In this document: one piece after another, positions 1 to 39,727 of the stretch
Layout of the letters: every line of letters begins with the position of its first letter
How positions within the stretch are numbered: the stretch's first letter is position 1
Virus record (IMG/VR): IMGVR_UViG_3300045988_129909
Span: 1 to 39,727 of that record
Source of the DNA: a virus
Reading direction: 5' to 3' (one strand)
Length of the DNA: 39,727 nucleotides
The notes under the pieces: generated by a model
The model's input: only the letters and a program-made list of their open reading frames with translations
Database searches by the model: none
Told to the model about the DNA's origin: nothing
Program-made: the position numbers and the translations under genes

Positions 1-77
1 AAGACATTCAAGCATTTTGTTAAACTGCTCACGCTGATTACCTTTAACGCCACCGCTGATATGTTCCTCAAAAATCA
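1..77. repeat. 77-bp terminal overlap, identical to 39651..39727 (circular contig closure)
   Basis: Direct comparison: aagacattcaagcattttgttaaactgctc...atgttcctcaaaaatca occurs at both window ends. The unique length is 39650 bp. Confidence 0.95.
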
Positions 78-186
78 TATCAAACTCATATCCGCTATTT
101 TCAAGCAAATACATCTGTCGCTCATAATCTTGTTTCGCTGATTTTTCAGTCGTAGATACTCTACAATAAGCTATTACTTTGCACAT
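1..186 (-). CDS. Small serine recombinase (resolvase/invertase family), N-terminal part. The gene wraps the junction and continues in 39237..39727.
   Basis: From the ATG at 184-186 the minus strand reads MCKVIAYCRVSTTEKSAKQDYERQMYLLENSGYEFDMIFEEHISGGVKGNQREQFNKMLECL, which contains the catalytic YxRVST serine motif. The frame runs off base 1 and is continued by the ORF at the other end through the 77-bp overlap, giving about 199 aa in total. Confidence 0.85.
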   Translation of the reverse strand, partial: MCKVIAYCRVSTTEKSAKQDYERQMYLLENSGYEFDMIFEEHISGGVKGNQREQFNKMLECL

Positions 187-251
187 TCTTATTTCCCTTT
201 CTTACGGTATAAATAAAAGCCTATAATATATTACTTTCTTACCGCAATTAT

Positions 252-280
252 ATTATAAGCCTTTATGTAACATTTGTCAA
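252..280 (-). promoter_or_regulatory. Sigma70-type promoter of the recombinase operon
   Basis: The minus strand reads TTGACA (275-280), a 17-nt spacer, then TATAAT (252-257), about 65 nt upstream of the recombinase ATG. Confidence 0.6.
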
Positions 281-296
281 GCGAAATATTTAATCT

Positions 297-467
297 TTAA
301 ATGATTATTTTCAATAGAAAATAGGCAAAGGCAAAATCAACCATTGCTTGCGATAGAAAAAATGCCGTAATATAAGCGGGTGCTTTGGTTTTAACGCCCA
401 TTATAGATAGTGCCAAGCCCATAATGCCTATTGTTATGCCGAATATAGCTAATATTGTTTTAAGCAT
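297..467 (-). CDS. Small hydrophobic membrane protein (56 aa), below the ORF-track cutoff
   Basis: ATG at 465-467 preceded by GGGGA. Peptide MLKTILAIFGITIGIMGLALSIMGVKTKAPAYITAFFLSQAMVDFAFAYFLLKIII has two predicted TM helices. It starts 1 nt after the stop of the upstream gene. Confidence 0.4.
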   Translation of the reverse strand: MLKTILAIFGITIGIMGLALSIMGVKTKAPAYITAFFLSQAMVDFAFAYFLLKIII

Positions 468-468
468 T

Positions 469-1110
469 TCATTCCCCTTTCTTGTCTAACAGAGCTTTCA
501 TATTTGCCAATTCTTTTAATTCATATCGGAATTGCCCCTCGTTTAATGCATCACTTGCCTTATCGAGTATACTTTCCGCGTCACCTATTTGTACCAGTTC
601 GTGACCGTAGCCGCCCTTGCTCTTTAGCCGCAGTTTGCTTGTCGACTCTTTCTGTTGTCCTTGTTCGGCTGCCGAAAGAGTAAAGTTTATTAAATCAGCT
701 TCAATATCACCGCATACTTGTTTGACATCATCGGTCGCATTGTTGCGTAAATGCTCAAATGCCGATACGCTTATCCTTGCAAATGCCAAAAATTCAAGTT
801 TATTCGGCGTATATGATATAGCCATATTTATATATGCCATAAGTGATAGATAAGCATTATAGATATTATAAATATCGTCTGCCGACAGTTTAAGGGCAAT
901 ATCATTTGTGACCGTGCGTTCCTGTCGGAGTATCTCGCCAAGTTTTACTCTTACACGGTATTCAAGAGTATCAGCTAAATACTTTTCGCCTTGCCTTGAT
1001 TTATTCATAATGTCCGAACGGCATATCTCGATAAATTCTTCAAGCTGTGACTTTACTGTCTCAACCTTAGATTGATATTGTGTTAATATTTCATTATCCA
1101 CATTATTCAC
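469..1110 (-). CDS. Hypothetical protein, possible terminase small subunit
   Basis: 213-aa ORF. The segment YTPNKLEFLAFARISVSAFEHLRN followed by SKLRLKSKGGYGHEL resembles, from memory, the HTH-plus-LKN-FGY pattern of Firmicutes phage small terminases. It is certainly coding, but the function is tentative. Confidence 0.4.
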   Translation of the reverse strand: MNNVDNEILTQYQSKVETVKSQLEEFIEICRSDIMNKSRQGEKYLADTLEYRVRVKLGEILRQERTVTNDIALKLSADDIYNIYNAYLSLMAYINMAISYTPNKLEFLAFARISVSAFEHLRNNATDDVKQVCGDIEADLINFTLSAAEQGQQKESTSKLRLKSKGGYGHELVQIGDAESILDKASDALNEGQFRYELKELANMKALLDKKGE

Positions 1111-1567
1111 CTACCATATCTACATATTGTCCATAGCTAAGCAATGTGCTGTGTGTTCTGTTGTATTCGGCTCTTTCTTTTTCTATGACTTGTAAAGGTT
1201 TAAACTTTCTCTTTTTTGGTCTTTTGGGTTCTATGGATTTAACCGAACGGTACATCTCCCTTTGCAAAATGTCTGCGGCTTTTTTCCTATTATTCTTGCA
1301 TATAGGGCATTTATGGTTATTGCTATCCGTATAAAAAGCTTTGCCACATTCAACACATAATTTAGATTTTATATTATCTTCTATAAGCTTATTTATAACA
1401 GCTATATCGCTTAATGCTATAACTGAATTACAGCCTATTTGGTCGCAGATTTCGTTGACAGACATATTATTCACATAATAAAGCCTTGCTATTTTCCTCT
1501 GCCGTACGCTTTTAACCAAGTCTAATAATCGTGATATTCCACTATTGTCTATAATCGCCTTTTCCAT
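1103..1567 (-). CDS. Putative DNA-binding protein (sigma region-4-like HTH plus zinc ribbon)
   Basis: 154 aa. RQRKIARLYYVNNMSVNEICDQIG looks like an HTH. CVECG...CPIC forms a CxxC-CxxC ribbon, followed by a basic tail. Confidence 0.45.
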   Translation of the reverse strand: MEKAIIDNSGISRLLDLVKSVRQRKIARLYYVNNMSVNEICDQIGCNSVIALSDIAVINKLIEDNIKSKLCVECGKAFYTDSNNHKCPICKNNRKKAADILQREMYRSVKSIEPKRPKKRKFKPLQVIEKERAEYNRTHSTLLSYGQYVDMVGE

Positions 1568-1872
1568 TATTTCAATAACCCCTCCACATCAATTCCGCTT
1601 TCTTTAAGTTTTTGTTCGCATAACCACCAAGTGCAATCCTCGCCCATTTCGTATTTGTCTTCAAGGTCAATCTGCATTTGCTTTAATTTATCAGCAAATT
1701 TGGTGAGCCGTTCATTGCCAAAACCATAATCAGTATGCAATAAATATAATATCTGCACTGCTACTTGTTTATTATATTTTTCCAATAGCCTGTCAAATTC
1801 TTTTACACATTCAGCCCTTAATGCTTTTCTTTGCGCGCTTGTGGGCTGTTCTTTATTTATCCTTACTTTCAT
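1567..1872 (-). CDS. Hypothetical protein
   Basis: The ORF-track frame is 1567..1908. I prefer the internal ATG at 1870-1872 (MKVRINKEQ...) because GGAGAAAGGG lies just upstream and this start avoids overlap with the preceding gene. Confidence 0.6.
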   Translation of the reverse strand: MKVRINKEQPTSAQRKALRAECVKEFDRLLEKYNKQVAVQILYLLHTDYGFGNERLTKFADKLKQMQIDLEDKYEMGEDCTWWLCEQKLKESGIDVEGLLK

Positions 1873-1898
1873 TTTCCCTTTCTCCATAACTGCAAAAA

Positions 1899-2561
1899 TT
1901 ACCCCCATTGTTCTGCCATAGCGGCAGCTATGCCCTCAAATGTTTTACTCCTAATCTTTGCCGCTCCGCCCGCCCGTGAAAATCCCGCCTTGTCCTTATT
2001 TCCTTTATTTTTGCTTGTCCCACAAGAAACATAGGGCTTGTACTCGGATAAAATTTTTGTGGGTTTTAATTTTGGCAGTCCCTTAATCCATAGGCAAGTT
2101 TTTTTACTGTATGGGTGTCCGTACTCATACGGTTGTATAATTTGCGTGTATGGCGGCATTTCAAAGACTTTTGACGGTATCGGGTTTTCTACGCATATAT
2201 GCTCACAATCAGCGTTGTATAGTTTCATAAAAAACGCTTTTGCTTGCAACCCTTTTTTATATCGTTCCTGGTCTAACTGTCCTTTTTTAGGATATAGCCT
2301 ACAAGCCCCTGCATTACTTAAATAGGTGCACGGCGGGTGCGCAATTATTAAATCCCATTTCCCCTTTATTTCGTGCTGCATTTTATCCTCTGTTTCAAAC
2401 TTGCAATTTCCGTCAAGCAGTGGCAACACATCTTGTTTTATATGCCATTCTGGGTGTCTCCCTGAACAGTCAATAATATCGCAACTGTACGCCTCGTGTC
2501 CCCGTTCCCTAAACGCCGCACATACTCTTTGGCTTTCTTCACACGCAACCAATACTTTCAT
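1899..2561 (-). CDS. Short C5-cytosine-methyltransferase-like protein (PPC and ENP motifs, no obvious FxGxG or target-recognition domain)
   Basis: 220 aa. IIAHPPCTYLSNAG matches the PC catalytic motif IV and ICVENP matches motif VI. The N-terminus MKVLVACEESQ replaces the usual SAM loop. This is a phage family I recognise only by pattern. Confidence 0.5.
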   Translation of the reverse strand: MKVLVACEESQRVCAAFRERGHEAYSCDIIDCSGRHPEWHIKQDVLPLLDGNCKFETEDKMQHEIKGKWDLIIAHPPCTYLSNAGACRLYPKKGQLDQERYKKGLQAKAFFMKLYNADCEHICVENPIPSKVFEMPPYTQIIQPYEYGHPYSKKTCLWIKGLPKLKPTKILSEYKPYVSCGTSKNKGNKDKAGFSRAGGAAKIRSKTFEGIAAAMAEQWG

Positions 2562-3139
2562 TCTTCTACCTCATCCACATAGCACCACGATAGTGGTGGA
2601 CGGTTTACAGGTCTGCACGCCTCAATTTTTGAACAACAATAATCTTCCAATCCATATTCGGTGTTGCTATAACAATATACGTTGCAACTATAGCAATCGG
2701 GATTATCACCACAATACTTATAAAACTCACTTAACTCCTTCGGCTTGTCATAAATCACAAGGTCTGATATGTGCCAACCGTAGAGAGGCTTGAAGTAAGG
2801 CAGATTTTCTCTATATTTCGCCACCTGTTCAAATGTAAGGCAACTTTCTAATAAAAAAATGTCTAAATCGTGCTGTTCCGCTTTTTGATATTTCCCTTGC
2901 GGACTTAGTTGCCATTCGTGAAACTTGTCAATCTTGTCGCACACAAATTCGCCAATAACTTTACCGAGATTGTTTTCAAGCATATCAATAGTGTTTATTC
3001 TCCCATCAAAAGTTTTGTAGATGTAACACTTAAACGGTGTATCGCATTTCGGTCTTGTTTTTCTGACCTCTATTGTTTTCTTGCCGTTTGCTATCAACTC
3101 GCACCATTTAGGTTTAATGCTTATAAGTACGCTTTTCAT
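2558..3139 (-). CDS. ASCH domain protein
   Basis: The N-terminus MKSVLISIKPKWCELIANGKKTIEVRKTRPK is the typical ASCH beta-barrel opening. 193 aa, with a Cys-rich C-terminus. Confidence 0.6.
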   Translation of the reverse strand: MKSVLISIKPKWCELIANGKKTIEVRKTRPKCDTPFKCYIYKTFDGRINTIDMLENNLGKVIGEFVCDKIDKFHEWQLSPQGKYQKAEQHDLDIFLLESCLTFEQVAKYRENLPYFKPLYGWHISDLVIYDKPKELSEFYKYCGDNPDCYSCNVYCYSNTEYGLEDYCCSKIEACRPVNRPPLSWCYVDEVEE

Positions 3140-3178
3140 TCTTCTGCCTCCGAATTAAGCCACTGGATAATGCCACTC

Positions 3179-4276
3179 TTACAAGTAAATTTTTTGTTTG
3201 TCATATCCATCCTCCTTATATTTAATAAAGCCTTTGCCATAAATTTCATTCAGAACATCAAAACAATGCCCCAAGCCTAAACCTTTGCTATTTGGTTGCC
3301 AAATGCCGTTATCGTTGTACTCGCCACCACCGATACAATATTCGTACTGCCGAGGATGTGTCTTCTTTAGTCGTAACCAACGGCTTTCCTTTTCGAGGTG
3401 ACATCCAAATCCGCAAAACATACACCCCGTGCGCTCGCACCCTGTTGTAGCCAGTTTCCCGTCGCAACCCTCAAACATAGGTTGTTGTTCGAATATTTCG
3501 CCACCTGACTTGATTATTTGGGATTCATTGACAACGTCTCCGTAAACGCTTGCTATAGATAGGCTGTTCTGCTTTATGTACTGAAGAACATCCTGCTCTG
3601 TCCAAAAAGATATGGGGTTGCTGATAGGACTTTTCATTTCAAAGCCATTACAGCCGTTCTCCAACCACTGCCGCTCTCGTAACTTGCTTTCACTCGCCAT
3701 TTGTGCGGTTATAGGCTTTTTATCAGTTTTTTTGGTAAATTCTTTTGCCGGATTTTTTTTCATAATATTGCAGCAATAACTGCCGCAGATAAAATCTGTG
3801 TGAAGCAGTGGCTTGTATTTTTCTTTGCAAAAAAGACTCTTATTACCGTTTTTATCCGTTGCAGTGCCAAGAAGCATTTTTAACCTATAATTATATTTAT
3901 TGCTTCCTTGTAAACATTTCCTGCCTTGAAAAACGCAATCTCCAACTTTTTTGCTAATTATCGGATACCCGTATTTTTTGATAACCTCGTCAAAGCGCAT
4001 TTTTGGACGAAGAATTGTAACATTTGAGAATGTTTTTACAAACTCCCGAATTTCCGGAAATTCAAGTCCCGTGTCAACGAAAACCGCCTCTATATTCGGA
4101 TACAATTCTCGGACAATATGGAGCAATACCGTACTGTCCTTGCCGCCCGAAAAGCTCACATAAACGCCGTCAGCACCATACTCCTTTACCCATTCTCGGA
4201 TACGCGTTTTAGTCATTGCGATCTTTATATCCAACGGCATAGCTTGGAAATATTTCAAATCTTCTCTTGAAGGCAA
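3179..4276 (-). CDS. Phosphoadenosine-phosphosulfate (PAPS) reductase family protein with a C-terminal Cys cluster
   Basis: VSFSGGKDSTVLLH is the PP-loop ATP pyrophosphatase motif. The C-terminal CERTGCMFCGFGCH and CGSYCC suggest an Fe-S or Zn site. Confidence 0.7.
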   Translation of the reverse strand: MPSREDLKYFQAMPLDIKIAMTKTRIREWVKEYGADGVYVSFSGGKDSTVLLHIVRELYPNIEAVFVDTGLEFPEIREFVKTFSNVTILRPKMRFDEVIKKYGYPIISKKVGDCVFQGRKCLQGSNKYNYRLKMLLGTATDKNGNKSLFCKEKYKPLLHTDFICGSYCCNIMKKNPAKEFTKKTDKKPITAQMASESKLRERQWLENGCNGFEMKSPISNPISFWTEQDVLQYIKQNSLSIASVYGDVVNESQIIKSGGEIFEQQPMFEGCDGKLATTGCERTGCMFCGFGCHLEKESRWLRLKKTHPRQYEYCIGGGEYNDNGIWQPNSKGLGLGHCFDVLNEIYGKGFIKYKEDGYDKQKIYL

Positions 4277-4278
4277 TC

Positions 4279-4365
4279 TTAATCCCTCCCGTTAGCGCTC
4301 AGTATTGCACATATCGCAAAGCCTATCGGTGTGCCGATTATAAGTCCGATTATAAAACTAATCAT
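4279..4365 (-). CDS. Candidate 28-aa single-TM peptide
   Basis: MISFIIGLIIGTPIGFAICAILSANGRD. The ATG overlaps the stop of the upstream mini-ORF (ATGATTAG) and GGGAGAGG lies upstream. The ORF track extends this frame to 4470. Confidence 0.3.
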   Translation of the reverse strand: MISFIIGLIIGTPIGFAICAILSANGRD

Positions 4366-4483
4366 TTTCTTTGTACCTCTCCCAATTTTCAAATTCCACA
4401 CAGCTTGCGCACGGCATATCCGAACGGTCATTATCGTAATATGCGCAATCCTCACAACACATTGGCTCATTCAAATTATCCAT
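4358..4483 (-). CDS. Candidate 41-aa Cys-rich peptide
   Basis: AAGGGGAG is followed by ATG at 4481-4483. Peptide MDNLNEPMCCEDCAYYDNDRSDMPCASCVEFENWERYKEND, ending in TAG. Confidence 0.3.
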   Translation of the reverse strand: MDNLNEPMCCEDCAYYDNDRSDMPCASCVEFENWERYKEND

Positions 4484-4612
4484 ACTTATTTACTCCCCTT
4501 TCTCAATAAGAACGCCCCCACAAATGATACGGCACTTGCAGGAGCGTTTATTCTATGCGGCATTACCCGGTTATAGACTATTTAATTGTTCAGAGCCGTA
4601 TCTCTGTTAATT

Positions 4613-4641
4613 ATAATAGCATATAGTAATTTATTTGTCAA
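4613..4641 (-). promoter_or_regulatory. Sigma70-type promoter with a shared upstream operator-like module
   Basis: The minus strand reads TTGACA (4636-4641), a 17-nt spacer, then TATTAT (4613-4618). The 27 nt at 4634-4660 are identical to 13161-13187. Confidence 0.55.
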
Positions 4642-4665
4642 GAATATTTTTAAATATTTTTTAGG

Positions 4666-4968
4666 TTATAACATTTCTCCAAATATTGCCTCTAAAACAG
4701 CCACTACGATTGAATTGCCTGCTTGCTTATATAACTGGCTGTTAGAATTTACTTTCGCAGCTTTTTCAAAATCTTCATCGTCAAAATCCATAAGCCTAAA
4801 GCACTCTTTAGGGGTGAGTTTGCGTATTCTCATCTTGATTACCCCCCCGCAAGTGGTAAGCGTCGGTGACAATCCGTCAGTGCTATATACTCTGCGTGAT
4901 TTTTCCTGAGTTTTATCCCATTTCCCGCCTTGCAATGTGCCGTATAATTTGCAATTTATCTTTTCCAT
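4666..4968 (-). CDS. DNA cytosine-5 methyltransferase, C-terminal fragment (motifs IX-X)
   Basis: RKLTPKECFRLMDFDD and YKQAGNSIVVAVLEAI are Dcm motifs IX and X. This fragment overlaps the N-terminal fragment by 13 nt in another frame. Confidence 0.75.
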   Translation of the reverse strand: MEKINCKLYGTLQGGKWDKTQEKSRRVYSTDGLSPTLTTCGGVIKMRIRKLTPKECFRLMDFDDEDFEKAAKVNSNSQLYKQAGNSIVVAVLEAIFGEML

Positions 4969-5879
4969 TCTAACGCCCCGTTTGTAGTCTGATTTCCAAA
5001 TCCCTTATAATCTCTTGCCATAAGTGTGTTTGCAACATCGACTGCCTTTTCAATTTGTTTGCCTTGTTTCGACAATAATATCCCAACTGTGGCTACCGTC
5101 CGTACTTCCTCTCCCGCCACACCTAATTGTGTGGCTAATCTTTCTCTCTCTACATTAACAGTTTGTAAACACTTTTCTACCTTGTTCTCGGATATATAAT
5201 ATTTTTCCTCAACATTGCTATCCAATAAATCTTTTAGCCGAGTTTTTAAAGGCTTTGGCTGTGGAAATTCGTAGTAATAATCTCCGAGTAAGCTCACGCA
5301 AAATGTACGGTTACGGTTTTGTGGTACGCCAAAATCTTTAGCGTTTAAATCTTTATACCAACTCTTGTAACCCAAACTTTCAAGCTTTTGCAGCCAACTG
5401 TTAAAGTCCGCAATGTTTTTTTCAGCGTGTACTTGCGGAACATTTTCCATTAACAAAACTTGTGGCAATTCATTACATTCGTCAAGTAATCTTTCAACTT
5501 CCCACAATAGTCCCGACCGTGTACCGCTGTTCTTCGACATTCTCCATTGTTTACCGGCAATACTCAAATCAGTGCAAGGAAATGAATAAGTTAATATATA
5601 GCAATATTTATTAGTATCAATTATACCTAAATCATCGGCAGTAATTTTCGTTACATCGCTTGTCTCAAAATTCGTGCTGTGAATTGCGTTATAGCTCTTG
5701 ATTGCGTATTTATCAAACTCACATACTCTGTAATGCTTAAACGGTACACCGAGCCGTTTCAAAGCCTTTGCTTGCGCTCCTATCCCGGCAAACAGCTCAA
5801 TTAAACGAATAGGCTTATCAATCTTAAACTTTTTAGCGCCGTCAAACATTCCTATTTGTGAACCGAACCAATCGCTCAT
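4956..5879 (-). CDS. DNA cytosine-5 methyltransferase, N-terminal fragment (motifs I-VIII)
   Basis: IELFAGIGAQ (motif I), SFPCTDLSIAGK (motif IV), LMENVPQV (motif VI), QNRNRTF (motif VIII). Confidence 0.8.
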   Translation of the reverse strand: MSDWFGSQIGMFDGAKKFKIDKPIRLIELFAGIGAQAKALKRLGVPFKHYRVCEFDKYAIKSYNAIHSTNFETSDVTKITADDLGIIDTNKYCYILTYSFPCTDLSIAGKQWRMSKNSGTRSGLLWEVERLLDECNELPQVLLMENVPQVHAEKNIADFNSWLQKLESLGYKSWYKDLNAKDFGVPQNRNRTFCVSLLGDYYYEFPQPKPLKTRLKDLLDSNVEEKYYISENKVEKCLQTVNVERERLATQLGVAGEEVRTVATVGILLSKQGKQIEKAVDVANTLMARDYKGFGNQTTNGALEWKR

Positions 5880-5909
5880 TTAATTCCACACCTCTTACCG
5901 TTTCATAGT

Positions 5910-6149
5910 TTAATTGTCTTTTTCTTCCAAAAGTTCCAGCCTTGCCATTATTTCAAGCAGCATTTCATTTTGTTGCGCAAATCTTGTATTGATTTCCCGC
6001 AATAAATACTCTGCCTGCTTGTCATTAGCCGTTTGCACATCATTATGCGCCGACTGTTCCCTATTTTCATTAAGGTTAGCCACAGCCAATAATAGAGACA
6101 GTGCATTGATAATGTCATTGCCGTTAATATTATCGTTGTTTTGATACAT
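5910..6149 (-). CDS. Hypothetical helical protein, possible paralog of 14114..14317
   Basis: 79-aa ORF. It shares the pattern LSxLLxxxNxxN...D(V/I)Q...AE...QQ(N/D)E with the other protein. Confidence 0.55.
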   Translation of the reverse strand: MYQNNDNINGNDIINALSLLLAVANLNENREQSAHNDVQTANDKQAEYLLREINTRFAQQNEMLLEIMARLELLEEKDN

Positions 6150-6357
6150 TTCCGTTTCCCTCTGCTTTCTCTAACCATTTCTTAAACTCGTCATAATAAT
6201 TGCCGTTGTTGGCAAATGCTTTCTTTGAAATAGCCATAGCAAGCCCTTTTTCGGGGTCAAAATTGTCTCCGTCCTGCGCCCTTACTATTGTTTTAGTACC
6301 GTTTCCGAGCTTCCATTCCAAGACCAACTGCCGAAAATGCAGTGTCGCCTTTGTCAA
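6130..6357 (-). CDS. Hypothetical protein (GxxxA...D-FD-x-EKG-hydrophobic-A motif family)
   Basis: 75-aa frame starting at TTG. GTKTIVRAQDGDNFDPEKGLAMAISKKAF resembles a small phage family I know only by pattern. The start is uncertain. Confidence 0.45.
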   Translation of the reverse strand: MTKATLHFRQLVLEWKLGNGTKTIVRAQDGDNFDPEKGLAMAISKKAFANNGNYYDEFKKWLEKAEGNGNVSKQR

Positions 6358-6439
6358 CCTGCGGGTAGCAGGTTATTGTAACGATTGTGCCGTCCTCTTT
6401 ATTGTGAGTACAATTTATATCTTTAACTCGTAAGTGCAT

Positions 6440-6568
6440 TTATTTTTTCCTCTCAATCCAATTTTTCTTTTGCACGCCTAATTCCCAAAAAAGAAACACG
6501 CCTATGCCCAAACACGCAATGCCACCAAAGAAGAAAAGTGCCACCATATATCCATTGCGTTTAGCCAT
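6440..6568 (-). CDS. Candidate 42-aa membrane peptide
   Basis: MAKRNGYMVALFFFGGIACLGIGVFLFWELGVQKKNWIERKK. The ATG at 6566-6568 overlaps the YopX stop (AATGGCTAA). The longer track ORF 6440..6727 would overlap YopX heavily. Confidence 0.35.
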   Translation of the reverse strand: MAKRNGYMVALFFFGGIACLGIGVFLFWELGVQKKNWIERKK

Positions 6569-6959
6569 TAAATTTAAAAGTAAACTTCCTGCGACAATCG
6601 ACTCTACGGAAACAATCCATATTATAGCAAACGCCGCGGTAGCTGTCATAGACTTGAAAACAACATTCATCAAATGCGACTTGGTAAGGCTCTTCGTCAT
6701 CACACAATAAGACAATATCCCCCTCAAAAATCTTTGTTCCGTTTTTATCGGTTAAGCCTGTGTATTGTCCGATAGTTTTATAATCTATTTCAATGCCCGT
6801 TATACCATATTCGTTACTCATTTCCGCAGGCAAATTAGGGAATTTCTCGTCATACAGTTTTGTAATCAAGCCGTAAACCCACTCGCCATTTTTATAATTT
6901 GTTCTATGTTCGCACTTGTCTCTGTTTATTGCTTGCCCTCTGAATAATATTTTTCTCAT
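6561..6959 (-). CDS. YopX family protein
   Basis: MRKILFRGQ...GQYTGLTDKNGTKIFEGDIV is the YopX signature. Confidence 0.7.
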   Translation of the reverse strand: MRKILFRGQAINRDKCEHRTNYKNGEWVYGLITKLYDEKFPNLPAEMSNEYGITGIEIDYKTIGQYTGLTDKNGTKIFEGDIVLLCDDEEPYQVAFDECCFQVYDSYRGVCYNMDCFRRVDCRRKFTFKFNG

Positions 6960-7096
6960 TTTTCGTTTATCCTTTCACCATTATAATACACCACATTCGG
7001 TTTTTTAACGCTTATTGCCTTGCAATAAAACAATTTTGATACTTTAATAGCTTCTTTTTTGCTATGAGCGTAATAAATAAATTCTCTTTTTAGCAT
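6956..7096 (-). CDS. Candidate 46-aa protein
   Basis: MLKREFIYYAHSKKEAIKVSKLFYCKAISVKKPNVVYYNGERINEK. Its stop overlaps the YopX start (ATGA). The RBS is weak. Confidence 0.3.
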   Translation of the reverse strand: MLKREFIYYAHSKKEAIKVSKLFYCKAISVKKPNVVYYNGERINEK

Positions 7097-7108
7097 TAAA
7101 TTCCATTT

Positions 7109-7885
7109 TCAATCCTCCTTATTCAGCATTTGTTCAAACAAATCAATGTCATACGAGGCAAAATCAGATTTTTCAGTATGTACTGAGCGGTCATAATTCC
7201 CGTCAAGTACCTTTGCAAAATTGCTGTCTTTTATGAGCCAATCAAAATTTGCTCGCCAACTGTGATTGTTATTTCCCTTTAAAAAATTGCTCGTTTCAGC
7301 TTTAGTAAAAACAGTTCGTATTTGCTCAATATCATATTTGTTTACGAGTGATTTTATGGCGGTTTTTCTCGCATTTGATACAGTTTTCACTTTTGGCAAT
7401 GATACGCAAATTTCGTTGTATAAGCCAATAATATCGGCAATAATGTTTTCTTTTTTATCTTTTTCTTTATTATATTTAATATTTAATTTATTAGTATTTT
7501 TATTATTAGTATTTAGTTGACCTTGATTTTCTAAAGGTAGAAATTCAAGCGGTTGATTTTCTACCCCTTGTTTTTCACCCTCTTGTTTTGGAAATTCAAA
7601 TATATCATATATGTACTCAATTCTTCCTGATTTACTTTCATTTGGCATTATTTTATTTATTTTTAAATAACCAAACTCTTTTAATTCTTTGAGTGTAGAT
7701 TTTATAGCGCTTTCGTTTTCTTTGCATAGTGTTACAAGTCCTATTACAGAATACCCCCAATCATCAGGCAAAGATAACATAAGAGATAAAAGCCCTTTTG
7801 CCTTTAAACTCATATCTTTTTCTTTAAGGTGAATATTGCTCATCACAGTATAATCTTTTGTTTTATTTACTCTTATTACTGCCAT
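7109..7885 (-). CDS. Phage replisome organiser / replication initiation protein (N-terminal wHTH plus phage conserved C-terminal domain)
   Basis: AAGGAG lies 6 nt before the ATG at 7883-7885. The N-terminus is MAVIRVNKTKDYTVMSNIHLKEKDMSLKAKGLLSLMLSLPDDWGYS and the C-terminus contains WRANFDWLIKDSNFAKVLDGNY. The track start at 7975 has no RBS. Confidence 0.65.
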   Translation of the reverse strand: MAVIRVNKTKDYTVMSNIHLKEKDMSLKAKGLLSLMLSLPDDWGYSVIGLVTLCKENESAIKSTLKELKEFGYLKINKIMPNESKSGRIEYIYDIFEFPKQEGEKQGVENQPLEFLPLENQGQLNTNNKNTNKLNIKYNKEKDKKENIIADIIGLYNEICVSLPKVKTVSNARKTAIKSLVNKYDIEQIRTVFTKAETSNFLKGNNNHSWRANFDWLIKDSNFAKVLDGNYDRSVHTEKSDFASYDIDLFEQMLNKED

Positions 7886-8020
7886 ATTAACTCCTTGTAA
7901 ACAAAAACCGCATATGCCAAGCGGTTGCAGACACTTAACATACACGGAAATGCGGTTACTATTCGGTTTTGCCATTACTATTTACTGCAACCTAAATAGC
8001 AACCTTTTGTTGATACAATA

Positions 8021-8049
8021 ATTATATCACATATAAGCTGTATAGTCAA
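8021..8049 (-). promoter_or_regulatory. Sigma70-type promoter upstream of the replication gene
   Basis: The minus strand reads TTGACT (8044-8049), a 17-nt spacer, then TGaTATAAT (8021-8026, extended -10). A downstream hairpin AACCGC-N9-GCGGTT followed by a T-run precedes the RBS. Confidence 0.55.
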
Positions 8050-8273
8050 CGGTATTTTCTCTGTCGCAAATGAGATTTACGGCATTGTTCAGAAAATTGT
8101 ACTTGCGTAGATGTCAAATCACGCCTAACTTTTTCGGCAGCTTGTATTTCATCAAGCCGTTGTTCGTGAACAAAGCGCCATTGTTTATATTTTTCGCATT
8201 TGCCGTGACAGCCCATTGCCCTATCGGCGCAATCTTTACACGGCGGATTGTCATATATAAGAATTTTAAACAC
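8046..8273 (-). CDS. Hypothetical Cys-rich protein
   Basis: 75-aa frame with a GTG start. It contains CKDCADRAMGCHGKCEKY. Confidence 0.5.
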   Translation of the reverse strand: MFKILIYDNPPCKDCADRAMGCHGKCEKYKQWRFVHEQRLDEIQAAEKVRRDLTSTQVQFSEQCRKSHLRQRKYR

Positions 8274-8386
8274 CTCGCAAACGGCTTTTAATTTGCCCTG
8301 TAAGCGATTTTTAGCCTAACGCAAGTATTTTATTGCCTAAAGAATAAAAACCGCCACAGAGCCTAAAAGAATGAATATTTTTTATA

Positions 8387-8800
8387 TTAGAACGGTAAAT
8401 CGTCCGAACTGTCAATTGAATTGTCAAACCCCAAATCGTTAAGTTTGTCAGCTAAATTATTAATCGGGTCAGCCTGAACATCAAGATTAGCTGATTTTTT
8501 GCTTTCGGCAAAATAGAAGTTATTGACATTAACCTCATATGCCGTGCGGTTGTTGCCGTCTTTGTCTTGATACTTTCGGGTATACAATGAGCCGTCTACG
8601 GCAATAAGCTGACCTTTTTTAACATACTTGCTCATTACCTCTGCGCCTTTATCCCAAATCGTACAAGGTATAAAATCGGTTGTATCTTTGCTATACTTAC
8701 GGTCAACCGCAAGCGTGAAAGAGCATACAGACTTTCCGCTTGTTGTGGTTTTAAGCTCTAAATCACTGGTTGTACGCCCTAACAACTGAATGTTATTCAT
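8387..8800 (-). CDS. ssb: Single-stranded DNA-binding protein
   Basis: The OB-fold N-terminus MNNIQLLGRTTSDLELKTTTSGKSVCSFTLAV and the acidic C-terminal tip DSSDDLPF are both typical of SSB. Confidence 0.85.
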   Translation of the reverse strand: MNNIQLLGRTTSDLELKTTTSGKSVCSFTLAVDRKYSKDTTDFIPCTIWDKGAEVMSKYVKKGQLIAVDGSLYTRKYQDKDGNNRTAYEVNVNNFYFAESKKSANLDVQADPINNLADKLNDLGFDNSIDSSDDLPF

Positions 8801-8813
8801 AATTTATCTCTCC

Positions 8814-9314
8814 TTATACACTTTCATGTAATATATATTGATTTAATACTGCCTTGCAAATAGACCATATCATAAGTCCCATTTCTTCCTTGGGCAAAAA
8901 GCAAATGTGCAACCCATACTTAATTTCAAAAGTATGCAAAGCACCGTAAAAAGATTTGGGGTTATAATTGTTCTGATATTTTTGAGTTATAATATCGTGC
9001 CAACCACCGATTTGCTCGATTAAAAGGAATTTATGCGCTTTGTTTTGGGCTCGTTTTAACTCATAATGAAAAGTTTCATTTTGAATATTTGTAGCAATCT
9101 CGCTAAGATTTGATTTCCTTTCTATCGCGAGTTCATCGGTAAAATAATAGTCAGTTGGAAAACCGAGTTCTTCATTCTTTGGTATCATAAAACAATAATC
9201 GCCCTCTCTTAATTTACGGTGCTGATAATTTATTTTATGTTTTTCAAAATACGATATTATATGCTCGTTCTTTTTTTCAACAGTATCACACACTATTGTC
9301 ATACTTTTTAACAA
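8814..9314 (-). CDS. ERCC4 (XPF/Mus81/Hef-type) nuclease domain protein
   Basis: IVCDTVEKK...REGDYCF...LAIERKSNLSEI matches the GDY...ERKxxxD/E signature. The start (TTG at 9314 or ATG at 9302) is uncertain. Confidence 0.6.
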   Translation of the reverse strand: MLKSMTIVCDTVEKKNEHIISYFEKHKINYQHRKLREGDYCFMIPKNEELGFPTDYYFTDELAIERKSNLSEIATNIQNETFHYELKRAQNKAHKFLLIEQIGGWHDIITQKYQNNYNPKSFYGALHTFEIKYGLHICFLPKEEMGLMIWSICKAVLNQYILHESV

Positions 9315-9367
9315 GGTTTCCCATTGTTTTTTTGTATAATAAGGCTTTATAATTTATAACCCCTTTC

Positions 9368-9396
9368 TTTATAATACTTTTTAATGAACTTGTCAA
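9368..9396 (-). promoter_or_regulatory. Sigma70-type promoter internal to the early operon
   Basis: The minus strand reads TTGACA (9391-9396), a 17-nt spacer, then TATAAA (9368-9373). Confidence 0.45.
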
Positions 9397-9399
9397 GGT

Positions 9400-9726
9400 T
9401 TATATAAAGTCGCTATCGTCACTGTCAAGGTCACTGGTTAATCCCTCAAAGTCAGCTGTCGGGCTTGCCCCTGTATTCCTCAATAAAGCCGATACAGATA
9501 AATTATCATAGTATTTATCTCCAACTTTATTAGTCTTAGCAAAGACTGACTTTATCTCAAGTATTTCTACCATATCCCCGACTTTACACTTAAAATCGTG
9601 ATTTTCAGCCCATATGGTAATCTTTTTATTTCCCTCAGCTTTGAAAAAACACCAGTCGCCTTTTTGACCTGTACCCGACCGCGTATCAGCCACGGTCAAC
9701 ACTGCGCCCTTTTCTATTTTTGCCAT
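9400..9726 (-). CDS. Hypothetical protein, possible OB-fold ssDNA-binding accessory with an SSB-like acidic tail
   Basis: 108 aa. The C-terminus LTSDLDSDDSDFI mimics the SSB C-terminal tip, and the gene lies immediately downstream of RecT. Confidence 0.35.
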   Translation of the reverse strand: MAKIEKGAVLTVADTRSGTGQKGDWCFFKAEGNKKITIWAENHDFKCKVGDMVEILEIKSVFAKTNKVGDKYYDNLSVSALLRNTGASPTADFEGLTSDLDSDDSDFI

Positions 9727-9729
9727 ATA

Positions 9730-10407
9730 TTATTGCTCCTTATTTAATTCGATTGTAACTGTTTGCGGGGTATCGGCTTGATTTGAATAATCAGTATAGC
9801 CGTAAACATCTTGTATTTCATCTTGTGTTTGATAGCCGTACAAAACTTCGGGGCAATATGCTCTTGCAAAAAAACTGGCGGTTCTATACCTCATCATCTG
9901 CTGGGGATAAACTTGCCATTTTGAGCCTTTTTTATCATACCACCCCTCTTTTTTAGCAAGGTCTATTGATATGACTTCGGAAGTTAAAACTTCGTTATCG
10001 GATAGCCTTGTAGCTTGTGCATAACAAGCTGTTTTTTCTTTGTTAAACACAAACTTTAAAGGTGTGAATTTATGACAATTATTTATCGCCATAATAGCAT
10101 ACTGACCCGACCAACCAATTTGACCGTTTACCGAATACATATTGTTGAGTATCATTGCCAAAGGCTGATTTGAGCGAATGGCAATATCCATAGCTACAAG
10201 TATATCTCCTGCTCTGCCCTTAAATCGTTCGGGTATGCTATTACCCTGTGCTAAATTGTTTGCAAGTTTAAATTGGAATTTCATTTGTGACGTATCATTC
10301 CAAGCCAAACCACAACTATCGGTTGTTGGCATACCAAGATTTGAATTATCAGAGGTATTTTCTTCGGTAATTTCCGAATTTTCGGTTATTGTTTCATTTT
10401 CAGCCAT
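9730..10407 (-). CDS. recT: RecT-family single-strand annealing protein
   Basis: 225 aa. Called from the pattern IPERFKG...DILVAMDIAIRSNQPLAMILNNMYSVNGQIGWSG...W...PQQMMRYRTASFFARAYCPEVLYG and the context of exonuclease and SSB. Confidence 0.6.
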   Translation of the reverse strand: MAENETITENSEITEENTSDNSNLGMPTTDSCGLAWNDTSQMKFQFKLANNLAQGNSIPERFKGRAGDILVAMDIAIRSNQPLAMILNNMYSVNGQIGWSGQYAIMAINNCHKFTPLKFVFNKEKTACYAQATRLSDNEVLTSEVISIDLAKKEGWYDKKGSKWQVYPQQMMRYRTASFFARAYCPEVLYGYQTQDEIQDVYGYTDYSNQADTPQTVTIELNKEQ

Positions 10408-11126
10408 TATTTACTCTCCTTTATGGTATTTTCTAATTGTTTAATAATATCTCCACCATAGGCATTTCGGGTTATGTCGATAAATTCTTGAACTGTAAAC
10501 ATATCGTGTTCAAGGTCATAGCCACCATTTTTGACAAATGAATTTCTGCCCATTTCGCACGAGCCAGTCAGTCGATTATGCCAAACATAAAAGTCTTTTG
10601 CGGGATATTTTTTGTTGAGGTCTGAAAATTCTTTTAGAAATAACTCAATAGCCTCATCAGTGTCCATATCCTCAAAAATTTTGTTTTGCAAATCCTCAAG
10701 CGCTTTTTCCAAAGTCTCGCCGTGTGCAAATTTATTATGACCTTTAACTATATAACAGGGCGATAAACTTAAATCACTATTTAATATAAATCCTTTAGCA
10801 ACATTGCCTTTAATATGTTTAATTACGGTAGGTATACTATCAATTTGATAAACAATATCACCATTTATTGACTTTATGCCGTAGCCGGAGCCGTCGCCGG
10901 AGCCGTAGCCGGAGCCGTAGCCGAAGCCGGAGCCGGAGCCGTAGCCGTAGCCGTAGCCGTAGCCGTCGCCGTCGCCGGAGCCGTCGCCGGAGCCGTCGCC
11001 GGAGCCGTAGCCGGAGCCGGAGTCGGAGCCGTCGCCGGAGCCGTCGCCGGAGCCGTAGCCGGAGCCGTAGCCGTAGCCGTAGCCGTTGTTGACAGACAAA
11101 AATTCTTTTATTTTTACCTCTTCCAT
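10407..11126 (-). CDS. Protein with an N-terminal G-(Y/S/D) dipeptide repeat tract and a conserved-looking C-terminal domain (WHNRLTGSCEMGR motif)
   Basis: 239 aa. The region from about residue 15 to 85 is GYGYGSGYGSGDGSGDG.... The C-terminus contains KFAHGETLEKA...YVWHNRLTGSCEMGRNSF. Confidence 0.7.
   Translation of the reverse strand: MEEVKIKEFLSVNNGYGYGYGSGYGSGDGSGDGSDSGSGYGSGDGSGDGSGDGDGYGYGYGYGSGSGFGYGSGYGSGDGSGYGIKSINGDIVYQIDSIPTVIKHIKGNVAKGFILNSDLSLSPCYIVKGHNKFAHGETLEKALEDLQNKIFEDMDTDEAIELFLKEFSDLNKKYPAKDFYVWHNRLTGSCEMGRNSFVKNGGYDLEHDMFTVQEFIDITRNAYGGDIIKQLENTIKESK
10868..11092. repeat. Hexanucleotide-periodic tandem repeat (GCCGTA/GCCGGA/GCCGTC units)
   Basis: About 37 consecutive 6-nt units read directly from the sequence. 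They create long artefactual ORFs in several frames (RLRL, SRSR). Confidence 0.9.
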
Positions 11127-11401
11127 TCTTCAACACCTTCAATAGATTTAATCGCGGCTTTACTGCAAGGTATAATTTCTATAACACCTAATATTACAAT
11201 TTCGGGAACAACAACAGTAAACTTGCAAGATGAAGCGGCGTGTGTACCGTCAACTGCTAATTGTGATAAACTCGCAGCGCCGTCCCAATACCATAAACGG
11301 CGACAATTAGTTAATGTAACCTCTGAACCGCTTTTCTCTTTTAGTGTCCCAAAAAACACCCCAGCTCTGTCTGCTCTTATAATTACTTTTTTACCAATCA
11401 T
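11114..11401 (-). CDS. Hypothetical protein
   Basis: 95-aa ORF, tightly packed within the operon. Confidence 0.6.
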   Translation of the reverse strand: MIGKKVIIRADRAGVFFGTLKEKSGSEVTLTNCRRLWYWDGAASLSQLAVDGTHAASSCKFTVVVPEIVILGVIEIIPCSKAAIKSIEGVEEWKR

Positions 11402-11415
11402 TTCAAAGTCTCCTT

Positions 11416-12147
11416 TTATTTGTTTTTAATTTTTAATTTTTTAGCAAATGCCTTGTGCAAAGTTAAGCAAGCGCCAAACAATGACCTGTTGTCCTCATAT
11501 GGTGTCAGCTTATATTTGCCGTCTTTTTTAAGGTGAAGAATACCCAAAAAGTCCGCACAACTTGACAGAGCCGAGCATAACAAATTTGAATATGCAGGTA
11601 GTTGTATCTGTGCAAGCTGTTTTTTCACTGTACTGCTTGTTTTCAAATCTATTATTGCATACTTGCCAATACAATTTGAAATATCCATTTTGCAATGCTT
11701 TTTGACAGCTTTTGCAAAGTCCTCATCAATCACATACACTCTGTCAAGAGTTCCCGCATATCCAATTTCTTCATCGGCAAGCGGTTTTTCAATATAGGTA
11801 TATTCCTTGATATTAAAGTCTTTGCGGAATTTTACATAGGCATTAAGATATTCCACATATTCGGGTGAAATTTCACATTTGCCAGTTTTGTCTAATTCTT
11901 CTGTTGCCTTATGTACTGCCGTGCCACGCTCACAAGCCTTGTCAAGCACATATTTGGATATGTCATTGCCGTACACTTCACGGCTTGCAAACCTTGATAT
12001 TTCGGAAACAGAGGGCAACTCAATACCGTCAAGTTCGTACCTATGACCCTCGTCAAAGAATTTTAAATTTTTCAAGGTCAGTTTTCCCCCATTCGTCTGC
12101 AAGGTCTTCTTTGTGCATATCAATATATTTTGCTTTCTGCTCTGCAA
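11416..12147 (-). CDS. PD-(D/E)XK family exonuclease (RecB/Cas4/YqaJ-like), partner of RecT
   Basis: HRYELDG...PSVSEI, GTAVHKATEE, GTLDRVYVI and IIDLKTSS give the D...D-x-K arrangement. The true start is probably downstream of 12147, for example the TTG after GGGGA. Confidence 0.6.
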   Translation of the reverse strand: MQSRKQNILICTKKTLQTNGGKLTLKNLKFFDEGHRYELDGIELPSVSEISRFASREVYGNDISKYVLDKACERGTAVHKATEELDKTGKCEISPEYVEYLNAYVKFRKDFNIKEYTYIEKPLADEEIGYAGTLDRVYVIDEDFAKAVKKHCKMDISNCIGKYAIIDLKTSSTVKKQLAQIQLPAYSNLLCSALSSCADFLGILHLKKDGKYKLTPYEDNRSLFGACLTLHKAFAKKLKIKNK

Positions 12148-12532
12148 TCATTTTTGGATTTTCAATTTCGATAAACTTTAAAACCAATTTTAACAGAGAA
12201 TTGATTTTGTCAACATTGCTAAATACTGACAAGGCAAACTCATTTATATTGCCTTTTGTAGTTATTTTTTGTGCAAAATCGAACAAATCATCAGTGCTGT
12301 CAAAATTATATGCTATGCACTCGTCGCACAAGCCGTTAGTCAGTTCGTCCTCGGTAAAATATTCCTCACACTCATTGCAAGGGAACGCTTCCTCAAACTC
12401 ATCAATCCCACAATAAGGGCAAATGCCTATTGAATATGCCGCTTGACTTTCCCCATACGGTACAAATTGTTCGCTTGTTTCGGGCTTTTCAAATGTTCGA
12501 CCGCAATTTTTGCATTTATACATTAGGTTCAC
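12053..12532 (-). CDS. Hypothetical multi-zinc-ribbon protein
   Basis: 159 aa with CKNCG, CPYCG, CNEC and CDEC pairs. Confidence 0.6.
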   Translation of the reverse strand: MNLMYKCKNCGRTFEKPETSEQFVPYGESQAAYSIGICPYCGIDEFEEAFPCNECEEYFTEDELTNGLCDECIAYNFDSTDDLFDFAQKITTKGNINEFALSVFSNVDKINSLLKLVLKFIEIENPKMIAEQKAKYIDMHKEDLADEWGKTDLEKFKIL

Positions 12533-12740
12533 TCGCTCTCTGCAAGCGTTTTAATTCAGCGATATAATCAACAGGGAATAAAAGCCTGATTTGTTTACAA
12601 TCGGGCGAAAACATTATTTCTTGTTTGTCATAAGAAAGTGAATTATCTCCATTAAATAAAGTTCTCTTTACTAAGTTTAATTGCATTTCCTCTTTCAATA
12701 ATTCATTATATCTGACAATATCAATTGCAAAATCTCCCAT
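12516..12740 (-). CDS. Hypothetical protein
   Basis: 74-aa ORF within the operon. Confidence 0.55.
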   Translation of the reverse strand: MGDFAIDIVRYNELLKEEMQLNLVKRTLFNGDNSLSYDKQEIMFSPDCKQIRLLFPVDYIAELKRLQRASEPNV

Positions 12741-12944
12741 TTATTTCTCCCTCTTTCCTTTCGGTACAGCCGGCACCTTATAAGTCAGTTTGTAAATTTC
12801 CTGTTGCAATTTAATGTTTTCACTTTGAAGTTTTTGATAGCGCGCTTTAATTGAACAATATGCGTAATGCCATTTATGCACTAACACATAAGCTATACAT
12901 ACAGCTATTACTGCTAATATTGTTACTATTATAGCCCAAATCAT
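12741..12944 (-). CDS. Hypothetical membrane-anchored coiled-coil protein
   Basis: 67 aa, with N-terminal TM segment MIWAIIVTILAVIAVCIAYVLV. Confidence 0.55.
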   Translation of the reverse strand: MIWAIIVTILAVIAVCIAYVLVHKWHYAYCSIKARYQKLQSENIKLQQEIYKLTYKVPAVPKGKREK

Positions 12945-13109
12945 TTAACCACCCACCTTTCTAAGAATTATTTGTTTCCCCACGGTCTCTGCCGTAATCA
13001 GCACTGTATCGCCACCGTCAATGCCAAGGGCTTCCCTTATTTCTTTTGGCAAATTGACTGTGACATTAGTACCACTTTTCTGCACTTTTGCCGTTGCTTG
13101 CAATTTCAA
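12945..13109 (-). CDS. AbrB/MazE/SpoVT-type DNA-binding protein (54 aa), first gene of the early operon
   Basis: TTG start at 13107-13109, 6 nt after AAAGGGGG. The peptide KLQATAKVQKSGTNVTVNLPKEIREALGIDGGDTVLITAETVGKQIILRKVGG matches the swapped-hairpin AbrB-domain pattern. It is not in the ORF track because it is under 60 aa. Confidence 0.6.
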   Translation of the reverse strand: MKLQATAKVQKSGTNVTVNLPKEIREALGIDGGDTVLITAETVGKQIILRKVGG

Positions 13110-13139
13110 TTTTTGACCCCCTTTCTTGATTGCAAACTA

Positions 13140-13168
13140 ATTATATCACACTAAAAATAGTTTGTCAA
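13140..13168 (-). promoter_or_regulatory. Consensus sigma70 promoter of the early (leftward) operon
   Basis: The minus strand reads TTGACA (13163-13168), a 17-nt spacer, then TATAAT (13140-13145). The upstream 27-nt module is identical to 4634-4660. Confidence 0.7.
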
Positions 13169-13244
13169 GAATATTTTTAAATATTTTCAAATATTTTTTA
13201 GAAAAAGTTTTTTGAGAAAATTCGCACTTTTTTTATTTTTACTA

Positions 13245-13273
13245 TTGACTTTATCGATTATATAGGGTAAAAT
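13245..13273 (+). promoter_or_regulatory. Divergent rightward promoter
   Basis: The plus strand reads TTGACT (13245-13250), a 17-nt spacer, then TAAAAT (13268-13273). Confidence 0.45.
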
Positions 13274-13344
13274 AAGCATATCCAAAAGGGAAACGGTGTA
13301 TGCAGGGCATTGTTCCTGATATATTGTTTCTCTTAAAGAAGTAA

Positions 13345-13392
13345 GATTATATGTTTGTACCTGCATTACAATCATATGGTCTTTTTCTTTTT
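13345..13392 (+). terminator. Plus-strand intrinsic terminator closing a ~110-nt transcript
   Basis: GATTATATG (13345-13353) pairs with CATATGGTC (13373-13381) using two G-U pairs that work only on the plus strand. An inner TGTA/TACA stem is present, and TTTTTCTTTTT follows. Confidence 0.5.
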
Positions 13393-13771
13393 GCACATTT
13401 TGAGGTCAATGTAAAAACCTCTGCCGTCTCATCAACGGTATGTATCGGGTTAAAGCCGAGTTTATTATCGATTTCCGTTTAGAAAAACCGCCGTGTCCCA
13501 TTTGGGAGTAGGGTATGTTCTTGCGGGTGATACCACACTGTTTACAGCACGACCGAGGCAGATTAAGAACATAAACGAAAGTGACGATTGGCTCTGTAGG
13601 TATAGCCACTTTCCCTATCTATTTTGCATTTTTAATGCTTGTAGGTAGGGAAAACTTTGCTCTGATTTCACCATAGGTATAAACCACTAAACTTTAAGTT
13701 TCTACAACCTTTTTGCTAACCTCAGCAATATGGTTGCCGCAAAAATCGCAATATCAATAATTTGTTTTTAG

Positions 13772-13804
13772 AGACAAAAGAAAAAGCGCCCCGAAAATGG
13801 AGCG
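13772..13804 (-). terminator. Intrinsic terminator at the end of the late/post-lysis operon
   Basis: The minus strand reads CGCTCC-attttc-GGGGCG followed by CTTTTTCTTTT, 25 nt after the stop of 13828..14127. Confidence 0.6.
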
Positions 13805-13827
13805 ACTTTTTCAATGGTATTAGCTAT

Positions 13828-14127
13828 TTATCTATCGGTCATATATTTTATAATGGCTGATTTATTTGCATAATAGCGTTTGCACTTATCCCATTCGTCT
13901 AAATCTTCGTCCGAAAGAGGCATAATAGTGTTCAACTCGGAACAATATTGTTCAGTCCATTCATACCAATTCGCGGCGTGCTGCATTTCCTGCATTGCCA
14001 TTTCACGGAATTTTTGTGCTTTGGTGGCGTTGCCTTTCATTTTTTCGCCGATATAATCTTCGGCATACTCGACTGCGCCGTCTAATTCTTCCGCTATATG
14101 GTCAACCATTTTTCTAAATTTTTTCAT
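13828..14127 (-). CDS. Hypothetical helical protein (possible ExxH four-helix-bundle-like)
   Basis: 99 aa. AEELDGAVEYAEDY and REMAMQEMQHAANW resemble ferritin-like helix pairs. This is a tentative reading. Confidence 0.5.
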   Translation of the reverse strand: MKKFRKMVDHIAEELDGAVEYAEDYIGEKMKGNATKAQKFREMAMQEMQHAANWYEWTEQYCSELNTIMPLSDEDLDEWDKCKRYYANKSAIIKYMTDR

Positions 14128-14317
14128 TGCCTATCAACTCCAATATTTTATTGATTTTTTCGTCTTGCTGCTGCAAATGCTGATGAATTTCCTCGGCTAC
14201 TCTGTTGTTATCTTCTTGAATATCGCTTATGCCAAATAATTTGGATTGATTTTGCACTTGCATAATAAAAGATAAAACCGTTAATAAGTCGAGTAATTCA
14301 AATTCTGTGCTATTCAT
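14114..14317 (-). CDS. Hypothetical protein, possible paralog of 5910..6149
   Basis: 67 aa, TAG stop, overlaps both neighbouring genes. Confidence 0.55.
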   Translation of the reverse strand: MNSTEFELLDLLTVLSFIMQVQNQSKLFGISDIQEDNNRVAEEIHQHLQQQDEKINKILELIGNEKI

Positions 14318-14501
14318 TTGTTACCAACTTCTCTATGACATCTGTTTTTCCTTTTAGTTCGGAAAGTTCTTTTTCTATTTCCGAAATATTTGAACTTCCC
14401 AAGCCACCAAATGCCACCAATAAAAGTGTTAACACAATAGTGAAAGGCAAATCTGTGTCGGAATGATTTTCAATATTGGAACAAACTTTTTCTTTTTCCA
14501 T
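14310..14501 (-). CDS. Hypothetical single-TM protein
   Basis: The ATG at 14499-14501 follows GAGGTGA. TM segment LPFTIVLTLLLVAFGGLG, then a coiled coil. TAG stop. Confidence 0.55.
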   Translation of the reverse strand: MEKEKVCSNIENHSDTDLPFTIVLTLLLVAFGGLGSSNISEIEKELSELKGKTDVIEKLVTNE

Positions 14502-14511
14502 TTTAATCACC

Positions 14512-14883
14512 TCACGATATAGCCGTCAAATTATTTGTCGGAGCGCAAGCAACATCACCGCATAAACGGAACACGCCGCCTGTTGCGGTAGTTCTTACAA
14601 CGGTGCTGTATTTAGTGCGCGGACGGATAGAACAAGCCGTTGCCTGTGTGCAATTCCTTTTCTGTAAAGGATAGGCATTGCCCGTTCCCATTTGAATATA
14701 CACAGGTGCGCCGATAATGGTATCTGTCGGGATAGTCTGTGCTACAACTATACAATATTTCTGACAGTCGTTATAACTGCCCTCGGGGATTTGAATATAC
14801 AGACTATCGTTTTCAGCGTTAAATGATACTGCCGTAGATATAATTAAATTTTTGCATAATCTACAAGTATTTTTACAAGCCAT
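14512..14883 (-). CDS. Hypothetical Cys-rich protein
   Basis: 123 aa with a strong AAGGAG RBS. The N-terminus is MACKNTCRLCKN. Confidence 0.65.
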   Translation of the reverse strand: MACKNTCRLCKNLIISTAVSFNAENDSLYIQIPEGSYNDCQKYCIVVAQTIPTDTIIGAPVYIQMGTGNAYPLQKRNCTQATACSIRPRTKYSTVVRTTATGGVFRLCGDVACAPTNNLTAIS

Positions 14884-14965
14884 AATTAAAAACTCCTTTT
14901 ATAAAAATTGCCCCTTACAGCGTTTGCCATAAGGGGCTTGAAATCACGCTGTTAAAGCGGAAACA

Positions 14966-15574
14966 TTACATACAACCGCAAGTATTGCCGCCACAGAACG
15001 GGGACGGTCCTGCGTTATATGCGTAAGTTGTCGGATAGCGCACTACCCCGCACATCGCCGACTGTAACTGAAGCTGATTGATTTGATTCTGCATATCAGC
15101 CATTCTATTACCGTTAATGGCGTCAAGAATTTTCTGTGTCTGCTCGGTTGTGGTTGCGTTAATAGAGGCAGTATTAATTGCGCCGTTGTAATTTACGCTA
15201 TCTATGCCGCGCTGGGTGGTGCAGCAACATTCAGCCAACTGCTGTTGAGTTGTGTTAAAATTGCGGAGAGTTTCGTAACCAAGGTTACAAATACCATTCT
15301 GCAATCCCATATAATCAGCTGAAAGGCTGTCGCTCAATCTTCCGACTGCGTTTTCAAGGTTGTTAAAATTCATAGCATTACACAACCCTGCTTCCGTAAC
15401 GGGCGTGCCATTCATAACAGGCGGTCTATTGCCAAAACCGCCAAAGCCACCATTCATAATGCCGAGAAGAATAAGCAACCCGAATATCCAAGCGCCGTCA
15501 CCACCAAAGCCGAAACCGCCGTCATTGTTTCTTGTTGCCGCCGCTACATCGGCAAGCGAATAAGAATTTTCCAT
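14966..15574 (-). CDS. Hypothetical Gly-rich membrane protein with a CCC motif and Cys-rich C-terminus
   Basis: 202 aa with a strong AAGGAG RBS. It contains GGFGFGGDGAWIFGLLILLGIMNGGFGGFGN, LAECCCTTQR, and the C-terminus FCGGNTCGCM. Confidence 0.65.
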   Translation of the reverse strand: MENSYSLADVAAATRNNDGGFGFGGDGAWIFGLLILLGIMNGGFGGFGNRPPVMNGTPVTEAGLCNAMNFNNLENAVGRLSDSLSADYMGLQNGICNLGYETLRNFNTTQQQLAECCCTTQRGIDSVNYNGAINTASINATTTEQTQKILDAINGNRMADMQNQINQLQLQSAMCGVVRYPTTYAYNAGPSPFCGGNTCGCM

Positions 15575-15633
15575 AGTTTTTTCTCCTTATAAATTTATTT
15601 ATGCTCGGTTTTGCGCGCTAAAACCGTTTGCAC

Positions 15634-15852
15634 CTATTTCATTGCAGATTTTATCTGCTCCATAAAACTGTTTACATCAATGCCTTGCTGTTGGCACATA
15701 TTTGTAACTAATTGCTGAGGGCTTATCCCTCTACCCCTTGTCATTTGCATAATCATTTTCATTTGGGGGCTATTGACATTTTGCATAATACCTTTAATCT
15801 GCGCTATCATTTGAGGATTTAGCCCTTGATTTTGGAATAGACTGCTCGGCAT
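15634..15852 (-). CDS. Hypothetical Q/M-rich protein
   Basis: 72 aa. It overlaps the upstream gene by 59 nt and ends in TAG. Confidence 0.45.
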   Translation of the reverse strand: MPSSLFQNQGLNPQMIAQIKGIMQNVNSPQMKMIMQMTRGRGISPQQLVTNMCQQQGIDVNSFMEQIKSAMK

Positions 15853-16198
15853 ACTTCTTTACCTCGTTTCTTAATTCTTCAAATTCTGATTTTGTAACAT
15901 AATCATTTGTAGGCTTTGTGCCTGTTAAGTCAATCTCGGCAAACCGATAGGCTTTAATAGTTGGGAAACCGCCGTCATCGGCTGACTTTATATAGAAAAT
16001 ATCATCGTTTCCGTCAAACAAAGCAACTGTTTCTCTCGGCATTACTTGAAAAGCTTTTGCACCCTCTAAACCGTTTACCCTTGTAAGGCTCTTTATTTGC
16101 CCCTGTAAGCCGTTTTGTGAGTTAGGTATATAATTATATTGGTTACCGTTAAAACCGCCGTATGTGTTGTTATACGGAAAATTTTGATAGTTATACAC
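15794..16198 (-). CDS. Hypothetical protein with an N/Q/Y-rich N-terminus
   Basis: 134 aa with a GTG start overlapping the upstream stop. It contains VNGLEGAKAFQVMPRETVALFDGNDDIFYIKSAD. Confidence 0.6.
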   Translation of the reverse strand: MYNYQNFPYNNTYGGFNGNQYNYIPNSQNGLQGQIKSLTRVNGLEGAKAFQVMPRETVALFDGNDDIFYIKSADDGGFPTIKAYRFAEIDLTGTKPTNDYVTKSEFEELRNEVKKYAEQSIPKSRAKSSNDSAD

Positions 16199-16349
16199 TC
16201 TCTTTCATCTCCATTTCAAATTTAAGCATTGCACATTCGTATAATTCTAATAACTTTCCTTGCTCTTTCGCTTGCTCTATGCGGTCAATTACTTCTTTTC
16301 GGCTCATACCGTATTTTGCTTGTAACGCCGCTTTTAAAATATCATTCAT
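16191..16349 (-). CDS. Candidate 52-aa helical protein
   Basis: AAAGGAG lies 8 nt before the ATG at 16347-16349. Peptide MNDILKAALQAKYGMSRKEVIDRIEQAKEQGKLLELYECAMLKFEMEMKESV. Confidence 0.5.
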   Translation of the reverse strand: MNDILKAALQAKYGMSRKEVIDRIEQAKEQGKLLELYECAMLKFEMEMKESV

Positions 16350-16517
16350 TGGTAATCACTCCTTTGGTTATATTATAACTCAAAATAAAACAAAAAAATC
16401 GCACGTTTTTCGTACGATTTTGCTACGATTTTGCTATATAAAAGATTTACCCTCGGCGAAAGGAAAACCGAGGGTAAACAAAGGAGGTGTCCGCCGTTTG
16501 CGGAATGACCTTAATAA

Positions 16518-16718
16518 TTAAATTTCTTTCAATATTTTTTTGCTAATAGACTTTATTCTTTTTGTAATTGTGCTTACGCCAATATTTAATTCCATTGATA
16601 TTTGAACATTTGGCATACCTTTACACCGCATTTCTAAAATTTGTCTTTCTTCTTCGCTAAATGGACAGCGTTCAAGAAACCTTTGGTATTCATCATATGA
16701 AAAGTCAAACTTATTCAA
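16518..16718 (-). CDS. Small sigma-70 region-4 / LuxR-type HTH protein
   Basis: 66 aa with a TTG start. FSEEERQILEMRCKGMPNVQISMELNIGVSTITKRIKSISKKI looks like an HTH. Confidence 0.6.
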   Translation of the reverse strand: MNKFDFSYDEYQRFLERCPFSEEERQILEMRCKGMPNVQISMELNIGVSTITKRIKSISKKILKEI

Positions 16719-16758
16719 CGCCGCACCGTCCTTTTGAGGCGGGTAATTGTAATTTTAC

Positions 16759-16793
16759 GCTTTATTCTTTTGCGATTTTTAGGCTTTATTCTT
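16759..16793. repeat. Two direct copies of GCTTTATTCTT spaced 24 nt apart, upstream of the HTH gene
   Basis: Exact 11-mers at 16759-16769 and 16783-16793. Confidence 0.8.
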
Positions 16794-16799
16794 ATGCTT

Positions 16800-17081
16800 T
16801 TAACTTTTTGGCGTACCATTGTCTATATCTCCGTCATTACCAACAAAATTAGCATAACCATTTCCGCTCACGGTTTGCTCAACATCATTTACAGAAATAT
16901 CGCTTGTTAAAACTACATATACAATGCCGCTTAATACTGCAAGCAAAGCTAAAAATGTTACAAGCCAAGCAACAAACCACCGTTTAGATTGTTTGCGTGT
17001 ATCTTGCACAAGCCGCATTGCAAGGCTTTCCTCAACCTTTTGCTTGCCTTTTTCTGCGACATCTTGACAATTACAAGGCAT
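16800..17081 (-). CDS. Hypothetical membrane protein (lysis-module accessory?)
   Basis: 93 aa with a GGGAGGGTGA RBS. Central TM segment WFVAWLVTFLALLAVLSGIVYVVL. Confidence 0.6.
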   Translation of the reverse strand: MPCNCQDVAEKGKQKVEESLAMRLVQDTRKQSKRWFVAWLVTFLALLAVLSGIVYVVLTSDISVNDVEQTVSGNGYANFVGNDGDIDNGTPKS

Positions 17082-17300
17082 TTATATCACCCTCCCGATA
17101 AAATTGACTATCTCGGCGGCTAATATAGTTGTAGCAAGCCCAGTGATAAGCTTAACTATATTAAATAAGGTTTTAATGCGTTCGTTTATCTTTGCGTTAT
17201 CCAATTCATCAAGGCGAACACGCTCTGCCAAATCGTTATAATCTTTGGCAATACTGGAGCGGCGTGCTTCACACTCTTTTTGCGTAACGAAATCCGACAC
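17082..17300 (-). CDS. XhlA-like protein (coiled coil plus C-terminal TM)
   Basis: 72 aa with a GTG start after GGGGGA. The architecture and its position beside the holin resemble XhlA. Confidence 0.5.
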   Translation of the reverse strand: MSDFVTQKECEARRSSIAKDYNDLAERVRLDELDNAKINERIKTLFNIVKLITGLATTILAAEIVNFIGRVI

Positions 17301-17302
17301 TT

Positions 17303-17509
17303 TTATTCCCCCTTAACTTCGGGCAATCCAGCAAAGCTGTTAAGGATTGAAAGAAGTCCCGCAAGGATTGAAGCTGATACAACCACTTTCCAATCAACCG
17401 AGGAAATAACCGCCGATGTGCCTATGGTGGCAACAGCCGTCTGACATACGGTTTTCAAGGCTCTCACACCCGCCGCTTTAAACCACTGCTTTGTAAATAT
17501 CTTTTTCAT
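17303..17509 (-). CDS. Holin
   Basis: MKKIFTKQWFKAAGVRALKTVCQTAVATIG... has hydrophobic helices and lies directly after the endolysin. The track start at 17566 overlaps the endolysin and lacks an RBS. Confidence 0.65.
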   Translation of the reverse strand: MKKIFTKQWFKAAGVRALKTVCQTAVATIGTSAVISSVDWKVVVSASILAGLLSILNSFAGLPEVKGE

Positions 17510-17513
17510 AATA

Positions 17514-18440
17514 TTACCCCACTTCAATTTGTATGCCGTCAATCTCTTGACCGAGTATTCCAGCATATCCGTTATTTCTGTCTTTGGTATTATAACCTGT
17601 TACCCACGGCAACCAAGTATTTTTACGGCGCAAATGCGCTCTGTATCTGATTGTTTTGCCTGTATCGGTTTTCATCATAAGACCGTCAATAGGCTTGTTG
17701 TAAAGCCCTGCATAATCGGCACGATTAACCACTTCGGGCAACCATTTACCACCCTTATAATGCACGGCATAGGTTATATTGCCCTGTGAAAGATTGGCAA
17801 ACACACAACATACATCGTGACCGAACAACCCCGCATAATCTTCTGTATTCGTGACATTCGGTAACCAAACGTTTTTAACATCGTCCCATATCTGATAGAT
17901 TACATCTATCTTTGTGGGCTGTGGTGCAGGAGTAGGCTCAACAGGTTGTATAGGCTCTCCCATTTTAGACTTAATGAGATTAAGGAAATTATCCCAACCG
18001 TATTCATCGAGTATTCTATGGGGACAATGCTTGTGATTGCCGTAGTCCTGATGTTTGGTAACTCTATCAATGCCCCAACCGTAGTCCTTTAAAAGCTTTG
18101 CTGTAAGTTCTGCGGCATTGTCAAGAGCCTTTAACCAACGCTCACCACCCGACTTTGAATAGCATATTTCAATGGCTATACCCTCACGGTTTCCCTTGCC
18201 ATTGCCGTCACTTGCGTGCCAAGCATTGCGGTTAAGGTCAATACCTTGAACAGCCTCTTTATCGTCAACCGCAAAATGGAAAGAAGTCTCCATATTGTTA
18301 CGGTGCATATAGGCTATTTCATTTTCTGCGCTTGCGTCATTCGCCGTGTTGTGCATAACTATCAGTGTCGGTGTCATTGCATAAGGGCATTTAATACTGA
18401 TTTTGTCCGCAGGGCAATCAATTTTTCTAATTGTTACCAT
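17514..18440 (-). CDS. Endolysin: N-acetylmuramoyl-L-alanine amidase (Amidase_2/PGRP type) with three C-terminal wall-binding repeats
   Basis: HNTANDASAENEI...FHFAVDD...AWHASDG...HQDYGNHKHCPHRIL. The repeats are VWLPNV..DYAGLFG, KWLPEV..DYAGLYN and TWLPWV...GYAGILG. The ATG at 18438-18440 follows AAAGGGG. Confidence 0.85.
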   Translation of the reverse strand: MVTIRKIDCPADKISIKCPYAMTPTLIVMHNTANDASAENEIAYMHRNNMETSFHFAVDDKEAVQGIDLNRNAWHASDGNGKGNREGIAIEICYSKSGGERWLKALDNAAELTAKLLKDYGWGIDRVTKHQDYGNHKHCPHRILDEYGWDNFLNLIKSKMGEPIQPVEPTPAPQPTKIDVIYQIWDDVKNVWLPNVTNTEDYAGLFGHDVCCVFANLSQGNITYAVHYKGGKWLPEVVNRADYAGLYNKPIDGLMMKTDTGKTIRYRAHLRRKNTWLPWVTGYNTKDRNNGYAGILGQEIDGIQIEVG

Positions 18441-18507
18441 TTTTTTAACCCCTTTCATAATTCTATTTTAATTATATCATTTATTTTTAATAAATCAAGT
18501 TATTTTT

Positions 18508-19920
18508 TTAATTGCCGTCATATGTTCCTAAAATACCAAGGATTTTGACACCTTTTTTAATATTTTCAGGCTTTATATTGCTATCTATCGAACTATCTAC
18601 AGAAGGTTGATACACTTTTGTTATACCGTTTTTATCAGTAGAAGGTAATATTTCTTTATAAAACCCACCTGTTACTTGTTCAAATACTACTCCTGCATTA
18701 TCTGTTAATAGCGTTGTAATGGGATAGAGGTTTGTTATACCTGTTACTTCGCCTGTTGGTGTTGAAGTATATGTTTGTCCTTGATAGGGTTCATAAGGAG
18801 TGGCAGTTGCTCCTTTTTCTATTTGTAAGTTTTTGATTTTAGCCGTATAATATCCATTTACACCGTCAAGTATAAACAGAATATAATGTTTACCCGCTTG
18901 CTGTGTTAAAGTATATTTTGTAATATTTTTAAACTGAGGGTATTTATAAATATTTATAGCAACATTGTCTAATATACTTTCAACAGCCATTATTTCAGTC
19001 CAATAATCCGAACCTACACTATCAAAAGAAATAGTTATTGTTGTGTCTGGCTCTACTGGAATAACGAAACCACTACCTCCACGCTGCGAATAGTAAGTGT
19101 TAAATGAAATAACACCATCTTCAATAGTGGGCAAGAATGCAGTATTGGCTTTGCTGAGTGCAGCATATGTGGGATTATTTATATCAAATAAATTTTTCCC
19201 ACACCTTGTTACATTAACAGTTGAGAAATCTGAAATAAAGGGAGTGTAAGGAGTAGCTGTTGAACCGAGTTCTAATTGAAGTTTAATATTATCAAATGTT
19301 ACGGTATCACCAATTGCACTTGCGACACATCTAACTACTATACCAACCGAAACTAAATCAGCAGTTAAAGTGGTTGTTAAATGTTCACTGCTTGCTTTTG
19401 CGTTTGCTTGAAATAGTATTTTATTATCACTACCATAGCCAACAAGTCCTATATAATTATCTGTTGGAGTAACGTCATACCAACCACCTACAGTAACGGT
19501 AGTACCTTGTGGTATTATTTGTGATAACTTAACTTTATTAAAATACTCGAATCTTTGACCTGCTAAAGTACCTGTTAATTTGTGTGAACCGTCTGAATTA
19601 GTTGACATTGTAAGACCTATTACAGTTGTGTTAACAATTGCAGTTTCATCAAACAAATTCTTACTACCCAATTTAGCATTTAATGTTTTTGGTATATTAT
19701 CAGGATATTTCAACTGCACAACGCTTTTAGGCTCACTAAGGGCATTAGTAAAATTTTCTAATGTCCTTTCTTCACCTTTAAGATTTTCTATTTGTGCAAC
19801 TTTATCAACAAGGTCTTTATATTTTTCAGTAGCCGTTGCTGTGATACCTTTTGCGGTAATTGTTTCAGCTAATCTTTTTTGTTGATTTTTGGCGTCTTGT
19901 AAATAACCTGCTGTTGACAT
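18508..19920 (-). CDS. Tail fibre / receptor-binding protein with two similar beta-sandwich modules
   Basis: 470 aa. Duplicated module ends are LQLELGSTATPYTPF and LQIEKGATATPYEPY. Its start is coupled to the upstream stop (TAATG). Confidence 0.65.
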   Translation of the reverse strand: MSTAGYLQDAKNQQKRLAETITAKGITATATEKYKDLVDKVAQIENLKGEERTLENFTNALSEPKSVVQLKYPDNIPKTLNAKLGSKNLFDETAIVNTTVIGLTMSTNSDGSHKLTGTLAGQRFEYFNKVKLSQIIPQGTTVTVGGWYDVTPTDNYIGLVGYGSDNKILFQANAKASSEHLTTTLTADLVSVGIVVRCVASAIGDTVTFDNIKLQLELGSTATPYTPFISDFSTVNVTRCGKNLFDINNPTYAALSKANTAFLPTIEDGVISFNTYYSQRGGSGFVIPVEPDTTITISFDSVGSDYWTEIMAVESILDNVAINIYKYPQFKNITKYTLTQQAGKHYILFILDGVNGYYTAKIKNLQIEKGATATPYEPYQGQTYTSTPTGEVTGITNLYPITTLLTDNAGVVFEQVTGGFYKEILPSTDKNGITKVYQPSVDSSIDSNIKPENIKKGVKILGILGTYDGN

Positions 19921-20126
19921 TATGCAATTACCTCCTCATCTGTCGGTTCTTCGTCGCTTTGTGTTGATACATCATTGAACATTGTGGCAAGAATAGAGTT
20001 TATATTTCCTATTTCAGAAGTGATTTTATTATCAACCTCTGTTTTGGTATATGTTTGAGACTTAGTATAATAATTATTTAAGTCTGTTTTAGTGGCATAA
20101 TTAGTAAGGTCAACCATACCCGCCAA
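19920..20126 (-). CDS. C-terminal part of the interrupted tail-fibre frame (annotated ORF from an internal ATG)
   Basis: It is in the same frame as 20232..21101, with no stop across 20127-20231. Confidence 0.5.
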   Translation of the reverse strand: MAGMVDLTNYATKTDLNNYYTKSQTYTKTEVDNKITSEIGNINSILATMFNDVSTQSDEEPTDEEVIA

Positions 20127-20231
20127 AACGTCATATTTATAGATTGCACCAGTGGTATTGACTATAACTACATTTGTTCCTACTGGATAGGTCTTGCCAA
20201 CGCCCTCGACAAAATTTGAATTTGTAGTAAA

Positions 20232-21101
20232 CTAACTCTCAATATTGTAGACAAAGCCCTCGGTTTCTTTACTCGGTGTAGGCAATTCAGCTATTGTCGG
20301 TATAGAACCTTTAGCCTTATAAACTGATGATACTTGTGTAGCTATTGCGTTTTCAACAAAGCCCTTATTTACAGCATAATCTGTTTGTGATGAAGATGTC
20401 GGGTTTTTGATATTGGCGATAAATATGCCGTCATTTTGAATTATTATTTTCCCAACAGTATTACCATTAACATCTTTAAGGTCAAGTTCTCTATCGCTTG
20501 CACCGTCAATAACGTCAGCAAAATAATCTTGCTTTTCAAGTAAGGAATTTTTAACATCTTTACTGTTCGCTTTTTCTGACAACGCTTTTGTAACGATTTT
20601 ATTCTGTACTGCGTTTTCAGAAGTTATGGACAATTCATCGTCAATAGTTATTTCGGGTACATTGGCAGATATAACATTATTCCCGTCAATAGTGATATTG
20701 TCACCAGCGGTCAATTTATCTTGCTTTGTAGTTTTTAACTGCTCTATTTCATCGGGTGTATATTCGGAAGGCGCTGTACCGAATGTATCAGTGCCATAGC
20801 GTACCTTAATTTCATTACTCCACAGAGTAGGCAAAACCTTATCCTCAGCCACACCGAATACGCCTATGCGAAACACACCGCTTTCAGCCATTACCTCAAA
20901 CGGTATAGTCAACGTATTCGACAACTTATTAATAAGAATATTTATGGGCTTGCCACCGCAACGTTTAAAAACAATCGTATTTGAATAGTCAGCCCAAAAC
21001 TCGTCAAGGTTAATCTGGCAAGTCTTTCCGACAGTGCCACGGACAAATTCTTCCGAGGTGATTATTTCAACTTCTTTTTCGTGTACTTGCAACTTTAGCA
21101 T
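20232..21101 (-). CDS. Tail fibre protein, terminated by an in-frame TAG
   Basis: 289 aa of structural-like sequence. The stop TAG is at 20232-20234. Confidence 0.7.
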   Translation of the reverse strand: MLKLQVHEKEVEIITSEEFVRGTVGKTCQINLDEFWADYSNTIVFKRCGGKPINILINKLSNTLTIPFEVMAESGVFRIGVFGVAEDKVLPTLWSNEIKVRYGTDTFGTAPSEYTPDEIEQLKTTKQDKLTAGDNITIDGNNVISANVPEITIDDELSITSENAVQNKIVTKALSEKANSKDVKNSLLEKQDYFADVIDGASDRELDLKDVNGNTVGKIIIQNDGIFIANIKNPTSSSQTDYAVNKGFVENAIATQVSSVYKAKGSIPTIAELPTPSKETEGFVYNIES

Positions 21102-21117
21102 TTATTCCACCAACCTT

Positions 21118-21738
21118 TTAAGCGATACGCGTCCATATGTAGAATGTCATAGACGGCTGAATGTTGTTGTGCGGTTGATTGCCGCCGACTTTTGAGGTGT
21201 TTATATCTTTAAGATACGCATATCCCCCGGCTTCGCTGCCCCAGGCATTTGAGTTCACGCCCCCGTAACTTCGCGCATATGCGGCACCCTGCTCGTGCGT
21301 TTTGTCCTCTTCGGCTTTATGATAATGTTCGGGCATTTCCTCTATTGTTGTTTGGTGCTTCTTTTCACCGAGCGTTAAGCCTGCTGTCGCAAAATCCTCA
21401 TCGTTTTCATCTACACCCACAATAGCCTTGCCCTTTGCCGTGCGCTCCCACGTGCCACCAAATAAATCAGCAGGCGAAGTAGAGCCAAGAGTTATGTAAA
21501 CACTGCCGACAGGGTGTGCCAAAAGCAATAAATCCGTTATAGATATAGAGCCTAACGTTATACCGCTTTCTATTGTTTGGATTGACTGTGCATTTGCCTT
21601 AATGGCTATCTCGTTCGCATTTGATTGACCCTTGCAATCGTCAATGCCTTTTTCCATACGGTTAAGCTGTGCGGCTGTTATCGGTGTAGCCGTACTCGGA
21701 CTATCTTGCCAGTTTGTTTTGGTGTAACTAATTGCCAT
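21118..21738 (-). CDS. Tail fibre protein with a C-terminal phage tail-collar-like domain
   Basis: The N-terminus is MAISYTKTNWQDSPSTATPITAAQLNRME. The C-terminus GGNQPHNNIQPSMTFYIWTRIA matches the collar-domain ending. Confidence 0.6.
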   Translation of the reverse strand: MAISYTKTNWQDSPSTATPITAAQLNRMEKGIDDCKGQSNANEIAIKANAQSIQTIESGITLGSISITDLLLLAHPVGSVYITLGSTSPADLFGGTWERTAKGKAIVGVDENDEDFATAGLTLGEKKHQTTIEEMPEHYHKAEEDKTHEQGAAYARSYGGVNSNAWGSEAGGYAYLKDINTSKVGGNQPHNNIQPSMTFYIWTRIA

Positions 21739-21751
21739 TATATTTCTCTCC

Positions 21752-23029
21752 TTAATTAGATGTTATTTCACTACTGACCGTTCCTCTTAAAGCGTTTATG
21801 CCCGAAACCGAACAGTTTAAAATCGGAATAATTATTGTTCTGCCGTCTGTGGTTGTTACCTGAATATTATCCCCCGGTTCAAGAAATGGCGCATACGTAT
21901 AGGTTAAATTACCTACAACGTATTTAGATTTTAATAAATATGCGCATATATTTCTTATGATATATCTATTATATTCTTGATATGTGGAAGACCACCTTAA
22001 GTCTGAAAATGCATTGTTGCACATTGTTAAGTCAAAATCATAGGCAGGCGTTACATCTGTTTGCCCAATAGGATTAGACCATATAGTTTCTGTTTTAGAA
22101 AATCCCGTGCCGTCTGATTGCTCATACCACGTATTCAATCTATAACAAGCATATGCCGTATTTTCTAAATCGTCATAATCTATGTCTATGAAATAAGGTA
22201 ATTTATAAACAGGATTAACAGGTTGAGTTTTAAGCAATGGGAACAAAGTGCTTGACGGGAATAATGTTGTAGACGGATAGACCATATCTATAACATTATC
22301 TATTCTTATAAATTCTATTTTGTCAACAAAGCCTAATTGTGGCGTGTCTATAAAATTTTGTTCGTCTGTAAATTTAGATTTTGAAATTTTTATGTGCGCG
22401 CCCAAAACGTTTCCCAAAAAATTAAGAAAATCAGATATTAAAATCTGTGTAACATTATCACGCTTTTTAAATTTTGCAGTTCCCAATATAGAAAACTTAG
22501 CCTTTGTTTTTTCAATATCGCAATAGAATACGCCCGAAGTTACTACCATTTGTAAAAAATCGGACAATGCCACTTCTTCTCCTGTGGTATATTGATTATA
22601 GATATACGCATAATTGGCATTAAGCCTTTGCGATAATATGCTTGATATTGTAGCTGATATTGTGCGCCTATTGTCGGTAAATTTTTCTTTTTCAATAAAG
22701 CCGTTCATATATACGATATATTCCGTGCCTATTTTTTGATAAACAACGCAATATTTACCTAAATAGCGTTCGCCCTCATAAGCCCATTGTATTGTCATTT
22801 GAGGTAATACAAAAGTACCAAATTCAAAAGTATTGCTATCGATAACGCCCTCGTTGAATTGCATACTTTCACTTATTATCTGTTCGCCTGTTATCCGCTT
22901 TACAATTTTATAATAAGTTTCGCCCTCAATATCGGGGTTGTCTACTAAATCATAAATTGCAACCGTTATAGGCTTTTCCACGCTATCTTGAAAGCATAAT
23001 GCTTTATTTTCGGCAGATAAATCTACCAT
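21752..23029 (-). CDS. Tail tip / Tal-like baseplate hub protein
   Basis: 425 aa. Called on its position two genes after the tape measure. Confidence 0.5.
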   Translation of the reverse strand: MVDLSAENKALCFQDSVEKPITVAIYDLVDNPDIEGETYYKIVKRITGEQIISESMQFNEGVIDSNTFEFGTFVLPQMTIQWAYEGERYLGKYCVVYQKIGTEYIVYMNGFIEKEKFTDNRRTISATISSILSQRLNANYAYIYNQYTTGEEVALSDFLQMVVTSGVFYCDIEKTKAKFSILGTAKFKKRDNVTQILISDFLNFLGNVLGAHIKISKSKFTDEQNFIDTPQLGFVDKIEFIRIDNVIDMVYPSTTLFPSSTLFPLLKTQPVNPVYKLPYFIDIDYDDLENTAYACYRLNTWYEQSDGTGFSKTETIWSNPIGQTDVTPAYDFDLTMCNNAFSDLRWSSTYQEYNRYIIRNICAYLLKSKYVVGNLTYTYAPFLEPGDNIQVTTTDGRTIIIPILNCSVSGINALRGTVSSEITSN

Positions 23030-23041
23030 AAAAGCGCCCCC

Positions 23042-23461
23042 TTAATATTCGATAAATGCAAGCCGTACTTTATCCATAAGCACCTCACCGTTGCGAATAA
23101 GCAAGGGTGTGAACGTTATATCGGGCATATAAAACTCCCCTTGCTCATATGTGTGTGTATCAAAACAATAATGAATAATTTTCAGCTTACGTTCCTTTGC
23201 GTTTATAATACCACTATTTAAGATATTTTGCAAGGACAACAATTCTCTTTCAAATAAGGGCGGTGTATTCCACTCTAATTTTGACCTTGTGTGGTCTAAA
23301 GTGTTGCGGTGTAGTTTGCCCAAATTATCTTGATAACTGTCAAGGTCTTGCCGTTGGTTCGGAGTGGAAACATAGCTTGTTAAAGATATATACTTATTCG
23401 GTATAGGTACAGCCGTGTTATCACTCGCCCTTATTACTTTTACAAAATATGTGTCAAACAT
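23042..23461 (-). CDS. Distal tail protein candidate
   Basis: 139 aa, immediately downstream of the tape measure gene. Confidence 0.4.
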   Translation of the reverse strand: MFDTYFVKVIRASDNTAVPIPNKYISLTSYVSTPNQRQDLDSYQDNLGKLHRNTLDHTRSKLEWNTPPLFERELLSLQNILNSGIINAKERKLKIIHYCFDTHTYEQGEFYMPDITFTPLLIRNGEVLMDKVRLAFIEY

Positions 23462-23478
23462 ATGCTCCCACTCCTAAA

Positions 23479-25704
23479 TTAAAATGCACTTGCGCCAGTG
23501 CGCCGTTTAAAGTTATTGTTTTGGTTTCTAACAGCCGTGAATACCTCTCTGCCGTCAATCTGTACCGTGATAGGCTGACTGCTACCGCTTGTTTTTCCCA
23601 TAGCGTCCACAACGGCATTATATACGCCAAGGGAGACAGCTTGAACAATTTGGTCGTTATTGGCTACCGCAGTTCTGCCACCGATAGAGCCTACCATTTC
23701 AGGACCGGCTTCTCTTGCTATAAACATTTGACCCGAGCCGACAAATCCACCGTCAGCCTTTCTTTTGAAACCACTACCACGCCCTCGTTTAAGGTCGCTA
23801 AGCAAACTTTCCAACGAAGCGTTTTCGTTTAAATTTTTCCAATCGCCCGTGAATAGTTTTTTAAATTGTTGTCCTATTCCTGTAAAAAACTTTTTAAAAT
23901 CATTTACAAACGCCGTCATAGCATTATCAACTTCTGTTGTATCAAAACCCGTAAGCTTTAAAGTCAATCCTGCAATCCCAGTTGAAATATTTATCCAAGT
24001 TATAGGGCTTAATAATTTACCTATAAGCGTTACAAGTGATTTGCCCAATTTTTCCCATTCGGCAGGATTATTAAACAGGTCATAAATTGCATTAGTGACT
24101 TTTTTAAGATTTTCGGGGTCACTTATTTGGTCTGCAATCGAACCAAAAAAATCAAAAACTCCTGACGCAAAATTTAAAATCAACTTGCCCAAACTATTCC
24201 AATCTATATTTTCAATTAGATTAAATAATTCTGTCGCCAATGTATTTCCGAACCCTGCAAAATCAAAATTAGAAATAAACCCAAGTCCGAATTGAATAAC
24301 ATTACTGATTTTTTTGCCAAGATTTTTGCCTATGTGATTTTGATTGACTTTATCAACAATATCGTTAATCTTACGAGCCAATAAAGAACCCGCCATATTC
24401 CAATTGCCATATTGTATACTTGAAATGATTGCTCCTAATATTCCGCCTTTTGTTTGAACATTAGCGATTTCAAACATTTTAGAATAATCGTCACCAGCAG
24501 TAGCCGAGCCGCCCATATTGCTTGTAATATTATTGATTTCATCAAAACTCGCCAGTGCATTACGGTTAGCCTTTGCGGTTTCGTTTGCGGCTTTGGCATA
24601 TTCTTTTTGATATTTGATAGCCTTTTTAAAAGTTTTCTGCCCCGTAAGTGCGGCAAATATTTCAGCTAAACGGTTAGCCATATCAGCCAATCTGTCGACA
24701 GCTTGCTCAATGGCTGGTGTAAAGTAATTGATTATCGGTGCTGTTGCCGCTCCTATGGCATTTTTAAGATACAGAAAACTTGTAGATAGCCTATCCAAAC
24801 TATTGGCAAATCTGCCGTCAATGGCTTTGCTATACTGATATAAATTAGCCGTTCCCTCTTGTATACTCTTTGTAATGGTTTGGAATACAGAAGATAATAC
24901 ACGGTATATCAAGAAAAATTGAATACTATCCGAAATTCTCCGCAATAGCTTATGGACGCCCGTAAGAGATTTATGCGCTTTATTGGAACGCTTAAAAATA
25001 TCACTTAATGATTTTTTGCCGTTTTTGCCGACTTTATCTAAATTCGCAGAAAGTTTGTCGGTAGATTTTACTAATGGGGCTACCGCCGTCTCGGATTTTT
25101 GTGCGCTATTTGCGAAATCCATAAGATTAACCGTATTTCCTTTAGCTTTTGCACGGTTTAACTCGTTGTTTAATCGCTCAATTTGTTTTAAGAGTTTTTG
25201 AACTGCTGGGTTTGCATAACCCTCTCCGGCATTAGCCAATTCTTGTAATTGAGATTTAGCACTTGCTAAGTTTTGTGAAAGATAATCAATTTTAGCCGCT
25301 CCCGAAGTTAAATATTCCATACTCACAGCGGCTTTTTTGGTTTCTGTATCTACTTCGCTTGCGTTTGCAGAAACCTTTCTCATACCATTAGCAGCCTTGC
25401 TTAATTCATCTGATACGGTATCTTTCCATTCAAATTTTGACAATTTCACATCAGACATTTTTTCAACCGCTTTTTTTACATTTGTTGTAGAGGTTTTTAT
25501 CTTTTCGCTTTTTGCCTGTATGTTTCCGCTTATACTATCAAAAGCATTAGAGATTTTTTCTATATTAGAAAAATCCCAGCCTTTTGAAAGTGTCTGTTGC
25601 AGTTTTTCAAGCTTTTTATCGATTTCATCAATCTTTTCACTTGAATTTTTGGTATCGACTTCTATGTCAATGCCAATTCTGTCAACATCATATTCATTTG
25701 CCAT
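23479..25704 (-). CDS. Tape measure protein
   Basis: 741 aa with a coiled-coil-rich N-terminus and hydrophobic central segments. It lies between the G/GT chaperone and the tail tip genes. Confidence 0.85.
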   Translation of the reverse strand: MANEYDVDRIGIDIEVDTKNSSEKIDEIDKKLEKLQQTLSKGWDFSNIEKISNAFDSISGNIQAKSEKIKTSTTNVKKAVEKMSDVKLSKFEWKDTVSDELSKAANGMRKVSANASEVDTETKKAAVSMEYLTSGAAKIDYLSQNLASAKSQLQELANAGEGYANPAVQKLLKQIERLNNELNRAKAKGNTVNLMDFANSAQKSETAVAPLVKSTDKLSANLDKVGKNGKKSLSDIFKRSNKAHKSLTGVHKLLRRISDSIQFFLIYRVLSSVFQTITKSIQEGTANLYQYSKAIDGRFANSLDRLSTSFLYLKNAIGAATAPIINYFTPAIEQAVDRLADMANRLAEIFAALTGQKTFKKAIKYQKEYAKAANETAKANRNALASFDEINNITSNMGGSATAGDDYSKMFEIANVQTKGGILGAIISSIQYGNWNMAGSLLARKINDIVDKVNQNHIGKNLGKKISNVIQFGLGFISNFDFAGFGNTLATELFNLIENIDWNSLGKLILNFASGVFDFFGSIADQISDPENLKKVTNAIYDLFNNPAEWEKLGKSLVTLIGKLLSPITWINISTGIAGLTLKLTGFDTTEVDNAMTAFVNDFKKFFTGIGQQFKKLFTGDWKNLNENASLESLLSDLKRGRGSGFKRKADGGFVGSGQMFIAREAGPEMVGSIGGRTAVANNDQIVQAVSLGVYNAVVDAMGKTSGSSQPITVQIDGREVFTAVRNQNNNFKRRTGASAF

Positions 25705-25740
25705 ATAATCACCACCTTAATGGTTATTATTTAATATATA

Positions 25741-26465
25741 TTATCTTTTGCCTAAATTCTTAAAGAATATATAAGCTTTCAACCTCTCGGCTTTCAACTG
25801 TTCCTCGGTCATACATTCCTCGGATTGTGCCTTAAAATCGTCTGTAAACGGTTTTTCGGGATAGTCAGGTATTTTATTGGCTGTGTTCTTATCTGCCAGT
25901 GTAGCCACCAAAATGGACGAATTAAGGGCATTCTTAAACCACGCTCCTAATTCCCACCGCTCTTGTGCCTTTATTTTCTGCCTTTGTTCATAAGCCTCAA
26001 AGTCAATTTGAATTGTTTTAGGTGTAAGCCCCCAAAAGTCGGAACGCAAACCGCCTATTACTAAATATGGGAGTAACCATTCGTGATAAACCCACTCTTT
26101 GATACTCCCATACTCCTCAATAGTTTTTTGCTTTTTTGCGGTTGAGTTTATTCCTCGCTCGTTGCAGTTTCCTTGTTTTCCACCGACTGTTGGGTTGCGA
26201 GAAAAAAATCACTTTCGACAAGTGCATTGATAAGTGGCACACAATCGTCAAATGAACCACCGTTTTTAAGATGTGCCATAATCTCCGCTCCCGCTTGTTC
26301 AACAGTAATATCTCCAAACCAAGCCAAAAGCGCTCTAACGGCTGACATATTCGACTTTTTGAGAGCGGTAACACTCAATCCTAAATCTTCAAGCTCACAT
26401 ATTGCGTTGAAGTCAATCACCTTGTCGAGATTGTAGTCCTTGCTATTTATTGTTATTTTTTTCAT
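25741..26465 (-). CDS. Tail assembly chaperone GT (product of a -1 frameshift at 26202-26208)
   Basis: The -1 frame is open from about 26217 to 25741. Slipping on T_TTT_TTT joins ...LVESDFF to SRNPTVGG...EWVYHEWLLPYLVIGGLRSDFWGL.... Confidence 0.6.
26148..26465 (-). CDS. Tail assembly chaperone G
   Basis: 105 aa, between the major tail protein and the tape measure. Confidence 0.7.
   Translation of the reverse strand: MKKITINSKDYNLDKVIDFNAICELEDLGLSVTALKKSNMSAVRALLAWFGDITVEQAGAEIMAHLKNGGSFDDCVPLINALVESDFFLATQQSVENKETATSEE
26202..26208 (-). promoter_or_regulatory. Slippery heptamer U_UUU_UUU for programmed -1 frameshifting
   Basis: AAAAAAA on the plus strand. In the G frame the codons are GAT TTT TTT CTC, 18 codons before the G stop. 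Confidence 0.6.
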
Positions 26466-26513
26466 AATTAACTCCTCGGTTATAAAGAATATTCAGTTTT
26501 TAAGCCAATCAGC

Positions 26514-27008
26514 TTAGTTGTTGTCGAGCAATGACTGTGCTTTATAGGTCGGGTCAGTCGCAAATACGGGTTCGCCAGTAGGCGTAACATAGAGGGTTGT
26601 TTCATAAAGTGCATTAGCACTCGCTTCAGGTATTCCCATATGTGCAGGCTGAATAGTCACATAAGCCGATTTATCAAAGCCCGGTATATCGAAACAAAGC
26701 CAAGTTTTTTTATTTGAGGCAATGCCAGTTTCGTAAGCCGTAACCATAGCTTCCCAAATGTTGTAAAGTTCCTGTGTAAAGTTTGCGGATATTTCAAGCG
26801 CACCGCCGAGGTCTTTCAGCAACTGAACATAGGAAGTATATTCTGTGTTATCAAAAGTAGTAGCGTCTGCCGTATTCGGTGACGGGTTGAATGACGGGAT
26901 AGACTTTAAATCAGGTATATGCGTATAATCAGCGGTGGGTCTTGTTCCAGCCGTTGTTTCTACTGCATAAGACACTTTAATGCCTATTGTAGATAATGCA
27001 ATTCCCAT
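26514..27008 (-). CDS. Major tail protein
   Basis: 164 aa, placed upstream of the chaperones. The N-terminus is MGIALSTIGIKVSYAVETTAGTRP. Confidence 0.65.
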   Translation of the reverse strand: MGIALSTIGIKVSYAVETTAGTRPTADYTHIPDLKSIPSFNPSPNTADATTFDNTEYTSYVQLLKDLGGALEISANFTQELYNIWEAMVTAYETGIASNKKTWLCFDIPGFDKSAYVTIQPAHMGIPEASANALYETTLYVTPTGEPVFATDPTYKAQSLLDNN

Positions 27009-27028
27009 AGTTATAACTCCTTTATAAA

Positions 27029-27466
27029 TTATTTATTAACAGTAAGATTAAATCTTAATATACTGTAATAGGTTGTAGTGCCGTTCTCATAGGGCGTGCT
27101 GTTTGTCCATTGCGCACGGCGTGTATTTAAAATTTTCGGTATGTTTTCTTTGATAGTGTTCTTAGCAAACCAAGTGCAAAGTTTTTCACTTAACAGACTG
27201 CAAGATTTTTGTGCACTGTATTTCTTACCGCCTATATTCATTTGATTAGCCATAACAATTATTTGCAAATAGACATCTGCGACTTGTTCGCCCTCAAATG
27301 TGGTGGCTCGGTCAAGCTCCACATTATCCATAACAGCAAGTAATATTTCGGGTGGGTTAGGTTTAGAACCGTAAGGATATTGCTCTTTAATGCCGATTGA
27401 CATACTCAATTCTTTATCTTCGGCTATTCTGCCATTGATATAGCTTTTCAGTTCATCTATAAGCAT
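27029..27466 (-). CDS. Tail completion / neck protein candidate
   Basis: 145 aa. Called on position only. Confidence 0.4.
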   Translation of the reverse strand: MLIDELKSYINGRIAEDKELSMSIGIKEQYPYGSKPNPPEILLAVMDNVELDRATTFEGEQVADVYLQIIVMANQMNIGGKKYSAQKSCSLLSEKLCTWFAKNTIKENIPKILNTRRAQWTNSTPYENGTTTYYSILRFNLTVNK

Positions 27467-27469
27467 TTA

Positions 27470-27973
27470 TCACACATCCTTTTCGTCTAAATACTGCTTA
27501 ATGGCTTTTGTAGCTCCACCTTTTCTAATATGCTCGGCGGTGCGCCACATTTGTGCTTGTGCTTCCCAACCCTCGGAAAAGTTGTTGCCCCAAAACCACC
27601 CTTTAGCATTGTTGACGGTAGCTTTTGTGTCGGGGTTATCATAATAATATTCCCAACCGTTTGTGGTGTGGGTTTTGCCCGCGCTCTCAAATGTTATTGG
27701 CTCTGTAGGCAAATTGCCCTCATAAGAACCTTTACCAATCAAACCTGTACCATATTCAAGAAATGCAACCTGTTCGCCCTCGGCGGTTATCTTTGCTTTC
27801 CCATTGCCAGTGTTTTCAGCACTAACCATTATGCTATCACCGCTGTAAAGCGATTGAGCATAATCACTCCCATATTTGGAAATAACTAAGGCAAGTTCGT
27901 CACTTGTTGTCTGTTTAAGCTTTTGCAATCGGTTTCTAAAATTTGTTATGCCAGTTACAGCAACCTTGCTCAC
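27470..27973 (-). CDS. HK97 gp10-like head-tail joining protein candidate
   Basis: 167 aa. The N-terminus MSKVAVTGITNFRNRLQKLKQ is typical of gp10-family openings. Confidence 0.45.
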   Translation of the reverse strand: MSKVAVTGITNFRNRLQKLKQTTSDELALVISKYGSDYAQSLYSGDSIMVSAENTGNGKAKITAEGEQVAFLEYGTGLIGKGSYEGNLPTEPITFESAGKTHTTNGWEYYYDNPDTKATVNNAKGWFWGNNFSEGWEAQAQMWRTAEHIRKGGATKAIKQYLDEKDV

Positions 27974-28332
27974 GGCTCAACCCTCTCCAATGTGATTGTA
28001 TAGGATATTAAGTAATTGAGAACGGCAGTAACCATAGCATTGGCACCGTCACCATTGATATAATTCTTATCAGCAGTATTCGGCTCGTTGCCCTCAATGT
28101 AAAGCAAGTCGCCCTCATTGAATACATTATCAAAATAAGGCTTTTTAGCTTTCATATTCCAAACTTGGCTCAACTTTTCACCATACTGCAATGTGGCAAG
28201 ATAACCGCTTGCAGAATTGATTGACAAATAGTTAAAGGCAAGTTTGTATTCTTTCGGGTCTCCGTAAACTACTATGCCCTCGTCATTCTCACCTATTTTC
28301 TTGCAAAGCCATATTGATTGTCCGATTTTCAT
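27970..28332 (-). CDS. Head closure / adaptor protein candidate
   Basis: 120 aa. Called on position only. Confidence 0.4.
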   Translation of the reverse strand: MKIGQSIWLCKKIGENDEGIVVYGDPKEYKLAFNYLSINSASGYLATLQYGEKLSQVWNMKAKKPYFDNVFNEGDLLYIEGNEPNTADKNYINGDGANAMVTAVLNYLISYTITLERVEP

Positions 28333-28682
28333 TGCTCAACCACCGATTTCGTAACAGCTTTTGCTTTGGGTGTAATGGCAGATAACAGCGCTCTTGAAAT
28401 ATGCGCACTGTCAAAAGTATAACTCATACCATTTTCGGAATATGCCGTAACAGAAGATAGTCCGTCACGCTCTAATGTCTCTTGCATTATACTACGCACA
28501 ATGCTGACATCTCGGGCGTGTTCTTCGGGTATCTCCATTATTGTACGGTCAAAAGGAAAGGACAGCGACAAATATAAATTCAATGAGCAGTGATATAAAT
28601 CGTCAACTTGTTCTTCCGTCAAATAGCTATACTTTTTATGGAAGTCTTCTTTCATCACACTTACTAAATCATTTACTTTCAT
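28329..28682 (-). CDS. Head-tail connector (gp6-like) candidate
   Basis: 117 aa, first gene after the capsid gene. Confidence 0.4.
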   Translation of the reverse strand: MKVNDLVSVMKEDFHKKYSYLTEEQVDDLYHCSLNLYLSLSFPFDRTIMEIPEEHARDVSIVRSIMQETLERDGLSSVTAYSENGMSYTFDSAHISRALLSAITPKAKAVTKSVVEQ

Positions 28683-28720
28683 AAGTCGCTATCCTTTCAG
28701 CGTAAATTATAGATTACTAA

Positions 28721-29680
28721 TTAGCCTTTTTTGGGCTTAATCTTAATGCCTTTGAGTACAGCCGCTTTAAGAGTGTTCTTAAGGACAGTACCGGCAACAA
28801 GCTCAACCTCACCTTTCTTAACTGCTCCGGGAGCGGTCATATCGGGCATATAGGTATTGATTACGTTGTTGCCAACGGGGGAAATGCCGTGGAAAGCGTC
28901 AAGCCCAAGAGCAACAGCATATATAGCGGTCGTACCCTCTGCGGCGGCTGTAGGTGTTGAGGTCGGTATAACATCAACAGTCTTTGTGCCATTGTAATAA
29001 CCGCCAACATCCATAAGCGGAATATCGTTGTAAGCCTCAACGGCTCTGCCAAACGCGTCTTCACTGCGGGTATAATAACCAGCTCTACGAGCGGCACTTC
29101 TTAACTTAGACAGCATTTCTCTGTTCATAAGCAACATAGAGGGCTTGCCGTCAACCGCCGAAATAACGGTATCAAGTTCATCAAGGAACGCTGAGTAATT
29201 GTTATCCATATTTGCCGAGGTGGTAAGGTCTACCGCGCTTGTAAACTCATTTTCAGTACCCTCAAGCGCTTTAGCAAGTCCGCTGGTAGTATCGTTGATA
29301 GCCTTGTTATGGAAGAAGTTGGCGGTTGCTTTAATCTTCTGCTCAGCCTGAAAAGCAAGCTCATCAACAGCGCCGCTTGTATTCTGGAGAACACGGTCAA
29401 CCTCAAACGAACCACCCATAATTTCAGCCTTAGCGGTCTTTTCCTCGCGCTTAGCTTCACCGGGGGTGTACTCCGAGTTGATAGCACGAACAGCCGCGGT
29501 AGACGGGGTTTTAAGCTGAATATATCCATAAGTCAGCGTTGAACCACCTGTGCCGGGGGAAATTGCGTTGTCAAATGTCAGCGCGTCAAGCAAAAGTGAC
29601 GAACGTCTGAACATATCAATTATCTGCTGGTCGACTTTATCAGCCATACCAACCTTTGCTTCTGCAAGTGTAATACTCAT
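28721..29680 (-). CDS. Major capsid protein
   Basis: 319 aa. Called on position after the scaffold gene, size and composition. Confidence 0.75.
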   Translation of the reverse strand: MSITLAEAKVGMADKVDQQIIDMFRRSSLLLDALTFDNAISPGTGGSTLTYGYIQLKTPSTAAVRAINSEYTPGEAKREEKTAKAEIMGGSFEVDRVLQNTSGAVDELAFQAEQKIKATANFFHNKAINDTTSGLAKALEGTENEFTSAVDLTTSANMDNNYSAFLDELDTVISAVDGKPSMLLMNREMLSKLRSAARRAGYYTRSEDAFGRAVEAYNDIPLMDVGGYYNGTKTVDVIPTSTPTAAAEGTTAIYAVALGLDAFHGISPVGNNVINTYMPDMTAPGAVKKGEVELVAGTVLKNTLKAAVLKGIKIKPKKG

Positions 29681-29695
29681 AATTGTAAACTCCTT

Positions 29696-30271
29696 TTATA
29701 AAATGTTTTTATATTTCCAAATGTAGCCGTGAGCAGTTTTTCTCTGACCTATGCAACATTTTGAAATACAACTTTTGTCTTGAACACCCAAAGTATCAAC
29801 GGCGTGTTTAGCTGATTTATATTCTGCTATAAAATTACCGTCTAAATCAAATTGCAAAACGGGTATACATTTTTTCTCCCGCATTTGTTCTATGGATTGT
29901 TCATTATGGTGTCTGCCATAAAATGGATGATTTACACCCTTAAATCTTTTTGAAAGTTTTTGCTTTGTGACATCTGATAGGTGTGTATTTTTCCCGCCAC
30001 TCCTTATGTTATAACCGAATTTTTTGTCATTAGAATTAAACTTTTTTATATAATATTCTTCATAAAAGTTGGCTTCTTCTAATGATAGGTTTTCTTTTAA
30101 AACAATGTGCTCGAAATTATCCCAACCATACTTTTGTATTGCTTTCCACATTACACAGCAGGTTTCATAACCTTTCCCACCTTGTTTCCAACGATAAGAC
30201 AATTTTTGTCCAGTCTGTCCAACATAAACTTTACCATTGATTTTGTTGCGGTGCAAATAGACAGTATACAT
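29696..30271 (-). CDS. Free-standing GIY-YIG homing endonuclease
   Basis: MYTVYLHRNKINGKVYVGQT...YRWKQ...YGWDNF...EANFYEEYYI...YNIRSGG is the GIY-YIG core. NUMOD-like repeats (SDVTKQKLSKRFKG, HNEQSIEQMREK) follow. No SD sequence is present. Confidence 0.8.
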   Translation of the reverse strand: MYTVYLHRNKINGKVYVGQTGQKLSYRWKQGGKGYETCCVMWKAIQKYGWDNFEHIVLKENLSLEEANFYEEYYIKKFNSNDKKFGYNIRSGGKNTHLSDVTKQKLSKRFKGVNHPFYGRHHNEQSIEQMREKKCIPVLQFDLDGNFIAEYKSAKHAVDTLGVQDKSCISKCCIGQRKTAHGYIWKYKNIL

Positions 30272-30277
30272 ATGGCG

Positions 30278-30796
30278 TTATCTGTCGTATTTTTCGTGTA
30301 GGGCTTCTACCAATGAAGCAGGTTCTACATCAAGTTTGCCATTGCCTGCGGCGGGCGGATTGACATTATTTTTAATATCCTGCGCCGCTGATTTCTTAGA
30401 GGCACTTTCCACTCTGTCGGACATAACCTTTGCAAAAGCGGACGGTGACTGTTCATTTTCCATAAGGTATTTAATTTCCTCACTGGAAAAGCCGTTGTCA
30501 ACAAGCTGTTCTTTAGCTTTGAGAGCGGCAAGTTCTTTTTCCATTGCTTGCACTCTTGCTATTTCAGCCGCAGAGGTTTCAGCCTGTTTTTCTTCCTCTG
30601 TCTGCTTTGAAGCCTTATAATCGCTATATTCTTTTTTGATAGATTTAAGCGAATTTTCGGCTTCTGTCAGTCTGCCTTTAGCGACATAATCGCCTTTTGA
30701 TAGGTCGGCTAACTTCATTTTGGATATGATTTCGCCGATTTCTTCGGCAGTCATACCCTCTTTGTAGGCTTCGCCTAACAGTTCTTGTAGTGTCAT
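30278..30796 (-). CDS. Scaffolding protein (GP20-like)
   Basis: The ATG at 30794-30796 follows AAAGAGGA. MTLQELLGEAYKEGMTAEEIGEIISKMKLADLSKGDYV is followed by a coiled coil. Confidence 0.65.
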   Translation of the reverse strand: MTLQELLGEAYKEGMTAEEIGEIISKMKLADLSKGDYVAKGRLTEAENSLKSIKKEYSDYKASKQTEEEKQAETSAAEIARVQAMEKELAALKAKEQLVDNGFSSEEIKYLMENEQSPSAFAKVMSDRVESASKKSAAQDIKNNVNPPAAGNGKLDVEPASLVEALHEKYDR

Positions 30797-30903
30797 AGTT
30801 CCTCTTTCCTGTATCAGCCTTAATTTGTAAATCCGCAGTCGGCTCTGCGCTTGATACATTCCTACCATAAACGCTGATAGGGGAGCGAATTTATAAAAAT
30901 GCC

Positions 30904-32535
30904 TTATTCGGCAATTTTATCATTGTTCGGGTCAATTTGCTCATTCTGAACATCTTGACTTTCGGAATTGTCCGCATTAGCCACCGCATTAAAAGCGTTG
31001 TTTTCCGCGGTTTTGCGTTCTTCCTCTTTTTTCTTGTTCACATTATCAATCCACTTTTGAGCGTCAGCACACGGGTCAAGTGACAAGTTTATATATTTAA
31101 GAATAAGTTCCTCGGGCATACCAATGTTATAAAGATTAACGGCGCTTTGTGTCTTACTCAAAATATCGTCATTCGGATTGATATTATAGTGTATCTCAAT
31201 CTGACTTGCGGTCAATTCATTAACTTTTGTTTGCGGTACAGTGTGGCAAACTGCTATAAGCTGTTTGAGCAACTGATAATCGGTCTTTTCACAGCCTATT
31301 ATATCGCCTTTAATAATGGTGTAGGCATTTTCCCAACCACCACCTAAAAGCCTTGCCTTGCCAGTATCACCACCGCTTGAAGTAACGCCACTTGCAAGCG
31401 GAACGCCCGCTATGTCATAAGCCTTTGATACTCTTTGCTCATAGAATGTATTTATATCCTGCTGGCTGAATTGAATGTCAACCGTGCTGAAATCCGCGGG
31501 AGTTTCAGGATTGTTTGTTGAAATAAGAACCGCGCCACCGGCTATCATTTGGTCTACCGTGTTTTGGTCTGCTTCGACATTCTTAAATACATACAATTTG
31601 TTGGCGTTATCATAAACACAGTCGGCACAGTTTGAAACAACCATATTGATAGCATTAAACAAGCTTAAATTAAGCTCTATTATGCCTATACGCTCTTTGT
31701 TGAATATATGCTCTATAATCGGCAAATAGCGGTAACTCTCGGGCTGCGGGTGTATTTCAGGCACATTTGAACTTACAGTAATGCAATTCGGAAATGCCAC
31801 ATTGTTATATACAAAGACATTATCCCTTGTATAAACAGTAATTATATATCGTCTCCCGACAGTGTTAAATAACGCATTATCAGTAATATCGGCTATATTT
31901 ACGCAGAAAAGCTCTATTTCACCGACATATGACGAATATACAACAAAGTTTTCAAGTGGGCTAACACAATTCATAGCAAACGGAGCTTCGGTATCTTTGT
32001 CATAATCTATCGAATATGTACCGTCCACATTTATAATGTCAGTTCTCGGCTGAACAAATGATGTGCCTACGCCATATTTAAACGCGTCCTTTTTAATTTC
32101 CATAAATTCAGTATGAAAACCGCTATCGGACAAAAAGCGGTCAAATATGTGCAAATCGTCATTGCAATTGTCACTTTTATGCGAAAATTGCATTTTATCG
32201 CCCAACATAAAGTTTACTTTAAAGTCAACCTGCCGTTTTGCGTGGTTTTCAACGATTTTACTGTTGTTGTTAGACACATACGGTCTTGTTTTTGCTAAAA
32301 TATCCTGCTTGCCCTCGTAAACATCAGAAAAATATTGCATTTTCTTAATGTTTTCTTTATGCGCGGCAAGGCATTGATTGAGATAGTTTTTAAATACTGC
32401 AATGGTCTGTTCGGGTGTGCGTATTTCGTCAGGTTTTATCGGAATTTTTATCTTTTTAATACCCTGATATGAAAAGTTCAAATTATTCACTCCAAAAACA
32501 AAAAATGCAAAGCCACAGCTTTTGTGACCTTGCAC
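30904..32535 (-). CDS. Portal protein
   Basis: 543-aa frame directly after the terminase. A likely true start is the TTG at 32479-32481, 8 nt after GGAG. Confidence 0.75.
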   Translation of the reverse strand: MQGHKSCGFAFFVFGVNNLNFSYQGIKKIKIPIKPDEIRTPEQTIAVFKNYLNQCLAAHKENIKKMQYFSDVYEGKQDILAKTRPYVSNNNSKIVENHAKRQVDFKVNFMLGDKMQFSHKSDNCNDDLHIFDRFLSDSGFHTEFMEIKKDAFKYGVGTSFVQPRTDIINVDGTYSIDYDKDTEAPFAMNCVSPLENFVVYSSYVGEIELFCVNIADITDNALFNTVGRRYIITVYTRDNVFVYNNVAFPNCITVSSNVPEIHPQPESYRYLPIIEHIFNKERIGIIELNLSLFNAINMVVSNCADCVYDNANKLYVFKNVEADQNTVDQMIAGGAVLISTNNPETPADFSTVDIQFSQQDINTFYEQRVSKAYDIAGVPLASGVTSSGGDTGKARLLGGGWENAYTIIKGDIIGCEKTDYQLLKQLIAVCHTVPQTKVNELTASQIEIHYNINPNDDILSKTQSAVNLYNIGMPEELILKYINLSLDPCADAQKWIDNVNKKKEEERKTAENNAFNAVANADNSESQDVQNEQIDPNNDKIAE

Positions 32536-32554
32536 TTGATACTTTCAACCCGTC

Positions 32555-32854
32555 TTAGGGCTTATTTGTCATTTTCTGCACCGAATAACTTATTTTTCTC
32601 TTGCAGTTCGGGCAAATAATGTTTTGATTGCTGTTTTGTATGTTAAAATCTACATCAAATCCATATTTTACATAAACTTTTATAGATTTTGTATGGCACA
32701 TAGGACATTCTTTTACTACCAAAACACTGCCCCCTTTTAATTCTATTATATGCAACATTGAAAATTTGTCAAGTATTTTTTTAATTTGCTCGTCTGCGAT
32801 TAAGAATTGTGATAGAATTTTGCCGCTTTTTGAAAGATAAATATTTTTGAGCAT
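32555..32854 (-). CDS. Small zinc-ribbon protein (true start probably the TTG at 32720-32722, giving 55 aa)
   Basis: CPMCH...CPNCK. The long version overlaps terL by 74 nt. A consensus promoter and a GGGGG RBS sit inside it. Confidence 0.45.
   Translation of the reverse strand: MLKNIYLSKSGKILSQFLIADEQIKKILDKFSMLHIIELKGGSVLVVKECPMCHTKSIKVYVKYGFDVDFNIQNSNQNIICPNCKRKISYSVQKMTNKP
32745..32772 (-). promoter_or_regulatory. Consensus promoter between terL and portal
   Basis: The minus strand reads TTGACA (32767-32772), a 16-nt spacer, then TATAAT (32745-32750). Confidence 0.5.
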
Positions 32855-35111
32855 ACATTGCTATCACATCTACGCTATCGTCAAACGGGTTCTTTTGGAC
32901 ATAGGAAAAAGATGTTAGATATTTTAGAAATTTTCCCATTTCAGAACCTTGCGCATACATTCCAAATTCCGGAAATACAATGCACGATTTAATAGTCGCC
33001 TCATTATCATATATTTTATCTTCTTTATGCTTAAAGCTATATACTTCTGTAATATTACAATAATCTATACCTCTTTCGTAAAGCATACCACGCAATAGTG
33101 TGGCGAGGCTTGTATCAGTGTTGCGCTCTATGTGCAATCGCGTAATGTGGTGCTGCTCTATTTTACGAATTATAGTAGGATATATCTTTTCCATAGGTTT
33201 CATTTCAAATATACAGTCTTTAAGATAATGTTTGTCACCTATAGGCAAACAAATAGCCATTGCTATATAGTTTGCACCGGTACGCGCAGGGTCAAGCATA
33301 GCCCAACAGCTTTCCTCGTCTTTTTCTTCCTCAATATGTGGTATAGCCTTATATGTTAATAGATTATCATAGCTAAAAGCACAGCCCTCAATAGGCATAG
33401 GCTCTTGCATATCCATAGCCATAAAAGTATTATAGTCGGCAAGTCTGTCAGCTCGAGCTTCCTCTGTGGTGTATTTATGCGGATATGTGCTTTCGTCAGT
33501 GTCCCAATCAAGCTTAGGAACAGACACGAAAACCGCCTTATGCTGAGCATTAAACTTTGTGTATTTATTGATTTTACTCTGTTTAGCCGTATCACCACCA
33601 TATTTGCGCTTTATCGTAGACAAAAAGTCATAAATATGGTAGGTAGTGCCACTGAAAACCTCAAAACTGTTATTATCATCATATGTTCGTCTTTTCCATT
33701 GGTTTTGATACAGCTCTATATCTTTTTCGTGCATATTGATATTGCCCTTATCTTTCGACCGTGTAATATCATCGTAAAAGCGGTATTTGTATCGTCCGCC
33801 GTCTACTGAGGTGTCTTTATTCGCTAATAGGAACGATGTGCCTTTAATACTTCCGTGAATAAGCAAGCGTGCCACTTGATTATTGCCACCCTCACGCCGA
33901 ACATCAAATATTTTGTCCTTATCACCCTCAAATTGAGCATAATAAGGGAAAACCTTGGCATAATTAGGCTTGCACATATATTTTACCAATTTTGCGGACA
34001 TATCGGTTATCAATGAGGGGTTTCCGACTATTTTTAATACATCTGCGTTTATATCTATGCCAAATATATAGGATATTAGAACGGTATCGGCATAGCTATT
34101 ATGTGATACGATGCCATTTGCAATAAAATTGTGCGTTTCTTCGACTTCAATATCAACCATATCAGTTAAATCTTCGTCAAATTCTATGCTTTTTATTTTT
34201 TGCCATACAAAGTTATTTGAAAGAACCTCTTTAAGCAATCCCGTTTTTTCTAAAAATTCGTTAACTTCATCACCATAATTAAATGGCGGACAAATTTCAA
34301 AAAGGCAATCACTTAAAGCTATATCTTTACACATTTTATAACCTTTATCGGTATACAATCTATGTTCGGGGCTACAAACTATCGCTTTGCCATCATTAAG
34401 TTCAATTCTAACCTGTTTTTTCTCTGTATTCCATTTGTTTATTATTTGTCTTACGACAGCCTTATTTTCTTTCATAGAATACACAAAATCGCCAATATTA
34501 ACATCTTTGATAGGTTTATACCCCTGAATGGTTAAAATAGGCGTATCAGCTTTTAGGCACTTCCCATACCCGACCGGACATTGTTTTTCAAGGTATTTCA
34601 CTGTGCCGTCAAGCACCATTTTGTCGGCATAATACCAAAATCCCTTAAAACAATTAAGGTTATATTTCCATACCTTATCATTTTCAGGCATACCCCACTC
34701 CATATAAAGCGCAAAGTGTTCTATGTTGCGGAAAGCCGACAAAGCGTAGAAATTCTCATACAATTTGCCGTATTCGGTATAATTCTCTTGTAATTTCAGT
34801 AGCCGAGCCTTGTTTTCCTCTGTAAATTTCTCTTTTTTGAGTTTATCAGCCAAAACAGCCATTTTTTTCAGTTTATCGCGCAACGTAGGTAAAACAAATT
34901 TGCAGACATACTCAATATGCTTGCGGATTTCATCCTCGCCCTCGTTATCGCGCAACTGTGTCAAATAACCGTGTATCTGCGAGTGCATAGTGCGATATAA
35001 ATTATCGCTGACAGCTAAAACATACTCGTCACTGTCTAAATACTTTGCATTTTTGCGCATTTCGCTGAACGCAACGCAACTTTCACGAACAATCTCACCA
35101 ATATTATCCAT
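32781..35111 (-). CDS. terL: Terminase large subunit, interrupted by an in-frame mini-intein
   Basis: 776 aa with a GGAGGTG RBS. The Walker A motif CPVGYGK|...|SYADT is split by the intein. It lies immediately upstream of the portal. Confidence 0.85.
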   Translation of the reverse strand: MDNIGEIVRESCVAFSEMRKNAKYLDSDEYVLAVSDNLYRTMHSQIHGYLTQLRDNEGEDEIRKHIEYVCKFVLPTLRDKLKKMAVLADKLKKEKFTEENKARLLKLQENYTEYGKLYENFYALSAFRNIEHFALYMEWGMPENDKVWKYNLNCFKGFWYYADKMVLDGTVKYLEKQCPVGYGKCLKADTPILTIQGYKPIKDVNIGDFVYSMKENKAVVRQIINKWNTEKKQVRIELNDGKAIVCSPEHRLYTDKGYKMCKDIALSDCLFEICPPFNYGDEVNEFLEKTGLLKEVLSNNFVWQKIKSIEFDEDLTDMVDIEVEETHNFIANGIVSHNSYADTVLISYIFGIDINADVLKIVGNPSLITDMSAKLVKYMCKPNYAKVFPYYAQFEGDKDKIFDVRREGGNNQVARLLIHGSIKGTSFLLANKDTSVDGGRYKYRFYDDITRSKDKGNINMHEKDIELYQNQWKRRTYDDNNSFEVFSGTTYHIYDFLSTIKRKYGGDTAKQSKINKYTKFNAQHKAVFVSVPKLDWDTDESTYPHKYTTEEARADRLADYNTFMAMDMQEPMPIEGCAFSYDNLLTYKAIPHIEEEKDEESCWAMLDPARTGANYIAMAICLPIGDKHYLKDCIFEMKPMEKIYPTIIRKIEQHHITRLHIERNTDTSLATLLRGMLYERGIDYCNITEVYSFKHKEDKIYDNEATIKSCIVFPEFGMYAQGSEMGKFLKYLTSFSYVQKNPFDDSVDVIAMYAQKYLSFKKRQNSITILNRRRAN
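34098..34559 (-). mobile_element. Mini-intein (154 aa, Hint domain, no endonuclease domain) inserted in the terL P-loop
   Basis: It begins CLKADTPILTIQG (block A) and contains CSPEHRLYT (block B, TxxH-like) and VDIEVEETHNFIANGIVSHN|S (blocks F/G). The flanking exteins rejoin to GYGKS. Confidence 0.8.
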
Positions 35112-35137
35112 TCATAGCACCTCCGCCAGTTTTTATT

Positions 35138-35166
35138 ATTATAGCAAATAAGCCAAACAATTTCAA
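35138..35166 (-). promoter_or_regulatory. Promoter immediately upstream of terL
   Basis: The minus strand reads TTGAAA (35161-35166), a 17-nt spacer, then TATAAT (35138-35143). Confidence 0.5.
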
Positions 35167-35171
35167 GTGCA

Positions 35172-35218
35172 TAAAAAGCGACCGCCCAGCAGAGAGGTGT
35201 ACAACTGCCAAGCGGTCA
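35172..35218 (-). terminator. Minus-strand-specific intrinsic terminator between the NTP-PPase-like gene and terL
   Basis: A 13-bp stem forms between GACCGCTTGGCAG and CTGCTGGGCGGTC, with three G-U pairs that are valid only on the minus strand, followed by GCTTTTTA. Confidence 0.5.
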
Positions 35219-35279
35219 AAGAAAGGAGATAATGAAAACGTCTAAACAAAACTTAAAAAGCTTATCAGAGTTCAAATAC

Positions 35280-35308
35280 AATATACCATATATTTTCTCA
35301 TTTGTCAA
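35280..35308 (-). promoter_or_regulatory. Sigma70-type promoter
   Basis: The minus strand reads TTGACA (35303-35308), a 17-nt spacer, then TATATT (35280-35285). Confidence 0.45.
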
Positions 35309-35382
35309 TAGCAAAAAAGCAACAGCCATAATAGCCATTGCCTTTTCGCTTTATTTAAACCCAAAATTATTACTGTATAGCC

Positions 35383-35411
35383 ATTATATCATACCCATTA
35401 CTCTTTGTCAA
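35383..35411 (-). promoter_or_regulatory. Consensus promoter overlapping the 3' end of 35398..35685
   Basis: The minus strand reads TTGACA (35406-35411), a 17-nt spacer, then TATAAT (35383-35388). Confidence 0.45.
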
Positions 35412-35685
35412 GCTCTAATAAAAACGCAACATTACAAGCAATGTGATATAAGTGTGGCAGTCCGCTATCTTCATCAACCCCGTGTGGCTCTTTCAGCCAT
35501 TTGCATATATGCCGCATTAAAGCCGCCCTATATCGTTTAGGGTCAACATTCTTATAACTGCCCTCGCCATATTTTTTAGCACCGTGTGTCATAACAACGC
35601 CCACAGCCACTATTATCTCCGCAGGCACTAAGTCCAGTCTCGGCTTGCCACCGTCGTACTTTAATCCGTCTGTAACAACATCCAT
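35398..35685 (-). CDS. All-alpha NTP pyrophosphohydrolase-like protein (dATP/dGTP diphosphohydrolase N-terminal-domain type)
   Basis: LKYDGGKPRLDLVPAEII...HGAKKYGEGSYKNV...YRAALMRHICKWL...DEDSGLPHLYHIACNVAFLLE matches the K-D-x-GK-x-R...KY...RH...D-x-SG-x-H pattern I associate with this family. Confidence 0.55.
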   Translation of the reverse strand: MDVVTDGLKYDGGKPRLDLVPAEIIVAVGVVMTHGAKKYGEGSYKNVDPKRYRAALMRHICKWLKEPHGVDEDSGLPHLYHIACNVAFLLELDKE

Positions 35686-35729
35686 TATAATTCCACCTCT
35701 CTCAAATATCAGCCATAAGCCATACCGCC

Positions 35730-35759
35730 ATTATAGCACCCCACCCCCGCGCTTGTCAA
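35730..35759 (-). promoter_or_regulatory. Consensus promoter of the late (leftward) operon
   Basis: The minus strand reads TTGACA (35754-35759), an 18-nt GC-rich spacer, then TATAAT (35730-35735). TGCATAA-type repeats lie just upstream (35764-35801). Confidence 0.65.
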
Positions 35760-35837
35760 CCTTTGCATAAATTCTGCATTTTTATTCATTTTTTATGCAT
35801 AATCTTGCAATAAAACTCTTTCAAAAACTTTTAAAAT

Positions 35838-35931
35838 TAGGAGGGGTAACCCGACCCACGGCTGCCCTCTCGGAATAGGGTTCGGGGGTATGCTTGTACC
35901 GTGTAAAGCCTTATAAATAAAGGCTTTCACC
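35838..35931 (-). ncRNA. Candidate structured RNA / multi-hairpin element (orientation uncertain)
   Basis: This is a GC-rich island in AT-rich DNA. Stems form between 35850-35857 and 35878-35886, 35887-35890 and 35897-35900, and 35901-35910 and 35922-35930. On the minus strand the series ends in TTTTAAAAGTTTTT. Confidence 0.3.
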
Positions 35932-35985
35932 GTTACAAATACGAACGATAAAGAAACAAACACGCATTTTATAATATTTAAAGTA

Positions 35986-36009
35986 CACTTTATCACTTTA
36001 TCACTTTAG
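35986..36009. repeat. Three tandem 8-mers CACTTTAT/CACTTTAT/CACTTTAG
   Basis: Read directly from the sequence. GTACACTTTA recurs at about 36071. Confidence 0.85.
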
Positions 36010-36325
36010 CGTAATAAAGACGACAGTCTTACTTTCCTATTTAATTACCATTAAATTATATATTTATCTGTACACTTTAACAATTAAATACAGTAATTAT
36101 ATAGTTATGTGCTTTTAATAAGTATAAGCAATATATAAGTATATTATAATATGGTCTTGTGCTTATGCGTATGAGCTTATACAGACAATAACAATATAAT
36201 AACACGGTGCAGGGCTTACGGCTATTACAGAGCATTTCAGGGGCTTATATAATATTGTGGTATACTCTGCATATTATGAATGAATAGGCATATCAAAATA
36301 TTTATTTTCAAATTAAAAATTTTAC

Positions 36326-36354
36326 TTGACAAATATATTATACAGTGATATAAT
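36326..36354 (+). promoter_or_regulatory. Consensus promoter of the rightward accessory module
   Basis: The plus strand reads TTGACA (36326-36331), a 17-nt spacer, then TATAAT (36349-36354). Confidence 0.7.
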
Positions 36355-36385
36355 AAAGATAACGAAAGGAAAGGAGAAAAACAAG

Positions 36386-36502
36386 ATGAAAACGGAAGAT
36401 ATTAAAAATCTGTTGCACTTGGTTGTTGAACTTCTGAAACGGTGCGGAACGGTTGACGAAGCTATAAAAGCAATTTGCAACGCTTACGACATCCACGAAT
36501 AA
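36386..36502 (+). CDS. Candidate 38-aa protein
   Basis: AAGGAG lies 9 nt before the ATG. Peptide MKTEDIKNLLHLVVELLKRCGTVDEAIKAICNAYDIHE. Confidence 0.45.
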   Translation: MKTEDIKNLLHLVVELLKRCGTVDEAIKAICNAYDIHE

Positions 36503-36512
36503 CAAACGCCGA

Positions 36513-36545
36513 GCCGGGCGGCATAACCCGGCAGCCCTTCGGGCT
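36513..36545 (+). terminator. Tandem GC hairpins (possible attenuator) after the 38-aa ORF
   Basis: GCCGGG-N8-CCCGGC (36513-36532) and AGCCC-ttc-GGGCT (36533-36545). The U-tract is weak. Confidence 0.3.
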
Positions 36546-36577
36546 TGTTGATAAAATAATTAAAAGAGGTTTTAAAA

Positions 36578-37015
36578 ATGACTAACTACAATAAACAAGC
36601 GACAGATTTTTTAAAAGACTGTAACGCTACATTAGATATAATATATCTGGGGCGAAATGTAAACGAAAATTGGGAAGAAAAGCAAAAGCGTGACAATTAT
36701 ATTGTTAATATCGTAACGCCTCGCGGCAATATGCTGGTCAGGTTTTGGGATAGTTTAAACAATACTATTGAAAACATTAACCGAAAAGCGGGAGTACCAA
36801 GAAAAGAGCCATCAGCTTACAATATTCTCTCTTGTCTTACTACTTACGACGTGGGCGATATAAAGGATTTTATTTCAGAATATGGATTTGAAATAAAAAA
36901 GCGTGGCGATTTTACCCGTATCCAAAATATCTACAATGCGGTAAAAAAAGAATACGAAGATATTTGTCGGTGCTTTACTGAAGAGCAAATTAAAAAACTA
37001 CAAGAAATTGTTTGA
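36578..37015 (+). CDS. Hypothetical protein
   Basis: 145 aa with an AAGAGG RBS. It contains the conserved-looking motifs RFWDS and PSAYNILSCL. Confidence 0.7.
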   Translation: MTNYNKQATDFLKDCNATLDIIYLGRNVNENWEEKQKRDNYIVNIVTPRGNMLVRFWDSLNNTIENINRKAGVPRKEPSAYNILSCLTTYDVGDIKDFISEYGFEIKKRGDFTRIQNIYNAVKKEYEDICRCFTEEQIKKLQEIV

Positions 37016-37195
37016 GGTGTGGTATGCGCTTATTTAAAGATGAACAAAATCATCTCATCACAGAGCAGGAGTGGCAAAGAATAATTTTATTTTTATAGCA
37101 GAGTGGCGGCGGCTTTGGCTGCCGTTAATGCGGCAGGGCATACGGTCACAAGCCCCGAAAGCCCGAAAGCATAATTTGATATTGAGGTGTAAAAA

Positions 37196-38188
37196 ATGTA
37201 TAACGGTGAACAATTAGCGCAGGCGTTGACCGTCTTTGGTCTGCCCTGCGTTTTTAAAGAAACGAAACAAACTCCACGAAACACAATATATTATTTTGAT
37301 TTTACCGACTGGGGCAAAGTCACAGCGGGCAGGCGCAAAGCAGCGCTTGACCGCCTTTCACTATACGCTAAACATCAATTTAATTATATAGACAGTAATA
37401 TTTCACATTTTGCAATATATCACGCTGAAGATAATTATAGTATTGTCCCGCTTTTTGGGCTTGCCCTTCCTGATGATGATACCTATAAATTTATAGCAGG
37501 CATAAACGAGGACGGTGAACAAGTCAACATTTCATTAGATGAAATGACACACGCACTTATTGCAGGTACTACCGGCAGCGGTAAAAGCGTATTTTTAAAA
37601 AGCCTTTTATATTCTTTATTAACTACCAATAGCCCGAATAAGATAAAATGTGCTATTATAGATAAAAAGCGCAGTTTAAATTATTGGAGCAGGGCGGCGC
37701 ACTGTCTCAAAGTGGTAAATGATGATGTTTCGGCAATAGCTTTATTAAATACTTTTCAAAAAGAAATGTATAACAGATATGAAGAATTACAGCGGCGAGG
37801 GCTTGAAAAAAATATCGGGCTGTTTCCTAAATGGGTATTGATAATTGATGAACTGGCGGACTTAATGTTAACCGACCGCAAGTCAGAAATTGAAAGTAAA
37901 CTTGTTTCACTTTGTCAGCTCGGGCGCGCCGCTGGTATTCATTGCATATTATGCACCCAGTCGCCCCGAGTTTCCGTTGTCAGTGGTTTAATTCAAGCGA
38001 ACACCCCGACAAAGATTATATTTAAAACAGCGAACACGCGGGAAAGTGTATTGTGTTTAGGTCATTCGGGAGCGGAAAAGCTGCTCGGAAATGGTGACTG
38101 CCTTATAAAATTGCCCGACAGAGTAAAAGATATTAGAGTGCAAGCGCCGTTTGCAAGTGATGAAGACTTTAGAAACTGTATAGAATAG
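37196..38188 (+). CDS. FtsK/SpoIIIE-family DNA translocase-like ATPase
   Basis: Walker A IAGTTGSGKSVFLKSL and Walker B VLIIDELADLM, plus GRAAGIHCILCTQSP. 330 aa with a TAG stop. Confidence 0.8.
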   Translation: MYNGEQLAQALTVFGLPCVFKETKQTPRNTIYYFDFTDWGKVTAGRRKAALDRLSLYAKHQFNYIDSNISHFAIYHAEDNYSIVPLFGLALPDDDTYKFIAGINEDGEQVNISLDEMTHALIAGTTGSGKSVFLKSLLYSLLTTNSPNKIKCAIIDKKRSLNYWSRAAHCLKVVNDDVSAIALLNTFQKEMYNRYEELQRRGLEKNIGLFPKWVLIIDELADLMLTDRKSEIESKLVSLCQLGRAAGIHCILCTQSPRVSVVSGLIQANTPTKIIFKTANTRESVLCLGHSGAEKLLGNGDCLIKLPDRVKDIRVQAPFASDEDFRNCIE

Positions 38189-38199
38189 AGGTATAAAAA

Positions 38200-38316
38200 A
38201 TGATTTTTAGTGTTTTAGCTTATATTTTAATAGTCGGTATTGGCTGTATATTCTTTGAGTGTACGAAAACAGGGCAGAAAATAGCCGATAAAATCTATAA
38301 GAAAATAATAAAATAA
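38200..38316 (+). CDS. Candidate 38-aa membrane peptide
   Basis: MIFSVLAYILIVGIGCIFFECTKTGQKIADKIYKKIIK. It lies 11 nt after the ATPase stop and is followed by a terminator. Confidence 0.4.
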   Translation: MIFSVLAYILIVGIGCIFFECTKTGQKIADKIYKKIIK

Positions 38317-38324
38317 TGTTTTTG

Positions 38325-38354
38325 ACCGTCCGCAGCTCGTGGGCGGTTCTTTTT
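38325..38354 (+). terminator. Intrinsic terminator of the rightward module
   Basis: ACCGTCCGC-agctc-GTGGGCGGT followed by TCTTTTT. Confidence 0.65.
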
Positions 38355-38527
38355 ATGCCTATTTAAAACTATGCTCTAAAATGCTTTGTATTGCGTTTTA
38401 ATATTCACTTAAGTATTTATATTCCCAAATAATAAAAAAGCCGTACAGCCCCAAAAGAAACGATATTTTTAATATTCTAAAGCAAAAAGAAACTGCCGAA
38501 AGTGTTTTTAAACTCTCGACAGCCTTT

Positions 38528-38998
38528 TTATTGTTCCGATGTGGCTTGTAGTTCGGCTTGCAACCTCTCAAACACTGCTTGCCGGCTGATGTGGTGTCTT
38601 CTTGCTATTTCCGATATATCGCCCCATATCGCTTTGCCCTCTCTACGCATAAGAGCGGCTTTTTTTATTTCCTCGCATAGTTCCGCTTTCGGCGGTCGTG
38701 TTTTAATATTACAATAGGCATTTAAAGTATATCTCACATTATATCGGGATATATTTAATTTATGGGCTATCATATCCACATTATGCAGTCCACTTTCCCA
38801 CAAGGCTTTTATTTGCTCCTTGTTGGCGGTGCCGTCATCGCTTACCGCTCTGCCTCGCCTTATTGTTCCACCGTTCGCCTTTATTGTATTGACAACATAA
38901 TATCGCGATACTCCTACAATATTGGCGGTTCTCGTTACAGTATAGCCCTTATAATGGCATATCATAATATCGTCTATTTGGCTTTGCTTTAATTTCAT
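38528..38998 (-). CDS. DNA-binding protein with three HTH-like repeats
   Basis: The repeats are YTVTRTANIVGVSRYYVVNTI, VDMIAHKLNISRYNVRYTL and ISEIARRHHISRQAVFERL. Confidence 0.6.
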   Translation of the reverse strand: MKLKQSQIDDIMICHYKGYTVTRTANIVGVSRYYVVNTIKANGGTIRRGRAVSDDGTANKEQIKALWESGLHNVDMIAHKLNISRYNVRYTLNAYCNIKTRPPKAELCEEIKKAALMRREGKAIWGDISEIARRHHISRQAVFERLQAELQATSEQ

Positions 38999-39240
38999 TC
39001 GGTCATTGCTCCCGTTGGGTCTTCAATCCAGTAAATACCTATAACCGTATTTCGCCCATAACGATTTTTAACCACTTCATCACGGCGTTTTATTATATAT
39101 CCCTTGTTGCGTAAATGGTATATAATTCCGCTTAGCCTTGTTGCACCGTAAAGTTCTATTGCCTGCATTGATGTTAATTCTCTGCCTGATAATAAATGCT
39201 TTAATATGGCTTTTGTTTGCGTGTTGTCGCGTATCATCAT
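38995..39240 (-). CDS. Winged-helix DNA-binding protein (HTH_39-like)
   Basis: ELTSMQAIELYGATRLSGIIYHLRNKGYIIKRR is the pattern. Confidence 0.55.
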   Translation of the reverse strand: MMIRDNTQTKAILKHLLSGRELTSMQAIELYGATRLSGIIYHLRNKGYIIKRRDEVVKNRYGRNTVIGIYWIEDPTGAMTE

Positions 39241-39727
39241 TCTACCCCCTTTAATATTCTGCTTACCGTAGCTATGCTTATATTTAATATATTGGCTATA
39301 TCTCTGTAACTCTTGTGTTCAGTTTTCAAATTAAACACTTGCTGCCGAATTTCGTCCGATATTGTTTTCGGTCTGCCGAGTGTAACACCCTGTTGTTTTT
39401 TTCTTTGCAATGCGTTAGATGTATTATACCCTATTTGTCTTTTCAAAAATTCATCTTGTATAAAGAATTGAGATATAGTCATCCAAGTATACGGGTTCAT
39501 TTTTTCCCCGCCCTCTAATGTTATACCATTGCTCAAAAACTTTACAGTTGCTTTTTTCTGTTGTGTTATTAAATCAAGCATTTCAAAGCAATCAATATAA
39601 TTTCTGCCAAAGCGTGATGTTTCGGTAAGGCAAACAATGTCTGTCGGTTCAAGACATTCAAGCATTTTGTTAAACTGCTCACGCTGATTACCTTTAACGC
39701 CACCGCTGATATGTTCCTCAAAAATCA
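39237..39727 (-). CDS. Small serine recombinase, C-terminal part (continues from 1..186 through the circular junction)
   Basis: The frame is open to the window end. It contains the catalytic-domain core LTETSRFGRN and the C-terminal HTH SYRDIANILNISIATVSRILKG. Confidence 0.85.
   Translation of the reverse strand, partial: IFEEHISGGVKGNQREQFNKMLECLEPTDIVCLTETSRFGRNYIDCFEMLDLITQQKKATVKFLSNGITLEGGEKMNPYTWMTISQFFIQDEFLKRQIGYNTSNALQRKKQQGVTLGRPKTISDEIRQQVFNLKTEHKSYRDIANILNISIATVSRILKGVE

Follow-up and report, generated by a model that had tools for sequence, protein, structure and literature searches.

Phage genetics has classical examples of amber (UAG) nonsense mutants in structural genes, such as the am mutants of T4 and lambda. 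A stop codon within a phage gene can also be subject to programmed readthrough, as in the A1 protein of Q-beta, where two isoforms are produced, and the stops used in this way are conserved among relatives. In gut phages, by comparison, TAG can be recoded to Gln (code 15), a trait described for crAss-like, Lak, and other phages, in which many in-frame TAG codons are found and align with Gln, and which usually carry a suppressor tRNA (bioRxiv 10.1101/2021.08.26.457843; PMC9523058).

The window, meaning the whole stretch of 39,727 nucleotides analysed here, holds a single in-frame TAG at codon 290 of a fibre gene. In all likelihood, this TAG is a very recent and non-programmed lesion of one nucleotide, a G-to-T change from the GAG codon of Glu-290, present in the consensus of the phage population of one sample. 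The lesion is ordinary in kind, being neither recoding nor programmed readthrough, and annotation should treat the locus as a single, disrupted baseplate fibre gene of 393 codons.

The interrupted reading frame

The first part of the gene is an ORF of 289 codons on the minus strand, which runs from an ATG at 21101 to the TAG at plus-strand coordinates 20234-20232. In the same frame, 103 further codons are open between this TAG and a TAA at 19922-19920, for a total of 393 codon positions with the TAG as the only interruption. Within the first 35 codons past the TAG (20231-20127), there is no in-frame ATG, GTG, TTG, or stop; the first in-frame starts are a TTG at 20126, where the listed 68-aa ORF begins, and an ATG at 20117. 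The chance that 103 stop-free codons follow a true terminator is about 4e-4, given the base composition of this 38% GC genome, and runs as long as 103 codons make up 2% of all stop-to-stop runs on the minus strand. In addition, the PHROG family phrog_38190 spans the break, matching residues 240-338 of the fused translation continuously (E 6.5e-13).

The 289-codon ORF and its 103-codon continuation are one gene. The original prediction had described one 393-codon frame with a single TAG, and both its coordinates and its description proved right when the frame was re-read. It had also taken the peptide over the break for a single module, which agrees with the continuous phrog_38190 match and with the position of residue 290 inside one compact beta domain of the AlphaFold2 model. 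The features of the region are collected in Table 1. The 103 orphaned codons, whose nucleotides are 100% identical to those of intact siblings, can be translated only by readthrough of the TAG. The downstream 470-aa protein shares 100% amino acid identity with its counterparts in two sibling loci (L009 and L010), and a separate Shine-Dalgarno sequence, GAGGAGG, precedes its gene by 10 nt.

Table 1. Features around the interrupted fibre gene, in window coordinates
Feature	Coordinates	Strand	Basis or remark
Frame of the full-length baseplate/tail-fibre gene: 393 codon positions and a TAA, broken at codon 290	19920..21101	-	Intact orthologues
In-frame amber TAG, changed at nt 868 of the gene, plus-strand position 20234 (A; C in siblings); ancestral codon GAG (Glu)	20232..20234	-	Sibling loci
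Truncated 289-aa product: N-terminal anchor domain, shaft, first half of the 261-328 beta domain	20235..21101	-	ORF, AlphaFold2
Orphaned C-terminal 103 codons: second half of the beta domain, YYTK repeats, conserved IGNINSILATMFN helix, and acidic tail	19923..20231	-	
Automatic 65-aa "gene", an artefact: tail of the broken fibre gene from an internal Met	19920..20117	-	Gene 3336..3533 of L005; P0136, singleton cluster
Next gene downstream, a fibre/receptor-binding candidate of 470 aa with a start ATG overlapping the fibre-gene TAA (ATAATG)	18508..19920	-	
Upstream 206-aa tail/baseplate protein with a Gp10_C domain	21118..21738	-	Places the broken gene in the baseplate module

Codon 290 in related genomes

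A search of 5.8 billion proteins returned intact orthologues of 393-394 aa (P0001-P0005), with identities of 83-94% over 100% of the fused query. The original prediction had named homologues ending at ...YNIES, with a separate gene downstream, as a finding that would speak against a single split gene. Homologues are not built in this way, but are intact proteins of 393-394 aa. Alignment of the fused translation to these relatives, a check also put forward there, gives Glu as the residue at the TAG: in the orthologue alignment the column is a nearly invariant Glu within the motif GFVYNIES-E-FTTNSNFVEG, and in a wider alignment of 39 sequences Glu is found in 21 of the 28 that are aligned at that column. 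At the nucleotide level, codon 290 is GAG in one of these relatives (L001) and GAA in three others (L002-L004).

A 393-aa protein (P0127) equals the fused translation of the window except for E290, and shares a 90% cluster with the 289-aa product of the window. Its gene is found in L009, L010, and L011, which come from three independent runs (SRR18467447, ERR14023213, and SRR31216350, respectively), and matches the window gene in 1181 of 1182 nt. The sole difference is at nt 868, the first position of the codon, where the window has T (TAG) and the three siblings have G (GAG), and there are zero synonymous differences. The fact that the 1,182 nt hold no synonymous difference implies that the change is extremely young; on these comparisons, the G-to-T change is taken to be very recent.

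Codon 290 was compared over 16 loci, comprising the fetched loci and those found in degenerate-pattern scans of viral, metagenome, and reference-genome collections; it is GAG in 12 of them, GAA in three, and TAG in one. The sole TAG locus, L005, is a Logan contig from SRR5091595 whose 12,396 nt match the window at 100% identity, so that the two are the same phage and probably derive from one sample. For both the 289-aa and the 65-aa fragment, exact copies are on record on only two contigs, the window and the Logan contig of SRR5091595. Automatic pipelines made two "genes" of the broken frame, of 289 and 65 aa, both of which are on record in the public protein collection that was searched. The other structural genes are all intact, with 98-100% identity to those of the siblings.

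Several further candidates for split or interrupted genes were considered and set aside. A 218-aa C-terminal fragment (P0015) on a 35-kb contig, which could have been a second split fibre gene, is instead due to a scaffold gap of Ns with duplicated flanks, and therefore gives no evidence for recurrent splitting. Another in-frame stop, at 13406-13408 of the window (TGA, versus TCA in L002), lies in an unreliable gene and is no evidence for leaky stops: this ORF is GTG-started and odd in composition, matches no PHROG, and was left uncalled in L005, an identical contig. The tblastn hits with a "*" at 9445-9780 and 26139-26465 correspond to adjacent genes in the same frame or to differences in C-terminal length.

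Baseplate setting and predicted effect of the stop

The phage genome in the window is complete and was assembled as a circle of about 39.65 kb; it has a terminal direct overlap of 77 nt, nearly all of its genes on the minus strand, and a small resolvase-type recombinase gene that straddles the contig junction. Its nearest relatives come from pig-gut and other gut metagenomes. The host lineage was placed via the capsid protein, the fibre segment having no copy in 185,579 reference genomes by pattern scan. Capsid relatives of 67-73% identity are found in MAG contigs from gut Oscillospiraceae, most of which belong to Faecousia and some of which reach 195 kb, and the phage therefore probably belongs to a siphophage lineage that infects gut Oscillospiraceae (Clostridia), relatives of which probably occur as prophages. 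Maintenance as a prophage or episome is in keeping with the presence of relatives in long bacterial contigs and of the resolvase-type recombinase gene at the junction. A blastn search of positions 19700-21300 against 50,697 GenBank phage records, at the "distant" setting, returned no match, and a comparison of the fused protein with Pfam gave nothing meaningful.

The order of the module is a TMP (741 aa, phrog_1535), a DUF6711 protein (139 aa; Dit-like), a 425-aa protein, the Gp10_C protein (206 aa), and the 393-codon gene, followed by the 470-aa fibre-like protein and then by an amidase endolysin and a holin. The position of the gene fits a baseplate module, with the TMP and the Dit-like and Tal-like genes upstream, and the receptor-binding candidate and the lysis genes downstream. 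The best Foldseek matches in the PDB are also baseplate proteins, from NF5 (9m8o; 9m8o_P with E 3.5e-4), TP901-1 (4v96), and 80alpha (6v8i). These best matches have E values of 3.5e-4 to 4e-3 and probabilities of 0.97-1.0, the 4v96 chains taken together ranging from E 5.5e-4 to 8e-3, but their TM-scores are low, at 0.19-0.21 for the query and 0.25-0.56 for the target. The 4v96 chains of 291-299 residues are those that we take to be BppU of TP901-1. A profile search of PDB sequences found no similarity to solved structures at the sequence level.

Taken together, fold and gene position suggest that the 393-aa protein may act as an upper-baseplate fibre or adaptor. The baseplate chains of TP901-1 (BppU), 80alpha, and NF5 are the best Foldseek matches of its N-terminal beta sandwich, at the low TM-scores given above, and its gene has a comparable position after Dit-like and Tal-like genes. 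A modular build of the BppU type, with a conserved N-terminal anchor and exchangeable distal parts, is common to the window gene as well. The window protein differs from BppU in its distal domains, and would only by analogy serve as an adaptor for the next fibre.

The effect of the stop was considered on an AlphaFold2 monomer model of an intact orthologue (P0001, 94% identical), which is of moderate quality (mean pLDDT 66). In this model, an N-terminal beta sandwich (residues 1-104, pLDDT about 90) is followed by a shaft that is poorly predicted. Next come a small second beta domain at about residues 261-328, with a pLDDT of 73-89, and a C-terminal part of low confidence with helices at residues 353-376. 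Within the second beta domain, strands 262-267 and 283-287 precede residue 290, and strands 309-315 and 321-326 come after it. As modelled, the stop halves this domain and removes the conserved C-terminal IGNINSILATMF helix region. A C-terminal motif, IG[ND]I..[IL]L, ends at least 53 of 120 homologues, including variants with wholly different middle parts, and is removed by the truncation; in variants of 828 aa, the same N- and C-termini flank an insertion, a module of some 435 aa. With its beta domain cut mid-way and the conserved C-terminal helix region lost, the 289-aa product is probably defective.

If the change is a recent lesion, its consequences can be outlined as follows. The G-to-T transversion would have converted the conserved GAG codon of Glu-290 into the amber codon TAG and, under the standard code, translation would end at residue 289. 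The resulting product, missing half of the small beta domain and the C-terminal helical segment, would probably be non-functional or mis-assembled. With a GAGGAGG site of its own, the 470-aa fibre gene downstream should still be expressed. If the baseplate gene is dead, an abundance sufficient for closing the circle would be unexpected, unless the phage is a prophage or episome or is complemented. The mutant genome may persist as a prophage or episome, or through complementation by wild type circulating alongside it, or may just be young and deleterious and still to be purged.

Alternative readings and described systems

The assembled T could be a fixed mutation or a majority variant, a consensus error being less likely. 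More broadly, the T might be an artefact of sequencing, assembly, or consensus calling, or a minority variant picked by the assembler, in which case the real phage would have GAG and an intact gene. This is the least improbable of the alternatives and is nonetheless unlikely. The TAG is a singleton against 15 loci with GAG or GAA, in an allele that is otherwise 100% identical to intact copies, and G-to-T is an error type typical of oxidative damage (8-oxoG), which counts in favour of an artefact. Assembly lesions are also seen in related metagenome assemblies, with an N-gap and duplicated flank in L006 and a Tal-like gene called as 152 plus 265 aa in L002. Against this, the window contig (39,727 nt) and the Logan contig (12,396 nt), which come from different pipelines, both have the T, although they possibly derive from one read set and are then not independent confirmation. 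Moreover, closing a 39.6-kb circle takes a coverage at which substitutions are seldom miscalled in the consensus, and there is no homopolymer or repeat at the TAG. A recent nonsense mutation, which the original prediction had listed among its possible outcomes together with a pseudogene, is strongly supported by the three independent assemblies that differ only in G versus T at nt 868 and by the GAG or GAA codons in 15 of 15 other loci. Mutagenesis by a diversity-generating retroelement was rejected as the source of the change, as no reverse transcriptase was found among the proteins scanned and the change is G-to-T and not at an adenine, and so was slippage or phase variation, there being no repeat tract at the site.

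That the amber allele is functional, with leaky termination or an amber-suppressor tRNA of the host yielding the full-length protein or two isoforms (289 and 393 aa), is considerably less probable than an artefact. In its favour, the 103 codons past the TAG are undamaged, the genome is otherwise intact and circularly assembled, and TAG is the rarest stop (5 of 55 genes). However, an undamaged tail is expected of any very recent mutation, given zero other differences in 1,182 nt, and none of the 15 other loci has a stop at codon 290. The window contains no tRNA genes according to ARAGORN, the region 3' of the TAG is identical to that of siblings without any stop there, and the 116 nt from the stop onward form no unusual RNA structure (MFE -22 kcal/mol, shuffles averaging -19.75, z = -0.68). 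The TAG is followed by a U, a context that in E. coli favours efficient termination. The original prediction had additionally pointed to backup stops behind the other TAG codons as a sign of leakiness. The numbers were right, with the next in-frame stop after 3, 3, 4, and 12 intervening codons for the other four TAG stops, but they carry no evidence of leakiness: the median is 4 for TGA genes and 9 for TAA genes, against a mean spacing of roughly 14 codons expected from composition, so that the pattern is equally strong for TGA and, for TAG, not significant (one-sided Mann-Whitney p = 0.064, n = 4). Programmed readthrough, as proposed there, is not supported for a stop that is absent from all relatives and has no unusual RNA structure downstream, and neither is suppression or a leaky TAG, considering the absent phage tRNA, the aligned Glu in place of Gln, the lack of any other internal stop in the structural genes, and the non-significant tandem stops. 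It is slightly less probable still that the amber allele is viable and transmitted, either in an Oscillospiraceae host with a suppressor tRNA, at reduced dose or as two isoforms, or with a truncated protein that is tolerated or adaptive. Such an allele would be a natural case of a gut phage whose fibre is modulated by suppression or truncation, where truncation could shed the distal module and alter adsorption; nothing points to a suppressor host.

The reading with practically no probability is that of a reassigned code, in which TAG would be a sense codon as in code 15, and it was already refuted by the tests run. Its only support is that the window has, in common with code-15 gut phages, an in-frame TAG in a late structural gene, from a habitat with known recoding (bioRxiv 10.1101/2021.08.26.457843; PMC9523058). 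Unlike those phages, the window has one TAG, aligned with Glu and not with Gln, no suppressor tRNA, and siblings that encode the same protein with GAG. There is no second in-frame TAG in the genome, and the fibre gene is alone among the structural genes in having an internal stop, as judged by tblastn with the ORFs of relatives; four genes terminate normally at TAG, and the genes are contiguous and of full length under code 11. The locus is therefore a caution for annotation and for code-reassignment screens, as a lone in-frame TAG in a gut-phage late gene mimics recoding or readthrough, and near-identical genomes reveal it as a one-off GAG-to-TAG lesion. Should the allele be real and predominate in its sample, it would represent a small and biologically unremarkable case of a natural phage population in which a structural gene has acquired a deleterious mutation.

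With the readthrough of the Q-beta A1 protein, the window gene shares a stop followed by a long in-frame extension, and hence the possibility of a short and a long product; it differs from systems of that type in that the stop is found in 0 of 15 other loci and has no stimulatory structure. A further likeness is to the classical am mutants of T4 and lambda. The lesion of the window comes from a metagenome assembly, whereas those mutants were selected in the laboratory, but in both a single base change turns a sense codon into UAG in an otherwise intact late gene with its frame preserved and, as in the classical amber mutants, the full-length product of the window gene would require a suppressor host.

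Fibre modules and insertions among structural genes

Some relatives encode the baseplate fibre in a longer form of 828 aa (database proteins P0122, P0128 and P0129), which clusters at 90% with the protein of the window. The first ~330 and last ~35 residues of these fibres are the same as in the window fibre, and a module with many 'NIAIG' repeats, ~435 aa long, is inserted ahead of the C-terminal KKYVDDAIGNINSILATMFN segment. This arrangement of shared ends around an insert shows that distal fibre parts are exchanged as modules, with both ends conserved.

The structural module additionally holds a candidate homing endonuclease. The 191-aa protein of the window is identical to a product annotated as GIY-YIG and NUMOD (homing endonuclease) in the near-identical siblings L009 and L010, and its gene is flanked by a 196-aa gene (30278..30868), itself next after the portal gene, and by a 319-aa capsid gene. 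The 191-aa gene is missing at the corresponding position of the related locus L001, which suggests that it is a mobile insertion. The terminase large subunit, in turn, carries an intein: residues 210-338 match Intein_splicing (PF14890, E 1.5e-15), and residues 606-703 correspond to the T7-type terminase RNaseH-like nuclease domain.

Features of the window and of the related locus L002
Feature	Coordinates	Strand	Basis
PAPS-reductase-domain protein, 365 aa	3179..4276	-	PF01507
C-5 cytosine DNA methylase, 307 aa	4956..5879	-	PF00145
~700-nt stretch, no convincing genes	13110..13827	-	no gene called in L005, an identical contig
191-aa protein, GIY-YIG + NUMOD annotation of sibling product	29696..30271	-	100% identity to L009/L010
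Terminase large subunit, 776 aa, intein-bearing	32781..35111	-	domain matches
Twister-P5 ribozyme RF02684	37097..37158	+	51.8 bits, E 4.5e-8
142-aa ORF, right end	39237..39665	-	partial resolvase N-domain + HTH
Orthologue of 425-aa gene, called as two ORFs	L002 8074..9350		gene calls

Apparent breaks in reading frames

In the relative L002, the orthologue of the 425-aa baseplate-module gene (21752..23029 in the window) is called as two ORFs, one of 152 aa and one of 265 aa, whose frames differ. The pattern resembles a frameshift, arising from either mutation or assembly error, and shows that gene-breaking lesions are also found elsewhere in the assemblies of this phage group. At the place of the ~700-nt stretch, L002 has a GTG-started ORF of 136 aa, to which the window has 92.6% protein identity (tblastn), and a TGA at 13406..13408 (-) occupies the codon that is TCA in L002. 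The GTG-started ORF has an odd composition and no PHROG match, and instead of another broken gene the stretch may represent non-coding or regulatory DNA.

Genome ends, ribozyme and early enzymes

Positions 1..77 and 39651..39727 form a direct overlap of 77 nt between the contig ends, which indicates a circular assembly. In the right-end ORF, the match to the resolvase N-domain is limited to its C-terminal two thirds (PF00239 profile positions 55-144) and is accompanied by an HTH, so that a small serine recombinase gene appears to span the contig junction. No tyrosine integrase was seen among the scanned proteins. The early region holds both the PAPS-reductase-domain protein and the cytosine methylase. 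For the Twister-P5 match the gathering score is 37.6. The ribozyme occupies the intergenic gap that separates a 145-aa ORF (36578..37015) from a 330-aa FtsK/SpoIIIE-like gene (37196..38188), on a plus-strand islet in a genome that otherwise uses the minus strand.

Follow-up and report, generated by a model that had tools for sequence, protein, structure and literature searches.

FtsK/SpoIIIE genes adjoining a recombination module or integrase have already been noted in B. cereus-group phages (PMC3335513, PMC4113786), and a role in host sporulation was previously proposed for phage FtsK/SpoIIIE (PMC4113786). Variable prophage genes flanked by ribozymes likewise have precedent in the literature (PMC3088659, PMC4604425, PMC10085705). 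The locus described here carries both an FtsK gene and a predicted ribozyme, and it lies between a probable small terminase gene (terS) and terL.

The window, meaning the whole analysed stretch of 39,727 nucleotides, ends in identical 77-bp sequences, bases 1-77 duplicating 39651-39727. The genome is therefore circular or circularly permuted and 39,650 bp long; on that map the module's blocks are contiguous, and the circular assembly is compatible with circular permutation. The module is the conserved junction of the early and late gene blocks in a clade of uncultured gut phages, tailed and of about 40-50 kb, that appears not to integrate, and this junction is assembled from independent transcription units. 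The probable terS closes the early block, together with a small membrane ORF. A resolvase/invertase-type serine recombinase and two HTH proteins form the next unit, under their own consensus sigma-70 promoter. Convergent with it runs the FtsK operon, the sole operon on the opposite strand, in the order consensus promoter, 38-aa leader ORF with hairpin, interchangeable cargo slot, predicted twister ribozyme, mini-FtsK, 38-aa membrane peptide and terminator. The last unit is a non-coding control region, with four tandem promoters feeding terL. The features are as follows.

469..1110, minus: probable terS, 213 aa, final large gene in the early block
297..467, minus: hydrophobic membrane ORF, 56 aa, flanked by the 213-aa gene and the recombinase promoter
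252..280, minus: recombinase-operon promoter, sigma-70 consensus 12/12 (TTGACA, 17 nt, TATAAT)
186..1 joined to 39650..39237, minus: serine recombinase, 199 aa, spanning the circular join
1..186, minus: N-terminal part of the recombinase, with the catalytic RVST motif
39237..39727, minus: C-terminal part of the recombinase, with an HTH_7-type DNA-binding domain
38995..39240, minus: second gene of the recombinase operon, winged-helix protein HTH_39, 81 aa (PF14090, 1.6e-12; phrog_4973)
38528..38998, minus: third gene of the recombinase operon, multi-HTH protein, 156 aa, several HTH_7-like motifs (HTH_7, 2.5e-8, and other HTH families)
38324..38525, both strands: convergent intergenic region, one terminator-like hairpin per operon (plus 38324-38358, minus 38525-38490)
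36326..36354, plus: FtsK-operon promoter, 12/12 sigma-70 consensus with TG-extended -10
36386..36502, plus: leader ORF, 38 aa, kept in L001-L005 and L031
36506..36543, plus: predicted G+C-rich hairpins after the leader ORF
36578..37015, plus: cargo gene, 145 aa (phrog_4273, function unknown), in the variable slot
37097..37158, plus: predicted self-cleaving ribozyme of the Twister-P5 type, with the cargo gene before it and FtsK after it (RF02684, 51.8 bits against an Rfam gathering score of 37.6, E = 4.5e-8)
37196..38188, plus: mini-FtsK, 330 aa, alpha-beta dsDNA-translocase motor without membrane or gamma domain
38200..38316, plus: hydrophobic peptide, 38 aa, N-terminal transmembrane helix and basic tail
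38324..38358, plus: FtsK-operon terminator, terminator-like hairpin
35686..36325: non-coding control region between divergent promoters
35894-35938 and 35931-35949, control region: hairpin and dyad, respectively
35838-35890, control region: conserved G+C-rich block, unique within the genome
35759-35730, minus: predicted control-region promoter
35111..35759, minus: four tandem near-consensus promoters (first hexamers 35759, 35411, 35308, 35166) leading into the MazZ-like gene and terL
35398..35685, minus: MazZ-like gene, 95 aa (PF18909, 7.9e-27)
32781..35111, minus: terL, interrupted by a mini-intein (nuclease domain PF22530; Intein_splicing, 1.5e-15), downstream boundary of the module

All genes and the promoter and terminator listed by the first-pass annotation are present, and Pfam and PHROG profile searches confirmed the protein families it had claimed for them. 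The claim of a separate promoter and terminator for each operon was borne out, by 12/12 promoters and by terminator-like hairpins. The Twister-P5 ribozyme, the 56-aa membrane ORF, the MazZ-like gene and the four terL-directed tandem promoters were not on that list. In a genome-wide scan, near-consensus promoters were confined to coding strands; the one at 36326-36354, invariant in relatives, is the only one on the plus strand.

The FtsK protein matches PF01580 (3.5e-30) and phrog_1358 (7.9e-57), and the profile of its family matches PDB 2IUS/2IUU at about 1e-79 over positions 23-332, the alpha and beta domains of the solved motor. Walker A (GTTGSGKS), Walker B (IIDELADL) and TQSPRV motifs can be recognised, and on these matches the phage protein is an intact motor. 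PHROGs places the family in the category 'moron, AMG and host takeover'. A PADLOC scan returned only generic FtsK/HerA-type ATPase domains (SspH FtsK-like C-terminal domain, 8e-42; mad8, 5e-25) and no system-level match. The 38-aa membrane peptide is confined to the window's own sublineage (13/52 loci).

Upstream of FtsK, the slot at 36580-37192 holds different genes in relatives: a 78-aa and a 128-aa product, the 128-aa product alone, or DUF8033 with two small genes. In Clostridia MAGs the gene directly upstream of FtsK encodes a RES-domain protein, and RES and Fic toxin-like domains adjoin FtsK in relatives. The predicted twister lies upstream of the start codon of FtsK, at a distance of 38 nt. 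Its copy is identical in L001, L002, L004 and L005; more twisters occur in L025, L027 (two), L029 and L032, and the stems covary, with compensatory changes in five of the 13 predicted pairs. In about nine lineages the same slot, upstream of FtsK, holds a twister, hammerhead-II or pistol ribozyme. The scan of roughly 600 kb gave 17 ribozyme matches, every one in sense orientation within the FtsK operon, on the FtsK strand and at most 1.7 kb upstream of FtsK.

The 199-aa recombinase matches Pfam Resolvase (3.5e-21), with a C-terminal HTH, and Tn3 resolvase aligns to it over its full length (residues 3-196, 1e-10). Its best PHROG match is phrog_125 'DNA invertase' (1.8e-40); its best NCBIfam match is Mpi master invertase, though far below cut-off. 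It is predicted to be intact and resolvase-like. No plasmid recombinase is more than 34% identical to it. Near-consensus promoters precede the gene in most relatives. The 81-aa winged-helix gene is kept in L004, L030 and L031, and the 156-aa multi-HTH protein is 39% identical to a 160-aa product encoded after the recombinase in L025.

The 213-aa protein has no match in Pfam or PHROG; its gene is preceded by a weak DUF1492/phrog_36 regulator-like gene (1103-1567). An AlphaFold2 model (mean pLDDT 69) found 'DNA-packaging protein small subunit' (1.1e-4) and several weaker terS entries in BFVD, and no match in a PDB fold search. The last early-block gene of L012 is homologous to it (hhalign probability 95.9%). 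In the sister phages L027 and L028 the early block ends, immediately past the FtsK operon's 3' end, in a gene that matches the terS families PF16677 and phrog_606; the FtsK operon and a serine recombinase stand between this gene and terL. We regard the 213-aa protein as a probable small terminase subunit, not a proven one. The earlier statement that the module parts the probable terS from terL held, with the same separation in L027 and L028. L004, L025 and L030 also have the 56-aa membrane ORF as a called gene.

The control region had been described as AT-rich and full of short repeats. AT-rich it is, with 32% GC over 35686-36325 and 26% over 35951-36325, but it is only modestly repetitive: 22 repeated 8-mers were counted versus 12 +/- 4.6 in shuffles, 14 of 500 shuffles reached 22, and the region ranks 9th among 123 genome windows. 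Its clearest repeat is CACTTTAT x 2.9, at 35986-36008. Both L031 and the distant phage L015 also have a core, GGGGTAACC...ATAGGG, upstream of terL. Control-region RNA structure had no covariation support. No characterised relative of terL was found; L002 lacks the intein segment, 34100-34560.

As first reported, neither an integrase, whether tyrosine or large serine, nor a CI/Cro-type repressor switch is recognisable among the approximately 40 proteins by PHROG, Pfam, NCBIfam or PADLOC. Plasmid partition or replication genes were not found in the genome, no related portal occurs in PLSDB plasmids, and no copies embedded in host DNA were found; these results thus argue neither for phage-plasmid life nor against it. 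Homologues of the 213-aa protein form 65 clusters, all on contigs of at most 42.9 kb, and the best 120 recombinase homologue clusters lie on contigs of at most 57 kb, metagenome contig sizes that do not prove integration absent. In the two inspected contigs above 50 kb (53.8 and 55.6 kb), every gene up to 10 kb from the recombinase is phage-like. Four MAG contigs with related recombinases span 8.6-48 kb, not exceeding phage genome size. In Clostridia MAGs, an FtsK homologue of 69% identity is found beside host genes, at a mobile element's edge.

The layout is kept in all five close relatives (85-96% nucleotide identity), and the order persists in phages whose terL, portal and FtsK are 29-54% identical. 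FtsK is divergent from terL in L025, L031, L023, L024, L012, L027, L028 and L029 (FtsK identity 29-85%). We compared 32 IMG/VR mini-FtsK loci whose upstream flank was 7 kb or longer. A divergent terL lies 1.6-9 kb away at 23 of them and a serine recombinase, in each case on the strand of terL, at 18; both are present at 17. At 37 large-FtsK loci there is no recombinase and one terL. The terL, portal and recombinase HMMs derive from this clade, so these counts are lower bounds and clade-biased. The recombinase lies directly upstream of terL in 11 sister loci. FtsK occurs without the recombinase in L012, L033, L048, L050 and L051, and the recombinase without FtsK in L015, L110 and L111, so the two are not obligate partners. 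These solo occurrences weaken a strict Xer/FtsK-type pairing.

The first-pass annotation proposed an accessory island or mobile module colonising the packaging region, a view it would give up if this gene order were the conserved backbone of the phage group. A conserved backbone is what was found (5/5 close relatives, 23/32 mini-FtsK loci), so the island reading fails. Recent acquisition between terS and terL, possibly conferring a phage-plasmid lifestyle, is very improbable: the parting of the probable terS from terL, the separate promoters and terminators and the varying cargo would suit it, but it is contradicted by synteny, the location being the same in every relative examined, down to 29-40% protein identity. 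Moreover, no direct or inverted repeats flanking the module were found, no break is evident in a 1-kb composition profile, and neither plasmid partition or replication genes nor plasmid relatives were found. The terS-terL interval is a group-wide layout in these uncultured gut phages, not a recent acquisition. Our best guess, held with low confidence, is an independently expressed module for phage DNA handling. Its units would act on the phage's own replicating DNA, the recombinase resolving multimers and FtsK moving or segregating DNA, a tentative proposal that is a little more apt to be wrong than right. Against it, a concatemer-packaging phage gains little from multimer resolution unless there is a carrier or episomal state, no recombination site was found, nor were partition or plasmid replication genes or plasmid relatives, the membrane peptide is lineage-specific, and FtsK and recombinase are each found alone. 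The toxin-like cargo (RES, Fic) of relatives points instead to host takeover.

A host-takeover or anti-defence early operon, a moron-like hotspot on the plus strand with cargo and FtsK acting on the host, is possible but unlikely. FtsK could act as a poison or a mimic of the host's FtsK/SpoIIIE, could strip host DNA or shift it, or could stop division or sporulation, and the recombinase would be an unrelated neighbour at a permissive early/late boundary. Such an operon would fit the opposite strand with its own consensus promoter and terminator, the hypervariable slot, the RES and Fic domains beside FtsK, the PHROGs category and the solo occurrences; a dominant-negative role would be in keeping with an FtsK that has neither the N-terminal targeting domain nor the gamma domain that reads sequence, and a host-sporulation role has been suggested (PMC4113786). 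However, PADLOC gave generic ATPase domains and no system, FtsK stays beside terL through deep divergence and so resembles a core gene more than a moron, and a recombinase at 18 of 32 FtsK loci is above what an unrelated neighbour would suggest. It is improbable that the module serves lysogeny, with the recombinase as integrase, attP beside it and the FtsK operon expressed from the prophage. FtsK does adjoin a recombination gene on the circular map, as in B. cereus gamma-like prophages (PMC3335513), opposite-strand genes of temperate phages are typically lysogen-expressed, and the Clostridia homologue lies at a mobile-element edge by host genes. Serine integrases, however, have recombinase and zinc-ribbon domains, both absent from this 199-aa resolvase/invertase type; a repressor switch was not found, the homologue clusters examined (all on contigs of at most 57 kb) have no host flanks, and the four MAG contigs reach only 48 kb. 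A DNA invertase controlling a phase-variable segment or promoter, like Gin, Cin or gut 'invertons', is hardly to be expected, even with the best PHROG and NCBIfam matches being invertases and a 20-nt inverted repeat (19/20 bases; 20670-20689 and 22252-22271) bracketing 1.56 kb of tail genes. No convincing inverted repeats surround the FtsK operon or promoter, no inversion across the module was seen in five relatives or of the tail region in two (both without the repeat motif), and there are no alternative opposite-strand tail-fibre ORFs. In P1, cre-lox is located near pac; a recombinase and site so placed could circularise terminally redundant headful DNA, which carries two direct copies of the site, after injection. 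For this phage the idea is quite improbable. The recombinase adjoins the probable terS or, in the 11 sister loci, sits directly upstream of terL, its promoter is strong and host-type, and the circular assembly is compatible with permutation; but characterised small resolvases and invertases (Tn3/gamma-delta, Hin/Gin families) require supercoiled substrates, not linear injected DNA, and the phage's own exonuclease/RecT pair could circularise DNA. Moreover, terL has no characterised relative that would point to a packaging mode, and that no recombination site was found counts here as well.

For phage DNA handling, the preferred reading, host RNA polymerase would fire the consensus promoters independently of the remaining phage programme. 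The ribozyme would cleave the polycistronic RNA, so that the FtsK message, with a structured 5'-OH end, becomes separate from that of the variable cargo. An FtsK hexamer would then pump double-stranded DNA, probably tethered at the membrane by the small 38-aa peptide in the window's sublineage, and the recombinase would work on supercoiled phage circles at a putative site. The module resembles the uncharacterised FtsK/SpoIIIE modules that stand beside the integrase in B. cereus gamma-like phages.

The recombinase and FtsK operons that lie between the probable small terminase gene (terS, 469..1110, minus strand) and the large terminase gene (terL) belong to the conserved backbone of this phage clade. 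The first-pass annotation, read from the sequence alone, had taken them for an accessory island and a candidate system for phage-plasmid maintenance or dimer resolution. The comparison with relatives that it called for contradicts the island. Five close relatives from IMG/VR (L001-L005), at 85-96% nucleotide identity, keep the entire arrangement, and the module as a whole is present in all relatives compared. Only the cargo genes at 36580-37192, a slot of variable small genes upstream of FtsK, behave as an island should, being absent at the same site in relatives. The close relatives differ from the window only in this slot, in the terL intein and in a homing endonuclease (29696-30271). The annotation's description of the two operons held up: a minus-strand operon of serine recombinase, wHTH and multi-HTH genes with its own consensus promoter, recovered by profile searches and a promoter scan, and a convergent plus-strand operon of promoter, 38-aa ORF, 145-aa ORF, 330-aa FtsK, 38-aa peptide and terminator.

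Features of the module and the adjoining non-coding DNA, in window coordinates.
186..1 then 39650..39237, across the join, minus strand: serine recombinase, 199 aa (Pfam, PHROG, Tn3 resolvase alignment)
280-252, minus strand: recombinase promoter, 12/12 consensus (sequence)
35398-35685, minus strand: MazZ-like gene, 95 aa (PF18909)
35838-35890, upstream of the terL promoters: conserved G+C-rich block (GGGGTAACC...ATAGGG), found once in the genome
35931-35949, upstream of the terL promoters: GTTACAAATACGAAC dyad, found once in the genome
36326-36354, plus strand: FtsK operon promoter, consensus with TG-extended -10
First in the FtsK operon, plus strand: 38-aa ORF
After the 38-aa ORF, plus strand: 145-aa ORF, phrog_4273 (PHROG family without assigned function)
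37097-37158, plus strand: twister ribozyme, type P5 (Rfam, 51.8 bits against a gathering score of 37.6)
After the 145-aa ORF, plus strand: FtsK protein, 330 aa (PF01580)
After FtsK, plus strand: 38-aa hydrophobic peptide
38324-38358, plus strand: FtsK operon terminator

More distant phages retain the arrangement as well.

Gene order in distant relatives, with identity to the window.
L025 (213-aa protein 68%): 218 aa, membrane ORF, resolvase, HTH protein, convergent FtsK operon, terL, portal
L023 (recombinase 75%, FtsK 29%, terL 40-54%): homologue of the 213-aa protein, recombinase, opposite-strand FtsK, terL
L024 (recombinase 76%, FtsK 29%): homologue of the 213-aa protein, recombinase, opposite-strand FtsK; the fetched locus ends before terL
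L012 (portal, terL and FtsK about 40%): FtsK operon divergent from terL
L027, L028, L029 (FtsK 38-51%): early block, opposite-strand FtsK operon, serine recombinase of about 255 aa, terL, portal

Hidden Markov models built from clade sequences were applied to 80 IMG/VR FtsK loci. Loci whose FtsK gene does not exceed 1300 nt and that extend 7 kb or more upstream were counted as mini-FtsK loci (n=32). A divergent terL lies 1.6-9 kb away in 23 of the 32. A serine recombinase is found in 18, on the terL strand every time (18/18), and 17 loci have terL and recombinase together. The recombinase sits between the FtsK operon and terL in 11 of the 18 and beyond the FtsK 3' end in the other 7. Large-FtsK loci (n=37) yielded no recombinase and a single terL. 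Five loci have FtsK without the recombinase (L012, L033, L048, L050, L051) and three the recombinase without FtsK (L015, L110, L111).

The mini-FtsK of the window is a bare motor. It matches PF01580 at 3.5e-30, Walker A and B motifs are readable in the sequence, and the family profile matches the solved motor (2IUS/2IUU/2IUT) at about 1e-79 over positions 23-332, covering both the alpha and beta domains. Only about 20 residues precede the alpha domain, and the protein stops where the beta domain closes. An N-terminal membrane or septum-targeting domain and a C-terminal gamma domain are absent: the 330 residues hold no transmembrane segment and no Pfam Ftsk_gamma match. The idea that the neighbouring wHTH protein is a detached gamma domain found no sequence support, and a general tethering role for the 38-aa membrane peptide was rejected, as this peptide is confined to the window's sublineage and is kept in only 13 of 52 loci. 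A PADLOC scan returned generic FtsK/HerA-type ATPase-domain matches (the FtsK-like C-terminal domain of SspH; mad8) and none of the partner proteins of known anti-phage defence systems, and assignment to such a system was rejected.

Genes in the cargo slot change from one close relative to the next. The window has the 145-aa gene and a twister ribozyme and no 128-aa gene; in L003 the leader is followed directly by a 128-aa gene; and in L001 and L004 a 78-aa gene plus twister is inserted ahead of that 128-aa gene. Judged from these alignments, cargo turnover occurs at gene boundaries. DUF8033 proteins occupy the slot in L012, L027 and L031, and a RES-domain protein is found elsewhere. In L008-L011, which are Clostridia MAG and metagenome contigs, a mini-FtsK of 69% identity is immediately preceded by a 302-aa RES-domain protein, and this pairing recurs in several settings. 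In L012, the 1.65 kb immediately ahead of FtsK (8346-10001) has no convincing ORF or Rfam match and may represent an undescribed RNA or missed genes.

The twister ribozyme of the window lies on the operon strand, 38 nt ahead of the FtsK start codon, and aligns to the full model (1-58). Nine further copies in relatives score 41-67 bits. When six copies were compared, 5 of 13 predicted pairs had compensatory changes, altered on both sides, in support of the stems. Two further ribozyme classes were recognized in other loci.

Ribozyme matches by class.
Twister: window; L001, L002, L004 and L005 (identical copy); L025; L027 (two); L029; L032
Hammerhead-II: L025; L048 (two); L050; L051 (two)
Pistol: L023

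All 17 ribozyme matches in the roughly 600 kb scanned share the strand of FtsK and lie no more than 1.7 kb upstream of it, either separating cargo genes or immediately ahead of FtsK, and none was found elsewhere in these loci. The association of ribozymes with FtsK is well supported, and we are confident that it is real. By these covariance-model matches, ribozymes are a recurrent component of the FtsK operon, and three unrelated classes use one slot.

In the opposite operon, the recombinase gene is followed by genes for an 81-aa HTH_39 protein and a 156-aa multi-HTH protein. The recombinase has a PF00239 (Resolvase) catalytic domain at residues 4-151 (3.5e-21) with the motifs YCRVST and SRFGRN, the RVST serine falling in this N-terminal domain. 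It matches phrog_125 'DNA invertase' at 1.8e-40 and aligns full-length with Tn3 resolvase (1e-10), the HTH alignment reaching residue 196. HTH_7, HTH_38 and HTH_32 each match residues 142-197 at scores under their own Pfam cut-offs. With this HTH and a length of 199 aa, the protein fits the small serine recombinases (about 180-210 aa). Domains of the large serine integrases (PF07508 Recombinase, zinc ribbon, coiled coil; more than 400 aa) are absent from it. The recombinase of about 255 aa in the sister lineages L027-L029 has Resolvase and Recombinase domains only. Identity to any plasmid or cultured-phage member is 27-34%.

A recombination site was sought near the gene and in relatives. Near the gene there are only short dyads and repeats overlapping the promoter and 5'UTR. 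No flanking inverted repeats were found in the window and no inversions in relatives, nor any res site, hix/gix pair or invertible segment. The idea that the FtsK operon or its promoter inverts was rejected, since credible flanking inverted repeats are lacking and the five relatives show no inversions. Among the tail genes, a 20-nt inverted repeat (19/20 bases; 20670-20689 and 22252-22271) surrounds 1.56 kb, and a third copy of its core (ATTCCCGTCAA) occurs at 7196 (7192-7213). Tail-fibre inversion at this repeat was rejected, two relatives being collinear and both lacking the motif.

Between the FtsK promoter and terL, the segment 35686-36325 had been described as AT-rich and full of short repeats. 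The AT-richness stands; the repeats are modest, with 22 repeated 8-mers against 12 +/- 4.6 in shuffled sequences, 14 of 500 shuffles reaching 22. The clearest is CACTTTAT, an 8-bp unit present 2.9 times and not kept in all relatives. Four tandem near-consensus promoters are directed toward terL. The G+C-rich block upstream of them has counterparts in L031 (8332-8370) and L015 (14614-14653), and its core persists in L015 even though terL there is only 33-46% identical. The block and dyad may be a cos or pac site, an origin or a regulator site. A structured RNA was rejected for the block on the grounds of no covariation, no Rfam match and no promoter positioned to transcribe it. The MazZ-like gene, first after the strongest late-side promoter and missing from L025, encodes only the N-terminal domain of a dATP/dGTP diphosphohydrolase (PF18909).

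Sequence searches for terS failed for both the 213-aa protein (469..1110) and the 156-aa protein. The 213-aa protein matched no terS family in Pfam, PHROG, NCBIfam or PDB sequence searches, and hhalign gave a probability of 0.4% against the phrog_606-type terS of L027. Its AlphaFold2 model (pLDDT 69) matched a 'DNA-packaging protein small subunit' in BFVD at 1.1e-4 and, more weakly, several other terS entries, with TM scores of 0.3-0.5, and matched no PDB structure. The fold search gave only moderate support for the 213-aa protein as terS. The protein is homologous to the last early-block gene of L012 (hhalign probability 95.9%). Its gene follows a DUF1492-like gene at the end of the early block, the position held by the terS-family genes (PF16677, phrog_606) that end the early blocks of L027 and L028. 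It also contains a 'P-x-K-L-E-F-L-A-F-A-R-I-S' HTH-like motif, read by eye as typical. Taken together, the predicted-fold matches, the L012 homology, the position and the motif make it probably terS. Whichever terS identity holds, separation of terS from terL by the module is a trait of the clade.

An identical 77-bp sequence at both ends of the window indicates a circular or circularly permuted genome of 39,650 bp. Nearly all genes lie on the minus strand. PHROG and Pfam scans identify late genes for terL (with a mini-intein), portal, capsid, tail proteins, an amidase endolysin and holin-like ORFs, and early genes for an exonuclease, RecT, an ERCC4-type nuclease, SSB, a DnaD-like initiator, several methyltransferases and a PAPS-reductase-like protein. 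The last two products of the early block are a weak DUF1492/phrog_36 regulator-like protein and, after it, the 213-aa protein. As annotated, the layout outside the module is standard. The terL of this clade has no cultured-phage relative above 24% identity (22-24% for the INPHARED matches), leaving the clade essentially uncharacterised; with no relatives in PDB either, packaging mode could not be assigned from terL homology. A DNA similarity search of cultured phages found only a 48-nt purine-rich match of 36346-36393 to Gokushovirus WZ-2015a (87.5% identity), spanning the -10 element, ribosome-binding site and leader ORF start, which is probably due to chance.

Several smaller features were noted in passing. 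The terL mini-intein (Intein_splicing, 1.5e-15, residues 210-338) occupies about 34100-34560 of the terL gene at 32781-35111; this segment is precisely missing from L002, and L001 and L003 carry about 700 bp more at 34257-34264. The free-standing homing endonuclease (29696-30271, minus strand; phrog_314, GIY-YIG/HNH-type matches), between capsid and scaffold-region genes, is missing in all five close relatives and so looks like a recent selfish insertion. A GP20-a RNA motif (30798-30890, minus strand), at 40.3 bits below the Rfam threshold of 47.2, lies upstream of a 196-aa gene after portal and is kept in L003 (3245-3337). Within a 239-aa early ORF (10407-11126), a 209-bp array (10878-11086) of about 35 copies of a 6/12-bp unit, GCCGTA, codes for a low-complexity repeat. 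A C5 DNA methyltransferase is apparently split into overlapping minus-strand ORFs (4666-4968 and 4956-5879) that match consecutive parts of phrog_116; L012 has a comparable split (338 aa and 103 aa). A 48-nt block that includes a consensus promoter and AATATTTTTA repeats is present at two early-region sites (4613-4660 and 13140-13187, 79% identical) and may be an operator common to both.

As to lifestyle, the PHROG and Pfam scans agree with the first-pass annotation that the genome has no tyrosine or large serine integrase and no CI/Cro switch. They also found no ParA/ParB or plasmid Rep in the window, whose replication genes are phage-type (DnaD-like, SSB, RecT/exonuclease). A search for plasmid relatives gave none for portal in PLSDB and only distant ones for the recombinase. 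All 65 clusters of 213-aa homologues are on contigs of at most 42.9 kb. The best 120 recombinase homologue clusters (68-98% identity) are on contigs of at most 57 kb, mostly 40-44 kb; in the two inspected recombinase-bearing contigs over 50 kb (53.8 and 55.6 kb), every gene up to 10 kb from the recombinase is phage-like. One genome-collection scan gave four MAG contigs that carry related recombinases; they measure 8.6-48 kb, none exceeding phage-genome size. The exception concerns FtsK: in Clostridia MAGs, a homologue with 69% identity, with the RES-domain gene ahead of it, stands at the edge of an integrated mobile element beside host corrinoid-methyltransferase genes.

Any account of function starts from the anatomy of the module, its conservation across the clade, the intact catalytic motifs of both enzymes and the ribozyme signatures. 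Host RNA polymerase would drive the consensus promoters independently of the main phage programme. Ribozyme cleavage would split the cargo message from the FtsK message, FtsK would form a hexameric dsDNA pump, possibly tethered by the 38-aa peptide in the window's sublineage only, and the recombinase would act on supercoiled phage circles. We tentatively suggest that the module handles the phage's own DNA, resolving multimers and translocating or segregating the DNA, perhaps while the phage is in a carrier state. The leading alternative is a takeover or anti-defence operon directed at the host, beside which the recombinase is an unrelated neighbour; toxin-like cargo in relatives favours it, as does the occurrence of FtsK and the recombinase each alone. 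In this clade FtsK occupies a fixed position: it is encoded on the opposite strand, runs divergently from terL, separates terS from terL and usually has a serine recombinase close by. Such a position confines the hypotheses to the handling of DNA when replication gives way to packaging or to a carrier state. An integrase, an invertase or a P1-like cyclisation enzyme seems less likely for the recombinase. Contig sizes, gene context and the plasmid search argue against an integrase role, and nothing in these sequences gives a positive sign of a plasmid state.

Handling of phage DNA could extend to functional coupling, with the FtsK operon and serine recombinase as a phage-borne counterpart of FtsK-XerCD/dif, a proposal we consider improbable. 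Under it, the HTH proteins would recruit the gamma-less FtsK to short repeats in the adjoining non-coding DNA, FtsK would give a small serine recombinase directionality or activation at a simple site, and the interchangeable ribozymes (twister, hammerhead-II, pistol) would fix how much cargo is made relative to motor. If true, phages that do not integrate could have a means of resolving their circles and segregating them while the host divides or sporulates. FtsK/SpoIIIE-like genes are annotated without an assigned role in hundreds of phages (among them 248 INPHARED records with an FtsK match, 158 of these from Bacillus phages). The operon described here, which runs from a single promoter through an exchangeable gene and a ribozyme to a conserved gene, is a defined, comparable and tractable setting for the purpose of the ribozymes and for the role of phage FtsK genes. 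It also carries a caution for annotation, in that a module that lies between packaging genes and has promoters of its own is not necessarily a recent insertion.

The FtsK-XerCD/dif system, the source of the first-pass analogy with translocase-assisted resolution, likewise encodes an FtsK motor together with a site-specific recombinase. The window recombinase is of the serine type, whereas Xer is of the tyrosine type; the window FtsK lacks the gamma domain, which reads KOPS and activates XerD, and the septum-targeting membrane domain; and the window genes lie in separate convergent operons and are each also found alone. Tn3/gamma-delta resolvase and Hin/Gin/Cin resemble the window enzyme in the N-terminal RVST catalytic domain, the C-terminal HTH_7 and a length of about 190-200 aa, and Tn3 resolvase aligns with it from end to end. 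The window enzyme differs in its low identity to plasmid and cultured-phage members, in having no detected res or hix/gix and in being co-transcribed with two additional HTH proteins. Phage P1 has cre-lox near pac, together with plasmid replication and partition genes. It resembles the window in having a site-specific recombinase gene near packaging genes in a non-integrating phage, a parallel by which circularisation and multimer resolution are possible roles; Cre, however, is a tyrosine recombinase that acts on linear or relaxed DNA, and plasmid replication and partition genes were not detected in the window. Streptomyces TraB is an FtsK-like hexameric dsDNA pump that needs only clt, a short cis locus of 8-bp repeats, and the window likewise has 8-bp repeats in non-coding DNA adjoining the FtsK operon. 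NCBIfam TraB matches weakly (1.7e-4). TraB carries a wHTH of its own and associates with the membrane, the window repeats are not kept in all relatives, and nothing in the window points to cell-to-cell transfer.

The temperate siphophages of the B. cereus group (gamma, Fah, W-beta, phIS3501 p50, BtCS33, phiCM3) also encode a stand-alone FtsK-family ATPase, whose gene adjoins a site-specific recombination gene on the circular genome as it does here (PMC4113786, PMC3335513). The FtsK of Fah is expressed separately, as 'delayed early' (PMC4113786, PMC3335513). The FtsK homologue of the Clostridia MAGs recalls the gamma-like members, with FtsK beside the integrase on the circular map (PMC3335513). 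FtsK identity to this group is below 60%. In contrast to the window, these phages encode a tyrosine integrase and a repressor and are known as prophages; FtsK follows their lysis genes and does not lie between terS and terL, and no ribozymes or cargo slot are described there. Hammerhead, twister and pistol ribozymes are reported, in published summaries, to flank non-conserved prophage genes, with a role not established (PMC3088659, PMC4604425, PMC10085705). As here, they are described between short non-conserved phage genes, with classes interchanging at equivalent places. Those summaries stress Mu-like phage genes and integrases, whereas the ribozymes of this clade are tied to one defined conserved operon, on the sense strand, upstream of mini-FtsK and beside terL. 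Each component is of a known kind, and earlier work already records both FtsK-like genes in phages and ribozymes beside variable phage genes. What appears to be undescribed is their combination across a clade: an opposite-strand sigma-70 operon with a swappable cargo slot, interchangeable ribozyme classes and a gamma-less, membrane-less FtsK, at a constant position beside terL that parts it from terS and in most cases includes a serine recombinase.
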